Shown here: piece after piece, positions 1 to 64,000 of the stretch | Layout of the letters: each line of letters starts with the position of its first letter | Position numbering within the stretch: the first letter of the stretch is position 1 | Source of the DNA: a phage | NCBI GenBank assembly: GCA_011911785.1 | Contig: GCA_011911785.1_4084.1 | Reading direction: 5' to 3' (one strand) | Length of the DNA: 64,000 nucleotides | Program-made: the position numbers and the translations under genes | The notes under the pieces: model-generated | What the model was told of the DNA's origin: nothing | Databases searched by the model: none | What the model saw: only the letters and a program-made list of their open reading frames with translations

Positions 1-20
1 GTATACGGCAAAATCTGATA

Positions 21-365
21 ATGGACAAAGATATTATGCAATACGATCAAGAGAACTTACGATTATTGGATAGGCATCTTGCTATTCTTATCGACCTTGT
101 GATGAAAAGTGATGTAAAAATTTTTGAAAGTAGATTTCTTGAGGATTATAAAACACAATTACAAGAACTGTACAAAGGTAAAAAAGTATTACTTAGTACT
201 GGTGACTATGGTAAAATTGAGTACGTGTATTATGAATGGAAAAAGGTTATATATTTTATAAAAACCAAAATAAAATACCAAAATAAAACAAGAACCTATA
301 AAGCATATTACGATTCAAATGAGATAGAGATTATATATGACCAACACGTTAATAACAAAAAGTGA
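21..365 (+). CDS. hypothetical protein
   Basis: 114-aa ORF in a tightly packed co-directional array; no recognisable motif. Confidence 0.4.
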   Translation: MDKDIMQYDQENLRLLDRHLAILIDLVMKSDVKIFESRFLEDYKTQLQELYKGKKVLLSTGDYGKIEYVYYEWKKVIYFIKTKIKYQNKTRTYKAYYDSNEIEIIYDQHVNNKK

Positions 366-660
366 ATTAGATTATTTGAATTATATAAACAGATACTTTC
401 TGATTCTATATAATATACTTCTTGAAGAACAATGCACTAAATCAAACCATCAGTTATATAACTATATTAACTGTATAATTAGTGAAATATATGAATCATT
501 GGAAAAGAGATTTAAGTACAGAACTATTAAGTGCGAAGATGATATTGTATATATTCATGGTGTTTTTGGTACAGGATATGGAATATTCGTTGATTATAAA
601 ATACACCCATTTGATCCGTACATAGAAAATAGTATGTACATAGAAGAGATTGAACTATGA
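337..660 (+). CDS. hypothetical small protein (possible paralog of 657..974)
   Basis: 107-aa ORF; C-terminal 'GTGYGIFVDY' resembles 'GTDYGLMIDC' in the next ORF. Confidence 0.4.
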   Translation: MTNTLITKSELDYLNYINRYFLILYNILLEEQCTKSNHQLYNYINCIISEIYESLEKRFKYRTIKCEDDIVYIHGVFGTGYGIFVDYKIHPFDPYIENSMYIEEIEL

Positions 661-974
661 CACAAGAAGAATATAATAAATTAATAATGTACGAGAATCA
701 TTTTAATTATTGTCTGAAATGGTTATTGTACATTGATAACGTTGAGATGGATATGTACAGAAAAGAGGTGAATAAACGTGTTAAAGATTTCTATTACGAA
801 TTGACTGATCTTTTTTATAATAATGTAGTATATGAAGCAAATACCAGTCGTGATTATGACCTTTATATCAAGCAAATATGGGGTACTGACTACGGTCTGA
901 TGATTGATTGCAGTACTGGTCCTAATATAGACAGACCCAGTACTACATTGTATCTGGATGAGATTTTCATATGA
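657..974 (+). CDS. hypothetical small protein
   Basis: 105-aa ORF, ATGA-type overlap with upstream ORF. Confidence 0.4.
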   Translation: MTQEEYNKLIMYENHFNYCLKWLLYIDNVEMDMYRKEVNKRVKDFYYELTDLFYNNVVYEANTSRDYDLYIKQIWGTDYGLMIDCSTGPNIDRPSTTLYLDEIFI

Positions 975-1273
975 ATGAACTATTACTTTGTCATAAAACA
1001 TACATTATGCTATTCAGAACGTGCCATGATATGCGAATTGAAGGTATACTAGACTACCCAACTATGATGATTAACTTCAGGGTGTTAATGGATTCATATT
1101 CACAATCTGTCATTGATGCATTTGAAGGTAGAGAAATAAAGTTCAAAAATGCCAGGACAAATAATGAGCTATGTGATACAATTAAATCAGTGGGGATTTC
1201 GGTTCCAAATGTGTACGTAATCCCATTGATGTACGGAAAAGTAGTATCCACTAACGAAATTATTAGTATATGA
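971..1273 (+). CDS. hypothetical protein
   Basis: 100-aa ORF, overlapping stop/start with neighbours. Confidence 0.4.
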   Translation: MNELLLCHKTYIMLFRTCHDMRIEGILDYPTMMINFRVLMDSYSQSVIDAFEGREIKFKNARTNNELCDTIKSVGISVPNVYVIPLMYGKVVSTNEIISI

Positions 1274-1569
1274 TTAAAACATTATATGAAGCAGAAGAAA
1301 CATATAAACTTCTGTGGGAAACTTTTATTTTTGACAAATACTATAATAGAACTGAATGGTTAGAGGTAAGTAAAATATATCTTCAAATTTTAAATGATTA
1401 TTTTTGTCCGTTAGTTGCTGAATGTAAAAATAATCCAATTGAAGAAATTAATATAATCGAAATAGTAGATGGGTTTGGTGCGTGGTTGATATACCAAGAC
1501 AACTATCACTTTTCTAATTATATCGAAGATATCGGTAAAATAACTGTAATTAAAGGAGTCATACTATGA
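1270..1569 (+). CDS. hypothetical protein
   Basis: 99-aa ORF in operon-like array. Confidence 0.4.
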   Translation: MIKTLYEAEETYKLLWETFIFDKYYNRTEWLEVSKIYLQILNDYFCPLVAECKNNPIEEINIIEIVDGFGAWLIYQDNYHFSNYIEDIGKITVIKGVIL

Positions 1570-2180
1570 TTTATGCACTATACGTACTATACGTACTTGG
1601 TCTGGTTATTGGTTGGTTTTTGGCAAAATCTTACAACCGTAATGCACTGGCATACACAGTATTTGGTATTATTTTTACGCCAGTACTAGAACTAGGTTTA
1701 CTCATTATTATGGGTCGCCGTGACATGACACCAGTCATTGACGATAATCGTGATAAAGCAGTACATGATGTACCAGTTTTTGAAGGATATACGCCAACTT
1801 TAACAGTTGATGACGTTTACATTGATGGTGCTGAAGAAGTTAAATCAGTTCAGGAAGAAGTTGAAGAAGTTCCAGTAAAAGAAGAACCACAACCAAAAGC
1901 ATCAACAACTAAAACAAAAGCAAAAACTTCTAAGAAAACAAAAGGTCGCAAGACTAGCACTAAAAATACCAAAAAAACCAGTACAACTCGCAAAAGCACT
2001 AAAACTGATAAGGAAGCATCTTCCAGTACTACCAGTACTGATGATGGTACAAGCACTGTTCTACTGACAGCAGCAACAACTGCCGCAATTATCAGTACTT
2101 CATCCTATAGCGACTCATCTTCCTCTTATGACAGTGGCTCTTGTGATAGTTCAAGCTCAAGTTCAGGAAGCTGTGATTAA
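1566..2180 (+). CDS. membrane protein with low-complexity K/T/S-rich tail
   Basis: Two N-terminal hydrophobic segments (LYVLYVLGLVIGWFLA, VFGIIFTPVLELGLLIIMG) followed by a K/T-rich basic stretch and an S-rich acidic C-terminus. Confidence 0.45.
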   Translation: MIYALYVLYVLGLVIGWFLAKSYNRNALAYTVFGIIFTPVLELGLLIIMGRRDMTPVIDDNRDKAVHDVPVFEGYTPTLTVDDVYIDGAEEVKSVQEEVEEVPVKEEPQPKASTTKTKAKTSKKTKGRKTSTKNTKKTSTTRKSTKTDKEASSSTTSTDDGTSTVLLTAATTAAIISTSSYSDSSSSYDSGSCDSSSSSSGSCD

Positions 2181-2524
2181 TGGTTCCGTTATCATCTGAA
2201 CTAAGGTACTTCGAATCTCTCCTTGATCTTCAATCAGAATTCGTTAGTACCTTAAAAAATAAATTAATAGGCAAAAAAGTAAAATTCACTCAAGAGTATA
2301 TTGACCACATCAATAAGGCTAAGGAGGATGAAGTAGATTCTGACTGGATTTATTGTGATGATGAAGCTTCTCATATCAACGAAAATACAGTTATGTTTAT
2401 TACTTTGTTGCGAGTAAAGAATTCATCAATCTATGTTGATGTTGAATATGAAAATCCAAAAAGTTCTGAATGGTACGGATTCACTTACCGTTTAGATCGT
2501 TTAGAACTAATAGAAGAGGAATAA
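2180..2524 (+). CDS. hypothetical protein
   Basis: 114-aa ORF. Confidence 0.4.
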   Translation: MVPLSSELRYFESLLDLQSEFVSTLKNKLIGKKVKFTQEYIDHINKAKEDEVDSDWIYCDDEASHINENTVMFITLLRVKNSSIYVDVEYENPKSSEWYGFTYRLDRLELIEEE

Positions 2525-2767
2525 ATGATTTTATTTTTTGCTTTGTATGGTGTAGGAGTACTGAGTACATTTATCAGTACTTTTCTTATCATCAATTGGG
2601 GTTCTTTTAAAGATACCCCTACCACAATGATTAATATTAGTACCTGCTCTATGTTATCAGTACTGTGGCCTGTGTCGTTGGTGTATCTTTTCATTTCAAT
2701 CTGTAAAGATTTTTACGATACACTAACAAAATTCAAGAAGAAGAAACATGACAAAGACGGAAATTGA
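2525..2767 (+). CDS. small membrane protein
   Basis: 80-aa ORF with two hydrophobic helices. Confidence 0.4.
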   Translation: MILFFALYGVGVLSTFISTFLIINWGSFKDTPTTMINISTCSMLSVLWPVSLVYLFISICKDFYDTLTKFKKKKHDKDGN

Positions 2768-3002
2768 ACAGTTAAAGATGTTACAATCGTTATCTGATGA
2801 TTTTGTCCAACGTGCTAAGCACAAATATATTGGTCAAGAAATTCTTCTTAAACACTCCAGAGGTTGGCAAAAAATATGCATAAGAGATATGGGAACATAT
2901 TATGGTGATGTGCGATATTACGTAGATTGCTATGTTAATGACCAAATTGCCAATACTCAAGTTGTCACCTATGATAAAATTATATGGATTAAAGAACAAT
3001 GA
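2748..3002 (+). CDS. hypothetical protein
   Basis: 84-aa ORF; start uncertain (overlaps previous ORF by 20 nt). Confidence 0.35.
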   Translation: MTKTEIEQLKMLQSLSDDFVQRAKHKYIGQEILLKHSRGWQKICIRDMGTYYGDVRYYVDCYVNDQIANTQVVTYDKIIWIKEQ

Positions 3003-3742
3003 AACATTTCTTAGAAGTAACAGTTCCTGATGAAAAAGATTTGTATATAGTAGGAGACATTCACGGTAATGCAAAACTATGGGAACATACCAAGAAAGAA
3101 TTTGGTATTACTCCTGAAGATTATGTATTCAGTTTAGGCGATTTAATTGACAGAGGTGAGCAAAGTGCTCACCTTTTGTTTGAGTTTTTATTCGCTGAGA
3201 ATCGATATATGATCATGGGCAATCATGAATCGATGTGTGTTGATTCTGCAACTCATCGTGACTGGTATCATTGCTGGACACAGAATGGGGGCGATAAGTT
3301 CCTGGAAGAAGTTGGTGTATCAGGAGTGGAATTCTTCCGTCAGTACTTGAACCAGCTACCTATGATTATCCAAATCAATCACAGAGGACTCAAGATTGGC
3401 CTCGTACATGCAAGTGTAGACCTTAAGCACACTGACTGGAATAAGTTCATTACTGGGACAAAATCAATGTCCAATGATACAATTGAGTCATGCCTATGGG
3501 ACAGAAAGACATTTGATTTCTGTAAAGCCAACAACGTCTTTAATGCATCACGTATTACCAACGTAGATTATGTACTTAGTGGGCATACTGCCGTGTTTGA
3601 TCCCCTCATTTATGGTAACCGTATCTGGATTGACAGTCAGTTTCTTACTGGTGATTTGACTATTGCTACCCCACAAGGTGGTAAGATGCGTTATTTGCGT
3701 AAAGAAAAAGACGAATATTCATTTAGTCGATTCAAAAGGTAA
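2999..3742 (+). CDS. Ser/Thr protein phosphatase (PPP-family metallophosphatase)
   Basis: Metallophosphatase motifs GDIHGN, GDLIDRG, GNHE in canonical order. Confidence 0.8.
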   Translation: MKHFLEVTVPDEKDLYIVGDIHGNAKLWEHTKKEFGITPEDYVFSLGDLIDRGEQSAHLLFEFLFAENRYMIMGNHESMCVDSATHRDWYHCWTQNGGDKFLEEVGVSGVEFFRQYLNQLPMIIQINHRGLKIGLVHASVDLKHTDWNKFITGTKSMSNDTIESCLWDRKTFDFCKANNVFNASRITNVDYVLSGHTAVFDPLIYGNRIWIDSQFLTGDLTIATPQGGKMRYLRKEKDEYSFSRFKR

Positions 3743-3747
3743 TTATT

Positions 3748-4026
3748 ATGCATGACATGATTGATAGTGCATTAACCGAATTTAACTTTTTTAAAAAATC
3801 ACTCGATACAATAATCAATGATACCAACCAACAAATGAAAGACCATTTAAGTGATAAATTGGTTGGTCGTTGGGTTGAGCTACCATATATAGATGGAACT
3901 ACTGTTGGTGTGATTCATAGAATTGTAACAATTCATGAAGTGAAGGTGTATGTTGAAATTCTGGTTGACAATGAAACTAACAAATGTTTTGTACAATTAA
4001 GCACTGAAGATTTAACTTTTTTATAA
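3748..4026 (+). CDS. hypothetical protein
   Basis: 92-aa ORF. Confidence 0.4.
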   Translation: MHDMIDSALTEFNFFKKSLDTIINDTNQQMKDHLSDKLVGRWVELPYIDGTTVGVIHRIVTIHEVKVYVEILVDNETNKCFVQLSTEDLTFL

Positions 4027-4035
4027 GGATATAAA

Positions 4036-4263
4036 ATGAAAGTAATTTATGTTCAGGTTGAAAAATATCAAACTGAAGATGGTCGCATTTTTGATTCAGC
4101 TAAACAAGCTGAGCATCATGAACGTATTATTTCTGGTGTTCGTCGCATTTGTCCTAAATGTAACGGAACACAACAAGTTCCCGATGAAGAATTTCGTCGC
4201 TATTATGCATGTCCAGATTGTGATGGTAAAGGATATGTAGAAAAACAAGAGGTATGGAAGTGA
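4036..4263 (+). CDS. small zinc-ribbon protein (DnaJ-type CxxCxGxG repeats)
   Basis: CPKCNGTQ ... CPDCDGKG, two CxxCxGxG elements; RBS 'aagga' upstream. Confidence 0.45.
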   Translation: MKVIYVQVEKYQTEDGRIFDSAKQAEHHERIISGVRRICPKCNGTQQVPDEEFRRYYACPDCDGKGYVEKQEVWK

Positions 4264-4673
4264 AACTATATTGCTTAACAAACATGTACTGTCAGGGTGT
4301 TCAGGCTGGCATTCAGGCATTTCATGCTGGTATTAAACTCGTCAAAGATTATGAAGGTTCAGTATTCAGTACTCTAATCGATGAATGGTATAATGAGCAC
4401 GAAACTATTGTAATTCTCAATGCTGGCAACCAAGATAAATTAACCACTCATTACGAGAATCTATCCAAACAGGGCAAGGTTCCATTTGCTAAATTCAATG
4501 AACCAGGTTTGAACGATACCCTCACTAGTGTAGCAGTACTATGCACTGAAGAAATGATTGATGACATGGCACTGATGCGTACTAACGACCCAATGACTGA
4601 TTTACAGCTATGTCACAAATACGGTCATATGTACGAAACACTAAAAGCTATGAGTACAATGAGGACTATTTGA
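4254..4673 (+). CDS. hypothetical protein
   Basis: 139-aa ORF. Confidence 0.4.
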   Translation: MEVKLYCLTNMYCQGVQAGIQAFHAGIKLVKDYEGSVFSTLIDEWYNEHETIVILNAGNQDKLTTHYENLSKQGKVPFAKFNEPGLNDTLTSVAVLCTEEMIDDMALMRTNDPMTDLQLCHKYGHMYETLKAMSTMRTI

Positions 4674-5869
4674 TGAATTTTCCTGAAAAGATTTTCGTCG
4701 CAAGACGTTTTGTTAGTGGGGATCAGGTTGACGGATATATTATCGACGCAACTAAAATGCACACTAAAGCATTTGAAACCAAGAAAGAACGTGTTGAGTA
4801 CTGGGCAAGAACCAATAATATGCCGTCACTTATACTCGACAATGAACCGAAAAAAGGTTTTGCTATTGTTCAAAAATTGATTCACAGTGGGCGTGATACC
4901 TATTTTGTTTGTCGTCACCCAGAAGGATTTGAGTTCAATATCACCGCAAACAATATGCTGGACTTAATCACACACAATGATATCGTTAATGGTGTATTCC
5001 AAGATGCTATGTTCTTTAATAATAATCTTGAACTCATCAATGGTAATACAAAAACATTTGCTAAGATGCAAGAGAAGCAAGAAAAAGCTGAAGAACGTAA
5101 AAGCGTTGTTGGTGAGTTGAAAGTTGGTGATGGATTCCTTTATAACAAAAAAGAGTACTACTATTGTGGTCGAGTTCATGCTCTTTGTTTGAAGAAAACT
5201 AAAGAATTCTCTTTACCTAACAAAAGTTCTTTCTATCATATGGTGTATTGTATCGCTGATGGTACATATGGTGTATGTGCAAGCCTTGACCGTTACGAAT
5301 TAACACCCAGAGCACTCCATAACGTTAAAACGACAATGGAAGCTGAAATTGTTAAAGCAAATGCGTATTTCAATACGTACCGAATGCGAACTGAGAACGC
5401 ATTAGGTGAATGCAATAGACCAGTACTGATCAGTACTAAATCATTTAAAAGTACTGATATGAAAGTAAAATACACTGAAATCACTAAAGACGTTCTTGTT
5501 AATGGTCGTTTCAATGAAAACGTATTATTCATGACTGAACAGAATGGTCAAAAATATCGTGTATTCTTTGGTATTTCAGATAACAACAGCAGAAATTCCT
5601 ATGGATATTATCGCCATGATTATTCTATAGCGTACAAGGGTGATTTTGAAAAATACTGCGGATACCCAGTGGAAGTTGATGCGAATGGTGTAATGTCAAT
5701 GGATGTTGATATCGATAAACATACATCTTTCAATACATGGCGTGGTTATAATTCACCTTTCTATCCACCGACCAAACGATATAGTAATAATTCATCAGAA
5801 TCTAATAAAAAAACTATGGTTCATATTAGCACTGACTGTCCTATTTTTTATGGAACCTATTATCTATAA
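4673..5869 (+). CDS. hypothetical protein
   Basis: Start moved to in-frame ATG at 4673, which forms an ATGA overlap with the upstream stop; no motif recognised. Confidence 0.45.
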   Translation: MNFPEKIFVARRFVSGDQVDGYIIDATKMHTKAFETKKERVEYWARTNNMPSLILDNEPKKGFAIVQKLIHSGRDTYFVCRHPEGFEFNITANNMLDLITHNDIVNGVFQDAMFFNNNLELINGNTKTFAKMQEKQEKAEERKSVVGELKVGDGFLYNKKEYYYCGRVHALCLKKTKEFSLPNKSSFYHMVYCIADGTYGVCASLDRYELTPRALHNVKTTMEAEIVKANAYFNTYRMRTENALGECNRPVLISTKSFKSTDMKVKYTEITKDVLVNGRFNENVLFMTEQNGQKYRVFFGISDNNSRNSYGYYRHDYSIAYKGDFEKYCGYPVEVDANGVMSMDVDIDKHTSFNTWRGYNSPFYPPTKRYSNNSSESNKKTMVHISTDCPIFYGTYYL

Positions 5870-5878
5870 GGGAATATA

Positions 5879-7297
5879 ATGAGCATTTTAGCAATTCTGG
5901 AACAAATCAAAAAGACTTCAAGTACACTTGGTAAGAAAGCAATCCTTGAAGAAAACAAAAACAATGAAACACTCAAAAAAGTACTGAAATATACGCTAGA
6001 CCCTACTATCGTAAGTGGCTATAAGAAGCTACCAGACGCTGCTGACGTGTATCAACATATGACGTTAGATGAAGCTATTGATAAGCTAGAATGCATCTAT
6101 AAGCGTGGTGTGACGGGTAATACGGGGCGTGATTTCATTGCTTCAGTACTGGGTTCCGTATCTGAAGATGATCAGGAAGTTCTCCGTAAAATGCTCACGA
6201 AGAACCTTGATTGTGGTATTCAGGAAAAGAACTGTAATGATGTATTCGGTAAAGGCTTTATTAAAGATGAACCTTATATGCGTTGTTCATTGATTGACAA
6301 GAAAACTGCTAAGAACATCAACTTCAAAGATTATGGTTATGCCGTTGCTGAAGTTAAGATGGATGGTCAGTACTTGAACCACGTTGTTATCAATGCATCA
6401 TTAACATCCACTTCCCGTAATGGTAAGATTTATGACTTCCTCGGTTGTCGTGATGCTGAAATGGCTGGACTTGCTCATCATATTCAAAGTACAGATGAAC
6501 GTTTCAGTAGTGGTGTAGTCTTTATGGGCGAGGGTTTAGTACTGGATACTGATGGGGAAACTATTCTTCCACGTACAACTGGTAACGGCATCATTCAGAA
6601 AGCAGGTAAAGATACTATCACCCAAAACGAAGCAATGCGTACAGTATTCGTTCTCTGGGATGTAGTGCCATATGATGCTTATTGTGCTGGTATCTGGGAT
6701 GTGAAACGTAAGGAACGTCGCGAGATTCTTGAAGGTGCAATCAATGCATTAGGTAGTGAATTCGTGCGTATGGTTGGATATCGTAAGGTGAAGGATCTCA
6801 AAGAAGCCTTTGCTTACAACTCTGAACTCATGAGTTCAGGTGAAGAAGGTTCAGTACTGAAATGTGAAGATGGTATCTGGAAATCTCATACTTCTCCTAA
6901 GCAGTTGAAAATGAAATTGAAAATGCAACTGGACTTGCGTATTGTTGGTTTCAATGAAGGTGAAGGTAAGCGTAAAGGTATGCTTGGTTCTTTACAACTG
7001 GAAAGTGCTTGTGGTACACTAAAAGTAAGCGTAGGAACAGGCATTAAAGAGAAAGATGCTGAATGGACATTTAAAACCATTTGGGAAAGAATGCAAGAAC
7101 TCATTGGTAAAGTTGTTACAATTGAGTGCAATGACGTAGTATATGATAAGCGTACTGGTGAACCGTCACTATTCTTACCAGTGTTTATTGAATTTAGATT
7201 TGACAAAAACACTTGTGACGATTATACTCGTATCTTAGAAATTCGCGATAGTGCAGTTGAGGTCTTCTCAAACAGTATTATTGAATCACTTGGCTAA
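5879..7297 (+). CDS. lig: ATP-dependent DNA ligase (T4 gp30-like)
   Basis: KxDG adenylation motif (EVKMDGQ), EGLVLD, EGSVLK, DLRIVGF; N-terminus MSILAILEQIKK..AILEENKNNE matches my recollection of T4 DNA ligase. Confidence 0.9.
   Translation: MSILAILEQIKKTSSTLGKKAILEENKNNETLKKVLKYTLDPTIVSGYKKLPDAADVYQHMTLDEAIDKLECIYKRGVTGNTGRDFIASVLGSVSEDDQEVLRKMLTKNLDCGIQEKNCNDVFGKGFIKDEPYMRCSLIDKKTAKNINFKDYGYAVAEVKMDGQYLNHVVINASLTSTSRNGKIYDFLGCRDAEMAGLAHHIQSTDERFSSGVVFMGEGLVLDTDGETILPRTTGNGIIQKAGKDTITQNEAMRTVFVLWDVVPYDAYCAGIWDVKRKERREILEGAINALGSEFVRMVGYRKVKDLKEAFAYNSELMSSGEEGSVLKCEDGIWKSHTSPKQLKMKLKMQLDLRIVGFNEGEGKRKGMLGSLQLESACGTLKVSVGTGIKEKDAEWTFKTIWERMQELIGKVVTIECNDVVYDKRTGEPSLFLPVFIEFRFDKNTCDDYTRILEIRDSAVEVFSNSIIESLG
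6850..6861. repeat. 12-bp palindrome TTCAGTACTGAA
   Basis: Exact 12-mer, inside the ligase CDS; same word at 40883, 42123, 59188 and within 62365..62378. Confidence 0.6.
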
Positions 7298-7316
7298 ACA
7301 TTTATTGGAGGTAATT

Positions 7317-8108
7317 ATGAAATTTGTCGTAACATCTGATGTGCACGGTGGCACTGATTACCTCCACAGTGGTGATTACAGTGATACAGTACTGATCATT
7401 GCAGGGGATTTCGATGAAGTTAAACGCAGCCGTTATCGTACTGGTATCGAATCACTGTGTAAGCAGTTCAAGAATGTAGTACTGGTTCCTGGCAACCACG
7501 AGTACTACGGTTCGAACATTTACAAAACGCATCAAGTACTGTCCGATATGCAAGATGAGTTTCCTAATTTCATCTTTTTGCAAAACAAATTTGTATGGCT
7601 GGATGGTGTTTTGCTCGTTGGTAGTACTCTGTGGACAGACTTTGACAAAGGTAATTCCATGACGAAGTTTGATGCTCGTCAGAAGATGAACGATTACAAA
7701 CACATCCGTCATGGAACAACATCCGAGCCTTGGCGTAAGAAACTGACACCAGAAGATACTGAGTTCATGCATCACAAAGATAAACAATTTATCAAAAATT
7801 CAGTTGACACAGTACGCTTAATGCAGGATAATGATTTCAAGGTCATCGTGATTACCCATCACGCACCGAGTTTTCAAAGTGTTTCACCAAAATATAAAAA
7901 CGATTCACTGAATGGTTGTTACTGTTCAGACATGGATCAGTACATTGAAGATTTGGGTGCTGATGTTTGGATTCATGGTCATGTTCATAGTAGCTTTGAT
8001 TACCACATCGGTAAGACACGTATCATTTGTAATCCAAGAGGTTACGAATCTTATAGTGGAGCTTGTGAGAATTTCGATTACAATCCTAAATTGGTATTCG
8101 AAATCTAA
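7317..8108 (+). CDS. calcineurin-like metallophosphoesterase
   Basis: Motifs TSDVHGG, GDFDE, GNHEYY, ITHHAP, HGHVHS; start set to ATG 7317 preceded by 'ggag'. Confidence 0.7.
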   Translation: MKFVVTSDVHGGTDYLHSGDYSDTVLIIAGDFDEVKRSRYRTGIESLCKQFKNVVLVPGNHEYYGSNIYKTHQVLSDMQDEFPNFIFLQNKFVWLDGVLLVGSTLWTDFDKGNSMTKFDARQKMNDYKHIRHGTTSEPWRKKLTPEDTEFMHHKDKQFIKNSVDTVRLMQDNDFKVIVITHHAPSFQSVSPKYKNDSLNGCYCSDMDQYIEDLGADVWIHGHVHSSFDYHIGKTRIICNPRGYESYSGACENFDYNPKLVFEI

Positions 8109-8117
8109 GGGATTACT

Positions 8118-8513
8118 ATGATATATACATTGCATACAAAAGACAAAATGATCGTAATCAATGGAAGTACTCGTATGTTCCAAAGATATGGTATGCGTCT
8201 GGTGACATATTGTGATAAAGTTCAATTCTATGATGATAAGAAAGGAATCAACTCAGTACTGAAAGATAGGTATCACTATAGTCGTGATATCCAGAGAGCA
8301 GATGATTTGGATTCTTTTAGTGGTAAAGTGTACGTTGTTGTTTGTGATGATAGTAAAGGTGATGTGTTACCTTTCAGTACTTTTGCATGTAATATGTTCT
8401 TTAGAAATGAACTCCCTGATTCATTAAGAATGATTGAGGTTGATTTTGATACCATACCATGTGGAATTCGTTTAGAATTTCTTAACGCACTGGTATCAAT
8501 TAGGGAGTACTGA
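8118..8513 (+). CDS. hypothetical protein
   Basis: 131-aa ORF. Confidence 0.4.
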   Translation: MIYTLHTKDKMIVINGSTRMFQRYGMRLVTYCDKVQFYDDKKGINSVLKDRYHYSRDIQRADDLDSFSGKVYVVVCDDSKGDVLPFSTFACNMFFRNELPDSLRMIEVDFDTIPCGIRLEFLNALVSIREY

Positions 8514-8896
8514 TGAAAATTATTACTGTGTACACAATTGTATATAATAACGAAATCAAGTACGTGTTAAATGCAAACTTACACCACACTAGAGGTGAAA
8601 CAAAGTTACAACAGAACAGTACAGAAATCTCTCACTACTGGCTGGATGATGATTCAGTTGAAGTGTATATTGATGGTCGTGCTGAATACTATGATGCAGT
8701 TTTCTTTGAAGATTTAGATAAATCGAACGAATTCTTCATTTATGTCAGTACTGACCAATATTATACGCATTCTTTGTTTGACATTACCAACACTTCTGTG
8801 TATGATACAGGTATGGTTAGGTTACTGAAGATAGACCCAACTCTGTACAACAAAGAAACAATTTACGGTTTACTAGATTTTACAAGAAAATTGTAG
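8513..8896 (+). CDS. hypothetical protein
   Basis: 127-aa ORF. Confidence 0.4.
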   Translation: MKIITVYTIVYNNEIKYVLNANLHHTRGETKLQQNSTEISHYWLDDDSVEVYIDGRAEYYDAVFFEDLDKSNEFFIYVSTDQYYTHSLFDITNTSVYDTGMVRLLKIDPTLYNKETIYGLLDFTRKL

Positions 8897-8921
8897 ACAA
8901 ATACGAACACTGTGATATAAT
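8894..8921 (+). promoter_or_regulatory. sigma70-like promoter (TAGACA-16 nt-TATAAT)
   Basis: -35-like TAGACA at 8894..8899 and perfect -10 TATAAT at 8916..8921, about 35 nt upstream of the clpP-like start. Confidence 0.4.
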
Positions 8922-8956
8922 ACTCACATCAATGAAACAATAGAGGAAAATATACA

Positions 8957-9652
8957 ATGACTCAACAATTTATGTTTGGTGGTTATGCGAATGGTGAAAC
9001 AACTAACATTTCAATTCCATATGTAGTTGAAAAAGTTAATGGCAACGAACGTACTTATGATCTAGCATCTCGTATGATGCAAGACCGTATCATTTTCCTT
9101 GATACTGATTTCAACGACCAGATGGCACATATCATCAAGCAACAATTGGTGTGGTTGGATTCTCAAGGTTCTGAACCAATTACTCTTTATATTTCCTCGC
9201 CGGGTGGTAGTGTTCATGCAGGTTTGGGTATTTCTGATATTGCTAAATCTTGTGTATCACCAATCCGCACAGTAGTGATGGGTTATGCAGCATCAATGGG
9301 TTGCTACACACAATCAGTAGTGGGTACTAAAGGTTATCGTCTTGGTGGTAAACGCTCGTACTTTATGTGTCACCAAGTAAGTTCTGGTACACAAGGTCTG
9401 ATCACTGATCAGAAAATTGCACTAAAACACTCTGATGCATTGAACACATTGCTGACGAAAGAAATCGCTGAAGCTGTAGGTGTTTCTCATGAAAAACTAC
9501 TAGAAGATGCGGACCGCGATTTGTGGTTGAGTGCAGATGAAGCACTTGAGTATGGTGAACTTGGATTTATCGATGGTATTATCCTTGGTCCACGTAATGA
9601 AAAAGGTCAATACCTAGTTAAACGTCGCGGTGGCGTGGAAGAGTGGGTATAA
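8957..9652 (+). CDS. clpP: ClpP-family serine protease
   Basis: ISSPGGSVHAGLGISD and MGYAASMG match ClpP signatures (INSPGG / GQAASMG), followed by a His-containing HQVSSG segment. Confidence 0.75.
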   Translation: MTQQFMFGGYANGETTNISIPYVVEKVNGNERTYDLASRMMQDRIIFLDTDFNDQMAHIIKQQLVWLDSQGSEPITLYISSPGGSVHAGLGISDIAKSCVSPIRTVVMGYAASMGCYTQSVVGTKGYRLGGKRSYFMCHQVSSGTQGLITDQKIALKHSDALNTLLTKEIAEAVGVSHEKLLEDADRDLWLSADEALEYGELGFIDGIILGPRNEKGQYLVKRRGGVEEWV

Positions 9653-9681
9653 TTCAGTACTAAAAACTTAAAATATATTAT

Positions 9682-9704
9682 GCCTCACTATGTGGGGCAT
9701 TTTC
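9682..9704 (+). terminator. rho-independent terminator
   Basis: Hairpin gcctcac-tat-gtggggc followed by attttc; shares a 15-nt core (cctcactatgtgggg) with the terminator at 60744. Confidence 0.55.
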
Positions 9705-9716
9705 TAAGGAGTTAAA

Positions 9717-10010
9717 ATGTCAAAGAAACTTGTACGAAACTCTAGCACTGAAGAAGTTGAAATTCTTGATGATTCGGAATTCATCAGTACTGCACTAGAG
9801 CAGATCAGTACTCAAGCGTTAGCACTAAAAGACATTAATGAATCAGAAGACCTACTGGTTGGTATGGCTGAAATTCTTGAATTGATGCAAGAAGTTCTTA
9901 TGAAGAACAATATTAAACCAATTGATGCAGTGCAATATGCTGCAAATTTGCGAGCCGAACACGGTTCATTCAACGAGAAAAAAGCTGTCAGCACAGAAGA
10001 TAAGGAATAA
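9717..10010 (+). CDS. hypothetical acidic protein
   Basis: 97-aa ORF with 'aagga' RBS. Confidence 0.4.
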   Translation: MSKKLVRNSSTEEVEILDDSEFISTALEQISTQALALKDINESEDLLVGMAEILELMQEVLMKNNIKPIDAVQYAANLRAEHGSFNEKKAVSTEDKE

Positions 10011-10014
10011 TACA

Positions 10015-10461
10015 ATGGCTAATGAACAACACAAAGAAGGTTATGACGCGTTTAAAAACAAAGTAGTTTTTAACAATGAACAGCTAAAATCACAGCACCC
10101 ACTATTCCGTCAAGGCTATCGTGCTGCACAAGCTGACGCAATGAAGAAAAACAATGTAACCTTCCCAACTACATTGTTTGATATTCCTAAACGTCCTGAA
10201 GTGTTTAAGGCTGATTGGACTGATATTATGGCAGCAACTAAACGACCACGTTTTGCAAAACTACATACCGACGAAGGTAAATGGCTGCTAATGGGTATCA
10301 TGAAAGCTGTTGAAAAACGTGCACATACTATTGTCCGTTATCGTGATGTTGTTACTATGGTAGATGAAGCATTTGATATTGTACTTCAGTACGGCTACGA
10401 TGAAGGTGTATTAACTGTTGAAGATTGTCAACAATATAACTATACACCGACCGAAAAGTGA
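10015..10461 (+). CDS. hypothetical protein
   Basis: Start set to ATG 10015 (MANEQHKEG) with 'aagga' RBS, immediately after the upstream stop. Confidence 0.4.
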   Translation: MANEQHKEGYDAFKNKVVFNNEQLKSQHPLFRQGYRAAQADAMKKNNVTFPTTLFDIPKRPEVFKADWTDIMAATKRPRFAKLHTDEGKWLLMGIMKAVEKRAHTIVRYRDVVTMVDEAFDIVLQYGYDEGVLTVEDCQQYNYTPTEK

Positions 10462-10510
10462 TTAAATAAATGGGAGTCATTGTACTCCCTTTTCGCATAG
10501 GTAAATTTAT

Positions 10511-10864
10511 ATGAGTAAAGTTTACATTTCTGTTGATATGGATTATTCATCTGATCCTATATGGACTTCTAAAACAGGAGACTATTGGATTAATGATGAT
10601 CTTGATGGATACAAAAAACTTTTTAGTGCAGGTTTAATGCATAGCTTGTATGTTTACCAGCAAATTTGGGAGGCATCCAATTGGAGTTCATATCTGTCAC
10701 CATCGGATATGATAAATGTGGAAGCACCTGGGATGTTTATGATCCAACAAGCATCACATATATTAAGTCAAGCTTGTGCAGTACAAATAAAGAAGGAGTT
10801 TCCTGACTGGCACGTCTTTTATTGGTGCGACGCAAGTAACACTAGGAAGGAGGTAATACTTTAA
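10511..10864 (+). CDS. hypothetical protein
   Basis: 117-aa ORF. Confidence 0.4.
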   Translation: MSKVYISVDMDYSSDPIWTSKTGDYWINDDLDGYKKLFSAGLMHSLYVYQQIWEASNWSSYLSPSDMINVEAPGMFMIQQASHILSQACAVQIKKEFPDWHVFYWCDASNTRKEVIL

Positions 10865-11373
10865 TGATCTTTAAAATCACTAAAGAAAGCAGTATTGAGT
10901 TCTCAAAAAATATGTTTTTAATAAATGAGTACGCAAAAAATATCAGTACTGAAGCAATAGAAATAACCAAGAAATGGTACGATAATTATTTGAATACAAG
11001 AAAATGGTATCATAAAATTAATGATTACCAGTGGTTTCTTACTACTATAACTGAGGGAGATGGACTAGTATTAAGATATAATTGTATGAATTTTAATTAC
11101 ATTGGACTTGATTTCAATTCAACAATTGTTGGTATGGATATTAAAAAAATTAGAAAATTAACATCAATCAATACTAAGGAAATATATGAAGAATCGGGTA
11201 AAGTTTGGGAAGCTGTAACATTTATGATTAAGCACTCGTCATTTATGTATAGAAATTATGATATTAGTATGGATTTACAAGGTCGTAATATCCCATATAC
11301 TTTAGATGAAAAACAATATCATCACATGAAAATGTGTGAAGAGATGGTTGAATCTTTAAAATTAAAGGAGTGA
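10864..11373 (+). CDS. hypothetical protein
   Basis: 169-aa ORF. Confidence 0.4.
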   Translation: MIFKITKESSIEFSKNMFLINEYAKNISTEAIEITKKWYDNYLNTRKWYHKINDYQWFLTTITEGDGLVLRYNCMNFNYIGLDFNSTIVGMDIKKIRKLTSINTKEIYEESGKVWEAVTFMIKHSSFMYRNYDISMDLQGRNIPYTLDEKQYHHMKMCEEMVESLKLKE

Positions 11374-11374
11374 T

Positions 11375-11896
11375 ATGAACTATAATCAATTATCACAAGA
11401 AGATACTGATATTTGGCTAAAGAACGTAAACAATACGTTGGAACTTGTGCGACAATGTATTTCGGAAGCTGACCGTGTATCAGACGAAGCTAAAGAAAAA
11501 ACATACAAACACTTTCACCGTAATATCTTCATGAAAATTTATGCACTTACTATGTATAATATGTACAAACCATCTGATATTTTTATTGGGTTGTATAGTG
11601 GGGCGATGTTCACATTAGGTGGGATTTTTTCAGATACTGGTCGCACATTAGAACAAAACGAAAAAGATGTTATCGTGGCAGTTGATAAGATTATGAATAA
11701 GGAAGTAGATTTCATTCTGGAAATCGTTCGTTGCTGGAATGTTTATAGCTCAAAACCATTTGACATTACACAGAAAGATATAGTAGACTATATGCGTATT
11801 TTACGTACACATCAGATCTGTAAAGAACTATTAACCAATTTAGGGACATATGATGAAACATACAACGTGGTTGAAGATAGCCAGTGTCGTTGCTGA
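11375..11896 (+). CDS. hypothetical protein
   Basis: 173-aa ORF. Confidence 0.4.
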   Translation: MNYNQLSQEDTDIWLKNVNNTLELVRQCISEADRVSDEAKEKTYKHFHRNIFMKIYALTMYNMYKPSDIFIGLYSGAMFTLGGIFSDTGRTLEQNEKDVIVAVDKIMNKEVDFILEIVRCWNVYSSKPFDITQKDIVDYMRILRTHQICKELLTNLGTYDETYNVVEDSQCRC

Positions 11897-12332
11897 GGAA
11901 AGTAAGTGTCTTTCCCAGAAAGTAGGTTGTGTTATTGTAAAGAATAACCGAGTATTGAGTACTGGATATAACGGTACACCATCAAAGCAACCTAACTGTT
12001 GTGATGTTAATAAACATCTCGTAAACAATGGTCAGTTTCAGGATTGGATTGATGAAGATGCAAAACACTTACATCACGAGTGGAGCAACATTCATGAGAT
12101 CCATGCGGAAATGAATGCATTACTATATAGTTCACCACAAGAACGTCAGGGTGCAACACTTTACACCACACTCCAACCGTGCTATACTTGTTCTAAGTTA
12201 ATCGCTGGTAGTGGTATTTCTCGTGTAATTTACGAAAAATCGTATCCTCGCACTCCACCAGAAGCTATTAAAGTACTGGAAGATGCTGGGATTATTGTAA
12301 ATTGTATCTATGATAATGGACTCAATAAATGA
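11850..12332 (+). CDS. cd: dCMP deaminase
   Basis: Zinc-deaminase motifs HAEMNA and PCYTCS; N-terminus VGCVIVKNNRVLSTGYNGTP matches my recollection of T4 cd. Confidence 0.9.
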   Translation: MMKHTTWLKIASVVAEESKCLSQKVGCVIVKNNRVLSTGYNGTPSKQPNCCDVNKHLVNNGQFQDWIDEDAKHLHHEWSNIHEIHAEMNALLYSSPQERQGATLYTTLQPCYTCSKLIAGSGISRVIYEKSYPRTPPEAIKVLEDAGIIVNCIYDNGLNK

Positions 12333-12589
12333 CAATGGTATATTTGTTTCTAGGTTGTATTGTTATATTTGTATTGTTTGCTATCTATTGTTTAGTTGAT
12401 ACTGATTATTCAATGCGTGGTAATAAGAATTATCAAGTACGTTTTTCCCCGCATAATAACAAGTACTACATTGTGAATGTTATCCACACTACTGGTCGTG
12501 AAATGAAAGTAACTGGTAGATTTGGCTTTACAATTTACTATGATAACCAAATTGATGTTGATTATGTTGTTGAAAAGTTAAATAAATGA
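12329..12589 (+). CDS. small membrane protein
   Basis: 86-aa ORF with N-terminal hydrophobic helix. Confidence 0.4.
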   Translation: MTMVYLFLGCIVIFVLFAIYCLVDTDYSMRGNKNYQVRFSPHNNKYYIVNVIHTTGREMKVTGRFGFTIYYDNQIDVDYVVEKLNK

Positions 12590-12594
12590 GAAAA

Positions 12595-12616
12595 GGAGCC
12601 TATGGCTCCTTTTTTA
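12595..12616. terminator. bidirectional rho-independent terminator
   Basis: Hairpin ggagcc-tat-ggctcc flanked by A-run and T-run, between convergent genes. Confidence 0.6.
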
Positions 12617-13030
12617 TTATGCTTTTTTACGTAGGATGTATTGTCCATTATGTAATTTAATTTTGTGAATCATGTACATAGTGCAAAACCCTTCAATACC
12701 TGCTTCTTCATCTTTCAATTTAATGAAGAAAGTATTATCTCTTAGGCTTTCTACAAGGCTTTCATCTGAATCTTCGAAATTCATGATATATGAATCTTTA
12801 TTTCTATACACCATCTGAACATATTCATAAACCTTACCGCTTTCATCGATTAGATCATAAGTATGTGCTGAACGTTGTTTTAAAATATATAGTTTACCAA
12901 GAATAGCTGCTCCATTAATTTTAGCACCAGTAATTTCGATACCATTAATAGAAAAAGGAAGTCTTCCGGTTAATGCAATTGGTTTACCCATTATTATACT
13001 TCTCCAAGTAAAGTGCATGAAAATTATCAT
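12617..13030 (-). CDS. stand-alone paralog of the N-terminal module of the large Ig-like proteins
   Basis: 137-aa protein; LPFSINGIEITGAKINGAA..YILKQRSAHTYDLIDE resembles the N-termini of the 13049..15475 and 21833..27478 products. Confidence 0.45.
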   Translation of the reverse strand: MIIFMHFTWRSIIMGKPIALTGRLPFSINGIEITGAKINGAAILGKLYILKQRSAHTYDLIDESGKVYEYVQMVYRNKDSYIMNFEDSDESLVESLRDNTFFIKLKDEEAGIEGFCTMYMIHKIKLHNGQYILRKKA

Positions 13031-13048
13031 GCACTATATTATTAAAAA

Positions 13049-15475
13049 TTAAGCACTGATTGTTACAGTTGCAGTATCAGTTTTATTGCCATTCGCAGTA
13101 GTCACTGTAATGACTACAGTACCTTCTTCTAGAGCAGTTACTAATCCATCATCACTAATAGATACTTTAGTAGGTTCATCTGCACTATAAGTTACTGATT
13201 TGTTAGTTGCGTTAGCTGGAAGAACTTCTGGAACTAGTTGAACTGTTTTAGTACCTGATAGTGAAAGATCAGTGGCTTTAGGTGTTAAACCAACGCTGGA
13301 TACTGGTACTGGAATATTAACAGTTACAGCACATTTTGCAGTTTTTGCACCATCAGTAGTTTTTACAGTGATATCAGCAGTACCGTTTGCAACAGCAGTG
13401 ATTAAACCACTTGCACTAACAGTTGCGACACCAGCAGCAGAAGTACTATAAGTTACTGCTTTGTTAGTTGCATTAGCTGGTAGTACAGTTGGTGTTAGTT
13501 GTTGAGTTGCACCAACAGATGTTAAAGTTGCTGTTGTTGGAGAAACAGAAACACTAGCTACAGGAACTGGGATTGACACAGTAATGACACCTTGACCTGT
13601 TTTACCACTTCCATCAGCGGCAGTTGCGATAATGTTTGCAGTACCGTTAGTTAACGCAGTTACAACACCAGTACTAGCATCAACTTTCGCTACAGCAGGT
13701 GCACTAGAAGACCATGTTACAGCTTTATTAGTTGCGTTAGCTGGAAGAACTTCAGCAGCCATTGCTTGAGTTGCGTTAACAGCAGTCAATGTTTTAGTTG
13801 CTGGTGTAACATTAATAGTTGTTACTGGAACTGGAATTGCTACAGTTACTGCACAAACCGCAGTTTTTGCACCATCAGCGGTTGTTACGGTGATGTTAGC
13901 AGTGCCATTTGCTACAGCAGTTATCAATCCTGAAGTGCTAACAGTTGCTACACCCGCATTAGAAGTACTATAAGTTACTGCTTTATTGGTTGCATTAGTT
14001 GGTGCAACCGATGGTGTTAGTTGTTGTGTTGCACCAACAGATTTTAAAGTTGCTGTTGTTGGAGAAACAGAAACACCAGTTACTGGTACTGGAATATTAA
14101 CAGTTACAGCACAAACTTTACTAAAGCCACCATCAGCAGTAGTAGCCGTGATATTAGCAGTGCCATTCGCTACCGCAGTGATTAAACCACTTGTACTAAC
14201 GGTTGCAACACCAGCAGCAGAAGTTGCGTATGTTACTGCTTTGTTACGAGCATTAGCTGGTAGAACAGTTGCAGTTAATTGCTGTGTTGCACCAACAGAA
14301 GTTAATGAAGCGGTTGCAGGTGTTAGGTTAATACCAGTTACTGGGATCGTCACATCAATAATTGATTGTGCGGTTTTTTCACCATCAATAGTTGTTACGG
14401 TAATAGTGGCAGTACCATTATTAACAGAAGTTACTAAACCGTCATCATCAACTTCTGCTACTGTAGGTGCAGAAGATTCATAACGAACTTCCTGATTTGA
14501 TGCAGTTCTTGGTAGTACCGTTGCTGTTAATGGTTCATTTGCACCAATAGTAGTGAATGTATATGTTTCAGGTGTTAACGTAACACCAGTTACTGCTGTT
14601 TGAACTTTAATAGAAGAAGTATCAGTAAATGAACCATCTTCAGATGTTGCAGTAATAGTAACATCACCATTGGATACACCTGTTACCAACCCAGAATCTT
14701 TATCAACTGTTGCAACGGATGGAGCAGATGAAGTCCATGTAACTTTCTTGTCTGTTGCTGAGGCCGGAGTAACTTCAGCTAACAATTGTTGAGTTGCCCC
14801 AACGTTTACAGTTGCAGTTTTAGGAGAAACGGTAACACCAGTAACACCAGTACTGACAACGATAGAACACACATCTGTGAAATCACCATCGTGAGTTGTT
14901 ACGGTTACATCAGCATTGCCATTTGCAAGTGCAGTTGCTAGACCTGTTTGAGCATCAACTTCAACGATTGTAGGAGCAGATGAAGAGTAGGTTACGGTCT
15001 TGTCTTTTGCATTAGATGGAACTACTTGGGCTGATAGTTGTTTTGTTGCACCAACTTTAAGAGATGCATCTTTGGGTGTAATTACAACACCAGTTACGGG
15101 GATATCAGCATTAACATAATCGCGTTTTACGATACGACCATTATTTAATTTAATAACACGACCCATATAAAGCATAGTATATCCCATACTAATACCATCA
15201 TCAACATAGATCATGAATGAATTGTCTTGAACCATATTAATTGCGTCTGCTGGCTCAACAGAATTTGGAATGTCGATACCACGAGTATCATACCAACGCA
15301 TGGAAACTTTGTAATAGATATCACCATTATCATTGATGAGATCATACACGTTACCGGAACGTTGACGGTTAATATATAAAGTTTCGGTTAACACCTTACC
15401 ATCGATTTTAGCGACAGAAACTTTAATACCACCAATACCAAAAGGCAATTTACCTTCACTAGATATTGCTTTCAT
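13049..15475 (-). CDS. Ig-like (Big_2-type) repeat virion-surface protein, putative adhesin or decoration protein
   Basis: 808 aa; shared N-terminal module then about 8 tandem ~85-aa repeats of Big_2 character (VTGVxVSP..ATQQL..V.P.NAT.K.VTY.SS...VATV...GL.TAV..G.A.IT). Confidence 0.6.
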   Translation of the reverse strand: MKAISSEGKLPFGIGGIKVSVAKIDGKVLTETLYINRQRSGNVYDLINDNGDIYYKVSMRWYDTRGIDIPNSVEPADAINMVQDNSFMIYVDDGISMGYTMLYMGRVIKLNNGRIVKRDYVNADIPVTGVVITPKDASLKVGATKQLSAQVVPSNAKDKTVTYSSSAPTIVEVDAQTGLATALANGNADVTVTTHDGDFTDVCSIVVSTGVTGVTVSPKTATVNVGATQQLLAEVTPASATDKKVTWTSSAPSVATVDKDSGLVTGVSNGDVTITATSEDGSFTDTSSIKVQTAVTGVTLTPETYTFTTIGANEPLTATVLPRTASNQEVRYESSAPTVAEVDDDGLVTSVNNGTATITVTTIDGEKTAQSIIDVTIPVTGINLTPATASLTSVGATQQLTATVLPANARNKAVTYATSAAGVATVSTSGLITAVANGTANITATTADGGFSKVCAVTVNIPVPVTGVSVSPTTATLKSVGATQQLTPSVAPTNATNKAVTYSTSNAGVATVSTSGLITAVANGTANITVTTADGAKTAVCAVTVAIPVPVTTINVTPATKTLTAVNATQAMAAEVLPANATNKAVTWSSSAPAVAKVDASTGVVTALTNGTANIIATAADGSGKTGQGVITVSIPVPVASVSVSPTTATLTSVGATQQLTPTVLPANATNKAVTYSTSAAGVATVSASGLITAVANGTADITVKTTDGAKTAKCAVTVNIPVPVSSVGLTPKATDLSLSGTKTVQLVPEVLPANATNKSVTYSADEPTKVSISDDGLVTALEEGTVVITVTTANGNKTDTATVTISA
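13250..14330. repeat. intragenic tandem DNA repeats (~250 bp units) encoding near-identical Ig-like domains
   Basis: Identical 31-mer ctggtactggaatattaacagttacagcaca at 13313..13343 and 14084..14114; flanking sequence also closely similar. Confidence 0.6.
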
Positions 15476-15511
15476 ATACTTTCCTTTATAAATTGTATTG
15501 TAGTGTTATAT

Positions 15512-15519
15512 TATTTATA
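15512..15519 (-). promoter_or_regulatory. T4-type late promoter element (TATAAATA on minus strand)
   Basis: Plus-strand tatttata at 15512..15519, about 40 nt upstream of the minus-strand gene start at 15475. Confidence 0.35.
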
Positions 15520-15543
15520 TTATACCAAAAGTATTTTAGGATT

Positions 15544-15566
15544 AAAAAAAGGAGTCCGAAGACTCC
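15544..15566 (-). terminator. rho-independent terminator (minus strand)
   Basis: Hairpin ggagtc-cgaa-gactcc; on the minus strand it is followed by a 7-nt U-tract; lies just downstream of gene 15580..17283. Confidence 0.55.
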
Positions 15567-15579
15567 TTAAAATATAAAG

Positions 15580-17283
15580 TTATTGGAAACGAGCATACGG
15601 TGGAAATCTGGTTTGGTCAGGTTCATCTTGTTGGATTACACCGAATACAACAGGAACAGCAATAAATTTCTCATCTGGACAAATAACTTCAATTAATTGA
15701 CCACGCATTTTTACAAAATTATCAGTCATTATTGGAATTGTATAGTCGTATACACAGTCAACTGGTGTATAATTAACTGTAACATAACGTCTTTCATTAG
15801 GCGACATATCTGAAACTTTTGCAGGGTCTAACGAAATACCAGTCATTGGAGTACTAGTACAATTAATTATTAGTACATCTGAGTTAAAGTTTGCTGCTGA
15901 TGTAGGTGGACATACATACGACACAGTGACTGGAGAATATGGTTTAGTTGTACCAAAAAACTTCAATGTTAAATCTGTATTAGATGAACCATTGTGTTTT
16001 GCCACATCCGATGATGATTGCCAATGACCATCAGGAAGATATGAATATTCTGGAATTAACACATAATCAAATTTTACATTATTTTTGTTATACGATGATG
16101 TTGAAATATCCCCTTGTACTTTAATAGTATGTTTTTGGTCTGGGAATTTCAATCCAGTTGCTTTTGGTAATATACCAGATGCACGAACAGTGTTAGAAGA
16201 TACTTTTCCATCCAGAGATACCGCAGTAACCATGATTGAAGGTTGTGTTGGATTGTATGATGGTCCATCCCCAACTGGCTTAGTTTTAAAATATGCTCTT
16301 TCTGGAGTACTTTTATCTGCTAGATATACTAGATTCGGTGCATCATTGAACTTACAACCGTGGAATGTATTATCTGGAACATATGAGATATCAACATAAA
16401 ATTCATCACCAAAATTTAAAGTTCCAGGAACTGGATTTGATAGATTTATTATTTGAACTGATGGATAAGTTGTGTGGCATGTAAATGAAGCAGATGAACT
16501 ACCATCACTTGTGTGCCATGTAGAAACGACAGGAGTACTGGATTCTTCAATTACTGTAAAATGTGCACGGTATGGAGTACTGTCTGTTTCAAGACTCAAT
16601 ACATCTTTTGGGAAATCCCAATAACCACTTTCATTACCTAAGTATGGGTCATATAATATATCCACATAAAAATCAGTACCTTTTGGAGAAGACACTATTG
16701 ATGGATTAATTTTAACTTTAACATCAGGTTTGATAATATTACAGGTAACACCATCATAATCACCACCAACGTTACACACTAGTGTTTTAGGTTCACTATC
16801 TTTAGGTAAGACTAACGCTTTGAAATGAGCACGAGTGTCAGTACTGTCATTAATTTTCTCAAAATAAGTTGTATCAAATACCCAAGATGGATATCCTTTA
16901 TTCTTATCATATTCAACATCAATAAAGAAGTCATCCCCGACAATTACAGTAACATTCTTAGGTGTTAACTTAATTGGAACTGGTGCATCAGGATCAACAA
17001 CTGTAACATTACAAATTAGAGTTTGTGTTTTATCATAGGTTGGTACATATGAAACTGGAAATTTACCCGCTTTAATTGCAGTAAGGATTATCAGTGTTGG
17101 TGTTTCAGTGGTTGCAATTAAGCTTTTTTTATCATAATTCCAGTCCCCGACTTTCTGGTTATCAGGTGTATCAGAACTGAAATCTGCGAAAATTTGTTTA
17201 GTGTCACCAATTTTCATTTCCAAATGGGATGGATTTAATGTAACTGAAAACAAATTCTCTATATTTTTTACTTTCTTAGACAT
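15580..17283 (-). CDS. Ig-like repeat protein (second repeat class)
   Basis: 567 aa; several ~90-aa repeats with consensus GDxFxIDIxYxPDxAxHxGxW.YD...STxxRAHFKxxK and a conserved Cys. Confidence 0.5.
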   Translation of the reverse strand: MSKKVKNIENLFSVTLNPSHLEMKIGDTKQIFADFSSDTPDNQKVGDWNYDKKSLIATTETPTLIILTAIKAGKFPVSYVPTYDKTQTLICNVTVVDPDAPVPIKLTPKNVTVIVGDDFFIDVEYDKNKGYPSWVFDTTYFEKINDSTDTRAHFKALVLPKDSEPKTLVCNVGGDYDGVTCNIIKPDVKVKINPSIVSSPKGTDFYVDILYDPYLGNESGYWDFPKDVLSLETDSTPYRAHFTVIEESSTPVVSTWHTSDGSSSASFTCHTTYPSVQIINLSNPVPGTLNFGDEFYVDISYVPDNTFHGCKFNDAPNLVYLADKSTPERAYFKTKPVGDGPSYNPTQPSIMVTAVSLDGKVSSNTVRASGILPKATGLKFPDQKHTIKVQGDISTSSYNKNNVKFDYVLIPEYSYLPDGHWQSSSDVAKHNGSSNTDLTLKFFGTTKPYSPVTVSYVCPPTSAANFNSDVLIINCTSTPMTGISLDPAKVSDMSPNERRYVTVNYTPVDCVYDYTIPIMTDNFVKMRGQLIEVICPDEKFIAVPVVFGVIQQDEPDQTRFPPYARFQ

Positions 17284-17295
17284 AATAGTTTTACC

Positions 17296-19185
17296 TCATC
17301 TATTATTGATTGTTAATATACAAGCATCTACTTTTGAATTTAACGTAATATACGTAATAGGTGTAGTAGTATCACCTGTAGATTTTAATGTTCTGAACTT
17401 TGCCTTATTAATTATACTACCATCATCTAGTCTCTCAACTAATGTATCATCGAACACCCATCTCCCTGCTGGATTTGCATCACTAGGTGTAAATGTTGCA
17501 ATAACATTAAACTCTTGATACAAATCTTTTGTTAGAGATTTTGGTGTTACAGCTACTGCTGTTGGTGACGGTTGTGCTTTAATAAGACAATATGCATCTG
17601 CACTTTTACCCTCCGAATTGTAAGTTATTTGTTGAAATTGATCTGATTCTTTTAGTGCTGTAAAATATCCAACGTCAGAGGTACTAATATCTTCTTTTTG
17701 GATGTAATTAGAATCATATGTCCAAGTTCCGCTATGGGCAGCAGTATCTGGTATATAATCTATGTTTATTGCAAATGTGGATGAAACAGTTACTGCTTGT
17801 GTTTGTGGTGAAAGTTTAATACTATCCAAGGGTTTATAGGGTGATATTCTACATATATTAGAATCATTTACGGATGCAGATGTATTTGATATAAATGTAA
17901 TAGTCATAGGGTCTGTATTATATTTCAATACTGTAAAAACACCACAATCATCAGTACTGGAATCGCTTAATTCAAATGTTTCTTTATCATATATCCATAT
18001 ACCACCATGAATGGAATAATCCGGTGTATAATTTACATTAATTTTAAAAGTATCACCTACATATACAGATTCAGTTTTCGGACTTAATGAAACACTACTT
18101 GGTGGTGTACTTGAATCGATTTTACATGTATTATACCCAATTCTATTAAGGGTTGAATATGATATTTGTAATGGTGTTGGAGTTTCATCTAAAACGAAGA
18201 ATCTTACATATTGACCAGCATTTGATTTATCTACCATACGAAGCTTTGTTGCATCATATAGCCATGTACCTAATGGATATGTACCAGGTGGATCGTATTC
18301 AACATTTATTGTGAAGTAGTCACCTTTTTTAACTTCTTCGGTTCCTGGTGAAAGTGTAATAGATTTAAGTTTTTGAATGTGGCATTTATTTTTAGCAGAT
18401 ACATTTCCAGAAACAAAGTAAGTTAAATCTATTCCTTCTGGTGGTGTTTCTTCTATTGCTTTAAAATGTGCTCTTACTGTTGAGTCAGTATCATTAATCA
18501 AAGATACTTTTGTTTGGTCATAGTTCCATATACCATTCTTTTCAGCATTACTTGGAACATATGTTATGTCAATATAAAAATCTTCATCTTCCGATACTAT
18601 TTCACTACTTGGGGATAGTATAACTTCTGACGCTTCTGTACTGGAAATATGACATTGGTTAGTGTCCTTAATATCATTGTATGAAAAAGATATTAATGTA
18701 GTTTGTTGTTCTGATGATATTACTTCAAATGTACCAACATCCATATCATCATTAATTAGTTTAAGCACTGCATGATCATATGTCCATTCACCAACATGTG
18801 GTGCATCATTTGGTGTGTAAGTCACATTTACATCAAATGTATCACCAAATGAAACAACTTCATTCTTAGGAGATAGCGTGATTTTTTCAAGTGGTGTTGT
18901 ATTAATATTCACATAGCAAACCCCTGATAGTAATGGATTTGTGTCTGGAATATAAGTTATTTTTGTTGATCCTTGTTTGAGTGCAGTGAATGAAAATGTA
19001 GTCGATGTAATATCAGGTGAATCACTACTAATAAATTCTGAATCATAAACCCACTTTCCTTTTTTATATGGATAGTTGACTGGATTGAAAACAACTTCTA
19101 ATACATCAGATTCTTGTATATCTATGTTTTCATACCTAGGTATAATTCTAACACTTATTAAAGTGTCGCTATTTTGATTAGTCAT
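17296..19185 (-). CDS. Ig-like repeat protein (second repeat class)
   Basis: 629 aa; about 7 repeats of the same ~90-aa unit. Confidence 0.5.
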   Translation of the reverse strand: MTNQNSDTLISVRIIPRYENIDIQESDVLEVVFNPVNYPYKKGKWVYDSEFISSDSPDITSTTFSFTALKQGSTKITYIPDTNPLLSGVCYVNINTTPLEKITLSPKNEVVSFGDTFDVNVTYTPNDAPHVGEWTYDHAVLKLINDDMDVGTFEVISSEQQTTLISFSYNDIKDTNQCHISSTEASEVILSPSSEIVSEDEDFYIDITYVPSNAEKNGIWNYDQTKVSLINDTDSTVRAHFKAIEETPPEGIDLTYFVSGNVSAKNKCHIQKLKSITLSPGTEEVKKGDYFTINVEYDPPGTYPLGTWLYDATKLRMVDKSNAGQYVRFFVLDETPTPLQISYSTLNRIGYNTCKIDSSTPPSSVSLSPKTESVYVGDTFKINVNYTPDYSIHGGIWIYDKETFELSDSSTDDCGVFTVLKYNTDPMTITFISNTSASVNDSNICRISPYKPLDSIKLSPQTQAVTVSSTFAINIDYIPDTAAHSGTWTYDSNYIQKEDISTSDVGYFTALKESDQFQQITYNSEGKSADAYCLIKAQPSPTAVAVTPKSLTKDLYQEFNVIATFTPSDANPAGRWVFDDTLVERLDDGSIINKAKFRTLKSTGDTTTPITYITLNSKVDACILTINNR

Positions 19186-19205
19186 ATAATAACCTCCGGT
19201 ATAAA

Positions 19206-19231
19206 AGATGCCACCGAAATGGCATCTTTTT
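19206..19231. terminator. terminator-like hairpin
   Basis: agatgcca-ccgaaa-tggcatct followed by ttttt on the plus strand; lies between two minus-strand genes, so orientation and function are uncertain. Confidence 0.35.
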
Positions 19232-19243
19232 GTTTATTTGTAA

Positions 19244-21742
19244 TTAACGAATTATGAAACAGGTGGCATATGCTTCAGGTGGGGTTTGGTCAGGATTAAT
19301 TGGAGTACTGACAAATCTCATAGAGGTTGGACCTGTTGGAGCATTATCTTTAACTTTAAAGTGTGCAACATCCATAGTACTATCCTGTTGATATTCCAAT
19401 ATAGTTTCATCGACATACCATGTACCTTTATGTTGTGCACTTTCTGGTTCATATATAACTGTAACATAGAAATCACTTCCACTTGATGTTGGAATGCGGG
19501 ATGGTGTTATAGATACACTATCGGTGTTTGAAAATTCAATTGTACATGTATGCACTGCTTTATTTTTCCCATCACCATAATCATAAGTGATATCAGTATC
19601 CCCTGCCTCAACATTTTTTAAGACATAGAAACCAACTTCATCATGAGGGTAATCACTTGGCAAAAATGCAATCTTATCCATATCATAAGTCCATGTACCT
19701 TTATGTTTAGCATCGTCAGGATCGTAACTAACAACTATATTAATTGCGTCACCTGGTTTCAAGGTAGACTTCGGTGGAATTAATGAGATTGATTCAACGT
19801 CAGGATATTTCACTATACATTTATAATTCACTGGGTCAACACCATCTGGCTGGAATGAAAGAATTACACCATCTTCAGTTGTTGGTTTTAATGCTCTAAA
19901 CACAGTAACATCAGGAGTACATTTTTCTTTAACAAACTCAACGATGTCCGCTGGGTAGTTCCATTGTAGACGACCAGTATGTTGTGCAGTTAGAGGCATG
20001 TAGGTCATATTGATGGTAAATTCTTCACCAACTTCATGTGCACCATTATCGGGGGATATAGCAACACTGTCCAAATATGAATACCCAACTGTAATGTTAA
20101 ATGCAACAGCATTTTCCTCTTTCACACTTTCAGGAATAAAATAGACATTTGTTGATTTTGATGTTGATTTAGAACTCTTAACATACCCAACATCAGCAGT
20201 TGTTCCGGTCCCCATTGCTGCAACATCTTCATCTTCTATTTTCCATGTACCTGCATGTTTTGCTGTTTCTGGATTATAATTCACCTTAACAATACTGATA
20301 TCATCATACGAAATTACATCACTAGGTGGTGTATAGGAATACGATATCAAATCAGAATAATCTATTTTACAAGGATAAGAATACTTAGAATATCCAGAAT
20401 CGAAAGTTAGATTAATTGTATCATTTGGTAATCCTGCGGCAAATGTGGATTTAAGGGAAGAGAATGTATATAGATCATCTTGTGGTGCACCTGAAAGTTT
20501 CACATATTGTTCAACATCTTGTATATCCCAAATACCACTATGTCTAGCAGTGTCTGGATTATATTTCACTTTAACATTGAATACATCTAGTGCTTTGATT
20601 TCTTTTGATGGGGGATCAAATTCTATTGAAATTAAATCCGAATAGTCAGGAACTATATTGATTGCGTTTGATTGAACCCCACCAGATGATTGGAAATATA
20701 TTGGTAATGCTGAATCGAACGGTTTGATAGTACTGAAATATCCACGGGTATCAGTTGATTTAGCAGATTCAAATTTGAAATGCTCTTCATCAAAAACCCA
20801 TTTACCAGTTTTGTTTGCAGACGCTGGTTCGAATACCATATCAATGAAAAAGCCATTTGGTACTTTGACGATCTTATCATCGGATTGTGCTGTAATTGAT
20901 TTAACTGGTGAATAAGTTACAGTAACGTTACATTCAGCTTTTGCTTTATCATTACAAATATAGCTAATAGTACTGGCAGTTTGTGGTGGTGTACTTTTAA
21001 GTGCAATGAAGGTTGCACCATCTAAGCCACTTTTTGTTTCATTAAGACTGAAGACTTCCTCATCATATTTCCAAATTCCCATTTTATCCGCAGTTGTTGG
21101 ATCATATGTTAATGCTAGATAGAATGATTCACCAACTTCACAACTTACTGTTTGTGGGTCAATTGTAACTGAATTGATTGGGTTATTAGTTAAGAAGTAA
21201 TTACATTCTGCACTTACTGAACCTACTGATGCAGTTATTTTACCATTACAAGGGTCGGTTGATATAACATTAAACAATCCAGATTTTCTAGAACTAAGCA
21301 TTGGCACTAACGCAATTTGTGTGTTATCATAATCCCATACTGGTACGTCTATACCATTATCGGGTGAATATTCCACTTCAATGGTGAATTTATTAGGACT
21401 AAGCCCCGATGTCATTAAACTTGGGGTGAGTTTCATTGAACTCACTGATTGGTTTAATACTGTAATTGTACAAGTCGCTGATGATGATTTATTATCATCT
21501 GGTGTAAATGTAATGGTTGCTGTTCCTGTTTTTAGAGCAGTATAATCACATTGTAAACCACTTCTATATCCTATTTTAACAACGTCAGGATTATCACAAT
21601 CCCATTGACCTGCTTTATGTGTCCATGATTGTGGTTCATAGACTACGTTTAATTCAGATGTATCGTTAACATAGACCACTGAAGACCTACCTTCCTTAAA
21701 ATGAACGGAACGCAATGTTTCGAATTGATTTGTATTTTTCAT
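19244..21742 (-). CDS. Ig-like repeat protein (second repeat class)
   Basis: 832 aa; about 9 repeats of the same unit. Confidence 0.5.
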   Translation of the reverse strand: MKNTNQFETLRSVHFKEGRSSVVYVNDTSELNVVYEPQSWTHKAGQWDCDNPDVVKIGYRSGLQCDYTALKTGTATITFTPDDNKSSSATCTITVLNQSVSSMKLTPSLMTSGLSPNKFTIEVEYSPDNGIDVPVWDYDNTQIALVPMLSSRKSGLFNVISTDPCNGKITASVGSVSAECNYFLTNNPINSVTIDPQTVSCEVGESFYLALTYDPTTADKMGIWKYDEEVFSLNETKSGLDGATFIALKSTPPQTASTISYICNDKAKAECNVTVTYSPVKSITAQSDDKIVKVPNGFFIDMVFEPASANKTGKWVFDEEHFKFESAKSTDTRGYFSTIKPFDSALPIYFQSSGGVQSNAINIVPDYSDLISIEFDPPSKEIKALDVFNVKVKYNPDTARHSGIWDIQDVEQYVKLSGAPQDDLYTFSSLKSTFAAGLPNDTINLTFDSGYSKYSYPCKIDYSDLISYSYTPPSDVISYDDISIVKVNYNPETAKHAGTWKIEDEDVAAMGTGTTADVGYVKSSKSTSKSTNVYFIPESVKEENAVAFNITVGYSYLDSVAISPDNGAHEVGEEFTINMTYMPLTAQHTGRLQWNYPADIVEFVKEKCTPDVTVFRALKPTTEDGVILSFQPDGVDPVNYKCIVKYPDVESISLIPPKSTLKPGDAINIVVSYDPDDAKHKGTWTYDMDKIAFLPSDYPHDEVGFYVLKNVEAGDTDITYDYGDGKNKAVHTCTIEFSNTDSVSITPSRIPTSSGSDFYVTVIYEPESAQHKGTWYVDETILEYQQDSTMDVAHFKVKDNAPTGPTSMRFVSTPINPDQTPPEAYATCFIIR

Positions 21743-21832
21743 TATATAATCTCCTATAAATGAATTTGTATTATGGGGAACTTATAATTAAGCTCCCCGT
21801 CGAACGAGTTTATATTATACACCTCCGATATT

Positions 21833-24800
21833 TTAAAAATCTGCTGTTATGGTTATTGTCTTGGTAATCCCAGCCTCTTTAACTTCATACGTAAGCGTAA
21901 TTGGATTCTCTGGCTTCTTGATTAGATAAAAATGAACTATCGTTTTCATTGGAGGCCAGTTCACTGAAAGATACGTCTCGTCATAAGTTAATGTACCAGT
22001 ATATAACGCATCGTCAGGATGGTTTGTAAGGAATGCAACATACATTTTACCTAATGCTGTGATGTTTACATGATCAGACTTTGTGGTCTTTTCAATAAAA
22101 TCAACTGATACCAAAGGTGACGCAGTTGATACAATATGAACAGAATTAGTTGAATATGCATCATGACCTGTACCTTGGGTGTACTTAAATTTTACATCAA
22201 TCCCTTCTGGTGGAGTTTCTAATATTGTCATTAAGTTATGAGAATCACTAAAAACCTTATAATCATATGGAGGAAGTGCAACAACTGATTCATGTAATCT
22301 ACCATCACCTATTGCATCAGGTGGATTTACGGTCATAACTACATAGTTTCCATATGAGTTTGCTTTTGTTGTAAACGAATCTGGTGTTATGGTGAATGAT
22401 TCAACATATGGTCTTAGTGGAGTTATCTGTGCTGTTGCAGGAGCGTAACCAGGAATTGTATAAACTAAATCAAACGGAGCACCAAGCACTTCAGCAGTTT
22501 TATCCACTGGTATTTCATCCTCGTCAAAATAATCTATACCGTAAACTGGTTGTTGATAATAACTATCACCAACAGATGGATCGTAAGCTGTAACTTTAAA
22601 ATATGCTTCAGTCAATGTACTCTTAGCTGGGATATATTCGCAGTAGTTTAATGCCTCACCACTAAATGTACCAGCAAGTGGTATAACATTAGATGGTTTG
22701 AAAACAATATTAACTTTAAATTCCATACCTTTGTGGTAATCATTTTTACCAGGCAAACCAAGACTTATTGATTGTATAATATCATGAACAACCGTACATT
22801 TGTTTGTTGCAGTTTTACCCGAACTTGTATAAATCAATGAAATTGGATTTGGATCTGATTTCAATGCTTTAAAATGTGCACGGTCAGGGGTACTGTCTGA
22901 AAGTAATTCAAAATACCCAACTGCAACTGACCCATCAGATAAACTATAAGACCAAGAACCTTTATGATCTGCTGTATCAGGTGTATATGTGATATCAATA
23001 TAGAAATCATCACCAGCATCCAACTCTTCTGTAGCTGGAGATAATGAAATAGATTCCAATACACTATAATCAACATAACATATAGTTTTATTCGAAACAA
23101 TGTTACCACAAATAAACTGCAATTCTAACTCATCAACCGTTTTAATAGCTTTAAAGTGTGCACGGTCTGGTGTACTATCACTCTCAAGTGTTAAGTACTG
23201 GTCAAATCCAGATGTATTCCACGTACCAGTATGTTCAGCACTATCTGGTGTATATGTAATATCAATATAGAAATCATCACCAGTCTTCACTTCTATAGTA
23301 CTTGGCGAAATAGTAATTGCAGACAATGCACTATGTTGTATTGTACAAGTAGATGAACTAGATTTACCAGAACTGGTATATGTCAGTGTTATTGGTGAAC
23401 TGCTATATTTTTTAACTTGGAAGTGTGCTTTATCTGGAGTACTATCACTTTCAAGAGATAAGTATTCTTCAAAATCACTGGTATTCCATGTACCAATATG
23501 CTGTGCAGTATCAGGTGTATATGTGATATCAATATAGAAATCATCGCCAATAGCTGGAGTTACCGATTCAGGGGACAATTTAACATCAGTTAATTGTGAA
23601 TAAGGTATAACTGTTACATCAGCACTTTTCTTTGCACTAGTAAATGTTAACTTTTTAGAATCAGGTAGCTGTTTGATTACATCAAAATAAGCTTCACTTT
23701 CAGTACTTCTAGAGGTTAGATATGAGAAATAATCAGTTTCATAACTCCATTTACCAGATTTCAAAGCGGTATCCGGCACATAAGTTATAGTAACATCAAA
23801 CGTATCACCATCATTAACATTAATACTAGGTGGATTTACTGATACAGATTCTAACTTGTCATAAAGAATAGAGCATGTATTTTCTGTGGTTACACCAGCA
23901 CTAGAGAATGATATTTGTTGTGTACTTTCGGTTGATGGTGGCTTTGCAATAACTTCAAATACCCCAACATCGGCGGTGCTTTTTGATGTATCTAACTTAA
24001 GATATGTTTCATCATACGCCCAATCACCTTTATGTTCAGCAGTGCTTGGTTCGTATGTTATAGCAATATCAATAATATCACCAACTGATACGGTTTCATT
24101 ATCAGGTGATAATGTCAATTTAACCAACTTGTCATATTTCGCAGTACATGTATTTTCAGCATATTTTCCATTAGTACTGGTATATTTCAATACAGTTGGT
24201 GTATCTGAACGTTTGAGTACTTGGAATTGCTGCTGTTCATAATTAATTGGTTCAATCAATTTAATCATATCAGTATCATATTCCCATGTACCAATATGCT
24301 GAGCACTATCTGGTGTATAGGATATGTCTATTGTGAATGTATCACCATTCAAAACAGTTTCAGAATCAGGAGTTAAATCCACTGATGTTAATAAATCATA
24401 ACGTGCATCACATGTATTAGTTTTAGTGATTCCTGCACTAGTAAAAGATATTACCAATGGTGTATCAGATTTTTTCAGCACTTTAAATTGTGGTTTATCG
24501 TAATCATCTGGGTTCAATAACTCCAAATGGTCTTTATCATAATCCCATGTACCAATGTGTTGTGCTGTATCAGGTGTATATGTAATATCAATTACAAATG
24601 TTTCACCCAATGGGACAATTTCACTAGCTGGTGTTATTGAGAAATCGGTTAATTTATCATACTTAGCATCGCAAATACTATTACCCTTAACACTACCTTG
24701 TTCAAATGTTATTGTTAATGGAGTATCAGACTTTTTGATTACTGTAAAATTACCTTTCTCGTACTCAACACTTTGAGCCGCATTATATTGTAAGTACTCT

Positions 24801-27478
24801 TTGTCATAAACCCATTCACCAATGTGTTGAGCCGTATCAGGTTCATATTTCACTTCAATATCAAAAGATTCACCCAACGGAACAGTTTCATTTGCAGGTG
24901 ATAAAGTAATCCCAGTAAGTGCATCATAACTTGCAACACATGTGTTTGTTGCGGAGTGTCCAGTTGACTTATATGTTAATGTTAATGGAGTATCTGATTT
25001 CTTAATAACCTTAAATATCCCTTTTTCATATTCTCCATTATTAAGATGTTCCAAATATTCATGGTCGAATAACCAAACACCAAAATGATATGCAGTATCA
25101 GGTTCATATTTTATATCAATAGTGAATGTTGAACCTAATGGGGCAATTTCGGATGTAGGAGAAAGTGAAATCCCAGTTAATACATCATGTGATGAATCAA
25201 CGTTAACATATGCTGGATATGCATTACCATTTTGGTAGCTCATACTAACATTTGGTGATTTCTCAATAATTTTAAAGTGAGCACGTTCAGGTGTACTGTC
25301 ATCTAAATGAGTCAAATAATATTGATTGTAATACCACGCACCAGCATGTTCTGCATTATCAGGTTCATATGTTAAATCAATATAGAAATCAGTTCCGACT
25401 GGTGCAATAATTTTAGAAGGATTTGCTGTTATTATAGTTGGTGTTACAAAAGGAACACTACCATAAATGGTATTACTTGTAATGGAACCAGACTTATAGG
25501 TAAATGCAAGTTTATCTTGTGTATCTTTAATAGCTAAGAATCTTGCATAATTTGGTGCTTCTGGGTCCATTCCTTGATACTCAAAATGTTCTTTGTCATA
25601 TTCCCATGTACCAGTGTGTTCTGCTTCATCAGGTGTATAAGTTAGTTCAATATATGCAAGTTCACCAACAGTTAATATTTGGAATCGTATAGGGTCATAA
25701 GCAGCAATTGTAAGTGATTCCAAATCTTTATAATCAACTTTACACTCATTAGTTGCAGTAACTTTACCTTCTGAGTACACTAAATCAATTTTATCAATAT
25801 GTTTTAATGCTTTAAAGTGTGCTTTATCAGCAGTTGACTTAGTACTATCAAATGTGATATATTCTTTAAACGTATCAGTATTCCATGCACCTTCGTGTTT
25901 AGCGGTGTCTGGTACATAAGATATCTCAATATCAAATTCATCACCAATCTTCACAGTTTCTGATGTAGGATTCAGTACTAGTGAAGTTAAATCAGAATAT
26001 AGGACATTGAAGCTAACTGTTTTAGCATCACCACCACCATCTGGGGTAAATGTTGCAGTTGTGGTTCCTTGCTTCTTGGCTACGTAGTACATTACATCAT
26101 CGGTACTTTTAGTTGTATCTTCTTCAACGATCCCAACTGGTTCAAATGTCCAAGTACCACCTTTTTGTGCATTGTTTGGTGTATAAGTAATGTCAATTTT
26201 ACCAGTACTTTCTGGTTTGATATTGGATACAGTACTAGGTGTTAACACTACACTTTTCAAATCAGCATACTCAACCGTGAAGTTGACTTCTGGTAAATCT
26301 TTAGTATAATCTGCACTTGGTGTAAATGTAGCTTTTGTACTACCATGTTCAAGTAGCTGGTAATCAAATTTAGTATCTGTATGCGAAATACTTTTTACTA
26401 TATTAGTATCATCAATTGACCATGTTCCACCTTGTTTGGCGTTATCAGGGGTATAGATTATTTCAATCGTGCCAGATGAACCCGCTTTGTCATCTACAGA
26501 GGCAGGTTTGAGTTCTACATTGTCCAACGCAGCATAAGTTATGTCAATTGTTGCAGCCGCAGTTTTAGTTTTATCTTCATTTAATGTGAAGAGTACACTG
26601 GTGGTTGGGTGAACATTTTCTTTGACAGCTATTGCTTTAAACGTTATACTATTTTCGTCTTCACTTACAACTTCAAGAACATTTGTGTTGTATCCACTCC
26701 ATACACCACCACGTTTAGCTGGGGCATAATCGACTGGATCATAAACAACAGATACAGTAAATGTATCATTAAGTTTTACATCAATTGGGTTTGGGTTGAG
26801 AGAAACACTAAAGAGGACGTTAGGATCATCATGTAAATGACCGAACGCGGTTGATTTTAAATGAGGTTTGTTTGTGGGAGTGAATGATATTTCTACTGGA
26901 ATATCACCATCAATGACTCCTGCTTGGAGGATAATACTATTTTTATCACTATGTACTTCAGTTAAATGTTCAGTTGGGTATGTCCATGTACCAGATTGGT
27001 CAGGCCAATCTTTCGGAGAGAAGTAAGCAGTGAATTGCATTTTATCATTTGAATAAAGAACAAAATCATCTGGCTTTATTATAACTTTAGACAACGAATT
27101 TGGCTCCACGTTCGTTCTTCTGAAAATTATTTCACCATTATGTAATTTTATTTTATTACTTTGATATTGAATACCAAAACCATACTTATTATTAATAGCA
27201 TCAGCTTCTTTTATGCAAAATGTATTATTTGCTAAAGATTTAGCAATTTCAGCATCGTCATCATCATACAACAATGTTGATTTATCTTTATTTCTACCTG
27301 TGATTTTTATATCTTTGTAAATCTTGAAATTTTCAGATATTAAATCATATGAATCGAATGTTCTTTGTTTTATAACATACAATTCTTTAACAAATACTTG
27401 CCCTTCTATCTTTGCAGCAGTAACCTGCAATCCACCTATAACAAATGGAAATTGATCTAAGCCAGCTATTGGTTTCAT
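21833..27478 (-). CDS. giant Ig-like repeat protein with shared N-terminal module
   Basis: 1881 aa; N-terminus paralogous to 13049..15475 and 12617..13030, then about 18 repeats of the ~90-aa unit. Confidence 0.55.
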   Translation of the reverse strand: MKPIAGLDQFPFVIGGLQVTAAKIEGQVFVKELYVIKQRTFDSYDLISENFKIYKDIKITGRNKDKSTLLYDDDDAEIAKSLANNTFCIKEADAINNKYGFGIQYQSNKIKLHNGEIIFRRTNVEPNSLSKVIIKPDDFVLYSNDKMQFTAYFSPKDWPDQSGTWTYPTEHLTEVHSDKNSIILQAGVIDGDIPVEISFTPTNKPHLKSTAFGHLHDDPNVLFSVSLNPNPIDVKLNDTFTVSVVYDPVDYAPAKRGGVWSGYNTNVLEVVSEDENSITFKAIAVKENVHPTTSVLFTLNEDKTKTAAATIDITYAALDNVELKPASVDDKAGSSGTIEIIYTPDNAKQGGTWSIDDTNIVKSISHTDTKFDYQLLEHGSTKATFTPSADYTKDLPEVNFTVEYADLKSVVLTPSTVSNIKPESTGKIDITYTPNNAQKGGTWTFEPVGIVEEDTTKSTDDVMYYVAKKQGTTTATFTPDGGGDAKTVSFNVLYSDLTSLVLNPTSETVKIGDEFDIEISYVPDTAKHEGAWNTDTFKEYITFDSTKSTADKAHFKALKHIDKIDLVYSEGKVTATNECKVDYKDLESLTIAAYDPIRFQILTVGELAYIELTYTPDEAEHTGTWEYDKEHFEYQGMDPEAPNYARFLAIKDTQDKLAFTYKSGSITSNTIYGSVPFVTPTIITANPSKIIAPVGTDFYIDLTYEPDNAEHAGAWYYNQYYLTHLDDSTPERAHFKIIEKSPNVSMSYQNGNAYPAYVNVDSSHDVLTGISLSPTSEIAPLGSTFTIDIKYEPDTAYHFGVWLFDHEYLEHLNNGEYEKGIFKVIKKSDTPLTLTYKSTGHSATNTCVASYDALTGITLSPANETVPLGESFDIEVKYEPDTAQHIGEWVYDKEYLQYNAAQSVEYEKGNFTVIKKSDTPLTITFEQGSVKGNSICDAKYDKLTDFSITPASEIVPLGETFVIDITYTPDTAQHIGTWDYDKDHLELLNPDDYDKPQFKVLKKSDTPLVISFTSAGITKTNTCDARYDLLTSVDLTPDSETVLNGDTFTIDISYTPDSAQHIGTWEYDTDMIKLIEPINYEQQQFQVLKRSDTPTVLKYTSTNGKYAENTCTAKYDKLVKLTLSPDNETVSVGDIIDIAITYEPSTAEHKGDWAYDETYLKLDTSKSTADVGVFEVIAKPPSTESTQQISFSSAGVTTENTCSILYDKLESVSVNPPSINVNDGDTFDVTITYVPDTALKSGKWSYETDYFSYLTSRSTESEAYFDVIKQLPDSKKLTFTSAKKSADVTVIPYSQLTDVKLSPESVTPAIGDDFYIDITYTPDTAQHIGTWNTSDFEEYLSLESDSTPDKAHFQVKKYSSSPITLTYTSSGKSSSSTCTIQHSALSAITISPSTIEVKTGDDFYIDITYTPDSAEHTGTWNTSGFDQYLTLESDSTPDRAHFKAIKTVDELELQFICGNIVSNKTICYVDYSVLESISLSPATEELDAGDDFYIDITYTPDTADHKGSWSYSLSDGSVAVGYFELLSDSTPDRAHFKALKSDPNPISLIYTSSGKTATNKCTVVHDIIQSISLGLPGKNDYHKGMEFKVNIVFKPSNVIPLAGTFSGEALNYCEYIPAKSTLTEAYFKVTAYDPSVGDSYYQQPVYGIDYFDEDEIPVDKTAEVLGAPFDLVYTIPGYAPATAQITPLRPYVESFTITPDSFTTKANSYGNYVVMTVNPPDAIGDGRLHESVVALPPYDYKVFSDSHNLMTILETPPEGIDVKFKYTQGTGHDAYSTNSVHIVSTASPLVSVDFIEKTTKSDHVNITALGKMYVAFLTNHPDDALYTGTLTYDETYLSVNWPPMKTIVHFYLIKKPENPITLTYEVKEAGITKTITITADF

Positions 27479-27611
27479 AACATCTCCTTACCTTAAAAAT
27501 GGGATTGTAAACTGCCTCCCAATATGATACCATAGTTCAAATGGTCAATTGGTAAATCAATGAACTTAACAAAAACACTTGATACTACAGTCATAATTGT
27601 TCAGTTTTGCA

Positions 27612-27640
27612 CTTGACATAATTGATCAATTATTGTACTA
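27612..27640 (+). promoter_or_regulatory. sigma70-like promoter (TTGACA-17 nt-TACTAT)
   Basis: Perfect -35 TTGACA at 27612..27617, 17-nt spacer, -10-like TACTAT; in the divergent intergenic region upstream of 27677. Confidence 0.45.
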
Positions 27641-27676
27641 TTATTTATGTTCCTTAACTCAAATCCGAGGTAATCA

Positions 27677-28282
27677 ATGAAACGAATCTTGAAAGAGATT
27701 GTACAAACCGTTGTTTTAATCGCTGCATTAAACTTTCCGGCAGCGGCAGAAGTTTCAAAAAAATCATCTGTTTTTCTATTAAATGAACATGTTGTGTCAA
27801 TTGATGGTGAACTAAATGATGAAACTGTACAAGAAGTGAAGAAGTTGTGGAAAGAAACAAGATTTAAAATTTTAACAATTACATCACCTGGTGGAGATTT
27901 TGATGCAGGATTAGATTTGGGATTGTTTGTGGCTGCTAAAAAGTTAACTGTTTATGTCCCAAAGCAATGTAATTCGTCTTGTAGTCTGGTTTTTTTCTCT
28001 GCATCATCTGAACGTAGGGATATGAGTGATACCGCAGTGATGGGTTTACATAACATCTCACTAGTATCTACGAATGGTGCAGATCCAGATACGACATTCG
28101 TTTCAGTTAGACAGTTGATGGAGTTTACACATCAAGTCTCAACTAAAGTTGGGTATCTTTTTACACTGTACGCACATAACGGTATCCCCGCTGAAACACT
28201 CATTGATATCAGTACTAAACATGGTGAGGATATCGTTGTCTTACGAAGATCAGATCTCGTTAAATGGGGAATCATTCAATAA
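27677..28282 (+). CDS. secreted ClpP-like protein
   Basis: N-terminal signal-peptide-like segment (VVLIAALNFPAAAEV); ILTITSPGGDFDAG resembles the ClpP SPGG motif. Confidence 0.4.
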   Translation: MKRILKEIVQTVVLIAALNFPAAAEVSKKSSVFLLNEHVVSIDGELNDETVQEVKKLWKETRFKILTITSPGGDFDAGLDLGLFVAAKKLTVYVPKQCNSSCSLVFFSASSERRDMSDTAVMGLHNISLVSTNGADPDTTFVSVRQLMEFTHQVSTKVGYLFTLYAHNGIPAETLIDISTKHGEDIVVLRRSDLVKWGIIQ

Positions 28283-28409
28283 AAAGTTGTATTTTTTATG
28301 AAGCAATGATATAATCCTAATACTAATTCATGATTTTGGTTAAGGGTGGTGTACTGCCACCCGATTTTAAGATATAATGGTTGTACATTATCAACCAAGG
28401 AAACAAAAA

Positions 28410-28673
28410 ATGACAGAATTATCACATCTTCAAGGCTGGACAGAGTTCATCTTCTATGCTACTATAGTTACATATGGAATCATTGTTCTTTTATCAGTGA
28501 TTATGGCAAGTGATTTCAAGAGTGGTTTTCTTGAAGAAAATGGTGAGTTTTCTTCTAAAACTGAAAAGTACTTTTATTATTTCTTTAAAATTTCGTATAC
28601 AATTTTACTCATAATTTTGGGTTTACTATTGTATTTCATGTACACAATCTTAGATGTAATGCATCTTTTATAA
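28410..28673 (+). CDS. small membrane protein
   Basis: Two hydrophobic helices; start set to ATG 28410 with 'aagga' RBS. Confidence 0.35.
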   Translation: MTELSHLQGWTEFIFYATIVTYGIIVLLSVIMASDFKSGFLEENGEFSSKTEKYFYYFFKISYTILLIILGLLLYFMYTILDVMHLL

Positions 28674-28684
28674 CGGAGATATCA

Positions 28685-29287
28685 ATGACTTGTATTATTG
28701 CTTACACTGATGGTAACACATCTTTTATCGCGGGTGACAAACTGGGTAGTAATGGTTTCACTAAAGCAATTCAAACTGAACCAAAAGTGTTTGAAAAAGA
28801 ATTCATCAAAATCGATGAAAGTGGATTGAATCGCACCAAAGAAGTTATGGCAATGGGATACACGTCGAGCTTCCGCATGGGACAATTGCTGACGTATAAA
28901 CTTGATTTACCTGAACAGCAATCAAACCAAACATTCTCACAGTACTTAGTACTTGAGGTAATCCCACGTATTCGCACACTCTTCAAAGAAGAATGGGGTG
29001 CTCGTGATACAACTCAAGACGTTGGTGGTGGACAGTTTATTATTCTCCACAATCATACAATTTATGAAGTTCAAGAGGATTTTTCAGTACTCCAACCTAA
29101 GACACAAATTACATCTGTTGGTAGTGGTACATATCATGCAATTGCAGCTATGCAAGCATATATTGAAGTTCAAAAAGAAACAGGTGTTAAGATGGTTGAT
29201 CGCACCGATTCTATCTTCAAAATTGTAAGTGATAATGTTACCAGCGTTAGTGCTGAGTATGATTTACTAAGCTATCCTAAGCTGTAA
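28685..29287 (+). CDS. HslV/proteasome-beta-like Ntn hydrolase
   Basis: N-terminus MTCIIAYTDGNTSFIAGDKLG resembles HslV (TTIVSV..NG.VVIAGDGQ) with Thr at position 2; C-terminal SVGSGTYHAIAA resembles the HslV GSGG..A motif. Confidence 0.45.
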   Translation: MTCIIAYTDGNTSFIAGDKLGSNGFTKAIQTEPKVFEKEFIKIDESGLNRTKEVMAMGYTSSFRMGQLLTYKLDLPEQQSNQTFSQYLVLEVIPRIRTLFKEEWGARDTTQDVGGGQFIILHNHTIYEVQEDFSVLQPKTQITSVGSGTYHAIAAMQAYIEVQKETGVKMVDRTDSIFKIVSDNVTSVSAEYDLLSYPKL

Positions 29288-29296
29288 TACAAAAAA

Positions 29297-29321
29297 GGGG
29301 ATTCTTATAATCCCCTATATT
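29297..29321 (+). terminator. rho-independent terminator
   Basis: Hairpin ggggatt-cttat-aatcccc followed by a T-rich tract. Confidence 0.5.
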
Positions 29322-29347
29322 AATTTAATAAGGAGAGTATTATAACT

Positions 29348-29560
29348 ATGATAACTATCAATTACTTTTCACTATGCTTTGTTTATTTTGTTGTTGTATT
29401 TCTAGCAGTTGTAGCGTACAATAATATTAAATGTATATATAAAATTATCAAAAACAAAGAGAAATTCAATGGATGGATGATATATCACATTGTCATCTCG
29501 GTTGTGTGTATCTTATTTGTATACGATTTGAGTTCATTAGGTACAGTAGGTAAGCTATGA
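29348..29560 (+). CDS. small membrane protein
   Basis: 70-aa ORF with two hydrophobic helices. Confidence 0.35.
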   Translation: MITINYFSLCFVYFVVVFLAVVAYNNIKCIYKIIKNKEKFNGWMIYHIVISVVCILFVYDLSSLGTVGKL

Positions 29561-30309
29561 TTTCTGACTCTTTTATAAAAAATAAAGGTAATAAACGTGT
29601 ATTGGTTATTTCCGGTGCAGGTCTATCCGTTGAAAGTGGGATGGAACCGTTTCGCATGGACGATGGCCTATGGGATCAATTTCAAATAAATGATGTATGT
29701 AACATTGCACGTCTTAGTACTAAGTATCATTTAGTACACACTTTCTATAATACATTACGTGTTAAAATGAAAGATTGTGTTCCTAATGATATGCATTATT
29801 ATATCAAATCTCTAGAAGATACATACGGTGATAACTTTTTACATATGACTTCGAATATGGATGATCTCTATACTCGTATTGGTGGCAATGAATTAAAGTT
29901 ACATGGTAATTTAAAAGAAGTTATTGAGAATTTTACAATTGGTGGTGACGATTATAGTATTGTGGATTGTGGTTATGAACCGTACATTCCGAAAGAAGGT
30001 GTCTTTGCGAAACCAAACGTAGTGTTCATTGGTGAATATTATCGTTATGTTGATGGTGAAAAACTCCCAATATACGATGAGCGTAATTTAGTATTGCAAT
30101 CCTTAACAGAAGATGATACAGTTGTAGTCATTGGTAGCAGTGACACAGTACTGAAATGGTCACATCTGGTTGCGTGTTTACCATGCTTTAGTGTTAATAT
30201 CAACATCAGAAAAAATGATAACGATTTCATGTTCAATGAAAAAATTATAAAACCAGCTACAAAAGCGATTCCAGTACTGGAAACTATCATTAAGGATAGA
30301 ATGAAATGA
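29557..30309 (+). CDS. SIR2-family (sirtuin-like) NAD-binding protein, no zinc ribbon
   Basis: GAGLSVESGMEPFR..GLW (sirtuin GAGIS.ESGIP.FR..GLW), TSNMDDLYTRIG (sirtuin TQNID.LH.RAG), catalytic-His context LHGNL; no CxxC pairs. Confidence 0.7.
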   Translation: MISDSFIKNKGNKRVLVISGAGLSVESGMEPFRMDDGLWDQFQINDVCNIARLSTKYHLVHTFYNTLRVKMKDCVPNDMHYYIKSLEDTYGDNFLHMTSNMDDLYTRIGGNELKLHGNLKEVIENFTIGGDDYSIVDCGYEPYIPKEGVFAKPNVVFIGEYYRYVDGEKLPIYDERNLVLQSLTEDDTVVVIGSSDTVLKWSHLVACLPCFSVNINIRKNDNDFMFNEKIIKPATKAIPVLETIIKDRMK

Positions 30310-30854
30310 TTCGAGAAGTACCTCTAGGTGAGTATGGTAAACGAGCAAACTTTGTATTCTGTTACTTCTTTGCTCGAAATTGTAACCCATATAAAGGTTA
30401 TGATTTAAATGATATCCCTGTTGTGAATCTGGTATTACTCCAGCTTCGTTGGGATGGTTTACTGGGTGGTTGTGGTGGAACAGTTGAAGATACCGATGCC
30501 ACCTTAGAAGATGCACTATTCCGTGAAATTCAGGAAGAGATGGATTATAATATTTTCATCGAACAACTGAAACCATTGAAAACTTACGAACTATATCCAG
30601 GAGCACATACTCATAGCTATAGTTATGAAGTTACTTACGAAGAATTGAAAGCGATTCGCGATGGATACAGTACTGCTAAACATGCAAGTGCAGAAGTGGC
30701 TGGTGTTAATTTATGTCACATTTCTCGTTATTCAAAGGGACAAAACCGAGAAGCAGGATATAATAATCTTATGACACAAAACTTCATAGGAACTGCTAAA
30801 ATGGAATTAGAACATCTTGTTCAATCCGAGAATTTACTGATTAGTTACTTATAA
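30306..30854 (+). CDS. hypothetical protein, possible degenerate Nudix hydrolase
   Basis: GGTVEDTDATLEDALFREIQEEMDY contains REIQEE resembling the Nudix box core, but spacing is non-canonical. Confidence 0.35.
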   Translation: MIREVPLGEYGKRANFVFCYFFARNCNPYKGYDLNDIPVVNLVLLQLRWDGLLGGCGGTVEDTDATLEDALFREIQEEMDYNIFIEQLKPLKTYELYPGAHTHSYSYEVTYEELKAIRDGYSTAKHASAEVAGVNLCHISRYSKGQNREAGYNNLMTQNFIGTAKMELEHLVQSENLLISYL

Positions 30855-30865
30855 GGTGAATTATA

Positions 30866-31198
30866 ATGTCTTACTCAATGTTTCTGGATGATATTCGTGA
30901 TCCTGAAAAGTATTATCCAAATCAAAACATGGTTTTATGTCGTGATTATGAAAGTGCATGTGCTTATGTAAATGAACATGGTTTACCACAATTTATTAGC
31001 TTCGATCATGACTTAGGTGATGTTGGGGAGGATGAAAAAACAGGGTATTCATTTGCAAAATTTCTAATTGATTATATGGTCGAAAACAATATCAGTACTG
31101 GATTCGATTATATTATTCATAGCAGTAATCCTGTAGGGAAGGTCAACATTGACACATACTTACAGAATGGTTTTAGATTTTTGAGAGGGGACAATTGA
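30866..31198 (+). CDS. hypothetical protein
   Basis: 110-aa ORF. Confidence 0.4.
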   Translation: MSYSMFLDDIRDPEKYYPNQNMVLCRDYESACAYVNEHGLPQFISFDHDLGDVGEDEKTGYSFAKFLIDYMVENNISTGFDYIIHSSNPVGKVNIDTYLQNGFRFLRGDN

Positions 31199-31494
31199 CA
31201 AAACATCATATACAAAGCTTTATAATCACAAGTGTTATATTTCTTGTTGTGTTTTGGTTCTTCTATCATCAAGATCAAACCAAGCACCGAAATATATACT
31301 ACCGTACTGCTGTTGTTACTGACATAGGGCAGTGTGAAGAAAATACATGTTCATTTACTTATAAGACTGAAGATGGGTCTATTAAGTATGGAGCATCAAG
31401 GAAACCAGTTTCAGTTGGGCAAATTGTTTACAATGAATGCTGGACAGAAAAGGCTCGCGGTCACCGCTGCTACGTTGACTATGAGCCACAATAA
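31195..31494 (+). CDS. hypothetical membrane protein
   Basis: 99-aa ORF with apparent TTG start and N-terminal hydrophobic helix; start uncertain. Confidence 0.35.
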   Translation: MTKHHIQSFIITSVIFLVVFWFFYHQDQTKHRNIYYRTAVVTDIGQCEENTCSFTYKTEDGSIKYGASRKPVSVGQIVYNECWTEKARGHRCYVDYEPQ

Positions 31495-31558
31495 GAAGTG
31501 TCTGAGTCTATAATCTACCGTAGAGCACAAGGATGTGCTCATAACTCAAGGATGTTTT

Positions 31559-32998
31559 ATGAAAAAATACACAATTGACACAAACGTACTACTATCCGAT
31601 CCAAATGCAACCGTAGCATTTGATGGGGCAGCAGTGATTCTACCATTCACTGTTCTTGAAGAACTTGATTCAATCAAGAGCCGTAATGTTGACGTATCAC
31701 GTGATGCACGTTTCGCAATCCGTAACATCGATGCAATTCTGAAAGATGCTACTCATGAAGAAATCAGCAGTACTGGTGTTAATATTGCCAATATCCACAA
31801 AAATATGGATGCATCCAGTAAGCTATTCGTTATGACGAATGAAGAAGCTGAAGCACTTATTCGTATGGGCGGCAGTGAAGATAAAGTAGAAACTCTACTT
31901 AAAAGTACTGTACCAGATGACAAAATCATTCTAGTGGCTTTGGCATCACAATCAGTACTGGTAACTCGCGACATTAACATGCGTATCAAAGCAATGAGCT
32001 ACGGTGTTGAGGTACAAGATTACCGTCATGACGTTGCAATCGAAGATAGTGAGTTGATTCATATTGGTCAGCACCACCTTGATATTGATTTCTGGAAAAC
32101 ATTCAGTGAAGTTAATAATGCTGAAATTAAATCCCAACAAGAAGGTCGCCGTCTATATCACTATATTCCAACCGCATTGATTCAAGATGTTCTACCAGAT
32201 AATCTATGTATTGGTGATTATCTATATGATAATGCTGATGTACTATTCGTATACGAAGGTCAATCTGCTATCGAAGAAGAAGACGGTTCACTAACACCTG
32301 AAGATATTTTGGTATTCCAGGATATTGGTCAAAGTATCGCTCTTCGTGCTAAAGTTTGGGATATTAAAGCAAAGAATATTCAACAGGCACTAGCAATTAA
32401 CAGTATTCTTGACCCTGATGTACATTTGACAGTACTACTCGGTTCAGCAGGTACTGGTAAAACATTGATTACTGTTGCTACTTCACTCGAATTAGTACTA
32501 GAGAAGCGTAAATACGATCGTATAATCTTCTCCAAAACACAAGATTCTCAATTTGAAGAAATTGGTTTCTTGCCTGGTTCTGAAGCTGAGAAGGTCATCC
32601 CATTCTGTGGGGCTGCAATTGATGCACTAGAGTATCTACACAAAGACGATGCTAACCCACAAGGTAGTATTGAAGAGATTCTCAAACGTAACGTAATGCA
32701 GTTTAAAGCATTGAACTTTATTCGTGGTCGTTCTTTTACTAATACAATTCTAATTGTTGATGAATTCCAGAACATCACCCCTGCACAGGCAAAAACTATT
32801 CTTACCCGTGCAGGTCAAAACTGTAAGGTTATCATTATGGGTAACTTAGCACAGATTGATAGTAAGTTTATTAGTCCAGTTAATAGTGGTTTGACATATG
32901 TAACTGAAAAATTCAAAGATTGGGAAGGGTGTCGTATCATTGAATTGGAAGGTGTTGTACGTTCTGCACTTGCAGAGTTTGCAGAAGAAAATATGTAA
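31559..32998 (+). CDS. phoH: PhoH-like ATPase with N-terminal PIN-like domain
   Basis: Walker A GSAGTGKT, Walker B-like VDEFQN; start set to ATG 31559 with 'aagga' RBS. Confidence 0.85.
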   Translation: MKKYTIDTNVLLSDPNATVAFDGAAVILPFTVLEELDSIKSRNVDVSRDARFAIRNIDAILKDATHEEISSTGVNIANIHKNMDASSKLFVMTNEEAEALIRMGGSEDKVETLLKSTVPDDKIILVALASQSVLVTRDINMRIKAMSYGVEVQDYRHDVAIEDSELIHIGQHHLDIDFWKTFSEVNNAEIKSQQEGRRLYHYIPTALIQDVLPDNLCIGDYLYDNADVLFVYEGQSAIEEEDGSLTPEDILVFQDIGQSIALRAKVWDIKAKNIQQALAINSILDPDVHLTVLLGSAGTGKTLITVATSLELVLEKRKYDRIIFSKTQDSQFEEIGFLPGSEAEKVIPFCGAAIDALEYLHKDDANPQGSIEEILKRNVMQFKALNFIRGRSFTNTILIVDEFQNITPAQAKTILTRAGQNCKVIIMGNLAQIDSKFISPVNSGLTYVTEKFKDWEGCRIIELEGVVRSALAEFAEENM

Positions 32999-33005
32999 TC
33001 TATTA

Positions 33006-33034
33006 TTGACATTAAATGTGTTCATTGCTATAAT
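33006..33034 (+). promoter_or_regulatory. consensus sigma70 promoter (TTGACA-17 nt-TATAAT)
   Basis: Perfect -35 at 33006..33011 and perfect -10 at 33029..33034; RBS aaggaag and ATG 33067 downstream. Confidence 0.6.
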
Positions 33035-33066
33035 GAACACACCATTATCGAAGAAGGAAGTAAATC

Positions 33067-33255
33067 ATGGCTAAACAACCTAAGAAAAAAGAACCAGAAG
33101 TTAAAGTTAAAAAAGTGAAAGTTATTCAATCCAAAGAACAACGCACTTATGAGCTACGTAAAGCTGAAACTTTAAGTGGGCTTCAGTCTCTACGTAAGCA
33201 AGGTGTACTAACACGTGCACAATATCGTGAACTGGTTGCACAAAAAGGTTTTTGA
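33067..33255 (+). CDS. small basic protein
   Basis: 62-aa K/R-rich ORF with strong RBS directly downstream of the consensus promoter. Confidence 0.45.
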   Translation: MAKQPKKKEPEVKVKKVKVIQSKEQRTYELRKAETLSGLQSLRKQGVLTRAQYRELVAQKGF

Positions 33256-33271
33256 TTTAACGCGTTTTTTT

Positions 33272-33334
33272 GGAGTTCTTAATAAATACTTTCATAAGAA
33301 TAATAATACTTTTTATGAATTTAAAAAGAACTCC
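33272..33334 (+). repeat. long inverted repeat (nested stem-loop)
   Basis: 9-nt arms ggagttctt / aagaactcc around a 45-nt AT-rich loop that contains a second inverted repeat (ttcataa / ttatgaa). Confidence 0.5.
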
Positions 33335-33358
33335 ATGTGTTATTTCAGTAAGTTTTTC

Positions 33359-33387
33359 ATCCCTGTCAATTGGCAGGGATTTTTTAT
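33359..33387 (+). terminator. rho-independent terminator
   Basis: Hairpin atccctg-tcaattgg-cagggat followed by tttttt. Confidence 0.6.
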
Positions 33388-33399
33388 TGGTGGTAAACT

Positions 33400-34146
33400 A
33401 TGGATCTTGAAAAACAAACCGAAGCAATCATCACCGAACTAATCAAAATTGGTTATAAATGTCCATTCATCTATGGTTCATGGAATACTTTTTGTTTGTA
33501 TAAGTATGATGACAAATTGCCAAATGATATTGATGTTATTAATATAGTACCAGAAGAGTATGAAGAAGGTGAATTCTCTGTAAAATTAGATTGTATTGAT
33601 ATACCTGTCAATATAGAATGTATGACTCTAAATCATCTTCGTGTAGAATTAATGCGTGGGGATGTTAAATACTATACCATTGGTTTTGGTACTATTGTAC
33701 CGAAATGTGCAAATCATCTTTTGATGTACCTTGGTCATATCGGTTCGGTTATGATGACCCGCCGTAACAGTGAGATTCGTAAAATTTGCAGTACTGCATC
33801 AGATAAAGCCTTTAATAAAGGAAAAAAGAAGTTGACAGTACTGGAAGATTACGATAAGATGTTAGGACTAAAGAACATCTGGCATAGCATTCACTTCATC
33901 TATATCATTACGCATTATTACAATCTGTACAGATCTAACACTGAACATGAAATGAATATTGCGTCGATGAAACAAGAGTTTGATGTGCTTGAAATGCTGA
34001 ACATTCGCGACAACATCTATAAGATATATGATGAAACATATGGTGATTATCATGTAAAAGCACAAGCTGTTATTGATTACGCGAAACCGATTCGTAACAA
34101 ACTGATGACTGAATTTAGAAAATTATACCCCAAGGAGGATGTATGA
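33400..34146 (+). CDS. hypothetical protein
   Basis: 248-aa ORF; a weak GS...DxD-like segment (YGSW..NDIDV) is too loose to call. Confidence 0.4.
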   Translation: MDLEKQTEAIITELIKIGYKCPFIYGSWNTFCLYKYDDKLPNDIDVINIVPEEYEEGEFSVKLDCIDIPVNIECMTLNHLRVELMRGDVKYYTIGFGTIVPKCANHLLMYLGHIGSVMMTRRNSEIRKICSTASDKAFNKGKKKLTVLEDYDKMLGLKNIWHSIHFIYIITHYYNLYRSNTEHEMNIASMKQEFDVLEMLNIRDNIYKIYDETYGDYHVKAQAVIDYAKPIRNKLMTEFRKLYPKEDV

Positions 34147-34209
34147 AAGATACTTTCAGAGGTCGCATGACTTTCCATTAAGGAACTTTAACTTAATGGA
34201 GAAAATAAT

Positions 34210-34767
34210 ATGTTCTTTGACCAAACATTTACGTTGTACCATGATTCTGGAAAAGTAGAGATTGTTGATAATCTTCTACAATATATTGCTGACCACGAAG
34301 GGGTTGATCGATTTCACAGCAAAATGAAATTTGATTTATCCGAGTTCAACAAGAAGAATCGTGAATCATTCTGGAAAAATCGTTTCTATTACGAAATGTA
34401 TCCTGAAAAGTTTGTTGGTTATTATCTCTGTACTGAAAAAGGTTTATTAGTATCGCCTGATTTACTTATGGGTGAATACATGGTTCTCTATAATGAGTAC
34501 TGGGAACATAAACGTAAGGCCCGTGACACCGAATGGCGACACAAACGCTCTTACATGTACAAGCATAACCATTCTCGCTACAAACGTCCTAAGACACAAC
34601 AAGAGCGTCGTATGGCGTGTGCAGTACTGAAGGATGATGGTGAACCTGATATTCGTGGAAAACGCAAGATGCGTTCACTACCGACATATTGGGACGATTT
34701 TAGAACAAGACACAGTACTGGCTGGAAATACAGTACTAAGCGTAAAAAACAATACAAAGGGAGCTAA
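34210..34767 (+). CDS. hypothetical protein with basic C-terminus
   Basis: 185-aa ORF. Confidence 0.4.
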   Translation: MFFDQTFTLYHDSGKVEIVDNLLQYIADHEGVDRFHSKMKFDLSEFNKKNRESFWKNRFYYEMYPEKFVGYYLCTEKGLLVSPDLLMGEYMVLYNEYWEHKRKARDTEWRHKRSYMYKHNHSRYKRPKTQQERRMACAVLKDDGEPDIRGKRKMRSLPTYWDDFRTRHSTGWKYSTKRKKQYKGS

Positions 34768-34795
34768 TGCTCCCTATTTTTATAGGTTAAACGTT

Positions 34796-35125
34796 ATGAA
34801 CAAAGTTGATGTTGATGTAGTTATTGGCTATATTGAAATTGAACAGTGTTGTATTGATACATTGATTGACACTCTTAATAAGTACCGTGCAGAGTACAAG
34901 GGACACATTAGTCTTTCACCGGACGGTGGTTACGGCGGTTTCGATGGATACAATGTAATTTGGACACGAGAAGAAACGGATGAAGAATACAATATCCGTT
35001 TGCAGTTAGAATCACAACGTCGCGAAGAAATTGAACGTCAAGAAATGAAACATTTAATGAACAAGAAATCATTATGTGCTGAAGAGAAATCTAAACTTCT
35101 AAAATATATCAAGGATTACATGTAA
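34796..35125 (+). CDS. hypothetical protein
   Basis: Start set to first ATG after the upstream stop (MNKVDVDVV). Confidence 0.4.
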   Translation: MNKVDVDVVIGYIEIEQCCIDTLIDTLNKYRAEYKGHISLSPDGGYGGFDGYNVIWTREETDEEYNIRLQLESQRREEIERQEMKHLMNKKSLCAEEKSKLLKYIKDYM

Positions 35126-35775
35126 TGAAAAATGTAACTCAAGAAAAGATTCTGTATCACGCTAAACATAACGGTTCTTTCAATATTATTAGCCGAGAAT
35201 ACGTTGGTCATATGGCTAAGTTGATTGATAATTTATTGGAATTTGATTTCCTGAATTGGGAAACTAATGTTCTTTGGTATGAATACGCTGGAAAGCAATG
35301 GGAAAGTGATTATGATAATGCAACACATTCATATACTATCACCAAAGCAGGTGAAGTTCGTTTAGCCATTATGCGTTGTGCATATGCTTACAAAAATCAC
35401 AAAGGTGAAGAAAAACATATTCGCAGAAATGAAGAGCTATTGCTTCTCATGGAATCAGCGAAAGTTACAATGTATGATTTGTTCAACCATCCACGTTGGT
35501 ATGAAAATCTAACCAAAGCAGAGTGCAAAGCGTTGCGTTACATTGATGAACAGACCAAAACGCCAATTTTAGTAGATGATGTAAGTGACGGTGAACTAAG
35601 CCTCAAATGTGTATTTGACAATTCCAGTACTGAAAGTATTACAGACATTTCTGTACAGATGGCACTAAAAGCAATGGAACTTTTCAAGACACAATATGAA
35701 GGACACAGTGCCGATGAAATTGAACGTGAGTTCATTACACGCGTACAGATTGCATTAGCTAAGACCAAAACTTAA
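35125..35775 (+). CDS. hypothetical protein
   Basis: 216-aa ORF. Confidence 0.4.
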   Translation: MKNVTQEKILYHAKHNGSFNIISREYVGHMAKLIDNLLEFDFLNWETNVLWYEYAGKQWESDYDNATHSYTITKAGEVRLAIMRCAYAYKNHKGEEKHIRRNEELLLLMESAKVTMYDLFNHPRWYENLTKAECKALRYIDEQTKTPILVDDVSDGELSLKCVFDNSSTESITDISVQMALKAMELFKTQYEGHSADEIEREFITRVQIALAKTKT

Positions 35776-35793
35776 AAACATTGGAAAATAATC

Positions 35794-35979
35794 ATGAAAA
35801 GACTTGCATATGTATTAGTATTAATGTTAATATCATCTTGTTCACTAATGGACTTTAAATACAGTACACAATACTATTCAGTGTTTGAAGAAGCACCAGA
35901 TAACTGTTTACTAGAAAGTAATCAGATGTATGTCATTAATGGTGAAACAAAATTACAATACATTTGCAAAGAGGATTAA
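35794..35979 (+). CDS. small putative lipoprotein
   Basis: N-terminal hydrophobic signal followed by Cys (LISSCS). Confidence 0.35.
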   Translation: MKRLAYVLVLMLISSCSLMDFKYSTQYYSVFEEAPDNCLLESNQMYVINGETKLQYICKED

Positions 35980-35982
35980 TTC

Positions 35983-36216
35983 ATGAAAAAGATTATCATT
36001 TCTTGTTTAGTTGCTGGGTCAACCTTACTCGTAGGCTGTGCACCTAAAGTTAACGAGATGGATGCAGAAATGATCCGTAAGGACTTAACTAAACTGAATC
36101 ATAATGGCACACTCTATGCCTGTCATGAGATGCGTCACGGACAGGATCTAAATCTTATGTGTCGCAAAATTGTTAACCGCAAACGCTTAACAACAGTTCC
36201 AAAGGATGCTCAATGA
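35983..36216 (+). CDS. small putative lipoprotein
   Basis: Signal peptide with lipobox-like LLVGC. Confidence 0.4.
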   Translation: MKKIIISCLVAGSTLLVGCAPKVNEMDAEMIRKDLTKLNHNGTLYACHEMRHGQDLNLMCRKIVNRKRLTTVPKDAQ

Positions 36217-36238
36217 AAGACGTAATGGGATATAAACT

Positions 36239-36598
36239 ATGAGTGATTATGTTGCATTCCTACATCGTTTTGGTAAAGCTGAAGAAAAGCACATCATTCG
36301 TCTACCAGCTTATGGTGAGAAAGACTGGTACAAAAGTACTATCAGCGTAGGTGCATTCCGTGACCGTGAAGCTGAATTCTTTCTCGGTAAGCAACATGAA
36401 CGAGCAGTGCTTTGTTCCCTTTGGCGTTTAGACGAATGGGATGAAGATAATGCAAGAACTGCGGTATCAATGCTTAAAAGTGTTGGCATTGCAAACTATC
36501 AGCACCCATATGATCTATTACCTACGTTTACCCATGCTTCATTGTTTGACTTTTATAAAGCAATCGGGTATGATTATAAAAAGAAACGTTATATCTGA
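36239..36598 (+). CDS. hypothetical protein
   Basis: 119-aa ORF. Confidence 0.4.
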   Translation: MSDYVAFLHRFGKAEEKHIIRLPAYGEKDWYKSTISVGAFRDREAEFFLGKQHERAVLCSLWRLDEWDEDNARTAVSMLKSVGIANYQHPYDLLPTFTHASLFDFYKAIGYDYKKKRYI

Positions 36599-36608
36599 GG
36601 ATCAATCC

Positions 36609-37412
36609 ATGTCGAATCCAATCTGTAAGCATTGTTCAAAAACTAAATTCTACCATGAACCACATACATTGAAATGTCCTAAACCTTCTCGTTCTCTTCT
36701 CGTCACTTATGAAGATGTTAATGTATATGATGAAGTAGTTTCTGAACCAAACGTTTTAGTTATTCCAGAAATCAATCAAACCGTAAGTCCATTACTAGAT
36801 TGGAAAGAACAGATTACCAATGTTGATGATTTTGTTATTCCGTTACATGACAAACAATGGGTTTTTGATACGATTTATAAAAATGCCGATGTTGATTGTG
36901 AAGAAGAAGCAGATGACCTAAAATGTGCATTAAACAATTGTGATGGAACTGTCGTTTTAGGTAAACCGGATACTGCAAATGATGGAACTTATCTAATGTT
37001 TGGTATGAAAACCAATATCGGTGAACTTGAAGATGATTACTGCCTTCTTGATAATATTACATTAATAGAATGGAGTAAGCTTTCTAATTTAGAATTGATT
37101 GAAATTGGCACTTTTGAAAGTCATATGGATATTGATGAAAGTAAGAATAAAGGTATTAATGCCTTTATGTCTGAAGTTATTGGGCGTTCATTGTATAGTC
37201 CCGATTCCGTTGATATCAAAACGACTGCTGATTGTAAAGCATTCCTAAAGCAAGAATATGATGTTGAAAAAGCAAAACGCATTAAAAAAGAAAAATGGGG
37301 TCAAATCGAATACCGCTTATTTGAATCAGATGAAGGTAGACATTACACCTTAGTATCGTATAACGATAAACTAATTTCTCATTACGCTTTTGCATATAAC
37401 GAAGACTACTAA
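36609..37412 (+). CDS. hypothetical protein with N-terminal zinc-ribbon-like motif
   Basis: CKHCSK...CPKP near the N-terminus; start set to ATG 36609 with 'gagga' RBS. Confidence 0.4.
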   Translation: MSNPICKHCSKTKFYHEPHTLKCPKPSRSLLVTYEDVNVYDEVVSEPNVLVIPEINQTVSPLLDWKEQITNVDDFVIPLHDKQWVFDTIYKNADVDCEEEADDLKCALNNCDGTVVLGKPDTANDGTYLMFGMKTNIGELEDDYCLLDNITLIEWSKLSNLELIEIGTFESHMDIDESKNKGINAFMSEVIGRSLYSPDSVDIKTTADCKAFLKQEYDVEKAKRIKKEKWGQIEYRLFESDEGRHYTLVSYNDKLISHYAFAYNEDY

Positions 37413-37456
37413 TAGTTCAGTACTGTCCATGTGGCAGTACTTTTTATGGAGACTAT

Positions 37457-38074
37457 ATGACTACATCACAAAAGTACTGGTGGATTTTGGGACACCCTGA
37501 ATTTATCAATAAAGACTACGTTGATGCTCGCATTGATGTTGAGCCACACGATGTATGTCCTATCACCAATCGTATTGAAGATTATCCGGTACTGAATACA
37601 AAAACACAGTACTGGATCGAAATGCTAACTCCGTTTTTCGATGAAGACGAAGGGAAGTTCGTTCGTGGACATGAGTACGAGTTGGATTGTGGTGGTGATA
37701 CATATGAAGAAGCAATTGATAATTTATACACCAAGATCCTAGAAAAGTACGGTGATTACACACAAGAAGAAGCGGAAGCTAAGTATGATGCTGTACATCA
37801 GCGTGTAGTGACGAAAAGTGCTTTTCCTTCATCAATGTTCCAACCAGAAGAACTTCGTAACACATGGGAGAACTCAAAATTATCTGAAATTGAACTTGAT
37901 TATATTCCAGGTGATATTGAAAACATTAAAGGTACAATAAAAGCCTTGAAAGAATTCCTCAAAACTTGTACAATAGAAGAACAAGAAGAGGCAAACAAAC
38001 ATTTACAATCCGAGGAATGTAAACTATGGGTGCTTGAGGAATCACTTAGAAAAGGCATAGACTACAACATATGA
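37457..38074 (+). CDS. hypothetical acidic protein
   Basis: 205-aa ORF. Confidence 0.4.
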   Translation: MTTSQKYWWILGHPEFINKDYVDARIDVEPHDVCPITNRIEDYPVLNTKTQYWIEMLTPFFDEDEGKFVRGHEYELDCGGDTYEEAIDNLYTKILEKYGDYTQEEAEAKYDAVHQRVVTKSAFPSSMFQPEELRNTWENSKLSEIELDYIPGDIENIKGTIKALKEFLKTCTIEEQEEANKHLQSEECKLWVLEESLRKGIDYNI

Positions 38075-38439
38075 ACCCGAAATTGCTTAAACTGGTAGAA
38101 GAACTCCGTGAGATGCCGCCGATTGAACAAGTTGGCAATTACAAACGGTATAGAGTAATTGCTCGTGCACTGGATAAGAAAGGTCGAGTACTGGCTACTC
38201 GTACCAACTCTTACACACAGACTCACCCTAAGCAGAAAGGCTTTGCAATTCGTGCGGGTCGCCCTCAAGGGGAATTTTTACACGCTGAAATTTCGTGTCT
38301 TCTTGCTGCTCGTGCTGAAGTACATACTCTTCTTATCGCTCGTGTAAGTAAAGATGGAATTCCAGTTCCAGCAAAACCTTGTGAGATTTGTACATTAGCA
38401 ATTCAGGAGTACGGGGTAAAAGAGATTATCCATACATGA
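38071..38439 (+). CDS. CDA-fold zinc-dependent deaminase (TadA / cytidine deaminase-like)
   Basis: HAEISCLLAA and PCEICTL, the H[AC]E ... PCxxC deaminase signature, in a 122-aa protein. Confidence 0.55.
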   Translation: MNPKLLKLVEELREMPPIEQVGNYKRYRVIARALDKKGRVLATRTNSYTQTHPKQKGFAIRAGRPQGEFLHAEISCLLAARAEVHTLLIARVSKDGIPVPAKPCEICTLAIQEYGVKEIIHT

Positions 38440-38657
38440 AAATTGAACGATATCAGCACCATACTGTACTGTTTGGTGAATCAATAATGTACTATTATAT
38501 TTTTGAGCCAAAACATTCGTTACAAATAACTATATACGAAAATGGTAAATTTAAAGATACCAATTTCCCATTACATGAATTGGCATTATATTCCAGTACT
38601 GATCACTTTAAGCATTTAGTATTTGTATATTGTATTCCAAATGAAAACGAGGAATAA
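38436..38657 (+). CDS. hypothetical protein
   Basis: ATGA overlap with upstream stop. Confidence 0.35.
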   Translation: MKIERYQHHTVLFGESIMYYYIFEPKHSLQITIYENGKFKDTNFPLHELALYSSTDHFKHLVFVYCIPNENEE

Positions 38658-38659
38658 CT

Positions 38660-39070
38660 ATGTTAGAAGATGAGTTTCTAAAATTAAGTAGAAAGATATT
38701 TGATATACTAGGTGATGAAACAGATTTCAATCTAAGCGATAAAGATATCCCATTGGAAGATGGTGGTTTCTTTTTCGCATTTGGATCTACGTATAATCTG
38801 GATATTTCAAAGCCTATCAGTGATGATAGTGATTATACTGCAACAACATATTTTGATTTCCAGCTTAATGGACACAAAGAGCGTTTACTAACGTACAGAC
38901 GTAAAGGTAGTTTCAATAGAACCGAGATTACATTAATGGATTTTGAGAAACGCATCGAACTCGCGAAGAAACATCCATTCATCAGTACTCATGCGTTTAA
39001 TAGGCTAATCGATCTATTAGACAGTTATCCAGAGACAATACGAGGGTCATTACGTTTAAATGCAGATTGA
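38660..39070 (+). CDS. hypothetical protein
   Basis: 136-aa ORF. Confidence 0.4.
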   Translation: MLEDEFLKLSRKIFDILGDETDFNLSDKDIPLEDGGFFFAFGSTYNLDISKPISDDSDYTATTYFDFQLNGHKERLLTYRRKGSFNRTEITLMDFEKRIELAKKHPFISTHAFNRLIDLLDSYPETIRGSLRLNAD

Positions 39071-39245
39071 AATTTTAAAAAAAGAATATGATGGTGAAAG
39101 TCTATATGATATCCAAAGAGATGTGCATGAAGCTTTTGATTCAAGATTTAACCCATTAGCTGAACAAATCCCACAAGATGAATATGGCTTCCAACAAGGT
39201 ACATTTACTGTAACTATTACATGGAGTCCAGATAAGACTAATTAA
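39060..39245 (+). CDS. hypothetical small protein
   Basis: 61-aa ORF. Confidence 0.3.
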   Translation: MQIEILKKEYDGESLYDIQRDVHEAFDSRFNPLAEQIPQDEYGFQQGTFTVTITWSPDKTN

Positions 39246-39346
39246 ACTATTCATTGGTTGCAGTGCAATTGCAATTTATATGTTATGCCCAGCACCAATT
39301 AACACTGTTATGCTAATATGGTCAGTTGTTATTTTGTCTATTCTAT

Positions 39347-39372
39347 AAAGCACCCAAGTGGTGCTTTTTGTG
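39347..39372 (+). terminator. rho-independent terminator
   Basis: Hairpin aaagcacc-caagt-ggtgcttt followed by a T-tract. Confidence 0.6.
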
Positions 39373-39503
39373 TTTGTACAGTACTTAATCAATTGCACTT
39401 TTCCTTGATTTAGGTCAAGAGAAAAAGGCCAATATGAGGCTATAATGCTCTTTGTTGAAGTTAAATAAATTCACCCAAACGAATAACATACAAGGAATGT
39501 GAA

Positions 39504-41309
39504 ATGCAAATAGATAAATTATATACGGACGTAACTAACTTCCTCAACCAGAGTAACGCTGATTTAACAAACGAAAATGCAAATAAAGACGCTAAATGTG
39601 TTAATACACATCGTGATTTATTGGCAGGTATTCTTTCTAAACATTATTCCCAAGATGTGATTCCTGATGAATTGATGAAGTGGCATAATGAAGGTTACGG
39701 TCATATTCATGATTTAGACTATTACATTAGCCCATTAACAAACTGTTGTTTAGTTAATTATCCTGATATGCTTGCTAATGGCTTCATGATTGGTTGTGCC
39801 AAGATTGAAGAACCAAAAAGCTTTGGGGTAGCTTGTACAGTACTAACACAGATTGTTCAGGCTGTGGCAAGTTCACAGTACGGTGGTCAGTCGTTGGCTC
39901 ACATTGACACTGGCCTTGCACCATATGTACAAAAGTCATGGGATAAACTTCTAGAAAAACAAAAGAAATACAATCTTAGTACTGAATTCATCGAAGATGA
40001 GTTGCGTAAGGAAGTTTATGACGGTTGTCAAACAATTCTATATCAAACAAACTCAATGATCAGTACTAATGGTCAGGCTGCGTTCATTTCTTTGAGTTTA
40101 GGATTAGGTACATCTAAATTTGAAAAACTAATCACTGAACAATATTTGAAAGTACATGAAAATGGACTAGGTAAAGATAAGATTACTCCAGTATTTCCTA
40201 AAGTAATATTCTTTCTTCAGGATGGAATTAATATGAACAGTACTGATTGTAATTATGACTTAAAACAATTAGCTATGCGTTGTGCAGCTAAACGCATCTA
40301 TCCTGATTTTGTATCAGTACCTTTGAATCAAAAAGTTACTGGAAGCACAACTATTCCTGTTACTCCTATGGGATGCAGAAGTTTCTTAGGGAAATGGGAA
40401 AATACACAAGGAGAAGAAAAATACAATGGTAGATTCAACCTTGGCGTTGTGTCTATCAACTTACCACTAATTGCTCTTGAGAGTGAGTCTGATGGTGATT
40501 TCTTTGATAAGATTGACGAGCACATGAATATTGCTTACAGAGCACAGATGAACCGTGTAGAACGTTTAAAAGGTACAAAGGCAAAACAAAACCCTATACT
40601 TTTCGCTGAAGGTGCGATTGCACGTCTTGATCCTGAAGACACTATTGACCATTTATTTTATAATGGTTATGCTAGTATCAGTATTGGTTATGTTGGGTTA
40701 TCTGAGTGTTCAGAGATCCTCACTGGTTCAATTAGTAAAGAGTTCTGTATGAGTATTTTGAACTACATGAAAGCAAAATGTGATGAATTCAAAAAAGAGA
40801 GTAACATTGCATTTAGTCTTTACGGTACACCAGCAGAATCACTATGTTATAAATTTGCACGTTGTATTGAGGCAAAACATCCTTCAGTACTGAAACGTGA
40901 CTTTATCACTAACTCATTCCATCAACCAGTATGGGTTGAAAGTACACCTTTTGCTAAATGGGATTATGAGGAAAACTTTGCTTATCTAAGCAATGGTGGT
41001 AATATTAGCTATGTCGAAACACCAAATCTAGCTAATAATATACAAGCACTTGAAACATTAATAAATTTTGCTTATACTAAAATTCCATATTTTGGTATTA
41101 ATCAGAAGGTCGATAAGTGTTTTGAATGTGATTTTGAGGGTGAATTTAGTGTAGATAAAAATGGTTTCCATTGTCCGGTATGTGACAACCGCAATGAACG
41201 CACAATGTCGGTTATTCGCAGAGTATCAGGATATCTTAGTGCACCAAATAGTCGCCCGTTCAATAAAGGTAAACAAGCTGAAGTTATTCAACGTATACAA
41301 CACATGTAA
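39504..41309 (+). CDS. nrdD: anaerobic ribonucleoside-triphosphate reductase
   Basis: 601 aa; C-terminal zinc ribbon (CFECDF ... CPVCDN) followed by glycyl-radical motif RRVSGYL; adjacent nrdG. Confidence 0.9.
   Translation: MQIDKLYTDVTNFLNQSNADLTNENANKDAKCVNTHRDLLAGILSKHYSQDVIPDELMKWHNEGYGHIHDLDYYISPLTNCCLVNYPDMLANGFMIGCAKIEEPKSFGVACTVLTQIVQAVASSQYGGQSLAHIDTGLAPYVQKSWDKLLEKQKKYNLSTEFIEDELRKEVYDGCQTILYQTNSMISTNGQAAFISLSLGLGTSKFEKLITEQYLKVHENGLGKDKITPVFPKVIFFLQDGINMNSTDCNYDLKQLAMRCAAKRIYPDFVSVPLNQKVTGSTTIPVTPMGCRSFLGKWENTQGEEKYNGRFNLGVVSINLPLIALESESDGDFFDKIDEHMNIAYRAQMNRVERLKGTKAKQNPILFAEGAIARLDPEDTIDHLFYNGYASISIGYVGLSECSEILTGSISKEFCMSILNYMKAKCDEFKKESNIAFSLYGTPAESLCYKFARCIEAKHPSVLKRDFITNSFHQPVWVESTPFAKWDYEENFAYLSNGGNISYVETPNLANNIQALETLINFAYTKIPYFGINQKVDKCFECDFEGEFSVDKNGFHCPVCDNRNERTMSVIRRVSGYLSAPNSRPFNKGKQAEVIQRIQHM
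40883..40894. repeat. 12-bp palindrome TTCAGTACTGAA
   Basis: Exact 12-mer inside nrdD. Confidence 0.6.
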
Positions 41310-41318
41310 GGAGATATT

Positions 41319-41681
41319 ATGTCAATTCAAGGTAAACAAGTCATGTCTGGTGAGCACCGTGGAACTATCATGCTAATAGAAAATGATATTGCACGTATTA
41401 TTGTATCAAAGACCTTTTCCGAAGATGATGAAGTACTTTTGAGTACTTTTGATGGTGAGGTACTGCGTGATGTGGAAATTCAACACGCACCGAATATTGA
41501 AGGTGGTCAGCACTTGAATGTAAATGTTCTATCTAAAGAACAACTAATTGATGCACAAAATAATCCAGAAAAGTATCCGCAACTTACAATTCGTGTTAGT
41601 GGTTATGCAGTTCGTTTCAATTCACTAACAAAAGAACAACAAGATGATGTAATCAATCGTACTTTTACTAAAGGTCTATGA
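41319..41681 (+). CDS. grcA: autonomous glycyl-radical cofactor (GrcA/YfiD-like)
   Basis: C-terminus [42 protein letters not shown] closely matches my recollection of E. coli GrcA. Confidence 0.85.
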
Positions 41682-42013
41682 TGGACTTAAAACCAATTGT
41701 AGTTAACAAATATAAAGAACCATATGATGTGTATATAGGTCGTGGGTCCAAATGGGGAAATCCATTTACCCACATTAATGACAAACAAACAAAGGCAGAG
41801 TTTATAGTTCCGACACGAGAAGAGTCGATTGAGAAGTTCAGAGAGTATCTTATCCAAAGAATTGAAAATGGTGAGGTTACTATCGAAGAACTACTTGAAT
41901 TGGCTGGGAAGCGTCTTGGGTGCTTTTGTAAGCCAAAATCATGTCATGGTGATGTTCTTGTAGAAATAGTGAGTGCAATATTAGATGAATTACCAGACGA
42001 TAATCAAGGATGA
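41678..42013 (+). CDS. conserved hypothetical protein (DUF4326-like)
   Basis: Motif [10 protein letters not shown] plus C-terminal [11 protein letters not shown]; family assignment is from memory and uncertain. Confidence 0.4.
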
Positions 42014-42464
42014 TTTAGTTAATGGGGAGGGAGTTAGATGCTCCCTTTTTGTTTCAGGGTGTAGCCACGGATGTGAAGAATGCTTCAACGAAAAAGCATG
42101 GGATTATCGCAGTGGTTCAGAATTCAGTACTGAAACAGTTGAAATCATCCTGAATGAACTTAACAAGCCATATGTACAAGGATTATCCCTTTTAGGTGGT
42201 GATCCATTGATGCCAAAGAATATCAGTACTGTTATTGAGTTATGTAAAGTAGTAAAAGAAAAATATCCAAATAAAGATATTTGGTGCTGGAGTGGTTATA
42301 CTTTAGAGGAAATAATAAATAATCATGCCTCCGTAATACTAGAGTACATTGATGTATTAGTTGATGGTAAATTTATTCTTGAAGAAAAGAATTTAGAATT
42401 ACCATTTAGAGGCTCTAATAATCAACGTATTCTTCGTAAAGGAGTAGATTATGCGTTATCTTGA
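41985..42464 (+). CDS. nrdG: anaerobic ribonucleotide reductase activating protein (radical SAM)
   Basis: N-terminus [35 protein letters not shown] matches the NrdG signature. Confidence 0.9.
   Translation: MNYQTIIKDDLVNGEGVRCSLFVSGCSHGCEECFNEKAWDYRSGSEFSTETVEIILNELNKPYVQGLSLLGGDPLMPKNISTVIELCKVVKEKYPNKDIWCWSGYTLEEIINNHASVILEYIDVLVDGKFILEEKNLELPFRGSNNQRILRKGVDYALS
42123..42134. repeat. 12-bp palindrome TTCAGTACTGAA
   Basis: Exact 12-mer inside nrdG, preceded by AA (aattcagtactgaa). Confidence 0.6.
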
Positions 42465-42609
42465 TATTATTTCGGAAAAGATACAGAAACGTGGAAATGA
42501 GTGGGTTGTTACTGACCACACAGGGAAGAAAGTTCTCGGTCGTCACCCAACAAGAAAAGAAGCACTTAAACAATTAAGAGCAGTTGAATTTTCTAAACAC
42601 GGCGGTTAA
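42451..42609 (+). CDS. small hypothetical protein (52 aa)
   Basis: ORF below the track threshold; ATG 42451 overlaps the nrdG 3' end; followed directly by a terminator. Confidence 0.35.
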   Translation: MRYLDIISEKIQKRGNEWVVTDHTGKKVLGRHPTRKEALKQLRAVEFSKHGG

Positions 42610-42616
42610 TATGAAG

Positions 42617-42641
42617 AAGCACCCTTTGGGTGCTTTTTTTA
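42617..42641 (+). terminator. rho-independent terminator
   Basis: Hairpin aagcaccc-ttt-gggtgctt followed by ttttt. Confidence 0.65.
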
Positions 42642-42647
42642 TACTAT

Positions 42648-42655
42648 TATAAATA
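42648..42655 (+). promoter_or_regulatory. T4-type late promoter element TATAAATA
   Basis: Exact tataaata 32 nt upstream of the ATG of the tail-fibre-like gene at 42687. Confidence 0.4.
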
Positions 42656-42686
42656 CACTATGGATATCTAGATAAAAGGGATATAT

Positions 42687-45386
42687 ATGGCAAAGAAAAT
42701 ATATGGTGGCATTGATGTTACACATAATGTAACAGTCAAAGGTAAGAGAAGTGTTCAGAGCATCAATGATAACGTATTTGATGAAAATGGCAATCTCACA
42801 ATAGATGCATATACACAAGATGATATGCTGGAAATGGTTGGTATGTTACCCATTTCTCGTTATGGTACACAAAACTATCTACCTGCTGGTGTCAATGGTA
42901 CAACAGTTGGTTCTTCAGAAAATGCTAGTTCCAGAAATACAAAATTATTTTTGGAAGATGATAACACTTTAGTAATGTTACGTCCGGGTACTAATGGAAG
43001 TTCACAGGGGATTTATTATAGTTATATGACCCAGGCGGTTGGTACAACAAATACAAGTCGTATGGTTAATACTACTCGTGCATATAAACCAAATTATTTT
43101 GGTGCTGGGTATGCAGTTTATTTGTATCCAAGCAGTGATGATATTACTTGTGGTTTGGTGAGAACTGAAAATTCTGATGGTACATATATTGATAGAGTTT
43201 TTGTTTCAGTCAATAATGGTACTATGAATGATACAATGCACACTGGTATTATTCTATCAGACCATACAGCCGTACAACCTTTTGGTGCAATACAATTTGT
43301 TATTCGTGCTGAAGATGGTTCATTATACTTTTTCAGTTTAGATACACCAAGCAATACTCTTAAAATATCCGTTACTAAAGTTACTTTTAGTCCAAGTAAT
43401 AACCCAGGTGGTGGTACTTATAGTACTACTAGAATTACTGGTTGGGCCACAAGAACTTTTTATAATGCAATGGTATATGATGACAATATTGTTCCAACTA
43501 TGAAAATAAATTCAACAAATACCAATGATAATCCATACGTTTTAATTCCAAGTGGTATTATTGGGTTTGGTGTTTATATGACAGATCCAGATTTATATGT
43601 TGCACAGAAATCTGGTACATCCGAATTCAGATTTAGATTATGTGGTGATATGTGGATGACAAATGGACGATATGACACACGCCCACAACACAGTTTTAGT
43701 ATGACTTTTGATGTTGTGACAAAACAATGTAAATTGGATAATATGTTAACGACTACACCAGTTGCTGTTAATGACACGGGTTCAAGTATGAATGTAACGG
43801 GTCAATGCATAACAAAAGATCCATTTTATCTTCACGCGGGTGGTCGTAATATTTTTAGTAATTATTGCTATGTACCATCAACTGGTGATGCATTTTGTTC
43901 ATTCTCACCAAACCTCGCAGAAGCATTGAATTTATCATACGCGAAATATCCACCACAGTCATTGTTTAATTTAATGAATGTTAGAAGTGTATCAGCAACT
44001 AATTTTATTAATGGTGTAGTATCACCAAGATTTGGTTCAGCAGTTGGATCATACCAAGTAGGCGTAGAGTTATTACCAAATAACAGTACTAAACAATATT
44101 CAAGACGTTCTGGTGATGGTCGTTTTTATCCATCCTATGCTGTACATAAAGCTACACCGAACTTCACATTTAAGTCTCTAGACTATGGTACTGTTCCTGG
44201 TTATGAACCAACACCAGACCGAGCGTTTATAACTACACCAGAATCTAGAATTTTTATAAGTTCAATTTCTGGATCAACGGTAACGACTAATGGTGGTGTT
44301 TTGGTGGCTGATAATAGAACATCAACTCCTATTAGTTTTGATTATAAAGGTAATGTACTGAATAATGGTACAATCAGTATGTCTCAAGATATAATGAATG
44401 CTATTCGAAATTCCGAATTTGCTAAAGTTGCTAGTTCATGGAATATATCACCAGAATCAATAAAAACATTATCTGTATTTGTTCCACAACAAACTGATAT
44501 TCCTGTTTTTGGTGTTCTTGCAGCATCTACTACAGCCCGTGGTTTATATGTACGAGTTGTTGAATTGAATGTCAATACAAGAACTGGTGATATTACAACA
44601 TGGTCGTTCAAACGTTTAGTACATGAAAGTGTTCAAGCTGGGGATTACAAAACAGATACCGCATATCATCTTGATAGTGGAAGTATTGGTATTACTATAT
44701 ATGATGCTGGTTCTTTCTACTTCATCGGTGGTGGTATTCCTGGGTTCTTTAATACTGTTGGTAATACAGCTTCACCATTTTTCCGTGCTACAGTAGATAA
44801 AGCAACTGCCCAATTTAATAATTTCCATATAGCGGGTCAGCGTCCGATCTATGCATTAGATGGTCAACCATTCGCTTTACCTAATATTGGGTTTGGTATT
44901 CTTCAAAGTATAGATAATACAAACAAAACAATTTTTAGAACATATGGTACTACATTAGCGGATTATAATGCATGGACTGATAAAGGAAATCCATTTATAT
45001 GTCTTGTTTCCCAAGATGTTGCTCAAGGTTTTATTATATACTTCACCGAAGAGACACCAGTACTGATATCCGGTAAACACTATACATTACCAATATCAAA
45101 TATAGATTTAACAACTGTGAAAGCAAATCCTGCCAATACTACATTTTATGTGTATATTAAATTAGTACAGGGTATTGCAAACTATCATATATCAACAACT
45201 GAATTAGCTGAAACTCATTCAATATTCTGGATTGGTACAGTGAAAACTGATAATTTACAAATAACCGAAATTAATATAGAAAAACGTTCTCGTTTAGACC
45301 TGTTTGGTTCATCATTCAACGCTGCCGGAAGTTCCTTCCCAGTAAGTTCTGGGTTCCCTTCAAGTTCTGGTAATGTGAATTGGTAA
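42687..45386 (+). CDS. putative tail fibre / receptor-binding protein (paralog A)
   Basis: 899 aa, Gly/Ser/Thr/Asn-rich; N-terminal (MLPISRYGTQNYLP) and C-terminal (SSGFPSSSGNVNW) modules shared with 45998..48739. Confidence 0.45.
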   Translation: MAKKIYGGIDVTHNVTVKGKRSVQSINDNVFDENGNLTIDAYTQDDMLEMVGMLPISRYGTQNYLPAGVNGTTVGSSENASSRNTKLFLEDDNTLVMLRPGTNGSSQGIYYSYMTQAVGTTNTSRMVNTTRAYKPNYFGAGYAVYLYPSSDDITCGLVRTENSDGTYIDRVFVSVNNGTMNDTMHTGIILSDHTAVQPFGAIQFVIRAEDGSLYFFSLDTPSNTLKISVTKVTFSPSNNPGGGTYSTTRITGWATRTFYNAMVYDDNIVPTMKINSTNTNDNPYVLIPSGIIGFGVYMTDPDLYVAQKSGTSEFRFRLCGDMWMTNGRYDTRPQHSFSMTFDVVTKQCKLDNMLTTTPVAVNDTGSSMNVTGQCITKDPFYLHAGGRNIFSNYCYVPSTGDAFCSFSPNLAEALNLSYAKYPPQSLFNLMNVRSVSATNFINGVVSPRFGSAVGSYQVGVELLPNNSTKQYSRRSGDGRFYPSYAVHKATPNFTFKSLDYGTVPGYEPTPDRAFITTPESRIFISSISGSTVTTNGGVLVADNRTSTPISFDYKGNVLNNGTISMSQDIMNAIRNSEFAKVASSWNISPESIKTLSVFVPQQTDIPVFGVLAASTTARGLYVRVVELNVNTRTGDITTWSFKRLVHESVQAGDYKTDTAYHLDSGSIGITIYDAGSFYFIGGGIPGFFNTVGNTASPFFRATVDKATAQFNNFHIAGQRPIYALDGQPFALPNIGFGILQSIDNTNKTIFRTYGTTLADYNAWTDKGNPFICLVSQDVAQGFIIYFTEETPVLISGKHYTLPISNIDLTTVKANPANTTFYVYIKLVQGIANYHISTTELAETHSIFWIGTVKTDNLQITEINIEKRSRLDLFGSSFNAAGSSFPVSSGFPSSSGNVNW

Positions 45387-45396
45387 TGGAGATAAT

Positions 45397-45987
45397 ATGG
45401 CTTATAAATTTAGATCTGATGTGGAAGCGTATGCTTCCGTTAAATCACAAGGAAAAAATACTGGGACCACGATAACTGATCGTTCTGGTAATGTGTATCA
45501 AGCTGATGCTAATGGGAATGTTGATGTACCACTCATGAGTACAGATGATGTGAATTACATTACCAGTTCCTTTCCGTTATCACAATTTGGTTCACTTTAC
45601 AGTACTGAACCATTGGGTATTTCTGCTGCTGGTTTCAATTTAACTTTCAGCAAAGAATTACCGTTATTCATGGCGGGAGCGGCGTATACCCTCCCAGCTA
45701 AAACAATAACAGATCCCGGTGTTTCTGGTACTAATATTGAAACACATTATGTATATGTTATATTAGATGTTGGGGTAGCTGACTACCTCATTTCTAAAAC
45801 TCAACGCCCTGAAAGTAGTGTTAATATGTACATAGGACAACTGACAGTTTTCCCAGATGGCATTACAGGGGTCAGTATAAATAAAGTGTCAAGATTTGAC
45901 GACTTCAGAGTAAGTGCTACAAAAATTGGTTCAGCTATCCCTATCAGTTCTGGTACACCAGATGTGAATAGTGGGACAGAATGGTAA
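45397..45987 (+). CDS. short tail-fibre-related protein
   Basis: 196 aa; C-terminus SSGTPDVNSGTEW is paralogous to the C-termini of both flanking large proteins. Confidence 0.4.
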   Translation: MAYKFRSDVEAYASVKSQGKNTGTTITDRSGNVYQADANGNVDVPLMSTDDVNYITSSFPLSQFGSLYSTEPLGISAAGFNLTFSKELPLFMAGAAYTLPAKTITDPGVSGTNIETHYVYVILDVGVADYLISKTQRPESSVNMYIGQLTVFPDGITGVSINKVSRFDDFRVSATKIGSAIPISSGTPDVNSGTEW

Positions 45988-45997
45988 AGGAATATAT

Positions 45998-48739
45998 ATG
46001 GCTTCGAGACGAATTATAGGAAACGCAGAAATACTAGGGAATTTGAAAATTAATGGAAAGTATGCATTACGTTCCTTTAATGGATTCCCTGCTGATTCTG
46101 CTGGTAAAATCACTTACCAATATTATGACAAAGCGGAAGTAGATCAGATGTTTGATATGCTTCCAGTTTCAAGGGTAGGTGATCAAGATTACCTACCGAT
46201 GAGTATTAACGGTACATTTGAAGGTGCTTCTTCCTTTTCATTTGAAAAAATAATGCAACCTTGTATCATTGAAAATGATGGTACTGGTGTAATTTTACGT
46301 GCAGGTACAAATGGAAGTTCTTATGGTTACTATTATGCTTATATTAAAAATATAAGAGATATAGAAACACTAACTCAAGATAATATAATTATAACCAACA
46401 CGATGTATAGACCTTCTGTGCTACCAAGTACTGATTACATTTATGAATTTTATGGGTCAAATGCATATGAATTACTATTTTGGGAATCAACTGATAGAGC
46501 ATCATACTACCTTACATTAACAAATGAAACATTAAATGAATCAGCACACAAACATTGCAGAATTCCAAAAACAGCAATAACAAATAAACCAATCTATGCA
46601 CACATCGTAAATGATTCAGTTTATATATGGTGTATGGATTCAAGTGTATTGAGTAGTGTTCGCGGGTGTGCATTTATCATATACACAGTACCTTTAACTG
46701 CATTTAATACTGGTTCAGTTTCGACAGTAACACAGATTAGTGGTTATTCAGGAAGAACTATAAGAAATGTAACATACACTGCATCTAATAATATTCGTGT
46801 TTATGATAGTTATTCAGTGTTGGGTTCAGGTGGTGATGCACTAATAGCATATGATAATGGTGTTTCCAGAATAGATTATTGGGAAAATAACGCATTTAAT
46901 ACCCAAGCAGTTCTTAGCCCTGATGGTACAAAAATAAGAGTAGCGATATATCCAGGGTTTCGTGTCTTTACCGCAACAAAAACATCTAGTGTATATGCAC
47001 TTGGTATCAGCTTTACATATGATATCAGTACTAAAACAATGACACTTGACGGTTCTGAACGTGGTCCAATCAGAGTATCAGCTAATACATCAACTGGTAG
47101 TATAACAGTGAGTAACCCGTTTTCAATCAATATGGAAAACTTTACAGGGTTTTATGATGGTGCACTTGGTAACTATGGTTCAATCTGTCAAACTTCTGAT
47201 GGTTTTGTTTTCACTACCAAAGCAAGATGGTCATCCATGCCGACCTATGCAGTACAAACATACAAAGTTTCTGGTACACCTTATGATAGTTGGGTTGCTA
47301 AAACACGTACTGGTAGTAATTTAAAACGTGTAGAAGTAATGCCAGTTTATGGCTCCCCTGTCGGTGAAAACTTAATAGGTGTTCGTTTCGTAGATAAACG
47401 TAAGATACTTGTTGCATGTTCTGGTACTGCTGATGGAATTTCTTATGGTTATGATAGTACAGTTTTTACTGAAATAGGTGAGAATCCAACTTATAGTTAT
47501 AAAAACTTGGAACAAAATACCACAATGAATGGTTTTGCACCATCAGGTAATAGACACTATTTAAGTACTGATTACAAATATGCAGGTATGGTAACATTGG
47601 TTGATGCCAATGGAAATGTCAGCACTTATGGATCTTCTTTAATAGAAGGTATCGATAAACCAGCTTATGGAAAATTCGACCCTGTTACAATGGACTTTAA
47701 CAGTGATAGATATGAAATTTCAGGAACTACATTATCAGGTATAGGTTATAATGCCGTTGCTAAAGCTGGATTGACTGGAATAACTGAACATAAAACTGTT
47801 TTTTATTATGTACCTGATACTACATATTCTAAATCTATTGCAGTCACTTCTGCACTAAACGGTACTACCAACGTGTGTTATATTATTTTTTCCGAAATAT
47901 CATGTAGTGCACTGGGTACAAGTGGTACTATAATTTTACGTGGTATTAGTGTTGATACAGCAAGATATACATCAATCACGAATACATTCCAAATTTCACC
48001 AAATGAAATGATCAAACGTTGGGCTGGTATGACTGTTGCTAAGTTTAGTGGTTTTAACTACTTAGGTGTGAACATTTTATATGGCATTGATACCCCAGGT
48101 TGGACTCGTTATCCTAACATGATTGCTAAAGTGAAAAATGGTATTATTTCAAGTCAACGATATATGGAAACAACTTATATTTCAAACGCACAATTTGATA
48201 TAGGTACAATTCCAGGGATTGGGTTTGGATATTACCAAATGAACAAAAACGATTATCAAACTAAATCAGTTTTTGCTGTATGTGGTACTACTGAAGCAGA
48301 TATGGATAAACTAATATCTGGTAATGAAACGATATCACAGTACTTAGTTGTTGCTTCACAGGATGTGGCACAAGGGTTCAACGTGTACTTTTCACAAGAA
48401 GTACCAGTTTTCTTGGGTGGAAAGTTTGCAAAGATACCACCGACTATGATAGACTTATCTACCATAAGTACTACACCAGATAATTCAACATTCTACATAT
48501 ATGCGGTTATGGATAGAGGTACATCTACAGCATCGTATCAGATATCACTATATCAATTATCAGAAACTATGACATCAACCTACATTGGTAAGATAGTAAC
48601 TGATGCTAATGGTATTGCATCAATCGAGTCTGAAAAAGTGTCCAGATTCTTGCTATACCGCCCAAGTACCTACAATCGTGGTTCTGCTATCCCAGCTAGT
48701 TCTGGGTTACCATCACAATCTGGTACTCGTTGGAGTTAA
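45998..48739 (+). CDS. putative tail fibre / receptor-binding protein (paralog B)
   Basis: Start set to ATG 45998 (MASRRIIGN) with aaaggaa RBS; MLPVSRVGDQDYLP and C-terminal SSGLPSQSGTRWS. Confidence 0.45.
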   Translation: MASRRIIGNAEILGNLKINGKYALRSFNGFPADSAGKITYQYYDKAEVDQMFDMLPVSRVGDQDYLPMSINGTFEGASSFSFEKIMQPCIIENDGTGVILRAGTNGSSYGYYYAYIKNIRDIETLTQDNIIITNTMYRPSVLPSTDYIYEFYGSNAYELLFWESTDRASYYLTLTNETLNESAHKHCRIPKTAITNKPIYAHIVNDSVYIWCMDSSVLSSVRGCAFIIYTVPLTAFNTGSVSTVTQISGYSGRTIRNVTYTASNNIRVYDSYSVLGSGGDALIAYDNGVSRIDYWENNAFNTQAVLSPDGTKIRVAIYPGFRVFTATKTSSVYALGISFTYDISTKTMTLDGSERGPIRVSANTSTGSITVSNPFSINMENFTGFYDGALGNYGSICQTSDGFVFTTKARWSSMPTYAVQTYKVSGTPYDSWVAKTRTGSNLKRVEVMPVYGSPVGENLIGVRFVDKRKILVACSGTADGISYGYDSTVFTEIGENPTYSYKNLEQNTTMNGFAPSGNRHYLSTDYKYAGMVTLVDANGNVSTYGSSLIEGIDKPAYGKFDPVTMDFNSDRYEISGTTLSGIGYNAVAKAGLTGITEHKTVFYYVPDTTYSKSIAVTSALNGTTNVCYIIFSEISCSALGTSGTIILRGISVDTARYTSITNTFQISPNEMIKRWAGMTVAKFSGFNYLGVNILYGIDTPGWTRYPNMIAKVKNGIISSQRYMETTYISNAQFDIGTIPGIGFGYYQMNKNDYQTKSVFAVCGTTEADMDKLISGNETISQYLVVASQDVAQGFNVYFSQEVPVFLGGKFAKIPPTMIDLSTISTTPDNSTFYIYAVMDRGTSTASYQISLYQLSETMTSTYIGKIVTDANGIASIESEKVSRFLLYRPSTYNRGSAIPASSGLPSQSGTRWS

Positions 48740-48746
48740 AAAAATT

Positions 48747-48777
48747 AAGCCTGTCTATTGACAGGCTTTTCTTTTAT
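48747..48777 (+). terminator. rho-independent terminator
   Basis: Hairpin aagcctgtc-tatt-gacaggctt followed by a T-tract. Confidence 0.6.
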
Positions 48778-48786
48778 CCGTATAAT
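48758..48786 (+). promoter_or_regulatory. consensus sigma70 promoter (TTGACA-17 nt-TATAAT) overlapping the terminator
   Basis: Perfect -35 at 48758..48763 (inside the terminator 3' arm) and perfect -10 at 48781..48786; RBS aggagg and ATG 48809 downstream. Confidence 0.55.
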
Positions 48787-48808
48787 GCTAAAAAACTAGG
48801 AGGAAACT

Positions 48809-49369
48809 ATGGTACAATCACGTTTTAGACCACCGCTGTCACCAGCACAGTTACAACGTTTAAAAGAAAAAGAGCAGCACTTTCAGAATACCCTAGTAGT
48901 TCGTTTGCTATGCAAAAGTGTAACTCTTAAAGATTTTGTGAAAACCGATAATGAACGTAAATCACTTATCGAACTTAAGTACAAGTTAAGTAAGCATAAA
49001 CTATATGGATTACTAGCAGAATACACCCAAAATCCATTCAGTGATCGTTGGTCTATGGTTCAAAAAAAACTGTGGGGTGGTGATGAAGAATTCACACTAC
49101 GTGATTTAAAAAATGCAATCATGTTTAAGGTCGATTATACACCAGCAGGGATTGAACACAGAACCGAAGAAACTATCATTCAATCAAGAGATTTATCATG
49201 TGTTGTTTCTTCAAACTTCGGTGTTCATTATGATATGCTTGATGACGATGAGTTAATGATCCTGTTCCATGTGATTATTGGTGCTGAAGATATTAAAGAA
49301 AAGTTATCACAAATTGAAGAAGAACAGCGTAAATTCAAAATCCAAAAGAGAATAACTGATTTATATTAA
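48809..49369 (+). CDS. hypothetical protein, tandem paralog family member 1
   Basis: Shares DNERKSLIELKYKLSKHKL and LFHVIIGAEDIKEKLSQIEEEQRKFK with the next two ORFs. Confidence 0.45.
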   Translation: MVQSRFRPPLSPAQLQRLKEKEQHFQNTLVVRLLCKSVTLKDFVKTDNERKSLIELKYKLSKHKLYGLLAEYTQNPFSDRWSMVQKKLWGGDEEFTLRDLKNAIMFKVDYTPAGIEHRTEETIIQSRDLSCVVSSNFGVHYDMLDDDELMILFHVIIGAEDIKEKLSQIEEEQRKFKIQKRITDLY

Positions 49370-49378
49370 GAGGTTACT

Positions 49379-49879
49379 ATGTTTTTCAAAAAGAAAAATA
49401 ATGATCACAAAAGAGAAAATGTAGAGTGGTGTACATTAATTCTTCCAGTACTGATGAAAAGCTATTCTTTAAAAGAAATTATCCGTACTGATGAAGATCG
49501 TAGAACTATACTTAAAATTAAAGAAATGTTAAGTTCTCATTCTCTAATGAAACTAATCACAGACCTAGTTAAAGAACCATACGGTGAACGTTGGTTATAT
49601 GAACCAGTATTCATATATGGTAATCATATCAACCGTGTAAAATTGTTTGATACCGAAACTAAGGTTGATTTTAATGCAGTAACATATTCATCTAAAGATT
49701 ATGATGAAAAACATACATTTGTTTATATTAACGGAGATGCGAATATTCTACCTAAACATGAACAAATGTTTTTGTTTCATTTACTCGTTGCACTTCGTGA
49801 GCTTGAAACAAAGTACAAGAAGTTAGAATACGAGCAGCATAAACTTAATGAATTTAATAAATTAAAAGGATTATACTAA
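49379..49879 (+). CDS. hypothetical protein, tandem paralog family member 2
   Basis: DEDRRTILKIKEMLSSHSL and LFHLLVALRELETKYKKLEYEQHKL. Confidence 0.45.
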   Translation: MFFKKKNNDHKRENVEWCTLILPVLMKSYSLKEIIRTDEDRRTILKIKEMLSSHSLMKLITDLVKEPYGERWLYEPVFIYGNHINRVKLFDTETKVDFNAVTYSSKDYDEKHTFVYINGDANILPKHEQMFLFHLLVALRELETKYKKLEYEQHKLNEFNKLKGLY

Positions 49880-50385
49880 TGTTCTTCGGTAAACATAAAG
49901 TAAAAGATGATGGTATTCTTCAGTACTTAGTTGCGTTGATTTTAAACAAAAGTACTTTATTAGTACCTAATATTAAATCAGACAAAGATCGCAGAGAAAT
50001 TATTCAAAACAAATATCTTCTTTCAAAATGTGATCCTGTTATCTATGCATTTTGTAAGTACTGTTCAAAAAACTTGTTCAGTATTCATGTAGATTTTGAA
50101 AGACAAGAAAGCAGCACACGAAATTCTTGTTTTAAAGTGTATATGATTAATGATTTAAATCGTGGGAATCGAGGGTTCATGTTCTGGATGGACGGACGTG
50201 ATATACGTGTGCGTATTAAAATGTCAGTTGGGTGGAAGGATTTTTCAACTTCTGTATCTGATTTTCTTGTACTTCACGCACTATATAACAGTATTACTAA
50301 CGTGAAAGATATCGACAAGAAAATTCAGGAACAAAAAGAATTGGATGATGCAAAGAACGAATACTTACAACATTACAGGAGTTAA
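49879..50385 (+). CDS. hypothetical protein, tandem paralog family member 3
   Basis: DKDRREIIQNKYLLSKCD and LVLHALYNSITNVKDIDKKIQEQKEL. Confidence 0.45.
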   Translation: MFFGKHKVKDDGILQYLVALILNKSTLLVPNIKSDKDRREIIQNKYLLSKCDPVIYAFCKYCSKNLFSIHVDFERQESSTRNSCFKVYMINDLNRGNRGFMFWMDGRDIRVRIKMSVGWKDFSTSVSDFLVLHALYNSITNVKDIDKKIQEQKELDDAKNEYLQHYRS

Positions 50386-50388
50386 TAT

Positions 50389-50790
50389 ATGGATCTTGAT
50401 GATGTGTATAGCACCATAAGACAGATGGATTCGTATAAAAAAGTATATAGTGGTTACAAGAGTGATAAACAATTTTATGGAATCGGGGAGTATGATGTAA
50501 TATCATTCGAATACGATGATACTGGTGAAAGTTCCATTAATATTGTTTGTCCTCGTGACCGTGAAAATAACTTCATGTACGTTGAAATCAATAATGATGG
50601 TTTACACTTTACTAAAATATTAAATGGTGGCAAACAATCTATTTCTCTGGATTTATCCGAAGAAGAAAAGTTCTTTCAAGAAGATACTATAATCAATCTA
50701 GGTTTTAGTTTATCAGAATACAAAGTTCTTCATAAAGATTTCATGAAGTACTATAATGGGTTTCTTAAGGAGCTAACATTACATCTATGA
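50389..50790 (+). CDS. hypothetical protein
   Basis: 133-aa ORF. Confidence 0.4.
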   Translation: MDLDDVYSTIRQMDSYKKVYSGYKSDKQFYGIGEYDVISFEYDDTGESSINIVCPRDRENNFMYVEINNDGLHFTKILNGGKQSISLDLSEEEKFFQEDTIINLGFSLSEYKVLHKDFMKYYNGFLKELTLHL

Positions 50791-53066
50791 ATAATAACAA
50801 ATTTCTTGAACAAACAATTGTGAAGCACTTAGCAGGTTCACAAGCGTATGGAACCAGTACACCTGAAAGTGATACGGATTATCGTGGTATTTTTCTTGCT
50901 AACAAAGAATTTATCCTTACACCTTTTTATAATGTCAAGGAAGTTTCTGATAAAAAAGAAGAAGATACTAAATTCTATGAACTAAATCAGTACTTAAGAC
51001 TATACACAGAGGCTAACCCAAATATCCTTGAATCACTATGGGTTGATCCTGAACACATCGTAGAAAGTACTGAAATCTATGATTATCTACGTACATTCAA
51101 TCAACAATTACTTAGTTCTAAGATTGCATTCTCTTATACCGGTTATGCATATAATCAGGTTAAACGTATGTCCAATCACCACGGGTGGATGGATAAAGAG
51201 CGTATTGCTGAAAAACGTCTAAATGAAATCTTAGAAGATTTTCCAGTAGATGAAACTTTAGCATGGATGTATGAAAACTTCCCACACTATTTGGTAGAAC
51301 GTTTAGATACTTCTAAACTACATCCATTTAATGCTAAGAAAATAGATTTTGAAAAATACATGCGTGATACTTCATTGCAGTTAGTTTCGACTCATCCGTT
51401 GAAACAGTATCATTTTGTACGTTTAGTACATAATTACAGTACTGATAAAGTACTAGACCGTGATTTCAACTTATTGGATTATAACAATGGGTACGAATTA
51501 ATTCATTACGGTGAAAATATCTTTGGTGTTATTATCAATCCTAATGAAAGTACAATTAACGCTGATGGTTCTTTACGTTATTTCAACAAAGAACGCAGTA
51601 CTGAAGAATTGAAAGTACGACCTGAACTCATTGTCAAATTCAATGAAAAAGAATACAGTGAGAACAGTGAGAACCGTAAAAGTTATCACAAATGGAAAGA
51701 GAATCGTAATGCTAAACGTGCAATTCTTGAATCCAAACACGGCTATGACTGTTATAGTTTTGATACTGAATTCTTAACTAAAGATGGTTGGAAATTGTTT
51801 GATGATATCACTGAAAATGATCTATTAGCAACATTTGATAAAAATCACAAAATAGAATATCAGAAATATACTGAACGTTTTGATAATTTATATAATGGCA
51901 ACCTATATCACTTCACTGGTTATCACCAAGATACTTTAGTGACTGCTAACCATCGAATGTATGTTAAGGATTATGCACGTAATCAGAAAAAAGATATGTC
52001 TGATTGGAAATTTGTGGAAGCTGCACAATTAAAAGAAACATATAAAATTTTGAATACATTATCCCCAATAACAAACGAATACCAAGATAAAAAAAGTCCA
52101 TTTGACTACATGGATATCAAAGTTTATCTTCAACTTATGGGATGGTTTATTTCAGATGGTAGTATAAGTTTCAGAGATGGTAAAGTAAAATCATTATATA
52201 TTTCCCAATCAAAAGCAAGTCCAGGTATGCGTTGTGCTTTAACAAAATACAAACAATCTGGTCAATTGGTTTTCCATGAATACATTGTAGAAAAGAAAGA
52301 TTATCAAGCGAATGATGAATCAAGATTTACATTCCCACGTGAAGTGGCTGAAGCATTATATAATGATTGTGGACATGGTTCATATAATAAACGAATTCCA
52401 AATTGGGTATTTGATTTAACAAAACGCAAAATGGATTTTCTACTGAAAGGTTTGTTACAAGGTGATGGTACAAAACGCAATTTAGTTAATGATAATGATA
52501 CATATGTATATTATACTGCGAATTCATTATTAGCAGATGATGTTCAAAAACTAGCATTACTGTGCGGGTATGAAACATCAAAATGGGGGCCGTACACAAA
52601 CGAGACTAATTTTGGACGTGTTGATATGTATCAAATTCATATCAACATGAAACCGAAATCCGAAAAAATGAACATGAAACAAAATCTTGAAAAAATTCCA
52701 GTTACTAATTACAGAACTGTTTGTTTTTCTGTTCCCAACGGCACACTCGTTACTCGTAGAAATGGTAAAATAGCATTACATGGAAACTGCAAACATGCTA
52801 TGCATACGATCAGACTTTTGAATACAGCCGAAGAAGCATTACAAAGCGGTATTATCCTCGTGAAACGTCCTGATGCTGATATGCTAATGGATATTCGCAA
52901 CGGTAAATGGAAATATGAAGAAGTCATGGATTATTTCAATGAAAAGGTTGACTATATTCGTAATGTAGTGTATCCTAAGTCAGTACTACCAAAGAAACCA
53001 GATATTGCATTAGCAGCGAAAGTACTTTTAGATATTCGTGAAATGCAATGGTATAGTTCAAAATAA
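50787..53066 (+). CDS. Pol-beta-superfamily nucleotidyltransferase-domain protein interrupted by a putative intein
   Basis: N-terminal NTase signature GS-x10-DTD (HLAGSQAYGTSTPESDTDYRG); central ~346-aa insertion with intein-like blocks. Confidence 0.55.
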   Translation: MNNNKFLEQTIVKHLAGSQAYGTSTPESDTDYRGIFLANKEFILTPFYNVKEVSDKKEEDTKFYELNQYLRLYTEANPNILESLWVDPEHIVESTEIYDYLRTFNQQLLSSKIAFSYTGYAYNQVKRMSNHHGWMDKERIAEKRLNEILEDFPVDETLAWMYENFPHYLVERLDTSKLHPFNAKKIDFEKYMRDTSLQLVSTHPLKQYHFVRLVHNYSTDKVLDRDFNLLDYNNGYELIHYGENIFGVIINPNESTINADGSLRYFNKERSTEELKVRPELIVKFNEKEYSENSENRKSYHKWKENRNAKRAILESKHGYDCYSFDTEFLTKDGWKLFDDITENDLLATFDKNHKIEYQKYTERFDNLYNGNLYHFTGYHQDTLVTANHRMYVKDYARNQKKDMSDWKFVEAAQLKETYKILNTLSPITNEYQDKKSPFDYMDIKVYLQLMGWFISDGSISFRDGKVKSLYISQSKASPGMRCALTKYKQSGQLVFHEYIVEKKDYQANDESRFTFPREVAEALYNDCGHGSYNKRIPNWVFDLTKRKMDFLLKGLLQGDGTKRNLVNDNDTYVYYTANSLLADDVQKLALLCGYETSKWGPYTNETNFGRVDMYQIHINMKPKSEKMNMKQNLEKIPVTNYRTVCFSVPNGTLVTRRNGKIALHGNCKHAMHTIRLLNTAEEALQSGIILVKRPDADMLMDIRNGKWKYEEVMDYFNEKVDYIRNVVYPKSVLPKKPDIALAAKVLLDIREMQWYSSK
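51750..52787 (+). mobile_element. putative intein with LAGLIDADG-type homing endonuclease domain
   Basis: Block A CYSFDTEFLT, block B TANH, two LAGLIDADG-like motifs (LMGWFISDGSIS, LLKGLLQGDGTK), C-terminal NGKIALHGN followed by Cys; in frame with the host ORF. Confidence 0.5.
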
Positions 53067-53078
53067 GAGGATATTGAT

Positions 53079-53504
53079 ATGCTGAATTCAAACATTGTTG
53101 AAGCTCTTCGTGTACTGAACCGTGAAGTTAGCCGTATCCATAAAAGTACTGATCGTTATAAAGTAATGCATGAAATTAAACTAGAATTAGAAGCTATCAA
53201 TAAGGGTGAATGGTTCCTTGAACCAGAATACCGTACACGTGGACCAACTGACGTTGAGAAAGCAATTGCAAAATTCATTTCTGGACGTTATGGTGATGTA
53301 TCAGAGGCAGATGTACTGATGAATTTACATTTAACCTCCTTAGAAATTGAAGATAAATTCAAATTTGATTCACTGGACTGGGTAGAAATGATCATGGAAC
53401 TTGAAGATGAATTTAAGGTTGAGATCGAAGATAAGTATGAATCAGGTGATACCAGAATCGTGCATCTCGTTGAACATGTACAAACAATGATCGATAAACG
53501 CTAA
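53079..53504 (+). CDS. hypothetical acidic protein
   Basis: 141-aa ORF. Confidence 0.4.
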   Translation: MLNSNIVEALRVLNREVSRIHKSTDRYKVMHEIKLELEAINKGEWFLEPEYRTRGPTDVEKAIAKFISGRYGDVSEADVLMNLHLTSLEIEDKFKFDSLDWVEMIMELEDEFKVEIEDKYESGDTRIVHLVEHVQTMIDKR

Positions 53505-53549
53505 TTTTAAGCACTCTAAATAATATCATCATCTATAGGAGATATTATT

Positions 53550-53924
53550 ATGAGTGTACTAGATATTATTGTTTCAAAAGTACTGATACCGTTCTGGAAA
53601 CCAATTGCGTTTGTTCTCCTGATGGCATCATGTACTTTTGGAGGCTGGAAGGCTAATACTTTTTATACTGGGTATAAAGAAAGTATTGAATTAAAAATAG
53701 AGAAGAAAGTAGATGCGGCTTTAAGTAAAATTGAAAGCCAAAATACTAAAAACTATGTAGAAACTAAACAGATAATGCAAAATAATGCAAAGGTAATAGA
53801 AACTAAAGTACCAGTTATTATTGAGCGTGAAGTGTATAGAAATGTATGTTTAGATGAAGAAGGGGTAAAACTTTTGAATGATCTAAAACAAAATTCACTT
53901 GCAGCTAGAGAGAAATTTAAATGA
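53550..53924 (+). CDS. putative i-spanin (Rz-like)
   Basis: Single N-terminal TM helix then charged periplasmic region; overlaps the downstream lipoprotein gene. Confidence 0.45.
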   Translation: MSVLDIIVSKVLIPFWKPIAFVLLMASCTFGGWKANTFYTGYKESIELKIEKKVDAALSKIESQNTKNYVETKQIMQNNAKVIETKVPVIIEREVYRNVCLDEEGVKLLNDLKQNSLAAREKFK

Positions 53925-54235
53925 AATACATATTAACATTCTTGATTACTTTTATGCTTATCACTGGGTGTTCTAATAAGGTTCCAGTTCAAGCGTCACC
54001 AATAATCACCCAGGAAATATTATTAGAACGATGCGAAGAAGATACACCAATTCCTAAAAAAATTGTTGTTGACTCACATGGTAATAGAGGATATGCTGGT
54101 GATGAAATTCTTAACGTTCTGACGCGTTGGGATTCCATGTACAATGAATGTGCACTGAGATATGATGCACTAATTGATACAATTCGCAAACTCCAAGACC
54201 AAAATATTCGTGTTAACATAAAAGTTAAGGAATAG
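53921..54235 (+). CDS. putative o-spanin (Rz1-like lipoprotein)
   Basis: Signal peptide with lipobox LITGC; ATGA overlap with the upstream TM protein gene. Confidence 0.5.
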   Translation: MKYILTFLITFMLITGCSNKVPVQASPIITQEILLERCEEDTPIPKKIVVDSHGNRGYAGDEILNVLTRWDSMYNECALRYDALIDTIRKLQDQNIRVNIKVKE

Positions 54236-54236
54236 T

Positions 54237-54848
54237 ATGTCTAAATATCATGTTTATTATGTAACCAAATTGAGTTTACTAGATGAACTCAATCATACTA
54301 GTACCAAAATGAAACGTTATACTTATAATGGTATTACTTTCAGATACTTTCCACAAAAAGTACTAACATTCGTTAAGAATTGTAAGTGCGTTGCTTGTGG
54401 CATCGAGGCTACAGAAGTTCGAATCGAACGTTCCAACTGTAGTGATCCGGTATATGGTAAACCGCATTTAAATGTGTATGCAGTATGTGGTCTTTATGAA
54501 GTTATGATGACTGTAGATCATAATCATCTTGCATCTAAAGGTGGTGCTGATTTGGAGTCAAACTTTAATACAATGTGTGCGAGATGTAATCAGTTGCGTT
54601 CAAATAAAACTGAAACGGTTGATGAATTCCTTGAGAAAGTCAAAAACCGAAATCTACTTGAAGAACATATGAATCGTTATTTCAATAAGATTGAGAAGGA
54701 AAGTAAACGTCCTACACCAGAAATGCTCGAAGAACGTAGATTGCGTCAAGAGCTATGGGATAACGATCATCTGTGGCATGTTCGTGAGTACGGGCGACAC
54801 ATGAAAGCATTAAAAAAGGCACAAAAGCTGTTGGATAAACATGAGTAA
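54237..54848 (+). CDS. HNH homing endonuclease
   Basis: HNH core VDHNHLASKGGADLESNFNTMCARCNQLRSN with upstream Cys pairs. Confidence 0.7.
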   Translation: MSKYHVYYVTKLSLLDELNHTSTKMKRYTYNGITFRYFPQKVLTFVKNCKCVACGIEATEVRIERSNCSDPVYGKPHLNVYAVCGLYEVMMTVDHNHLASKGGADLESNFNTMCARCNQLRSNKTETVDEFLEKVKNRNLLEEHMNRYFNKIEKESKRPTPEMLEERRLRQELWDNDHLWHVREYGRHMKALKKAQKLLDKHE

Positions 54849-54860
54849 TATCTTATAATA

Positions 54861-54888
54861 GGGACTTGAGAAATCAAGTCCTTTTTTA
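54861..54888 (+). terminator. rho-independent terminator
   Basis: Hairpin ggacttga-gaaa-tcaagtcc followed by tttttt. Confidence 0.65.
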
Positions 54889-54901
54889 ATGGAGAAAATA
54901 A

Positions 54902-55258
54902 ATGAAATCAAAAATCTTTTTACCACAGTTAATGTGGCATCTTGCAGAGTTAGATGAAGATGATGTGTATACTGACTATGGTACATGGGATGACAGTACT
55001 GAAACCTTTGGTCCAGATGTGCAGTACAAAATCATTTACAATGAAAGTAAAGGGCATAGACGATTTACTGAAGAATTTGATCTTGTTTTTCTTGACATGA
55101 ACGAGAACAAGTATTATCATTGTACGTATGAACGAGGTTTAACAGAATATCGACCACAACGACCATTCGAGTATGAAACGGATGGTGTTAAGTGCAATGA
55201 AGTTTCTGTTACCAGAGAAGAAATTATCACTTATAGAACTTTGTGGAAATATGTGTAA
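54902..55258 (+). CDS. hypothetical protein
   Basis: 118-aa ORF. Confidence 0.4.
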   Translation: MKSKIFLPQLMWHLAELDEDDVYTDYGTWDDSTETFGPDVQYKIIYNESKGHRRFTEEFDLVFLDMNENKYYHCTYERGLTEYRPQRPFEYETDGVKCNEVSVTREEIITYRTLWKYV

Positions 55259-55656
55259 TGCTTAAAGATTTAGATTTTTCAAACTTAGAAATTGTTAGTG
55301 CTGTGAAAAATATCTCTGACATGGGAGACGAAAAGACAGTACTGTTAACTATTACATTTGTCAAAGAAGAAGATAGTTATTTACATCTTACAGGTATTGA
55401 AGAACTAATTCATAAAACTAATCTACAAGATAATGGGAAGTTTATTAAGCTTCAGGCTTCCTATACGAAAAAAACGTCAAATTTTGTAGACCTAAATAGT
55501 GTAGTCAAGGTGGTATTCAATCACCCTGAACAAAAGTACAGAAATGTGTCACGTAATGAGACAGATGCCAGTACTCTACAGCTTCTTCAGGATATTGAGT
55601 TCATTGAAACAGTATTTGAACGAAGCAGCAAAGAATTGAAAAAAGTTTATATGTAA
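55258..55656 (+). CDS. hypothetical protein
   Basis: Start set to ATG 55258 (TAATG overlap); the track start at 55243 is a GTG. Confidence 0.4.
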   Translation: MLKDLDFSNLEIVSAVKNISDMGDEKTVLLTITFVKEEDSYLHLTGIEELIHKTNLQDNGKFIKLQASYTKKTSNFVDLNSVVKVVFNHPEQKYRNVSRNETDASTLQLLQDIEFIETVFERSSKELKKVYM

Positions 55657-55657
55657 T

Positions 55658-55686
55658 TGGGACAATACTTTATATTGTGCTATAAT
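55658..55686 (+). promoter_or_regulatory. candidate promoter with extended -10 (TGcTATAAT)
   Basis: tgctataat at 55678..55686 with a weak -35 (TGGGAC); points into the ORF-free region. Confidence 0.35.
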
Positions 55687-56232
55687 TATATTGTAATGGA
55701 AAATGTCAGTGGACGTTTTAACAACGGACAAGAAGAACCTACTTCTCTTGAAAATGTAAAGGATAGATGAGCCTTCCCACTGAGGCGATGAGCAAAAGAA
55801 ACCCGTTAGTACCATCCAAGTGCATTCATACAAACGCGAAATAAGACACGGATCACACGGCGACACGGCTCAATAAAGAACTCCGATAAGCATACAGAGA
55901 GTTCCTCGATAGATGTATAAGGATCGCACCTTACCAGATTTGCTAAGGGAGTTTTACTTAAAACCAGCGGTCAATTTTTCTACGGGAAAGTTGCACCCAA
56001 AATTTGAGTAAAACGAGTACTGAATTGATCGAATAGTTCCAGTACTTTAGTGCAGGGGATGAAAATACCTGCGACCGTTGCATATGACTGCGATAGAGAG
56101 AAACAGAGCAACCCGCTTTCGTTCTCCAAAAATTGGACACCCTTGATCCGTCCAAAATATGGAGAAATTCGCAATTCGATAAATTCCGATGCCATCAGCG
56201 TCAAAATCAAGAACCTTCATTGGTTCTTTTTT
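55687..56232 (+). ncRNA. candidate non-coding RNA locus (ORF-free, GC-elevated, highly structured)
   Basis: About 0.7 kb without a credible ORF on either strand, visibly more GC-rich than flanks, with multiple stem-loops and a repeated gggatgaaaat word; bracketed by a promoter-like element and a terminator at 56210..56232. Confidence 0.25.
56210..56232 (+). terminator. rho-independent terminator
   Basis: Hairpin agaacc-ttcatt-ggttct followed by ttttt. Confidence 0.5.
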
Positions 56233-56376
56233 AATATCATTCCCCTGCGGGGGGATGAAAATGTCCTCAACAAATCCCGTCAATCTTTAAAAGTACAATA
56301 TAATATTAATTAACATGAATGAGTGAGTTATCGTAGATAACGAAACGAATTCTTGAGTTACGAGAGAACGAAGTGA

Positions 56377-56793
56377 ATGAGTAACGCAACGAATATTAAA
56401 AATTCATCTGATTTAACCAAAGAATTGTTTAAAAAGTTTTTTGAGTATCAAATCAATGAAGAGCACGGAATTAAACAGAATTACATAAGTACAATAAAAA
56501 CCAATAATATCCGTACTGAAATCTATGATAGTGTAATCGAATTTATTAATGCTTTGAGTACTGAAAGACCTATAGTAGTTTTGTTTTTTAAACGAGATTA
56601 TCCAGTACAAGTCAACAGGAATGTTCATTTCATTACAGAAAATGATTTAAGTACTTACACAACGAGTTCTATTAGGAATTGTATACTGATAGTATGTGAT
56701 GACTCCGAGTATTTTAGTAAAGTTGTATGGGATAGAAGACGTAATTCAGTAATAAGAGATATGAATCCCGAATTTACATTTCTGATCAAATAA
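56377..56793 (+). CDS. hypothetical protein
   Basis: 138-aa ORF. Confidence 0.4.
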   Translation: MSNATNIKNSSDLTKELFKKFFEYQINEEHGIKQNYISTIKTNNIRTEIYDSVIEFINALSTERPIVVLFFKRDYPVQVNRNVHFITENDLSTYTTSSIRNCILIVCDDSEYFSKVVWDRRRNSVIRDMNPEFTFLIK

Positions 56794-56804
56794 ATAGACA
56801 TAGA

Positions 56805-57266
56805 ATGACTCCCTGGAGAGATTTTATGGAAAATATTAACGACTTGCGACATGTTATGGACTTCATTGGCTGTACTGAAGAAGACAGTGCTTATGATGAA
56901 GTACTATTGACATTTATTGAAAACAGCATTATACTACCAGCAATTGCACATAGCTGGCATTTACAAAGTAAACACTACACAAAACATCTACAATTAGATG
57001 AGTTGTATAAAGAGTTACCAGAATATGTCGATGCGTTCATTGAAGGCATTATGAACACTCGTGGTGCTTTACAAATTGGTACTGGACACAGTTATAAGTT
57101 CACACCAATTGAACAGTGTATTCCTATTCTTGAAGAATACTGTGAACAATGTAAGTACGTTCATGCTATGCTTGAAGAAGCTGAAGACTATGGCAGTACT
57201 AATACCCTTGAAGATATAATGAGTTTCATTGAGGGTACTTTATATAAACTTAAGTATCTTGAATAA
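56805..57266 (+). CDS. hypothetical protein
   Basis: 153-aa ORF. Confidence 0.4.
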   Translation: MTPWRDFMENINDLRHVMDFIGCTEEDSAYDEVLLTFIENSIILPAIAHSWHLQSKHYTKHLQLDELYKELPEYVDAFIEGIMNTRGALQIGTGHSYKFTPIEQCIPILEEYCEQCKYVHAMLEEAEDYGSTNTLEDIMSFIEGTLYKLKYLE

Positions 57267-57275
57267 TATAAACAT

Positions 57276-57305
57276 GGAGAGTCATTTTGACTCTCCTTTT
57301 CTTTT
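57276..57305 (+). terminator. rho-independent terminator
   Basis: Hairpin ggagagtc-atttt-gactctcc followed by a T-tract. Confidence 0.65.
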
Positions 57306-57320
57306 ACTATAAAAAAGAGG

Positions 57321-57680
57321 TTGACTATGAGTGATTATCGCATAACAGCAGGTCTTATTGCACGTTTAGTAGATCCAGTACCACGAGAAGATTGGGAATC
57401 TATCACTGACCGTCTGTTTCAAGCAGATGTAAACCTTCATATTTCTTATGATGGTATGCTAGTGTATAGTACTGATAAAGATGTTACAATGTACGAGTTT
57501 GATATTCTCATTGGAGAACCAAGTGACAGTACAGAATTCAGTACTAAATGTGAACGAGAAGGTCTTTGCATTGATACTTCTTCTATTAAGCCTTATGTAT
57601 CTTTATGGTATGATGGTGCTGATAGTCCAATGTCAACTACTGAAATCGGTGATTTCCTGAATGCAAATCAAAAAAATTAA
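57321..57680 (+). CDS. hypothetical protein
   Basis: 119-aa ORF. Confidence 0.4.
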   Translation: MTMSDYRITAGLIARLVDPVPREDWESITDRLFQADVNLHISYDGMLVYSTDKDVTMYEFDILIGEPSDSTEFSTKCEREGLCIDTSSIKPYVSLWYDGADSPMSTTEIGDFLNANQKN

Positions 57681-58053
57681 ATTCCATCAGCATTGCTCAA
57701 TTCATGAATGTGATGACTGTGGTATGTGTATGAGTGATATTTTTACAGTTTCCTGTAAAGGATTCAAATTCACACATGGTGAACCTGCGTATTGTTATGG
57801 TACTGAAGAAGGTGATATTGAAGTAGTACTGAAAGAGTTGTTCCAGTACTTGCAAAGTGCAGGGCATGATGTTACAATGCCCACATATTATGAAGATGAA
57901 TATGACACTCATGTGGAAGAAAACATTTACTATAATCAATTCGTTTATGGTAATGGTTTTATCACATACCTTCACGAGAATGGTATTGAGGTAAAAACTA
58001 AGTACACAAGTGACGATTATGATGATGATAATTCTATGGAGATTGAAGATTGA
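57661..58053 (+). CDS. hypothetical Cys-rich acidic protein
   Basis: 130-aa ORF with CSIHECDDCGMC at the N-terminus. Confidence 0.4.
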   Translation: MQIKKIKFHQHCSIHECDDCGMCMSDIFTVSCKGFKFTHGEPAYCYGTEEGDIEVVLKELFQYLQSAGHDVTMPTYYEDEYDTHVEENIYYNQFVYGNGFITYLHENGIEVKTKYTSDDYDDDNSMEIED

Positions 58054-58619
58054 AAGCAAAAGACTTAGCAGCGTTATTGATGCAAAATCCTGAAATGGAA
58101 GTGTATCATGAGCACATGCACATTGATGATATGTGTGAGGTTTACTATTCTGCTGAAAATGTCACTGGTATTGAAATTACTCCAAGTGGTGTATTCATCA
58201 GTACTGAACGTGTTGATTTCAATTCCCAGCAAGAAATCAAAACTCCACATAATAAACCTCGCATTGGTGCTATTGACCTAGTATTTCATCAGGACCGTTT
58301 GGTAGAATATGATGAAGACGATGGTACTACCAGAACTGATGTTGAGAATGTTGTTTTTCGTTTTTATAATGCATACGAAGACCCAACTACTGGGGAAGAC
58401 TTCTTCCGTGAGCTATTCGAGGATGGTCAAGTTTATGGTCAGGATGGAACAGTTTTTGTTCTGGACCCTAACTATGAGCCAGATCACAATACATGGCAAT
58501 TCTATACACCACAAGATGTAATGGAAGTTAAAGTACTGACTTCTGTTGACGATGCGTGGAATCCAGTATATACTTCAATGACCTTTGAAGAAGCACGTAA
58601 TTTCTTTGTAAACAAATAA
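58050..58619 (+). CDS. hypothetical protein
   Basis: 189-aa ORF. Confidence 0.4.
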   Translation: MKAKDLAALLMQNPEMEVYHEHMHIDDMCEVYYSAENVTGIEITPSGVFISTERVDFNSQQEIKTPHNKPRIGAIDLVFHQDRLVEYDEDDGTTRTDVENVVFRFYNAYEDPTTGEDFFRELFEDGQVYGQDGTVFVLDPNYEPDHNTWQFYTPQDVMEVKVLTSVDDAWNPVYTSMTFEEARNFFVNK

Positions 58620-58634
58620 TAAGGATTCAAATAT

Positions 58635-58916
58635 ATGAAAATTGTTGGCGTAGCATGGATGTTGATGAATGATGGTACTAAAGGCTTTGAAGAATATGCA
58701 ATTCTTGAAAATGTAAATGATTTAAAGCATTTCAAGAAAACCACTGACGATGATACATTCGATATCGTCTATACGTACCAGCTTATCCCTAATGACACAG
58801 ACTACGAAGCATTTGAGTATGATTCTGATTTGTTTAACTCTGTAATTATGGATTCAGCAGAGTCCCTTGATGAAAATGCAGTACTTCTAATGTTGAGTAC
58901 AGTACCAGCAATGTAG
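58635..58916 (+). CDS. hypothetical protein
   Basis: 93-aa ORF. Confidence 0.4.
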   Translation: MKIVGVAWMLMNDGTKGFEEYAILENVNDLKHFKKTTDDDTFDIVYTYQLIPNDTDYEAFEYDSDLFNSVIMDSAESLDENAVLLMLSTVPAM

Positions 58917-58923
58917 AGGTTTT

Positions 58924-59421
58924 ATGTATACAATTATATTATTGCGTAGTTCATATGGTGAATCTGATTGTGCAACTGATGGTATAATGAGTTTTGATTA
59001 CGCACATAGTACATCAGATGCGATTGATACCATTAAAGAGATTGTACGAACTGAACATTACCGTGTACGTTCTGAACCAACGAATGTATTTGCTGATATT
59101 GCAATCACTGCCTTGTATAATGGTAAAGTGTTCAGCACGTATCCACAATATTCTGAAGATATCTATATAGTTGCTGAAGCACCAGAATTCAGTACTGAAG
59201 AAGAAAAGTACATTTTCGATGTTGGTGATATAATGTTATCAGAAAGTAAGAAATTCTCAAAAAATTATGTTTTCTGTGAGCGAATTAAAAACGAAGAAAA
59301 TGTATTAGGTATAAAGTTAAAAACACTATATTCTAATAGCTTACTTGAAGAACAAGAACGTAAACGTCTTACTGAACTAATGGAAAAGTATCCTGATATG
59401 GTGAAAAATTATGGCACTTAG
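58924..59421 (+). CDS. hypothetical protein
   Basis: 165-aa ORF. Confidence 0.4.
   Translation: MYTIILLRSSYGESDCATDGIMSFDYAHSTSDAIDTIKEIVRTEHYRVRSEPTNVFADIAITALYNGKVFSTYPQYSEDIYIVAEAPEFSTEEEKYIFDVGDIMLSESKKFSKNYVFCERIKNEENVLGIKLKTLYSNSLLEEQERKRLTELMEKYPDMVKNYGT
59188..59199. repeat. 12-bp palindrome TTCAGTACTGAA
   Basis: Exact 12-mer inside CDS 58924..59421, preceded by GAA (gaattcagtactgaa). Confidence 0.6.
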
Positions 59422-59743
59422 AGGTAGTAAGAAATATAATGCTTTTGAAACATACGTTTCGAAAGATGGAAAACTACACCGAGATTTAAAGCCTGAGTGT
59501 AAGGTATTACTTGATACAGTGCGTGATGCACCTTATGGCGGGAAACGCCGCAAATTGATTTATGAAATTCTGAAAAGCGGTGCAGAATTACAGGTTAATG
59601 GTAAACATTGTGTCCAAACGAAGAATGATCCTGATATTTTACGTCTTCTTAAAGAAGGTAAGATTGAAATGTTCAATGAAGGTGTTTCTTATTACGGACA
59701 AAGAGTAAAATGTAAACATACTTTTTTGAGAATTAAAAATTGA
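59411..59743 (+). CDS. hypothetical basic protein
   Basis: 110-aa ORF. Confidence 0.4.
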   Translation: MALRGSKKYNAFETYVSKDGKLHRDLKPECKVLLDTVRDAPYGGKRRKLIYEILKSGAELQVNGKHCVQTKNDPDILRLLKEGKIEMFNEGVSYYGQRVKCKHTFLRIKN

Positions 59744-59917
59744 TGAAACAGATATAGAATTACTAATTCGAAATAATCTTAGTGTAGAAATAGAATCAGA
59801 AGATGTAGAACTGTGGAATAGTGATGGTAGTACTTCACCACATAAACGCATTACTGTAAAATTACTATACGGAGGTAGTGTAATTAGTACAACAGAAACA
59901 AGTTTATAAACTAAGGA

Positions 59918-60508
59918 TTGGTTATGGGTAAACTTATTTTCTTTAGTGGGAGTATGTCATCAGGAAAGAGTACACATCTTTTACAGAACGCATATAACCA
60001 CAAGAAGAACGGGATGAAAGTCATCTACTTAACGAGTGCATTAGATGATCGTTATGGTACTGGTAAAATAACATCGAGAATCGGTATAGAATCTGAAGCT
60101 CAAGTTATTCCAAAAGATGACCTAAGCGTTATTCATGACGTAATAAAACTATTACAGGTTGACAATGATTATAATAGTATCTACGTTGATGAATGTCAGT
60201 TTTTAAATCGAAAACAAATTGATTTATTAGCCGATATTGCTGATGAGCATATGGTTGATGTATATTGTTATGGTATTAAAACCGATTTTGAATCAAATAC
60301 ATTTGAAGGTTCTCAAAGGCTATTTGAAATAGCAGATGAGATCCATGAATTAAAGAACGTATGTGAAAATCAAAAGTGCGGAAGAAATGCTATAATGAAT
60401 GCTCGCATCGTAGATAGTACTGATAAAGTGTTTATTGGTGGTGATGAATCATATAAGAGCCTGTGTAGAAAATGTTATAAAAACTATATGAGGAATAAAA
60501 ATGGTTGA
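59918..60508 (+). CDS. tk: thymidine kinase
   Basis: P-loop GSMSSGKST, DECQFL, C-terminal zinc ligands (CENQKCG ... CRKCY); collinear with my recollection of T4 Tk. Confidence 0.9.
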   Translation: MVMGKLIFFSGSMSSGKSTHLLQNAYNHKKNGMKVIYLTSALDDRYGTGKITSRIGIESEAQVIPKDDLSVIHDVIKLLQVDNDYNSIYVDECQFLNRKQIDLLADIADEHMVDVYCYGIKTDFESNTFEGSQRLFEIADEIHELKNVCENQKCGRNAIMNARIVDSTDKVFIGGDESYKSLCRKCYKNYMRNKNG

Positions 60509-60734
60509 TAAACTACTTAAAAATATTGCAGTACGCTTGTTGGATGGTTTTGTTGATACAGTGAAACTACTATTCAGTACTGCAATGAGCATTTTAGTAA
60601 TATTGATGTTCGCATTAGTATTACATTTCGTACCAGTATGGATTGTAATTACTGCAATTGTCGTTCTACTTATCATCATCTCGTATTTCACATATCGTGA
60701 AGAATTGCAAGAGTTGCTTGATAAAGATGACTAA
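60501..60734 (+). CDS. small membrane protein
   Basis: 77-aa ORF with two hydrophobic helices. Confidence 0.4.
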   Translation: MVDKLLKNIAVRLLDGFVDTVKLLFSTAMSILVILMFALVLHFVPVWIVITAIVVLLIIISYFTYREELQELLDKDD

Positions 60735-60743
60735 AACTTTATA

Positions 60744-60769
60744 TTCCTCACTATGTGGGGAATATTTTT
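60744..60769 (+). terminator. rho-independent terminator
   Basis: Hairpin ttcctcac-tat-gtggggaa followed by tattttt; same 15-nt core as the terminator at 9682. Confidence 0.55.
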
Positions 60770-60780
60770 AAGGTAATATT

Positions 60781-61242
60781 ATGATTAATCGTGAAATATT
60801 GCAATGCTTGTATCGTTTGGTTGATGTTTGTAAAGATACTAATCTATTGAAAATGGATTTTTATGAACACAAAGCTAATATATTAGCTGAAATTCTTGGA
60901 TATACAAATCCTCAATTCCGATACTATGACGGTGCGATGTTTAGTGCATTTGATGGTGATTATTCAGTCCAATGCGTAGCACAAGAGTTATTTTATGTGT
61001 GGGATGACACAACGAATTGTCAGGTTATGATCGAAGTTAGATATCCAGATGGGAGTAATACACCAATGGGTGAATATAATAGATTAGATACATTTTATGC
61101 ATTACAACCATCCACACCTACACCTGTTCCATATCCTAATATTGAATCTGAAATTATCCATTATGAGATGATTCAGAAATGTAAATCACTCTCAACTTAT
61201 GATGAGATATATTTTCCATTAGTTTTTATAGGATCTAAATGA
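60781..61242 (+). CDS. hypothetical protein
   Basis: 153-aa ORF. Confidence 0.4.
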   Translation: MINREILQCLYRLVDVCKDTNLLKMDFYEHKANILAEILGYTNPQFRYYDGAMFSAFDGDYSVQCVAQELFYVWDDTTNCQVMIEVRYPDGSNTPMGEYNRLDTFYALQPSTPTPVPYPNIESEIIHYEMIQKCKSLSTYDEIYFPLVFIGSK

Positions 61243-61625
61243 TGAGATGGAAAAAGAGACATACTAAACGATTTACTGAGATCGTCAAAAAGTATTATAA
61301 TTCTAAAGATAGTTTTGCATCTATGTTGTATGAAAGTATTACACCTAGACGTTATCCACAATGCTATGTTAATGTAAGAAACAAAAGTAAGAACCGATAT
61401 ACAGTAGAGTTATATGGGGAAGGTACTACATTTCTTGGGACTCGTATTTCAGTACCTTCTTACCTGTACTCAAGAGTTAAACGCAGTCGTGTTCAGGGTG
61501 TACTAGTCGGATATCAAATGTTGTCCATTGATGAAGTTAATGATAAGCTCACACGAAACTTTTCTTACACAGATTTCGAAATTCATGATATAATCTTAGA
61601 TATCTTATCAGATTTGGGGAATTGA
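61239..61625 (+). CDS. hypothetical protein
   Basis: 128-aa ORF. Confidence 0.4.
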   Translation: MMRWKKRHTKRFTEIVKKYYNSKDSFASMLYESITPRRYPQCYVNVRNKSKNRYTVELYGEGTTFLGTRISVPSYLYSRVKRSRVQGVLVGYQMLSIDEVNDKLTRNFSYTDFEIHDIILDILSDLGN

Positions 61626-61674
61626 CCGTGGTATACGTAGAAGTCTTTATGTTTGATGTTAAAAAAGGAAAAAA

Positions 61675-61809
61675 ATGATGAAAGGATTAAAGAAATTTGG
61701 ATCGGATTTTGTTAAGTGTATTCGCTACACTTATGATGCAAATCCAGAAATGACCGCCATTGTCGGTGTGTTTATTACATTAGTTGTGTTAAGCTTTGTA
61801 GTGGTGTAA
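61675..61809 (+). CDS. small membrane protein (44 aa)
   Basis: Below track threshold; aaggaaaaaa RBS, C-terminal TM helix; ends 4 nt before the next gene. Confidence 0.3.
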   Translation: MMKGLKKFGSDFVKCIRYTYDANPEMTAIVGVFITLVVLSFVVV

Positions 61810-61812
61810 AAT

Positions 61813-62223
61813 ATGATTGAAATGGAAGGAACTCTGGTGTATGATCCAGACCGTGGCACTATGAAAAAGAAGAAGGACTTCTGGTTAGTACTGCAACTTC
61901 CATTACAGTTGGTTAGATACTACCAGTACTTCATCAGAACTGATCTCCACATTGATGTTAAAGACCCACAATGGGGAGCACACGTCAGTATTGTTCGTGG
62001 TGAAGTGCCACCAAATCCAGAGTACTGGAAAAAGTACGATGGTCAAAAAATTAAAATAAAATTCAATCCTGATATTGTTCAAGTGAAAGATAAAAAGAAA
62101 CCAGGCTCGTTCTTTATCATAGAGTTCGATGATGAATTCATTGGACACATTCGCAATGAACTAGGATTACAATCAAAGTACTTACGTTATCACCTCACAG
62201 TAGGGAGAACGTACTACGACTAA
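61813..62223 (+). CDS. 2H-phosphoesterase-like protein (candidate Acb1-like or LigT-like)
   Basis: Two H-x-S/T-x motifs (HVSIV and HLTVG) about 70 residues apart in a 136-aa protein. Confidence 0.45.
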   Translation: MIEMEGTLVYDPDRGTMKKKKDFWLVLQLPLQLVRYYQYFIRTDLHIDVKDPQWGAHVSIVRGEVPPNPEYWKKYDGQKIKIKFNPDIVQVKDKKKPGSFFIIEFDDEFIGHIRNELGLQSKYLRYHLTVGRTYYD

Positions 62224-62364
62224 CCTATAGGTTTGTCATACAATTGGCTAAATAAAATGGGTATTAATATACCCATAATTATAACCAAAAGAAATATCAA
62301 GATTTTACTTGATATGAAATTGAAAGATGCTATACTACTTACATGTACAGAATGAAAGTTACCT

Positions 62365-62378
62365 TTTCAGTACTGAAA
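62365..62378. repeat. 14-bp perfect palindrome TTTCAGTACTGAAA
   Basis: Intergenic, upstream of the lysozyme gene; extended form of the recurrent AGTACT core. Confidence 0.6.
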
Positions 62379-62470
62379 GTATTGTAGAAAGTCCGATGAG
62401 GCTTTTGCAAATGGCCTCATAAGCCCTCTTTGTAATTGCTCATCATAACACGCAAACAAAGGAGGCGTTT

Positions 62471-63397
62471 TTGACAATAGCGATACAAACACCTAAAACT
62501 AAGACAGCTATAGGCTTATTAGTTTCACTTGTTATCATCGCTGCGTTTGGATTTTATGGTTTTTCTCAACATGATCGTGCATCATCATCGGGCGAAAGTC
62601 AGGTGCACAATTTAAAACCGCAAGTTACACAAATTCAAAAGCAGGAATTACCTAAAGGGTATACACCTAAAGTAGTTCCAGGCAGCGAGAAACATTATAC
62701 TGTTGAATACGGTGATAGTTATCATTCGATAGCTAAGAAGTTTAAACCGCATAATGTGTTGTTTGAAGATTACGTTACAGTATTGAAGAATATCAATCTT
62801 AATGCTAAACTTCATACATCGCAGGGTATCTTTATCCCAACAAAAGAGGATTTGAAAGACGTACTGTTACCTGATGTGGTAGTACTTTTCGATTATAATG
62901 ATCCTGAAATAGTAGCACACATCAAAGAAGCTGAAGGTTCAATTGAATTTCAGTCCAAGAACAAAAGACGTTTACTTGGGGGAAAAGTTGGAGTTCCTTT
63001 CTACAATTCAAAATTTCATCCTTATAAGGATATGAAAGGTAATTATACAATAGGTTATGGACATTACTTAGGTAAGAACGAATCTGATGCAATTAAGTAC
63101 AGAAACGGTATTACCAAAGCACAAGCACATAAACTATTACTTCAAGATTTGAAAAGGACATATAATGACTTTACAACTCTAATGAAGAAAAAAAATGCAG
63201 TAAATCTTACAAAAGACCAACAACGTATTCTCTTTGACATGGCTTACACGATGGGTGTTGATAAGTTGGCCTCATTTAATAAACTATGGAGAAGTGCTGA
63301 AGCTGAAAATCATAAGAAGTTTAAAAGAGAAATCAAAAATTCCTTATGGTATAGGCAAGTAACAAACAGAGCGGATACTTTGTTAAGCTCAATCTAA
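62471..63397 (+). CDS. membrane-anchored LysM-domain lysozyme (T4-lysozyme-like)
   Basis: N-terminal TM helix, LysM-like HYTVEYGDSYHSIAKKF, C-terminal YTIGYGHYL and SLWYRQVTNRADTL resembling T4 lysozyme; apparent TTG start 5 nt after aaaggagg. Confidence 0.75.
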   Translation: MTIAIQTPKTKTAIGLLVSLVIIAAFGFYGFSQHDRASSSGESQVHNLKPQVTQIQKQELPKGYTPKVVPGSEKHYTVEYGDSYHSIAKKFKPHNVLFEDYVTVLKNINLNAKLHTSQGIFIPTKEDLKDVLLPDVVVLFDYNDPEIVAHIKEAEGSIEFQSKNKRRLLGGKVGVPFYNSKFHPYKDMKGNYTIGYGHYLGKNESDAIKYRNGITKAQAHKLLLQDLKRTYNDFTTLMKKKNAVNLTKDQQRILFDMAYTMGVDKLASFNKLWRSAEAENHKKFKREIKNSLWYRQVTNRADTLLSSI

Positions 63398-63411
63398 AAG
63401 GAAGGTGAAGT

Positions 63412-63744
63412 ATGCTAAATCTAGTTATTCAAGGTAATGTTGATATTACTCCAGCAATCCATGACGCAATTCATCAAGAAGCAAACACTCTAAATAAATT
63501 TAGTGATTCTTCAGTACTGAATATTGGTGTTCATGTGAAAAAAGAGCATAAGACACAGTACGCAGTAACTTTAACATCAGGTGGTAAGTCTGTTACTGCC
63601 GATGATGCAGATTTATACAAGGCGATTGTCGATTCATTCGAAAAAATGGAAACTGTATTCAGTAAAGACAAAAGCATTAAATTGCACCGCCGAAACCATC
63701 CAGACCGTCCAGTTGTAGTTGATGTAACTGACGAAGAAGAGTAA
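63412..63744 (+). CDS. hpf: ribosome hibernation / translation inhibitor factor (HPF/RaiA family)
   Basis: VDITPAIHDAI ... TLTSGGKSVTADDADLYKAIVDSFEKME and acidic C-terminus match my recollection of E. coli RaiA/HPF (ITPAI, HEDMYTAI). Confidence 0.8.
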   Translation: MLNLVIQGNVDITPAIHDAIHQEANTLNKFSDSSVLNIGVHVKKEHKTQYAVTLTSGGKSVTADDADLYKAIVDSFEKMETVFSKDKSIKLHRRNHPDRPVVVDVTDEEE

Positions 63745-63753
63745 TATAATAAA

Positions 63754-63781
63754 GGGACAGATTGATTCTGTCCCTTTTCTT
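63754..63781 (+). terminator. rho-independent terminator
   Basis: Hairpin gggacag-attgatt-ctgtccc followed by a T-tract. Confidence 0.65.
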
Positions 63782-63795
63782 ATGGAGTTTTAATT

Positions 63796-64000
63796 ATGAA
63801 TTATGCTTGGATGGAAATTGTAAAATCTCTCGTATCAACACATGATGTTGATTTACCAGATAGTCTAGTATTTAATAGATGGTACTATCCATATCCAGAG
63901 GACCGTAGGGTTGGAATTGGATTTTTTATTAATGATAAATCTAATTTGATTGGATTAATTGAAGATATGAAATCCAACGCAGTATCAATCTCTATTGAGT
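63796..64000 (+). CDS. hypothetical protein (3' end beyond window)
   Basis: ATG 63796 after a ggag RBS; ORF runs to the window edge. Confidence 0.3.
   Translation, partial: MNYAWMEIVKSLVSTHDVDLPDSLVFNRWYYPYPEDRRVGIGFFINDKSNLIGLIEDMKSNAVSISIE

What the first reader, a model, noticed from the sequence alone, without database searches (positions are those of the whole stretch)
50787..53066. Putative intein with LAGLIDADG endonuclease domain inside a nucleotidyltransferase gene
The 759-aa ORF begins with a Pol-beta-type NTase signature (GS-x10-DTD) and carries a central ~346-aa insertion (51750..52787) showing intein-like blocks: N-terminal Cys (CYSFDTEFLT), TxxH (TANH), two LAGLIDADG-like motifs and a C-terminal ...HGN followed by Cys. 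Phage inteins are usually described in replication, RNR or terminase genes; one in an NTase of unknown function would be unusual and marks that gene as functionally important. The NTase itself could belong to a nucleotide-signalling or nucleic-acid-repair family.
Basis: partly seen in the sequence, partly recalled or inferred. Interest (0 to 1): 0.7.

Follow-up and report, generated by a model that had tools for sequence, protein, structure and literature searches.

The report
Mobile intein in phage RNA-repair nucleotidyltransferase
The 759-aa gene of this E. coli jumbo phage is an RlaP-type RNA-repair nucleotidyltransferase interrupted by a real, apparently still mobile, self-splicing intein with a LAGLIDADG homing endonuclease. 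The same kind of intein at the same site is already known from mycobacteriophages, so it is a new host record and not a new kind of element.

Summary
ORF 50787..53066 (+) encodes a PF10127/RlaP nucleotidyltransferase carrying a 346-aa insertion at 51750..52787. The nearest intein-free alleles (phage A4, 97% identical N-extein; 121Q) lack exactly these residues: HGYD|C...HGN|CKHAMH.

The insert is predicted with high confidence (pLDDT 94.3) to adopt a HINT plus LAGLIDADG fold. Its best structural matches are the TliVMA intein, PI-SceI and PI-PfuI.

It is an allele of a known intein. Homologues sit at the same RlaP site in Bixzunavirus mycobacteriophages (the 'NT' intein of Kelley et al. 2016), Lak megaphages and many metagenomic phage contigs.

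Among 34 Asteriusvirus records only TH47 also has it. Synonymous divergence between the two inteins (0.33) is 3-5 times lower than in their exteins (0.99 and 1.87). dN/dS is about 0.1, including the endonuclease domain. These figures suggest recent homing and retained function.

Clade peculiarities are a penultimate Gly, Cys at block F:4 and Met at B:12.

The claim that an intein in an NTase is unusual is not. Verdict: new member of a known kind, modest interest.

The parts
50787..53066 (+). Precursor ORF, 759 aa plus stop, calculated 89.6 kDa: RlaP nucleotidyltransferase interrupted by an intein
   Evidence: ORF list; Pfam RlaP 58 bits against a cut-off of 23, plus LAGLIDADG_3; phrog_388 nucleotidyltransferase E = 2e-77 in two stretches; masses
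50787..51749 (+). N-extein, aa 1-321: Pol-beta NTase domain plus a lineage-specific middle region, ending in the conserved W-K-x-N-R-N-x-x-R-x-x-L-E-x-x-x-G-Y-D motif
   Evidence: 97.2% nt identity to the intein-free A4 gp502; invariant columns W303, R307, N308, R311, E315 and near-invariant G319, D321 in 42 homologues
50835..50879 (+). NTase active-site signature G17-S18-x10-D29-x-D31
   Evidence: Sequence; G17, S18, D29, D31 invariant in 42 homologues; lies within the PF10127 match, aa 15-132
51750..52787 (+). Intein, 346 aa, calculated 40.5 kDa (aa 322-667): Cys1 ... Asn346
   Evidence: Exactly the block absent from the A4 and 121Q orthologues; AF2 pLDDT 94.3; Foldseek top hits are endonuclease-containing inteins
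51750..51791 (+). Splicing block A (CYSFDTEFLTKDGW). Cys1 is the presumed first nucleophile
   Evidence: C1, T6, T10, G13 invariant in 38 clade members
51933..51965 (+). Splicing block B (TLVTANHRMYV): T65 (B:7), H68 (B:10), M70 (B:12)
   Evidence: H68 in 38/38, T65 in 33/38, M70 in 32/38; this lobe aligns with the AceL NrdHF intein 6zgq
52110..52649 (+). LAGLIDADG homing-endonuclease domain (about intein 121-300; limits approximate, taken from the model's secondary structure)
   Evidence: PF14528 26.4 bits against a cut-off of 22.5; alpha-beta-beta-alpha-beta-beta-alpha pattern repeated twice in the model; Foldseek hits to I-DmoI and I-SceI for this part; dN/dS 0.106 against TH47
52125..52163 (+). 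LAGLIDADG motif 1 (YLQLMGWFISDGS) with acidic Asp136
   Evidence: G131 near-invariant and G137 invariant; Asp or Glu at this position in the relatives shown
52437..52472 (+). LAGLIDADG motif 2 (FLLKGLLQGDGT) with acidic Asp239
   Evidence: D239 in 37/38, G240 in 38/38
52713..52787 (+). Splicing blocks F and G (RTVCFSVPNGTLVTRRNGKIALHGN): Cys325 at F:4, Gly331 at F:13, invariant Arg336, His344 (G:5), Gly345 (penultimate, G:6), Asn346 (terminal)
   Evidence: Column counts: C325 34/38 (Asp in 2), R336 38/38, G345 37/38, N346 38/38. The F:4 register comes from weak alignments to PI-PkoII (YDL) and the KlbA intein (IYDLTV)
52788..53066 (+). C-extein (aa 668-759 plus stop). It starts with the +1 nucleophile Cys668, followed by the invariant K-H-A-x-H-x-x-R helix of RlaP
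   Evidence: Alignment to intein-free alleles. K323, A325, H327, R330 (numbering of the intein-free protein) are invariant in 42 homologues. The model places the site in the loop before helix 322-341

Best explanation
The gene encodes an RlaP-family, RNA 3'-end-extending nucleotidyltransferase of an Asteriusvirus-type E. coli jumbo phage. It has been invaded by a full-size intein made of a HINT splicing domain and a nested LAGLIDADG homing endonuclease.

Shown here:
- The 1,038-bp element is in frame and is absent from near-identical alleles.
- It has the intein fold.
- It sits in the most conserved motif of the enzyme's C-terminal helical domain.
- It belongs to an intein lineage that occupies this same RlaP site in very different large phages.

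Inferred:
- The 89.6-kDa precursor splices by the class-1 route. Cys322 makes the N-S acyl shift. Cys668 (+1) attacks the thioester. Asn667 cyclises, helped by something other than the usual penultimate His, which is Gly here as in the whole clade. An S-N shift then joins Asp321 to Cys668.
- The products are a 413-aa, 49.1-kDa active NTase, the same length as A4 gp502, and a free 40.5-kDa endonuclease.
- In mixed infections the endonuclease cuts intein-free alleles at the ...CACGGnTAyGAy|TGyAAACATGCTATGCAT junction. Repair from the intein-bearing copy spreads the element (homing) with very short co-conversion tracts.
For: Precise insertion: HGYD|[346 aa]|CKHAMH against A4 and 121Q.

Fold: AF2 mean pLDDT 94.3, pTM 0.92. 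Foldseek against the PDB gives TliVMA intein 2.3e-15, PI-SceI 2.4e-11, PI-PfuI 3e-11, plus I-DmoI and hedgehog/mini-intein partial hits.

Sequence: the family profile hits PI-PkoII 6e-22, TliVMA 1.3e-12 and AceL NrdHF 1.4e-10. PF14528 scores above its cut-off.

Catalytic set conserved in 38 relatives: C1 38/38, H68 38/38, N346 38/38, D239 37/38, and +1 always C, S or T.

Same site in other phages: Cali gp3, Lak-B6 and P0002-P0020.

Mobility:
- Only 1 of 34 Asteriusvirus records (TH47) has the intein.
- The top 120 of 646 extein homologues are about 410 aa, apart from one of 686 aa with an intein at the same site and a few truncated or slightly longer entries.
- Intein dS between window and TH47 is 0.33, against 0.99 and 1.87 for the flanking exteins. 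dN/dS is 0.097 overall and 0.106 in the endonuclease domain.
- The two codons 5' of the junction read TAT GAC in the window, the state of the TH47/vB_Ec-M-J lineage. Its closest background, A4, reads TAC GAT.

Splicing competence with a penultimate Gly has been shown experimentally for a more distant relative, the Bethlehem gp51 intein. Its extein class (phosphoesterase/RDF) appears among my tblastn hits at about 22% identity (PMC5050341).

Extein function: PF10127 and RlaP biochemistry (PMC12776372).
Against: - No splicing or cleavage assay exists for this intein or, to my knowledge, for any RlaP intein.
- No Pfam or NCBIfam HINT model matches the splicing lobes.
- Three canonical class-1 catalytic helpers are missing: the penultimate His (Gly345), the block F:4 Asp (Cys325) and the F:13 His (Gly331).
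- The dS contrast rests on one pair of sequences. A local recombination mosaic in the 3' part of the gene complicates a simple donor-recipient story.
- No RNA ligase partner was found among the window ORFs I scanned. The RNA-repair role of this particular RlaP is therefore by family membership only.
Confidence: 0.9

Rival explanations
1. The intein splices by a class-3-like or hybrid route. The conserved block-F Cys325 (F:4), and not Cys1 (or in addition to it), would form the first branched thioester, as in the AceL NrdHF 'MCT' intein.
For: The clade signature is Met at B:12 (32/38), Cys at F:4 (34/38), no penultimate His (Gly 37/38) and often no F:13 His. The experimentally proven class-3 AceL NrdHF intein has Met70, Cys124 (F:4) and lacks both His residues (PMC7891396). 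Its N-lobe is the closest solved sequence relative of the N-terminal splicing lobe of this intein (E = 0.0045 single sequence, 1.4e-10 profile).
Against: Cys1 is invariant in 38/38 clade members, whereas AceL NrdHF has Ala1 (PMC7891396). G:5 is variable (His, Cys, Gln, Ser) and not the class-3 Thr. Two members have the class-1 Asp at F:4. My reading of two published surveys is that they place nucleotidyltransferase inteins in class 1: Kelley 2016 names class-3 groups only in RecB and TerL1-d, and Gosselin 2025 finds class 3 in only 4 exteins, of which the passages I read name TerL, Cas4, DNA helicase and minor capsid. The F:4 register rests on non-significant alignments.
Confidence: 0.1
2. The element is a decaying or splicing-dead intein, so the NTase of this phage is effectively a pseudogene. 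Alternatively the endonuclease is already inactive and the intein persists only by vertical descent.
For: Non-canonical residues at G:6, F:4 and F:13. The intein is rare among close relatives. Nothing has been tested experimentally.
Against: The ORF is intact. All invariant clade residues are present, including both LAGLIDADG acidic residues. dN/dS is 0.08-0.11 in every sub-domain against TH47. The exteins remain under purifying selection (dN/dS 0.06-0.08). A penultimate-Gly relative splices efficiently (PMC5050341).
Confidence: 0.07
3. The 346 residues are a native accessory domain of this NTase subfamily, or a group I intron or free-standing homing-endonuclease gene mis-read as coding sequence, and not an intein.
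For: None beyond the absence of a Pfam HINT hit.
Against: About 90 extein homologues at 47% identity or more lack it, including alleles 97% identical in the N-extein. There is one continuous reading frame with no internal stops. No Rfam intron family was found in the window. The HINT lobes flank the endonuclease in the model.
Confidence: 0.01

Closest known systems
Mycobacteriophage cluster C1 (Bixzunavirus) 'NT' intein, e.g. Cali gp3 and Alice NT (Kelley et al. 2016, PMC5050341; Gosselin et al. 2025 preprint)
   Same: Same extein family: Cali gp3 matches PF10127 at 5.5e-49. Same insertion point...G[YW]D|C ... HGN|[CT]K..H..R. Same architecture, HINT plus LAGLIDADG, about 335-346 aa. Homologous over 100% of the intein (34.6% identity, E = 5e-49). 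Same CY.DDTEFLT..GW start and VCF.VPN.TL.TRRNGK.A.HGN end.
   Different: Only about 35% identical. The host phage is a Gram-negative (E. coli) jumbo myovirus. The extein carries a roughly 170-aa middle region absent from Cali gp3. The +1 residue is Cys here and Thr in Cali.
Mycobacteriophage Bethlehem gp51 (RDF/metallophosphoesterase) intein
   Same: Same broad intein clade: phosphoesterase inteins are tblastn hits at about 22% identity over 100% of the query. It has a penultimate Gly in place of His. It splices efficiently, and the G-to-H mutant splices more slowly (PMC5050341).
   Different: Different extein and insertion site, and much lower identity.
AceL NrdHF class-3 split intein (PDB 6zgq; PMC7891396)
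   Same: Closest solved sequence relative of the N-terminal splicing lobe. Shares Met at B:12, Cys at F:4 and the absence of both the F:13 and penultimate His.
   Different: It is split and has a free-standing GIY-YIG gene, not a nested LAGLIDADG domain. It has Ala1 (no N-terminal nucleophile) and Thr at G:5. Its extein is RNR NrdF. Its mechanism is proven class 3, whereas Cys1 is invariant here.
PI-SceI, PI-PfuI, PI-PkoII and the TliVMA intein (archetypal LAGLIDADG-containing inteins with solved structures)
   Same: Overall two-domain fold (Foldseek E = 2e-15 to 9e-11, TM about 0.6). The endonuclease domain aligns by sequence profile (PI-PkoII 6e-22).
   Different: 10-12% sequence identity. 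No extra DNA-recognition region of the PI-SceI type is evident (346 aa against 454). The canonical Asp F:4 and penultimate His of those inteins are replaced here.
TerL inteins of Rak2 and K64-1, other inteins reported in Rak2-like jumbo phages (PMC5259590)
   Same: Same wider phage group, and a HINT plus LAGLIDADG (pfam14528) architecture.
   Different: Different extein (large terminase). No NTase intein is mentioned for this phage group in the papers I could search.

Membership tests
Intein (HINT self-splicing element) | In-frame insertion with precise boundaries, absent from orthologous alleles | tested here: met
   Residues 322-667 are a single gap-free block against A4 gp502 and 121Q gp506.
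Intein (HINT self-splicing element) | Cys/Ser/Thr at intein position 1, block B T-x-x-H, C-terminal Asn, Cys/Ser/Thr at +1 | tested here: met
   C1, T65-x-x-H68, N346 and C+1 are present. In the clade: C1 38/38, H68 38/38, N346 38/38, +1 always C, S or T.
Intein (HINT self-splicing element) | Canonical class-1 helpers: penultimate His (G:6), Asp at F:4, His at F:13 | tested here: not met
   Gly345, Cys325 and Gly331 respectively. Gly at G:6 in 37/38 and Cys at F:4 in 34/38 of the clade. This variation is known in phage inteins (PMC5050341).
Intein (HINT self-splicing element) | HINT fold | tested here: met
   AF2 pLDDT 94.3. Foldseek matches full inteins and, for the splicing lobes, hedgehog 1at0, BIL and mini-inteins.
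Intein (HINT self-splicing element) | Match to curated intein/HINT sequence profiles | tested here: not met
   No Pfam HINT or intein-splicing model and no NCBIfam intein N- or C-terminal model hit. Only LAGLIDADG_3 and whole-protein models that contain inteins hit. A profile built here does hit solved inteins.
Intein (HINT self-splicing element) | Protein splicing demonstrated | not testable with these tools
   Needs expression and SDS-PAGE or mass spectrometry.
LAGLIDADG homing endonuclease (nested in the intein) | Two LAGLIDADG helices, each ending in an acidic residue, in a pseudo-dimeric alpha-beta-beta-alpha-beta-beta-alpha fold | tested here: met
   Motifs at intein 126-138 (Asp136) and 230-241 (Asp239). 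PF14528 scores above its cut-off. Secondary-structure pattern. I-DmoI and I-SceI Foldseek hits.
LAGLIDADG homing endonuclease (nested in the intein) | Site-specific cleavage of the empty allele and homing | not testable with these tools
   Indirect support only: sporadic distribution, intein dS 0.33 against extein dS 0.99 and 1.87, dN/dS 0.106 in the endonuclease domain, and two donor-type synonymous sites next to the junction.
RlaP-site intein allele (the mycobacteriophage 'NT' intein lineage) | Same extein family, same insertion point, homologous intein sequence | tested here: met
   Cali gp3 matches PF10127 at 5.5e-49. The junctions align in the same columns. 34.6% identity over 100% of the intein. 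Also Lak-B6 and P0002-P0020.
RlaP nucleotidyltransferase (PF10127) | Profile match above the curated threshold, with the Pol-beta hG[GS]-x9-13-D-x-[DE] motif | tested here: met
   58 bits against a cut-off of 23, aa 15-132. G17, S18, D29, D31 invariant.
RlaP nucleotidyltransferase (PF10127) | C-terminal helical domain forming the substrate cleft | tested here: inconclusive
   The Pfam match covers only profile positions 25-144 of 249. The AF2 model of the intein-free protein (pLDDT 92.6) has a helical C-terminal half. No solved RlaP was available in the PDB copy; the best Foldseek hits were KNTase and HalB at E of about 0.03-0.05.
RlaP nucleotidyltransferase (PF10127) | Genomic association with an RNA ligase or RNA-repair genes | tested here: inconclusive
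   None among the 19 window ORFs scanned. An ATP-dependent DNA-ligase-type protein lies at 5879..7297, and no tRNA genes are in the window. The rest of the roughly 350-kb genome was not available.
RlaP nucleotidyltransferase (PF10127) | Addition of 1-2 NMP to RNA 3'-OH | not testable with these tools
   Shown for the Pseudomonas RlaP enzymes only (PMC12776372).
Class 3 inteins | WCT triplet (Trp B:12, Cys F:4, Thr G:5), usually with no nucleophile at position 1 | tested here: not met
   Met70, Cys325, His344, and Cys1 invariant. Only the F:4 Cys is shared. The atypical 'MCT' class-3 intein AceL NrdHF shares Met and Cys (PMC7891396).

The most novel reading that the evidence does not exclude
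The whole clade to which this intein belongs has invariant Cys1, Met at B:12, conserved Cys at F:4, invariant Arg336 in a TRRNGK motif, and Gly in place of the penultimate His. It occurs in RlaP, ThyX, DNA methylase and phosphoesterase exteins. It could be a mechanistic intermediate between class 1 and the AceL-NrdHF-type class 3 inteins. It might use the F:4 cysteine as a second or alternative thioester branch point, or as a redox partner of Cys1. That would make splicing, and hence activation of the phage's RNA-repair NTase, conditional. Separately, the co-existence among roughly 98%-identical phages of an intein-bearing allele, an empty cleavable-looking allele and an empty allele with Leu at +1 could be a live snapshot of the homing cycle in a culturable E. 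coli phage.
Probability: 0.12. Interest if true: 0.55.

Novelty: new member of a known kind. Interest (0 to 1): 0.3.

Why it matters
- It corrects annotation. The only public relative with the insert, TH47, is an unannotated, 'UNVERIFIED' record, and the exact window protein is not on record in the large gene-position collection I queried. Pipelines would therefore call a 759-aa 'nucleotidyltransferase/LAGLIDADG' fusion.
- It extends a single intein allele (the RlaP site) from actinophages to Enterobacteria jumbo phages, Lak megaphages and many environmental large-phage contigs. That supports the view that large phages act as a reservoir and exchange network for inteins.
- The intein marks the K-H-A-x-H-x-x-R helix as a functionally critical part of RlaP.
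- The host is E. coli, and near-isogenic intein-free alleles exist in A4 and GCA_012813795.2. The system is therefore experimentally convenient for measuring homing, co-conversion and resistance, and for testing what replaces the penultimate His and the F:4 Asp.
- None of this changes current concepts.

Tried and rejected
- Pfam and NCBIfam scans of the insert alone, looking for HINT or intein N/C-terminal models, found none. I relied on intein-free alleles, a home-made profile against the PDB, and fold comparison.
- phmmer of the 41-aa C-terminal splicing segment against the PDB gave nothing. A profile of that segment gave only a non-significant KlbA-intein hit (E = 0.28). It was used only to set the F:4/F:13 register.
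- I looked for a solved RlaP structure to map the insertion site, but none was in the PDB copy. Foldseek gave only weak KNTase, HalB and MNT hits. No model coordinates were available to me, so distances to the active site could not be measured.
- I looked for an RNA-ligase partner, tRNA genes or known RNA families in the window and found none.
- I considered that TH47 was the direct intein donor. This is rejected because intein dS is still 0.33.
- I considered that TAT GAC at the junction is unique to intein-bearing alleles. This is rejected: intein-free vB_Ec-M-J and CMSTMSU also have it. It is a lineage marker of the probable donor clade, not an intein-specific change.
- I considered that a TH47-like patch at aa 715-728 was a co-conversion tract. 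This is rejected because the intein-free allele P0045 shares it.
- An exact-sequence look-up of the window protein in public assemblies found it not on record.
- Literature searches for an intein in Asteriusvirus, 121Q or PBECO4 NTases found none.
Full report
**1. Observation**

The window has one uninterrupted ORF at 50787..53066 (+), 759 aa. Its N-terminus carries the Pol-beta nucleotidyltransferase signature G17-S18-x10-D29-T30-D31. It matches Pfam PF10127 (RlaP, 'RNA repair pathway DNA polymerase beta family') at 58 bits against a cut-off of 23. It also matches PHROG 388 'nucleotidyltransferase' at 2e-77 in two separated stretches. PF14528 (LAGLIDADG_3) matches residues 552-602 above its threshold. 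The only NCBIfam hits are to whole-protein models that include inteins: DnaB, PolII large subunit and GyrA_w_intein.

**2. The insertion is exact and absent from near-identical alleles**

Megablast places the gene in the Asteriusvirus group of E. coli jumbo phages (121Q, PBECO4). Of 34 matching records:
- Only the unannotated record of phage TH47 covers the whole ORF (86.9% identity).
- Phage A4 matches at 96% but lacks the middle.
- The others match only the first 42%.

Protein alignment with A4 gp502 (413 aa) and 121Q gp506 (410 aa) shows a single gap-free extra block, residues 322-667. The junctions are ...ESKHGYD|CYSFDTEF......IALHGN|CKHAMHTIRLL....

**3. It has the intein fold and intein relatives**

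With a 38-sequence alignment, AlphaFold2 models the 346 residues at mean pLDDT 94.3 and pTM 0.92. The best Foldseek matches in the PDB are endonuclease-containing inteins:
- TliVMA 2.3e-15, PI-SceI 2.4e-11, PI-PfuI 3e-11, PI-PkoII 9e-11.
- I-DmoI and I-SceI for the central domain.
- Hedgehog, BIL and mini-inteins for the splicing lobes.

A sequence profile of the family hits PI-PkoII (6e-22), the TliVMA intein (1.3e-12), the AceL NrdHF intein (1.4e-10) and the KlbA intein (6e-4). The curated Pfam and NCBIfam HINT models do not match. I record that as a failed sub-test. It shows divergence of the splicing lobes and is not evidence against an intein.

**4. It is an allele of a known intein**

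The intein alone retrieves about 18 metagenomic proteins at 34-54% identity and 100% coverage. In all of them it lies between ...G[YF][DN] and [CST]K.A.H..R, the same RlaP site.

In the annotated phage collection the next relatives after TH47 (92.5%) are:
- The nucleotidyltransferases of Bixzunavirus (cluster C1) mycobacteriophages, at 34.6% identity and E = 5e-49.
- Lak megaphages, at 29.8%.

Cali gp3 is a PF10127 protein (5.5e-49), and its intein junctions (...AYGWD|CYLDDTEFLT ... VAMHGN|TKTGYHALRL) align column for column with the window's. Lak-B6 encodes a 765-aa protein with the same arrangement.

Kelley et al. 2016 list this 'NT' intein in 23 cluster C1 phages (PMC5050341, Table 1). Gosselin et al. 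2025 list nucleotidyltransferase (IPR018775) among previously reported exteins and analyse transfer of these inteins. An intein in this NTase family is therefore documented.

What appears unreported is its presence in Asteriusvirus and Rak2-like phages. The literature I could search mentions only TerL inteins in that group. The exact window protein is not on record in the large gene-position collection I queried.

**5. Evidence of activity and mobility (indirect)**

Between the window and TH47, synonymous divergence compares as follows (Nei-Gojobori):

| Region | dS |
|---|---|
| Intein | 0.33 |
| N-extein | 0.99 |
| C-extein | 1.87 |

The window's exteins are closest to intein-free alleles: N-extein dS 0.115 against A4. 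The intein is therefore younger than the divergence of its two host genes, as expected for horizontal homing.

dN/dS is 0.097 for the intein, with 0.08, 0.106 and 0.107 for the N-lobe, endonuclease domain and C-lobe. This argues that both activities have been under purifying selection.

The two codons immediately 5' of the insertion read TAT GAC in the window. This is the state of TH47 and of the intein-free vB_Ec-M-J and CMSTMSU alleles. The window's own background (A4) reads TAC GAT, and the next informative site upstream (GGC) is A4-like. This fits a very short co-conversion tract from a donor of the TH47/vB_Ec-M-J lineage.

Among the 120 best of 646 extein homologues, nearly all are about 410 aa. 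Only P0138 (686 aa) carries a related intein at the same site.

**6. Mechanism**

Established intein chemistry and the conserved residues predict the following steps:
- N-S shift at Cys322.
- Trans-thioesterification to Cys668.
- Cyclisation of Asn667.
- S-N shift.

The products would be a 413-aa, 49.1-kDa NTase and a 40.5-kDa LAGLIDADG endonuclease (masses).

The clade departs from the textbook class-1 set in three places:
- The penultimate residue is Gly (37/38).
- Block F:4 is Cys (34/38; Asp in two members).
- B:12 is Met (32/38).

In this protein F:13 is also Gly. Kelley et al. showed that phage class-1 inteins often lack the penultimate His. They also showed that the penultimate-Gly Bethlehem gp51 intein splices efficiently, and more slowly when mutated to His. 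That intein's extein class appears among my distant hits.

The Met/Cys/no-His pattern is shared with the AceL NrdHF intein. That intein is a proven class-3 intein with Ala1, and its N-lobe is the nearest solved sequence relative of this intein's N-terminal splicing lobe. Because Cys1 is invariant here and G:5 is not Thr, I favour class 1 at about 0.8. A class-3-like or hybrid role for Cys325 remains an open minority reading.

**7. The extein and the insertion site**

RlaP enzymes add one or two NMPs to RNA 3'-OH ends and restore function to over-trimmed tRNAs. T4 NrdC.11 is a member, and jumbo phages commonly encode the family (PMC12776372, PMC7824862).

In 42 intein-free homologues the residues around the site are the densest conserved cluster of the C-terminal half:
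- Upstream: W303, R307, N308, R311, E315, G319, D321.
- The +1 residue: Thr 34, Cys 3, Leu 2, and Arg, Ala, Ser once each.
- Downstream: K323, A325, H327, R330.

The AF2 model of the intein-free protein (pLDDT 92.6) puts the junction in the loop that caps helix 322-341. By analogy with the conserved cleft described for PfRlaP, this is probably substrate- or NTP-binding. I could not measure distances, and no RlaP structure was in the PDB copy.

Neighbouring genes include anaerobic RNR and thymidine kinase (A4 annotation). I found no RNA ligase in the ORFs scanned.

**8. Population context**

The window is about 98% identical to phage A4 over 24 kb. It is also about 98% identical to a 357,761-bp contig in GCA_012813795.2, which shares its gene order downstream of the NTase. 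That contig's NTase allele (P0045) is intein-free and has Leu at +1. It has 18 nucleotide differences within -28..+39 of the junction, in an otherwise nearly identical central gene region. Such an allele could not support splicing and may not be cleavable. This is suggestive of a resistant allele, but the 3' part of the gene is mosaic in all strains, so it is not proven.

**9. Verdict**

It belongs to a known intein lineage at a known site in a now-characterised enzyme family. It is a new member of a known kind, with interest 0.3. The residual novelty lies in the clade's non-canonical catalytic residues and in the tractable E. coli phage system.

Noticed in passing
L016 4001-5242 (GCA_012813795.2 contig AATHYQ020000001.1) and L015; corresponds to window 51722..51749 plus 52788..52826: The closest intein-free allele (P0045) has Leu (TTA/CTA) in place of the +1 Cys. 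It has 18 nt differences, giving 6 aa changes, packed into -28..+39 around the homing site. The preceding ~330 nt of the gene show only one difference. It is a candidate endonuclease-resistant or uninvadable allele.
   Followed up: partly
window 53067..53078, against L014 12527-16100 (phage A4): A4 and the Logan contig L015 carry a ~3.5-kb tail-fibre module (A4_503 and A4_504) directly after the NTase gene. The window, TH47, vB_Ec-M-J and L016 go straight to the 141-aa ORF, which is annotated as acyl carrier protein in vB_Ec-M-J. This is an indel boundary next to the intein-bearing gene.
   Followed up: partly
window 52900..53066 (last ~160 nt of the NTase gene): The 3' end of the gene is a recombination mosaic: 20-25 differences per ~160 nt against both A4 and L016, compared with about 1-2% elsewhere. 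Part of it (aa 715-728) is shared with TH47 and P0045 but not with A4.
   Followed up: partly
L011 5346-7800 (JGI 3300019458 Ga0187892_10000057, 237-kb phage-like contig): The RlaP gene is fractured. A 177-aa ORF holds the NTase domain. A ~120-bp gap follows, containing a short frame with a GIY-YIG-like start (FYVYGLID...FYVGKG). A 599-aa ORF (P0004) then carries the rest plus the same-site intein. The gene appears to have been invaded twice.
   Followed up: partly
L013 5500-7632 (GCA_054390495.1, 557-kb contig labelled Promethearchaeota): P0012 is called with a late start. The NTase domain continues in frame upstream, so this is a full-length intein-bearing RlaP. The neighbours (GIY-YIG, NAPRTase, PRPP synthase, nucleoside deoxyribosyltransferase) look like a giant phage or virus and not an archaeal chromosome.
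   Followed up: partly
window 54237..54848 (+): Free-standing HNH endonuclease (PF01844, PF14279) about 1.2 kb downstream of the intein-bearing gene, also present in A4 (A4_508). It is a second selfish-endonuclease gene in the neighbourhood.
   Followed up: partly
window 53550..53924 and 53921..54235 (+): An adjacent pair resembling spanins. The 124-aa protein has an N-terminal hydrophobic segment. The 104-aa protein has a lipoprotein-like signal (…LITGC) and a weak Rz1-like LysC hit (E = 8e-4).
   Followed up: no
window 48809..50385 (+), possibly to 50790: Three tandem small ORFs (186, 166 and 168 aa) look like paralogues; they share a K-S-x-x-L-x(4-5)-[KR]-[ST]-D-x-[DE]-R-[KR] stretch. They and the following 133-aa ORF have no Pfam match. 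The last ORF overlaps the NTase start by 4 nt.
   Followed up: no
window 1..45000: Context genes found by Pfam: ATP-dependent DNA ligase (5879..7297), two metallophosphoesterases (2999..3742, 7251..8108), ClpP (8957..9652), Sir2 (29557..30309) and PIN-PhoH (31535..32998). Window 39504..41309 corresponds by position to the gene A4 annotates as anaerobic RNR (A4_490). There are no tRNA genes and no Rfam family in the whole window.
   Followed up: partly
L002 (MT446416.1 TH47) and L007 (MH494197.1 CMSTMSU): The only public phage record with this intein (TH47) is 'UNVERIFIED' and carries no annotation. In CMSTMSU the intein-free NTase gene is annotated in broken pieces. Public annotation of this locus is unreliable.
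   Followed up: no

What the first reader, a model, noticed from the sequence alone, without database searches (positions are those of the whole stretch)
55657..56376. GC-elevated, ORF-free 0.7 kb locus bracketed by a promoter-like element and a terminator: candidate structured non-coding RNA
Between two ordinary AT-rich genes lies about 720 bp with no ORF carrying an RBS, visibly higher GC than the flanks, many stable stem-loops (e.g. gcagg-ggatgaaaata-cctgc, gaactc..gagttc) and a repeated word gggatgaaaat (about 56054 and 56251). An extended -10 (tgctataat, 55678..55686) points into it and a hairpin plus U-tract lies at 56210..56232. I could not match it to a tRNA, tmRNA, RNase P RNA or group I intron core by eye. 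It could be a novel phage sRNA or ribozyme, a degenerate intron or homing-endonuclease remnant, or a horizontally acquired fragment.
Basis: partly seen in the sequence, partly recalled or inferred. Interest (0 to 1): 0.7.

Follow-up and report, generated by a model that had tools for sequence, protein, structure and literature searches.

The report
New large structured jumbo-phage RNA
The gap holds a gene for a large, intricately folded non-coding RNA of a family not in Rfam or the searched literature; it occurs four times per genome in giant RaK2/121Q-type phages and in small integrative islands of enterobacteria, and what it does is unknown.

Summary
The window comes from an Escherichia phage A4-like jumbo phage (Asteriusvirus). 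Window 55657-56290 is a stand-alone unit: a sigma-70-type promoter with an extended -10, a roughly 590-nt RNA core, an internal intrinsic terminator, then an invariant C-run/G-run hairpin and tail.

The genome holds exactly four paralogous copies, all on the same strand. Homologues occur in 72 jumbo-phage records, about 70 metagenome loci, and small integrative islands in Citrobacter, E. coli and an Enterobacteriaceae MAG.

On 44 sequences under 90% identical, a curated 99-pair structure with five pseudoknots is 91.6% paired, against 38-43% when slid. 75 pairs show compensatory changes.

No Rfam 15 family matches. The ORFs in the region are not conserved. The PA5oct lncRNAs are not detectably related.

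Function is undetermined. My best guess is a trans-acting folded RNA, the same kind of thing as GOLLD and ROOL. The rivals are an RNA-primed replication origin exploited by the islands, a cis-acting leader or antiterminator, and a CRISPR-repeat mimic.

The parts
55657..55686 (+). Sigma-70-type promoter: -35-like TTGGGACA (55657-55664), 16-18 nt spacer, extended -10 TGCTATAAT (55678-55686).
   Evidence: 10 of 12 matches, TG present. The same architecture sits upstream of all homologues that have enough flank: TAYAMT in 44 of 44, extended TG in 32 of 44, a -35-like TGRRAY or TTGAC in 33 of 44 (alignment).
55693..56285 (+). Conserved RNA core. The start is inferred as about 7 nt after the -10. 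The end is the last invariant block, CAAAUCCCGUCAAU.
   Evidence: Paralogue and orthologue alignments. Structure test. The start and end of the transcript are inferred, not measured.
55707..55786 (+). 5' domain. Leader CAGU (55707-10) pairs with loop ACUG (55779-82), forming pseudoknot Pk1. Hairpin P2 (55744-49/55759-63) carries the conserved loop GAAAAUGUA. Hairpin P3 is 55771-73/55784-86.
   Evidence: helices 1-3: 87-100% paired, and 11 of 12 pairs have double changes.
55789..55872 (+). P4 (55789-93/55868-72) encloses P5 (55803-06/55857-60) and a variable insert (about 55808-55856) that is long in this copy.
   Evidence: helices 4-5, both 100% paired. The insert is present or absent in the alignment.
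55863..55944 (+). Doubly pseudoknotted region. P7 is ACA 55863-65 with UGU 55914-16. Hairpin P8 is GAACUC 55878-83 with GAGUUC 55899-904. The P8 loop AGC (55889-91) pairs with GCU (55942-44), forming P9. Hairpin P10 is 55918-22/55929-33.
   Evidence: helices 6-11. All five main P8 pairs show four or five pair types.
55951..56014 (+). P12 stem (55951-53/56012-14) closes an optional peripheral domain that is absent in some paralogues.
   Evidence: helix 12 (97.7% paired, 3 of 3 pairs with double changes). inverted repeat I8. Presence or absence seen.
56016..56046 (+). Long hairpin P13. Its 7-nt loop AUCGAAU (56028-34) pairs with AUUCGAU (56174-80), forming pseudoknot Pk2.
   Evidence: helix 14: 99.7% paired, 7 of 7 pairs with double changes. 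Each A4 paralogue has its own loop sequence.
56052..56072 (+). Its loop carries the first GGGGAUGAAAAU word.
   Evidence: helix 15: 100% paired, 4 of 4 pairs with double changes.
56073..56173 (+). Most conserved core: GACCGU, then P17 GUUGC (56077-81) with GCAAC (56108-12), an H-type pseudoknot into the loop of P16 (56096-100/56116-20). P15 is 56089-93/56169-73 and P18 is 56123-26/56162-65. It contains the invariant AGAAAC.G....ACCCGC.
   Evidence: helices 16-19. Covariance model R1 built on window 56048-56206, which spans this core plus P14, Pk2's 3' strand and P19.
56188..56202 (+). Hairpin P19, GAUGC/GCGUC. This is the first CGUCA motif.
   Evidence: helix 20: weak, 73% paired with one-sided changes only. 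RaK2-type copies change both strands.
56209..56232 (+). Intrinsic-terminator-like hairpin plus U-run (P20).
   Evidence: The stem covaries (helix 21). It is present in 27 of 44 family members and absent from the A and B paralogues of A4 and 121Q.
56240..56285 (+). Invariant 3' block: the C-run/G-run hairpin UUCCCC-UGC-GGGGGG (56240-54), then AUGAAAAU, then a tail ending in the second CGUCA motif.
   Evidence: helix 22 (95% paired, almost only one-sided changes). Whether this block is in the mature RNA is not known.
56286..56400 (+). AT-rich stretch and a downstream module that forms two more compensated hairpins in many copies. In this copy it overlaps the annotated start of the next gene (ATG at 56377). 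Whether it belongs to the RNA is uncertain.
   Evidence: compensations read by eye: GUAC/GUAC versus AUAAC/GUUAU versus GUUAC/GUAAC, and CAUUC/GAAUG versus CAAUC/GAUUG versus CAUAC/GUAUG.
55980..56129 (-). CDS annotated in GenBank (A4_511, 49 aa). It is most likely spurious.
   Evidence: for the annotation. Searches show that the minus-strand ORFs overlapping it (55958-56155, 55980-56210) are not conserved (open in 3 and 1 of 43) and have no Pfam hit.

Best explanation
Window 55657-56290 is an independent gene for a large non-coding RNA (about 540-600 nt). Host sigma-70 RNA polymerase transcribes it from a strong extended -10 promoter. The RNA folds into a compact, multi-domain architecture with at least five pseudoknots and long-range helices.

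It belongs to an RNA family that has no Rfam entry and that I could not find in the literature. The family is kept as two to five syntenic paralogues in RaK2/121Q/GAP32/BF-type jumbo phages, with exactly four in this genome. It is also carried, always close to the integrase gene, by small integrative islands of Enterobacteriaceae.

Shown here: the family, its copy number, the conserved promoter, the structure with its covariation, and the absence of coding potential or of any known RNA family.

Inferred: the RNA acts as a folded molecule in trans, as an RNA-only assembly, an RNP scaffold or a ribozyme. That would make it the same kind of thing as the phage-borne large ornate RNAs GOLLD and ROOL. 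Phages and islands share no protein gene next to the RNA, so any partner should be a host component or the RNA itself. The biochemical function is not known.
For: Identity of the window and family:
- The window is 99.4% identical to Escherichia phage A4.
- A4 holds exactly four + strand copies in unannotated gaps.
- There are 72 phage records with a match, all from jumbo phages of roughly 310-386 kb or partial records of one (phiKp_21).
- About 70 metagenome loci carry it, as do chromosomal copies in Citrobacter, an Enterobacteriaceae MAG and E. coli.

Structure:
- RNAalifold on 19 sequences found compensatory changes in 45 of 79 pairs.
- The curated 99-pair, 22-helix structure on 44 sequences under 90% identical is 91.6% paired. 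Shuffles give 74.2% and slid registers 38-43%.
- 75 pairs have double changes. The covariation score is 0.482, against 0.182 for shuffles and at most 0.126 for slid registers. None of 500 shuffles reaches it.
- The pseudoknots Pk2 (7 of 7 pairs covary) and P17 are each 99-100% paired.

Strand and transcription signals:
- A promoter is present in 44 of 44 homologues, and the terminator is on the same strand.
- G.U cells number 304 against 62 A.C cells, including interior pairs that are mostly G.U.

Not coding.

Not a known RNA family: no Rfam 15 hit at gathering score in the window. No consistent sub-threshold hit in this copy or in 18 other members.

Not a leader for one particular gene: the downstream genes differ among the five phage context types. 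In the D-type copies the next gene is convergent.
Against: No transcript has been observed. I found no RNA-seq data for any RaK2-like phage that carries the element. The RNA-seq-defined lncRNAs of the related phage PA5oct are not detectably homologous.

The strongest invariant block lies 3' of an intrinsic terminator. That is odd for a simple stand-alone RNA.

RNAalifold energies do not separate the two strands.

The G.U versus A.C count is biased, because the helices were chosen under + strand pairing rules.

No partner, ligand or activity is identified. 'Trans-acting' rests on exclusion and analogy only.
Confidence: 0.55

Rival explanations
1. RNA-primed replication origin. The promoter drives a structured transcript which, like ColE1 RNA II or the transcripts at T4 oriF and oriG, forms a persistent RNA-DNA hybrid near the invariant G-run and the AT-rich stretch and primes DNA synthesis. 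Four origins are spread around the 355-kb genome. The small islands carry a copy so that an infecting jumbo phage (or host Pol I) amplifies them.
For: - The four copies lie at about 65, 126, 206 and 321 kb, all in one orientation regardless of the orientation of neighbouring genes.
- The promoter uses host RNA polymerase.
- An invariant C4-loop-G6 motif is followed by an AT-rich stretch of about 45 bp.
- The islands encode integrase, repressor and cargo proteins. Among the conserved island proteins scanned against Pfam none is a replication protein; other island ORFs were not scanned. The element is always next to the integrase gene.
- From established knowledge: ColE1 RNA II is about 550 nt, must fold correctly to prime, and uses a G-run; plasmids carrying a T4 origin replicate on T4 infection.
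Against: - In 27 of 44 members an intrinsic terminator precedes the G-run. It would abort most primer transcripts.
- The density of invariant unpaired nucleotides and the five pseudoknots far exceed what R-loop formation needs.
- T4-type origins need no structured RNA.
- blastn found only two places in RaK2.
- There is no replication data of any kind.
Confidence: 0.15
2. Cis-acting leader. The folded RNA controls read-through of its own terminator, as a riboswitch-like sensor or as a put-like processive antiterminator acting on the transcribing polymerase. It would thereby control downstream early genes. In the islands the read-through would be antisense transcription into the convergent cI-like repressor gene.
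For: - The order of parts is promoter, structured RNA, terminator, then downstream genes on the same strand in context types A, B, C and E.
- In the islands the RNA is transcribed towards the cI-like gene.
- In RaK2-type copies the two CGUCA motifs (the 3' strand of P19 and the 3' tail) change together to CUUCA, along with the 5' strand of P19. That allows mutually exclusive pairings.
Against: - D-type copies face convergent genes and end at a bidirectional terminator, with no ORF to regulate.
- The downstream genes are unrelated among the context types.
- The all-against-all helix scan found no covarying alternative partner for either strand of the terminator.
- 17 of 44 members have no terminator at all.
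- The size is 5-8 times that of known put RNAs or riboswitch aptamers (established knowledge).
Confidence: 0.1
3. Conflict RNA. The invariant hairpin UUCCCC-loop-GGGGGGAUGAAAU mimics a type I-E CRISPR repeat, as a solitary repeat unit or RNA anti-CRISPR. More generally, the RNA could be a decoy in phage-host or island-phage conflict, for example an island copy that interferes with the phage copies.
For: - There are sub-threshold Rfam CRISPR-DR hits at 56226-56262, though on the minus strand.
- From memory, the + strand motif resembles the E. coli I-E repeat GUUCCCCGCGCCAGCGGGGAUAAACCG in its flanks.
- Island RNAs share the Pk2 loop sequence (UUCAUGU/ACAUGA) with B-type copies of some jumbo phages.
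- The island cargo varies, as it does in defence islands.
Against: - The Rfam hits have E of about 1-3 and lie on the wrong strand.
- The motif is invariant in phages of hosts with different CRISPR types, and in Xanthomonas phage records.
- It is embedded in a 550-nt RNA whose other parts are equally conserved.
- The same motif sits in chromosomal islands of the hosts themselves.
Confidence: 0.07
4. Remnant or active form of a mobile ribozyme: an ORF-less group I or II intron, a self-cleaving element, or a MITE-like repeat that spread to several loci.
For: - It is multi-copy and sits in intergenic positions.
- HNH homing-endonuclease genes recur beside copies.
- A GAUGAG-hairpin-CGAA segment superficially recalls the hammerhead core (read from the alignment).
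- Short inverted repeats flank this copy (I6 and I7).
Against: - There are no Rfam intron or ribozyme hits in this copy or in 18 other members.
- The copies are at syntenic positions across genera and are 60-80% diverged from each other, so the duplication is old rather than recent spread.
- Each copy has its own conserved promoter.
- The hammerhead-like core violates positions that are invariant in hammerheads. U4 is A, and A6 is U in many members.
- The flanking inverted repeats are AT-rich promoter sequence.
Confidence: 0.05
5. Decayed or overlooked protein-coding gene, such as the annotated minus-strand 49-aa CDS.
For: GenBank annotates small CDSs here. Mechanical ORFs of up to 96 aa exist.
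Against: The ORFs stay open in only 0-7 of 43 homologues. Indels are mostly not multiples of three. Substitutions show no periodicity. There are no Pfam hits. Variation follows base-pairing, not codons.
Confidence: 0.01

Closest known systems
GOLLD and ROOL RNAs (large ornate RNAs of phages and prophages) and OLE RNA
   Same: The size class matches (about 500-800 nt). They share many conserved helices and pseudoknots, invariant unpaired nucleotides, carriage by phages and prophages, and unknown function. GOLLD, ROOL and OLE form RNA-only homo-oligomers held by intermolecular loop contacts (PMC12286853). Pk2 here is the sort of loop pairing that could be intra- or intermolecular.
   Different: There is no sequence or structure match to the Rfam models. 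The hosts are Enterobacterales phages rather than Lactobacillales or rumen/lake taxa. The RNA is not next to tRNA genes. It occurs as two to five syntenic paralogues per genome. It has its own sigma-70 promoter, and a conserved block lies after the terminator. Oligomerisation is untested.
ColE1 RNA II, and the R-loop origins T4 oriF and oriG
   Same: A host-polymerase promoter drives a structured transcript of about 550 nt. A G-run and AT-rich DNA lie near its 3' end. There are several dispersed copies, as T4 has several origins. The element is carried by elements without a recognisable replication gene.
   Different: A terminator lies before the G-run. The tertiary-structure signature is far richer. 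No antisense RNA I-like unit was found. There is no evidence of initiation at these loci.
phi29 pRNA
   Same: It is a phage-encoded structured RNA whose loop-loop pairing covaries across relatives, and it works as an RNA multimer.
   Different: pRNA is about 170 nt, single-copy, and tied to a phi29-type packaging motor. These phages have T4-like terminases.
RNA-seq-defined lncRNAs of jumbo phage PA5oct and the ~800-nt ncRNA of ICP1
   Same: They are abundant ORF-less transcripts of 0.2-0.8 kb in large lytic phages. PA5oct has four of them, and one (ncRNA004) lies between minus-strand genes like the D-type copy (PMC7318152, PMC7567579).
   Different: There is no detectable homology by nhmmer (best E 0.76) or by the covariance model (best E 3.9). 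Conserved structure has not been reported for those RNAs.
HK022 put RNA and riboswitch-terminator leaders
   Same: The order of parts is the same: promoter, folded RNA, intrinsic terminator.
   Different: This RNA is 5-8 times larger. The D-type copies have nothing to regulate. No covarying antiterminator was found.

Membership tests
Any Rfam 15 family (4227 models, including GOLLD, ROOL, OLE, RNase P, tmRNA, 6S, group I/II introns, hammerhead and HEARO) | Covariance-model score at or above the family's gathering score | tested here: not met
   There were no hits at gathering score in the whole window. At E up to 10 on 55400-56600 only scattered hits well below gathering appeared. At E up to 5 on 18 other members no hit fell on the element and no family recurred.
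Group I intron | Insertion within a gene with flanking exons, and a conserved P3-P9 core detectable by the Rfam model | tested here: not met
   The copies are intergenic and each has its own promoter. No Intron_gpI hit was found.
Hammerhead ribozyme | Invariant core CUGANGA ... GAAA around a three-way junction | tested here: not met
   The GAUGAG-hairpin-CGAA segment has A at the U4 position, and many members read GUUGAG, which changes A6. There was no Rfam hit.
tRNA / tmRNA | Detected by ARAGORN | tested here: not met
   No genes were found in the window.
Large ornate phage-borne ncRNAs as a kind (GOLLD/ROOL-like) | Over 400 nt, non-coding, many covarying helices and pseudoknots, carried by phages or prophages | tested here: met
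   This is a resemblance of kind, not homology.
Large ornate phage-borne ncRNAs as a kind (GOLLD/ROOL-like) | RNA-only homo-oligomeric assembly | not testable with these tools
   It needs native gels, SEC-MALS or cryo-EM of the in vitro transcript.
ColE1-type RNA II / R-loop origin | The transcript forms a persistent hybrid and DNA synthesis initiates at its 3' end | not testable with these tools
   Only circumstantial features were seen: a G-run, an AT-rich stretch and dispersed copies.
ColE1-type RNA II / R-loop origin | Uninterrupted transcription into the origin | tested here: inconclusive
   A terminator-like hairpin precedes the G-run in 27 of 44 members and is absent in 17.
CRISPR repeat / RNA anti-CRISPR (solitary repeat unit) | Match to a CRISPR repeat model or to the host repeat on the transcribed strand | tested here: not met
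   Only minus-strand hits at E 0.9-2.8, far below gathering score. The resemblance to the I-E repeat on the + strand is from memory and partial.
Riboswitch / attenuator leader | A terminator with a covarying alternative (antiterminator) pairing, and a consistent downstream gene class | tested here: not met
   The helix scans found no alternative partner for P20. The downstream genes are unrelated, and the D-type copies are convergent.
PA5oct lncRNAs (ncRNA001-004) | Sequence or structure homology | tested here: not met
   nhmmer best E 0.76. Covariance model R1 best E 3.9.
Protein-coding gene | A conserved open frame, codon-periodic substitution, or a domain hit | tested here: not met

The most novel reading that the evidence does not exclude
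The RNA is a new class of large functional RNA, either a ribozyme or a self-assembling RNA-only particle, or the primer RNA of a new type of phage origin. Jumbo phages need it in several paralogous versions. A family of minimal integrative islands (integrase + this RNA + repressor + variable cargo) has captured it in order to parasitise or block those phages. That would make the islands the first RNA-based satellites or antagonists of jumbo phages.
Probability: 0.25. Interest if true: 0.9.

Novelty: categorically new. Interest (0 to 1): 0.82.

Why it matters
Only about a dozen large, highly structured bacterial or phage RNA classes are known. Nearly every one whose function was solved turned out to be a ribozyme or a core RNP: the ribosome, RNase P, tmRNA, SRP and the self-splicing introns. 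The unsolved ones (OLE, GOLLD, ROOL, raiA) are actively studied.

This family adds a ~550-nt, five-pseudoknot RNA in experimentally tractable E. coli phages (A4, 121Q, PBECO4, phAPEC6), so genetics, probing and cryo-EM are all feasible.

Two features are unusual. The RNA is kept as four ancient paralogues per genome, and it is shared with small chromosomal islands.

It also shows that the small 'hypothetical protein' CDSs annotated across these loci in dozens of GenBank records are probably artefacts.

Tried and rejected
Checks that came back negative:
- Rfam at gathering score and at permissive E-values, on this copy and on 18 other members: nothing.
- ARAGORN: nothing.
- A second copy inside the window: none by blastn or by the covariance model.
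- Homology to the PA5oct RNA-seq lncRNAs, which would have given expression evidence. nhmmer and covariance model R1 were both negative. A look-alike C-run/G-run hairpin plus GGAAAU at the 3' end of ncRNA004 is not significant.
- Plasmids: no match.
- Literature searches for a described RNA in RaK2/121Q-type phages, or for transcriptomes of them: none found.

Technical points:
- The first genome contigs pattern was too loose. 80 of its 82 loci were chance matches that nhmmer removed.
- RNAalifold on the trimmed 52-sequence alignment gave spurious long-range pairs. I replaced it with an all-against-all helix and covariation scan plus manual curation.

Pairings and readings I considered and dropped:
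- The RNAalifold pairing of the 5' GAUG with the 3' tail CGUC. Neither GUUG variants nor the RaK2 CUUC tail is compensated.
- The pairing of UAAGGGAG with GACCGUU. It conflicts with the covariation-supported P17.
- A start-stop mini-ORF in the P2 loop, because the AUG is not conserved.
- A peptide starting at GGGGGGAUGAAA, because the frame differs between copies.
- An anti-Shine-Dalgarno interaction of UAAGGGAG, because the match is imperfect.
- Strand assignment by alifold energy, which was uninformative.
Full report
**1.

The 1.2 kb around the finding is 99.2-99.4% identical to Escherichia phage A4 (ON286972.1). A4 is a 355.5-kb Asteriusvirus of the 121Q/PBECO4/RaK2 jumbo-phage group. Window position equals A4 position minus 70021.

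- GC content is 0.41-0.44 over 55700-56299, against 0.26-0.35 on either side.
- The extended -10 TGCTATAAT lies at 55678-55686, with a -35-like hexamer 16-18 nt upstream.
- The only terminator-like site in 1.3 kb is at 56209-56232, on the + strand.
- The 12-nt word GGGGATGAAAAT occurs twice.
- The + strand folds better than its shuffles (z = -3.7).

'ORF-free' is only approximately right. Mechanical ORFs of up to 96 aa exist, and GenBank annotates a 49-51-aa minus-strand CDS here. These frames stay open in only 0-7 of 43 homologues. Nine of 11 indels against the 121Q orthologue are not multiples of three. Substitutions are not codon-periodic, and no ORF has a Pfam hit. The locus is non-coding.

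**2. It is one member of a conserved multi-copy family**

A blastn search with the 720-nt interval alone found 72 phage records. All are from jumbo phages of roughly 310-386 kb or partial records of one (phiKp_21), with several matching places per record.

I fetched the rest of the A4 genome. It holds exactly four copies, at about 65.1, 125.7 (this one), 205.6 and 321.0 kb. All four are on the + strand and all sit in unannotated gaps. A covariance model of the core confirmed four and only four.

The paralogues are 60-80% identical over a core of about 470-600 nt, from GAACCU... to ...CCCGUCAAU.

Pattern scans of IMG/VR, GTDB genomes and JGI/ENA metagenomes, filtered with nhmmer, raised the family to 63 distinct full-length sequences. 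52 of these are under 95% identical and 44 are under 90%.

The copies occupy a handful of syntenic contexts that are conserved across genera:
- after the phage sigma-factor gene (A4 copy A and RaK2);
- upstream of the Dam-methylase block (copy B and Xanthomonas phage XaC1);
- between the endonuclease VII and baseplate-hub genes, facing a convergent gene (copy D, Munch, EJP2, GAP32);
- the context of this window (copy C);
- a fifth context next to an ADP-ribosylglycohydrolase gene (BF, XbC2).

The duplications are therefore old, and each copy has been retained.

**3. Transcription signals**

All 44 homologues with enough upstream sequence have a TAYAMT -10 at a similar distance from the first conserved helix. 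32 have the extended TG, and 33 have a -35-like TGRRAY or TTGAC (alignment).

A terminator-like hairpin plus U-run with a covarying stem follows the core in 27 of 44 members. It is missing from the A and B paralogues.

After the terminator there is an almost invariant block: UUCCCC-loop-GGGGGG-AUGAAAU...CAAAUCYCGUCA.

The + strand is favoured for three reasons. The promoter and terminator both point that way. G.U cells number 304 against 62 A.C cells. Interior pairs in several helices are mostly G.U.

Two cautions apply. RNAalifold energies alone do not discriminate the strands. My helices were also chosen under + strand pairing rules, which biases the G.U count.

**4. Structure**

RNAalifold on 19 sequences already found compensatory changes in 45 of 79 pairs.

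I then scanned all column pairs for stacked, covarying helices and curated a 99-pair, 22-helix model. It has five long-range or pseudoknotted helices:
- Pk1: the 5' leader pairing with the P3 loop.
- P7.
- P9: the P8 loop pairing with GCU upstream of the invariant AAGGGAG.
- P17: an H-type pseudoknot into the P16 loop.
- Pk2: the 7-nt P13 loop pairing with the strand next to P15.

Counted independently on alignment A4 (44 sequences under 90% identical), the model gives these figures:

| Measure | Model | Shuffled | 3' partner slid by 1-3 columns |
|---|---|---|---|
| Cells paired | 91.6% | 74.2% | 38-43% |
| Covariation score | 0.482 | 0.182 | at most 0.126 |

75 of 99 pairs change on both sides, and none of 500 shuffles reaches the observed values.

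Pk2 is 99.7% paired and all seven of its pairs covary. Each A4 paralogue has its own loop sequence: AUCGAAU, AUUGUAU, UUCAUAU and AUUGCAU.

Weak spots are P19 (73% paired) and the outer half of P13, where the alignment is poor. The GC-only hairpin P21 varies almost only on one side.

Peripheral domains come and go between copies: the insert inside P5, the P12 domain, the P18 insert and the terminator. The junctions and many unpaired nucleotides are invariant. That pattern is typical of RNAs with a defined tertiary fold.

**5. It is not a known RNA**

Rfam 15 gave no hit at gathering score anywhere in the window. At permissive thresholds there were only noise-level hits in this copy. No hit fell on the element and no family recurred in 18 other members. 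ARAGORN found nothing.

The GAUGAG-hairpin-CGAA segment looks hammerhead-like, but it violates positions that are invariant in hammerheads.

The four RNA-seq-defined lncRNAs of the related jumbo phage PA5oct (PMC7318152) would have supplied expression evidence. They are not detectably homologous by nhmmer or by the covariance model.

Full-text searches found no description of this RNA and no transcriptome for a phage that carries it.

**6. The unexpected second habitat**

Two GTDB genomes and about ten metagenome contigs carry the RNA in a different, recurring context. In order, it reads:
- a large serine recombinase, or in some a tyrosine integrase;
- the RNA, transcribed away from the integrase;
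- a convergent cI-like repressor with an S24 peptidase domain;
- a Ner-like HTH protein;
- variable cargo (a membrane protein plus an LprI-family protein, or others);
- a small resolvase/invertase.

The insertion sites differ. They include sites next to ppdD-hofB and next to thiM. In two of 5426 complete E. coli genomes the site is next to ffs, where the island carries different cargo. No plasmid carries the RNA.

These island RNAs are closest to the B-type phage copies and share their Pk2 sequence.

The RNA is therefore the only element common to the phages and the islands. No protein gene travels with it.

**7. How it most likely works**

*Shown:* a conserved, promoter-equipped, non-coding locus whose variation obeys an elaborate base-pairing scheme.

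*Inferred:* it acts as a folded RNA. I rank the models as follows.

(a) A trans-acting RNA of the GOLLD/ROOL kind, working alone, as an assembly, or with a host component. Confidence is about 0.55 for the whole statement and above 0.9 for 'structured RNA gene'. This model accounts for several things: the tertiary-fold signature, the stand-alone signals, the convergent D-type copies, the unrelated downstream genes, and function in both phage and chromosomal settings.

(b) An RNA-primed origin in the manner of ColE1 RNA II or T4 oriF/oriG, about 0.15. It is attractive because of the dispersed same-orientation copies, the invariant G-run followed by AT-rich DNA, and islands in which no replication gene was recognised among the proteins scanned. 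It is weakened by the terminator that precedes the G-run and by structural complexity far beyond what priming needs.

(c) A cis-acting leader or antiterminator, about 0.1. The order of parts fits, and so does the concerted change of the two CGUCA motifs in RaK2-type copies. It is contradicted by the D-type copies, the lack of any covarying antiterminator, and the 17 members without a terminator.

(d) A CRISPR-repeat mimic or other conflict decoy, about 0.07.

(e) A mobile ribozyme remnant, about 0.05.

(f) A decayed gene, about 0.01.

None of these can be settled computationally. The decisive experiments are listed separately.

**8. Novelty and interest**

At the family level this appears to be a new RNA class. 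It has no homologue among the 4227 Rfam families and no description that I could find.

Its general category has precedents: large, ornate, phage-borne RNA of unknown function. I therefore call it categorically new as a family, but similar in kind to GOLLD and ROOL.

It stands out for four reasons. It occurs in cultivable E. coli phages. It is kept as four ancient paralogues per genome. It has at least five pseudoknots. It is shared with minimal integrative islands.

Noticed in passing
window 54237-54848 (+); A4 61568-61945, 63881-64189 (L004 26568-26945, 28881-29189); L131 3464-3973: HNH homing-endonuclease genes recur next to copies of the RNA. All three CDSs annotated as HNH endonucleases in the parts of the A4 record whose annotation was read (all but 70.5-122.4 and 129.6-134.0 kb) lie within 3.6 kb upstream of copy B or C. 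A NUMOD4+HNH_3 gene is inserted right after the RNA in one metagenome phage. A cluster-6 HNH-like ORF lies downstream of A-type copies. This suggests the RNA genes are homing targets or hot spots.
   Followed up: partly
window 56286-56400; other copies in the alignment: Downstream of the conserved tail, many copies have two further hairpins with compensatory changes. One has the loop GAAYGAAGUGA and the other is CAUUC-GAA-GAAUG. In D-type copies a bidirectional terminator (AAAAAAACCAGC...GCUGGUU) follows. In this window the module overlaps the annotated start codon (56377) of the next gene, so either the transcript or that start may be mis-delimited.
   Followed up: partly
L080 1845-5730; L058 6385-7830; L132, L136, L153, L184, L205; L214 4753-15303 (E. 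coli EEC_W5): This is a family of small integrative islands: a large serine recombinase or tyrosine integrase, the RNA, a cI/S24 repressor, a Ner-like protein, variable cargo, and a small resolvase. They are inserted next to ppdD-hofB, thiM or ffs. They have no recognisable replication, packaging or structural genes.
   Followed up: partly
window 55980-56129 (-); L002 3619-3774 (-): GenBank CDSs A4_511 and 121Q_516 ('hypothetical protein', 49-51 aa) lie inside the RNA on the opposite strand. Other records annotate up to six small CDSs over these loci. They are probably annotation artefacts.
   Followed up: yes
L212 1374-1435 (PA5oct ncRNA004 3' end): The RNA-seq-defined lncRNA004 of phage PA5oct also lies between minus-strand genes. 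It ends with UUCCUUCCC-AAAC-GGGGAGGAAAU, which resembles the C-run/G-run hairpin plus AUGAAAU block of this family. The similarity is not statistically significant (E 0.76).
   Followed up: partly
A4 230273-230971 and 231247-232584 (L006 46274-48585), outside the window: The large terminase subunit is annotated as two CDSs separated by about 275 nt. This could be an intron, a frameshift or a split gene.
   Followed up: no
A4 4139-6138 (L003), outside the window: A 2-kb stretch with no annotated CDS in a region of very small genes. The covariance model of the RNA core does not match there.
   Followed up: partly
window 13301-14305: A tandem array of 3.9 copies of a 258-nt unit (67% matches). 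It is presumably repeated domains inside a large structural gene.
   Followed up: no
window 55657-55664 and homologous positions: The -35 region of the RNA promoters reads TGGGACA or TGGAACA rather than TTGACA, and it is conserved from the phages to the islands. It may be a family-specific promoter element rather than a plain -35.
   Followed up: no

What the first reader, a model, noticed from the sequence alone, without database searches (positions are those of the whole stretch)
61813..62223. 2H-phosphoesterase-like protein: possible Acb1-type cyclic-nucleotide degrading anti-defence enzyme or RNA-repair enzyme
A 136-aa protein with two H-x-S/T-x motifs (HVSIV, HLTVG) at a spacing typical of the 2H superfamily. 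In T4-like phages a 2H-fold enzyme (Acb1) degrades CBASS cyclic oligonucleotide signals; LigT-like RNA 2',3'-cyclic phosphodiesterases share the same motifs. It lies in the tk-to-lysozyme region.
Basis: partly seen in the sequence, partly recalled or inferred. Interest (0 to 1): 0.6.

Follow-up and report, generated by a model that had tools for sequence, protein, structure and literature searches.

The report
Small 2H phosphoesterase in jumbo phage
The 136-residue gene really does encode a two-histidine (2H) phosphoesterase, but it belongs to a large, basic, tRNA-gene-associated phage family (Pfam 2H-SAK) rather than to the Acb1 anti-CBASS family, so it most likely tidies damaged RNA or tRNA ends, and nobody has yet tested what it does.

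Summary

The "Acb1-type" reading is not supported as membership:
- Homologues hit Pfam PF22547 (2H-SAK), never the Acb1 family PF23474.
- Profile-profile similarity to Acb1 is 35% over half a domain.
- The protein ends 9 residues after the second His, so it lacks Acb1's C-terminal lid, W147 and E141.
- The family is basic (median pI 9.3) whereas Acb1 is acidic (5.8).

Context points to RNA. The neighbours include a CCA-adding enzyme with no detectable HD domain, a PTH2-like gene, an RNA ligase and a YqeY protein, and one relative is a 2H-YqeY fusion. Distant relatives are embedded in tRNA arrays. As a control, true Acb1 genes also lie near tRNA arrays, but they lack these protein neighbours.

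Best reading: a metal-independent RNA/tRNA 2',3'-cyclic phosphodiesterase (confidence about 0.45). Cleavage of cyclic oligonucleotides remains possible (about 0.25). It is a new member of a known kind, and homologues were already annotated computationally.

The parts
61813..62223 (+). ORF of 136 aa plus stop codon: a standalone minimal 2H phosphoesterase (identical to A4_527; PHROG 12204; Pfam 2H-SAK at family level)
61981..61995 (+). Motif 1, H57-V-S59-I-V, within the conserved 'W-G-A-H-V-S-I-V-R-G-E'. Predicted catalytic His and phosphate-binding Ser on strand beta3.
   Evidence: H57 100%, S/T59 100%, R62 79%, G63 94% in 126 homologues; strand E56-62
62191..62205 (+). Motif 2, H127-L-T129-V-G, followed by R132. 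Predicted second catalytic His and Thr on the last strand. The protein ends 9 residues after H127.
   Evidence: H127 100%, T129 97%, G131 87%; strand E126-132; short C-terminal tails across the family
61843..61881 (+). Residues 11-23 (DPDRGTMKKKKDF): a Lys-rich, lower-confidence loop between beta1 and beta2 with conserved P12, R14 and K18. It is a candidate substrate-binding or lid-like element (inference).
   Evidence: pLDDT 73 for the residue 11-20 block; P12 94%, R14 58%, K18 65%
61806..61823 (+). Junction where the window lacks the 211-bp segment (gene A4_526) present in GenBank A4. The junction is a 17-18 bp direct repeat covering the RBS and start codon of the 2H gene.
63412..63744 (+). 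Context gene: HPF/RaiA ribosome hibernation factor homologue, two genes downstream. It is the first of a translation-related run that continues beyond the window (CCA-adding enzyme, Nudix, macro, PTH2-like).
59918..60508 (+). Context gene: thymidine kinase. GAP32-type relatives have an RNA ligase between tk and the 2H gene; here there are only small ORFs.

Best explanation
The gene encodes a metal-independent 2H phosphoesterase that acts on RNA ends. Most likely it opens 2',3'-cyclic phosphate termini on tRNA (or other translation RNAs) left by metal-independent host RNases or by processing. It would work alongside the phage's own tRNA-maintenance genes: the CCA-adding enzyme, a PTH2-like hydrolase, tRNAs, and in relatives an RNA ligase and a YqeY tRNA-binding protein.

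Proposed mechanism: H57 and H127 sit on two antiparallel strands facing one cleft and act as general acid and base. S59 and T129 hold the phosphate. Conserved aromatic residues (Y10, W24, W72, Y/F84) and basic residues (K18, R62, K74, R114, R132) bind the terminal nucleotide and the RNA backbone. The resulting phosphomonoester end is then dephosphorylated and either extended by the CCA-adding enzyme or sealed by a ligase.

Shown here: the ORF, the conservation, the fold, the family assignment, the gene context and the charge. Inferred: catalysis, the substrate and the partners.

For: 2. Family. 26 of 27 close homologues hit Pfam PF22547, '2H-SAK', the 2H domain of Swiss-Army-Knife RNA-repair proteins, and several are above the 27-bit gathering score (28-38 bits).

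3. Context in A4 and 121Q. Within 7 kb downstream lie HPF, a CCA-adding enzyme, Nudix, macro and a PTH2-like gene. The CCA-adding enzyme shows no HD phosphoesterase domain, so a cyclic phosphodiesterase supplied in trans is plausible.

4. Context across 69 loci. PTH2 is present in 18-19, CCA-adding enzyme in 18, RNA ligase in 16 and a YqeY-like protein in 13. At least one of these four occurs in 23 of 69 loci (about 7 independent lineages), against 1 of 79 Acb1 loci.

5. Fusion. One family member, P0042, is a 2H-YqeY fusion. YqeY/GatB domains bind tRNA (established knowledge).

6. tRNA arrays. Of 52 divergent loci, 38 have tRNAs within 8 kb, 23 have one within 500 bp and 16 have them on both sides. 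360 of 362 tRNAs are on the same strand as the 2H gene.

7. Charge. Median pI is 9.3 and net charge +5.5, against 5.8 and -4 for Acb1.

8. Literature. The Aravind group predicted on comparative grounds that jumbo-phage 2H enzymes resolve 2',3'-cyclic phosphates for tRNA repair (PMC7824862; PMC9503650). A close relative, UE-S1, is reported to carry 8 tRNAs and an RNA ligase.
Against: - No biochemical data exist for any member of this family.
- Proximity to tRNA arrays is not specific. True Acb1 genes also have tRNAs within 8 kb in 56 of 79 loci, and T4 57B lies 1.4 kb from the T4 tRNA cluster.
- In this window there are no tRNA genes and no RNA ligase. Asteriusviruses appear to lack the GAP32-type ligase that neighbours the gene in relatives.
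- Much of the neighbour signal comes from one syntenic enterobacterial jumbo-phage group (17 of the 23 loci).
- The window protein itself falls below Pfam's reporting threshold.
- Doherty et al. found that most tested structural groups of viral 2H enzymes cleave some cyclic nucleotide in vitro.
Confidence: 0.45

Rival explanations
1. It is an Acb1-like anti-defence enzyme. It would hydrolyse cyclic oligonucleotide immune signals (CBASS cGAMP or cAAG, type III CRISPR cA3/cA4/cA6) through the same 2H chemistry, with the N-terminal strand and Lys-rich loop (residues 11-23) serving as the lid in place of Acb1's C-terminal lid.
For: - Size and His spacing are similar (70 against 69 residues).
- Phage G gp116, which is in the same PHROG 12204, was annotated as Acb1 by HHpred in PMC12484599.
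- Lids can sit at the N-terminus in PDE-9, and the enzyme core rather than the lid sets specificity.
- Five of the seven tested structural groups of viral 2H enzymes cleaved some cyclic nucleotide.
- Acb1 genes also sit beside tRNA arrays, and the T4 order tk-e-tRNA-57B-gene 1 loosely mirrors the A4 order, so the two could be positional homologues.
Against: - No PF23474 hit for the window protein or its 26 close homologues, and no hit with an Acb1 HMM built here against any protein called in the 69 related loci (which include the divergent members) or against the window's six-frame ORFs.
- hhalign gives 35% probability over a half-domain only.
- The protein ends 9 residues after H127, so it has no counterpart of the invariant E141, of W147 or of lid residues 145-152.
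- The family is basic whereas Acb1 is acidic.
- Foldseek does not list Acb1 among its top 50 PDB hits.
- The neighbours and the fusion point to tRNA metabolism, which is not seen around Acb1.
- Two structural groups of viral 2H enzymes were inactive on all 18 messengers tested.
Confidence: 0.25
2. It is an ADP-ribose 1'',2''-cyclic phosphate (Appr>p) phosphodiesterase. It would work in an NAD+-dependent branch of RNA repair or ADP-ribose detoxification, passing Appr-1''-p to the nearby macro-domain phosphatase and ADP-ribose to the Nudix hydrolase.
For: - Macro and NudE-type Nudix genes lie 4-6 kb downstream in A4 and 121Q.
- A macro gene lies within 3-7 kb in 16-17 of 69 loci, including Bacillus phage G, and about 5 kb away in Atu_ph07.
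- NAD+ salvage genes (NAMPT, NMNAT-Nudix) recur near divergent members.
- 2H enzymes are the known Appr>p phosphodiesterases (PMC9503650).
Against: - Macro domains are very common in phages (2,333 records).
- In RsoM2USA the macro gene is about 54 kb from the 2H gene.
- The macro linkage is largely confined to one syntenic group plus phage G and Atu_ph07.
- No KptA/Tpt1 that would generate Appr>p was identified here, although it was not searched for genome-wide.
- A strongly basic surface is not needed for a small anionic metabolite.
Confidence: 0.12
3. It is a Usb1-like 3'-to-5' exoribonuclease or trimming enzyme. It would process the 3' trailers of phage tRNA precursors and leave cyclic or 3'-phosphate ends.
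For: - The gene is tightly embedded in co-oriented tRNA arrays in distant relatives, often starting 31-90 bp after a tRNA.
Against: - The structural matches are weak (TM about 0.4) and no better than those to other 2H enzymes.
- A4 has no tRNA genes within this 64-kb window.
- Bacterial hosts already supply 3' trimming nucleases (established knowledge).
- No direct evidence supports this role.
Confidence: 0.05

Closest known systems
Pfam PF22547 '2H-SAK' (2H phosphoesterase domain of Swiss-Army-Knife RNA-repair proteins; Burroughs & Aravind 2016, cited from Pfam and from my own knowledge because the paper was not readable here)
   Same: It is the only Pfam family hit by the homologues: 26 of 27 match, and the best score 28-38 bits against a 27-bit cut-off. 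In both, the domain ends a few residues after the second HxT motif (profile positions up to 122 of 124). Both carry a predicted RNA-end-healing role.
   Different: The window protein itself scores below Pfam's reporting threshold. The N-terminal roughly 50 residues (beta1, the Lys-rich loop, beta2 and alpha1) are not covered by the Pfam model. These proteins are standalone 130-170 aa phage proteins rather than parts of multidomain SAK proteins.
Acb1 (T4 gp57B, Erwinia phage FBB1; Pfam PF23474; PDB 7T26/7T27)
   Different: They are in different Pfam families. Only half-domain profile similarity is detected. This family has no C-terminal strand, lid, W147 or E141 and instead has an extra N-terminal strand and loop. 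It is basic where Acb1 is acidic. Its neighbours relate to tRNA metabolism, which Acb1's do not.
LigT/ThpR RNA 2',3'-cyclic phosphodiesterase and the Trl1 CPD domain
   Different: There are no hits to LigT-type Pfam families even at E<=10. This protein is about 40 residues shorter and lacks the C-terminal strands that follow motif 2 in LigT. Sequence profiles do not reach any solved 2H structure.
Usb1 (U6 snRNA 3'-end phosphodiesterase)
   Different: Usb1 is eukaryotic, much larger (185-215 aa) and shares about 10-12% identity. The matches are weak (TM about 0.4).

Membership tests
2H phosphoesterase superfamily | Two H-x-S/T-x motifs, each on a beta strand and flanked by hydrophobic residues | tested here: met
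   HVSIV (residues 57-61) and HLTVG (127-131) lie on predicted strands E56-62 and E126-132. Both His are 100% conserved, S/T59 is 100% and T129 is 97% in 126 homologues.
2H phosphoesterase superfamily | Two-lobed alpha+beta fold with internal pseudo-twofold symmetry | tested here: met
2H phosphoesterase superfamily | Metal-independent phosphodiesterase activity that depends on the two histidines | not testable with these tools
   Requires an enzyme assay with H57A and H127A mutants.
Pfam PF22547 2H-SAK | Score at or above the 27-bit gathering threshold | tested here: inconclusive
   The window protein has no reported hit. Close homologues score 20-27 bits and more distant ones 28-38 bits. 26 of 27 match at E<=10, best 3.9e-10.
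Pfam PF22547 2H-SAK | Domain ends just after the second HxT motif | tested here: met
   Matches run to profile positions 118-123 of 124 at the protein C-terminus. Most family members end 6-10 residues after the second His.
Acb1 (PF23474; Hobbs et al. 2022) | Sequence membership, by Pfam PF23474 or an Acb1 profile | tested here: not met
   All but one of 68 Acb1 homologues carry PF23474; the exception is a 99-aa fragment. None of the 27 homologues of the window protein does. An Acb1 HMM finds nothing in the window or in 69 related loci. hhalign gives 35% probability over 35 columns.
Acb1 (PF23474; Hobbs et al. 2022) | C-terminal lid (residues 145-152, W147) and adenine-reading E141 | tested here: not met
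   These features are defined in PMC9117128. E141 is invariant in the Acb1 alignment. The window protein ends at residue 136, 9 residues after H127.
Acb1 (PF23474; Hobbs et al. 2022) | HxT/HxT catalytic tetrad | tested here: met
   HVS and HLT are present. This feature is shared by all 2H enzymes, so it does not discriminate.
Acb1 (PF23474; Hobbs et al. 2022) | Cleaves 3'3'-cGAMP and cyclic trinucleotides and protects the phage from CBASS | not testable with these tools
   Requires biochemistry and plaque assays.
LigT/ThpR-type RNA 2',3'-cyclic phosphodiesterase | Sequence membership in the LigT-type Pfam families | tested here: not met
   No such family is hit at E<=10 by any of the 27 members. 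NCBIfam gives no hit. Profiles do not reach LigT chains in the PDB.
LigT/ThpR-type RNA 2',3'-cyclic phosphodiesterase | Hydrolyses RNA 2',3'-cyclic phosphate to a phosphomonoester | not testable with these tools

The most novel reading that the evidence does not exclude
This protein would represent a very large, uncharacterised family (at least 909 clusters at 50% identity) of minimal, basic 2H enzymes that phages carry inside or beside their tRNA gene arrays. The family would define a dedicated phage step for healing or maturing tRNA 3' ends. It would supply the cyclic phosphodiesterase activity that the phage CCA-adding enzymes, which lack an HD domain, do not have, and so counter host tRNA-cleaving defences. 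Acb1 would then be a specialised offshoot of this older tRNA-linked 2H lineage that was re-targeted to immune signalling nucleotides.
Probability: 0.3. Interest if true: 0.6.

Novelty: new member of a known kind. Interest (0 to 1): 0.4.

Why it matters
Phage 2H enzymes are now being annotated wholesale as "Acb1/anti-CBASS" from fold similarity. Phage G gp116, which is in this same family, is an example. This case shows that such a label can be premature. The family differs from Acb1 in family assignment, termini, charge and gene neighbourhood, and it looks more like part of the phage's tRNA maintenance toolkit.

If the RNA-end-healing role is correct, the family marks a widespread counter-measure against tRNA-cleaving host defences in jumbo phages. 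It would also give a simple, testable candidate for the cyclic-phosphate-opening step that the phage CCA-adding enzymes lacking an HD domain cannot perform. If instead it cleaves cyclic oligonucleotides, it would be a new structural class of anti-signalling enzyme with an N-terminal rather than a C-terminal lid. Either result would sharpen the rules for predicting the substrates of viral 2H enzymes.

Tried and rejected
- **Direct family and structure searches with the window protein.** Pfam, NCBIfam and a PDB sequence search all gave nothing. Only family-level searches were informative.
- **PDB sequence searches with profiles A1 and A2.** Only chance hits were returned.
- **hhalign of the family profile against single T4 Acb1.** Uninformative, at 2% probability. 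It was repeated with an Acb1 profile.
- **Macro-domain linkage as the main clue.** It was weakened because macro domains occur in 2,333 phage records and lie about 54 kb from the 2H gene in RsoM2USA.
- **Idea that self-cleaving ribozymes in tRNA arrays create the cyclic-phosphate substrate.** An Rfam gathering-threshold scan of 9 tRNA-rich loci gave 160 matches. The 150 listed were all tRNAs and no ribozyme was seen. The idea is unsupported, though novel ribozymes would be missed.
- **tRNA-array proximity as proof of a tRNA function.** It was downgraded after the control showed that Acb1 genes are also near tRNA arrays.
- **Promoter and terminator scan around the gene.** Counts were at the level of shuffled sequence.
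- **Tools and sources that were unavailable.** The search for related loci with the broad alignment A2 failed because no stretch was conserved enough, so A1 was used. The afdb50 fold library was unavailable. The Burroughs & Aravind 2016 paper was not held. The supplements of the Doherty preprint do not mention these phages.
- **Whole-genome survey of 121Q for RNA ligase, PNK and KptA.** It was started and then abandoned as too costly. Published statements on the relatives UE-S1 and Sharanji were used instead.

Full report
**What is there.** Window 61813-62223 (+) is a clean ATG-to-TAA ORF of 136 aa. The window is 99.9% identical to Escherichia phage A4 (ON286972), a 355-kb jumbo phage of the genus Asteriusvirus. 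The ORF is 100% identical to A4_527, which is annotated as a hypothetical protein. The two motifs are HVSIV (residues 57-61) and HLTVG (residues 127-131).

**Is it more than chance?** Two HxS/T matches among four histidines are not remarkable on their own. Three further results make them real.
- In 27 close homologues both histidines are invariant.
- An exhaustive profile search found 909 cluster representatives (E<=1e-3; 340 at E<=1e-10). Nearly all are standalone proteins of 130-170 aa. Both motifs are kept in essentially all of the 150 best, spaced 64-80 residues apart.
- In a 126-sequence alignment H57, S/T59 and H127 are 100% conserved and T129 is 97%. G6, Y10, P12, W24, Y36, Y37, G63, W72, Y/F84, R114, G118, L119 and G131 are at least 80% conserved.

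**Which 2H family?** The window protein itself hits nothing in Pfam. It belongs to PHROG 12204, of unknown function. However, 26 of its 27 homologues hit a single Pfam family, PF22547 "2H-SAK" (the Swiss Army Knife RNA-repair 2H domain), and several exceed the 27-bit gathering score (28-38 bits). UniRef already names the Yersinia phage homologue accordingly.

Acb1 has its own Pfam family, PF23474, which all but one of 68 T4 Acb1 homologues hit; the exception is a 99-aa fragment. None of the homologues of the window protein hits it, and an Acb1 HMM built here finds nothing in the window or in 69 related loci. Profile-profile comparison of an 80-sequence alignment of this family with a 19-sequence Acb1 alignment gives 35% probability over 35 columns. 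It pairs lobe 2 of this family with lobe 1 of Acb1, which reflects only the generic 2H internal repeat.

Hobbs et al. define Acb1 by the HxT/HxT tetrad, by stacking residues Y12, W74, F107 and W147, by E141, and by a C-terminal lid at residues 145-152. E141 is invariant in my Acb1 alignment. The window protein ends 9 residues after H127, as do most of its relatives, so it has no counterpart of E141, W147 or the lid. Instead it has an extra N-terminal strand and a Lys-rich loop (residues 11-23, lower pLDDT).

Foldseek against the PDB ranks Usb1 and LigT first, weakly (E 0.035-0.9, TM about 0.4), and Acb1 is not in its top 50. Against viral models the weak matches are a mixture of a "SAK 2H" protein, an Acb1 and LigT-like proteins. 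Structure therefore establishes the superfamily but not the subfamily. Sequence profiles reach no solved structure at all.

**Physico-chemical contrast.** This family is basic: median pI 9.28, net charge +5.5, and 79% of members have pI above 8. Acb1 proteins are acidic: median pI 5.82, net charge -4, and none is above pI 8. A basic surface fits a polyanionic RNA better than a dinucleotide. This is only a crude indicator.

**Gene context.** In A4 and 121Q the gene is followed within 7 kb by these genes:
- an HPF/RaiA ribosome factor (63412-63744 in the window);
- a CCA-adding enzyme;
- a NudE-type Nudix hydrolase and a glutaredoxin;
- a macro-domain protein;
- a weak PTH2-like protein.

The CCA-adding enzyme (370 aa) shows only the polymerase head and RNA-binding domains. 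No HD domain is detected. E. coli Cca carries its cyclic phosphodiesterase and phosphatase activity in an HD domain (established knowledge).

I fetched 66 loci from IMG/VR plus phage G, Atu_ph07 and a Vibrio phage, and clustered the proteins within +-8 kb. The most recurrent neighbour families were as follows.

| Neighbour family | Loci |
|---|---|
| PTH2 peptidyl-tRNA hydrolase | 18-19 |
| CCA-adding enzyme | 18 |
| RNA ligase with PHA02142 OB domain (about 3.5 kb upstream) | 16 |
| YqeY-like protein | 13 |
| Macro domain | 16-17 |
| NMNAT-Nudix | 5-8 |
| NAMPT | 4 |
| Cpn10 | 15-18 |

One family member, P0042, is a 2H-YqeY fusion. YqeY/GatB domains are tRNA-binding modules (established knowledge).

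In the 52 loci whose 2H protein is less than 50% identical to the query, 38 have tRNA genes within 8 kb, 23 have one within 500 bp and 16 have them on both sides. Of 362 tRNAs, 360 are co-oriented with the 2H gene, and the ORF often starts 31-90 bp after a tRNA.

**Controls and caveats.** T4's genuine Acb1 lies 1.4 kb from the T4 tRNA cluster, so I fetched 79 Acb1 loci as a control.

| Measure | This family | Acb1 |
|---|---|---|
| tRNA within 8 kb | 38 of 52 | 56 of 79 (14 of 36 divergent) |
| tRNA within 500 bp | 23 of 52 | 4 of 79 |
| tRNAs on both sides | 16 of 52 | 1 of 79 |
| At least one of PTH2, YqeY, CCA, RNA ligase within 8 kb | 23 of 69 | 1 of 79 |

The tRNA figures come, and the neighbour figures. 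tRNA proximity is therefore shared by the two families and is only tighter for this one. It cannot on its own exclude an Acb1-like role. It may mean that the two families are positional relatives, or that tRNA regions collect accessory genes.

The tRNA-metabolism neighbours do discriminate. However, 17 of the 23 loci belong to one syntenic enterobacterial jumbo-phage group, so the number of independent lineages is about seven. The window itself contains no tRNA genes and no RNA ligase. Asteriusviruses seem to lack the GAP32-type ligase, although the close relative UE-S1 is reported to encode 8 tRNAs and an RNA ligase, and Sharanji 7 tRNAs.

**Literature.**
- The Aravind group had already noted 2H phosphoesterases in group 2.2 and group 3 jumbo phages. 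They predicted that these resolve 2',3'-cyclic phosphates for tRNA repair or process ADPr>P (PMC7824862; PMC9503650).
- A 2025 paper on phage G annotated gp116, which is in the same PHROG 12204, as "Acb1" from an HHpred match, with no experiment (PMC12484599).
- Doherty et al. (bioRxiv 10.1101/2025.08.21.671373) showed that viral 2H enzymes fall into structural groups with very different substrate ranges. Two groups were inactive on all 18 messengers tested. Lids can be N- or C-terminal. Fold alone therefore does not predict function.
- I found no experimental work on this family.

**Most likely mechanism.** The protein is a metal-independent 2H phosphoesterase whose two histidines act as general acid and base across a cleft formed by strands 56-62 and 126-132. 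It opens 2',3'-cyclic phosphate ends on tRNA or other RNAs. This prepares them for dephosphorylation and then for CCA re-addition or ligation by the phage's own enzymes. My confidence is about 0.45.

The rivals are:
- Acb1-like hydrolysis of cyclic oligonucleotide signals, using the N-terminal loop as the lid (about 0.25);
- an Appr>p phosphodiesterase feeding the macro and Nudix enzymes (about 0.12);
- Usb1-like 3' trimming of tRNA precursors (about 0.05).

These are not mutually exclusive, because 2H enzymes are often promiscuous towards cyclic phosphates.

**Verdict.** The gene and the fold assignment are real. The Acb1 label is not justified as membership, and the RNA-repair reading is better supported but unproven. 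Homologues are already in Pfam and PHROGs and have been discussed in the literature, so this is a new member of a known kind, of moderate interest. The broader pattern of a very large, basic, tRNA-array-linked 2H family distinct from Acb1 is the part worth testing.

Noticed in passing
window 61806-61823 (compare L001 5790-6000): The window lacks a 211-bp segment that is present in the GenBank A4 record. The segment is exactly the 67-aa gene A4_526 (conserved as 121Q gp530), which lies immediately upstream of the 2H gene. Its borders are a 17-18 bp direct repeat, (G)TAAAATATGATTGAAAT, formed by the RBS and first codons shared by both genes. This looks like a repeat-mediated deletion or a natural or assembly variant.
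   Followed up: partly
window 63412-63744: This ORF is an HPF/RaiA ribosome hibernation factor homologue (Pfam Ribosomal_S30AE, E 3.8e-10). In the A4 record it is annotated as 'putative sigma factor / sigma 54'.
   Followed up: partly
L073 3087-4199 (A4_536, about 4.6 kb beyond the 2H gene and outside the window): The phage CCA-adding enzyme (370 aa) has only the PolyA_pol head and RNA-binding domains, and no HD domain is detected. The record nevertheless calls it a multifunctional 2',3'-cyclic phosphodiesterase/nucleotidase/phosphatase. The Vibrio phage homologue (L005) shows the same domain content.
   Followed up: partly
protein P0042 (335 aa, metagenomic): This is a natural fusion of the 2H domain (residues 5-154) to a YqeY/GatB-type domain (residues 219-334, E 4e-17). 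Standalone YqeY-like genes lie 0.8-6 kb from the 2H gene in 13 loci, including Atu_ph07 and GAP32-type phages.
   Followed up: partly
loci L075-L153; T4 locus L006: Genuine Acb1 genes are themselves frequently next to co-oriented tRNA arrays: 56 of 79 loci have tRNAs within 8 kb. In divergent Acb1 loci the array starts 224-4084 bp downstream. To my knowledge this association has not been remarked on. It could indicate shared ancestry with the family studied here.
   Followed up: partly
loci L037, L044, L046, L072, L028, L027: These uncultivated phage contigs carry very dense, co-oriented tRNA arrays, with 16-30 tRNAs in 16 kb. Small protein genes, including the 2H gene, are interleaved only tens of bases from the tRNAs.
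   Followed up: partly
L017 4796-6061 and equivalent positions in L008-L023: GAP32-, CBB- and BF-type relatives carry a 421-aa RNA ligase (PHA02142 OB domain plus RNA_ligase) between tk and the 2H gene. Asteriusviruses have small unannotated ORFs at that position instead (window 60501-61809).
   Followed up: partly
window 56805-57266: This ORF matches DUF5856 (E 5e-27). All the other ORFs scanned between 56.3 and 61.6 kb have no Pfam match.
   Followed up: no
window 13049-27478, minus strand: A block of very large minus-strand ORFs (808, 567, 629, 832 and 1881 aa) interrupts the otherwise plus-strand gene order. They were not examined.
   Followed up: no
L073 6359-6736 (A4_543); L002 about 26724-27101: A 125-aa protein downstream of the macro gene clusters with the PTH2 peptidyl-tRNA hydrolase family seen in distant loci. 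On its own it scores below Pfam's cut-off (20.6 bits against 23).
   Followed up: partly
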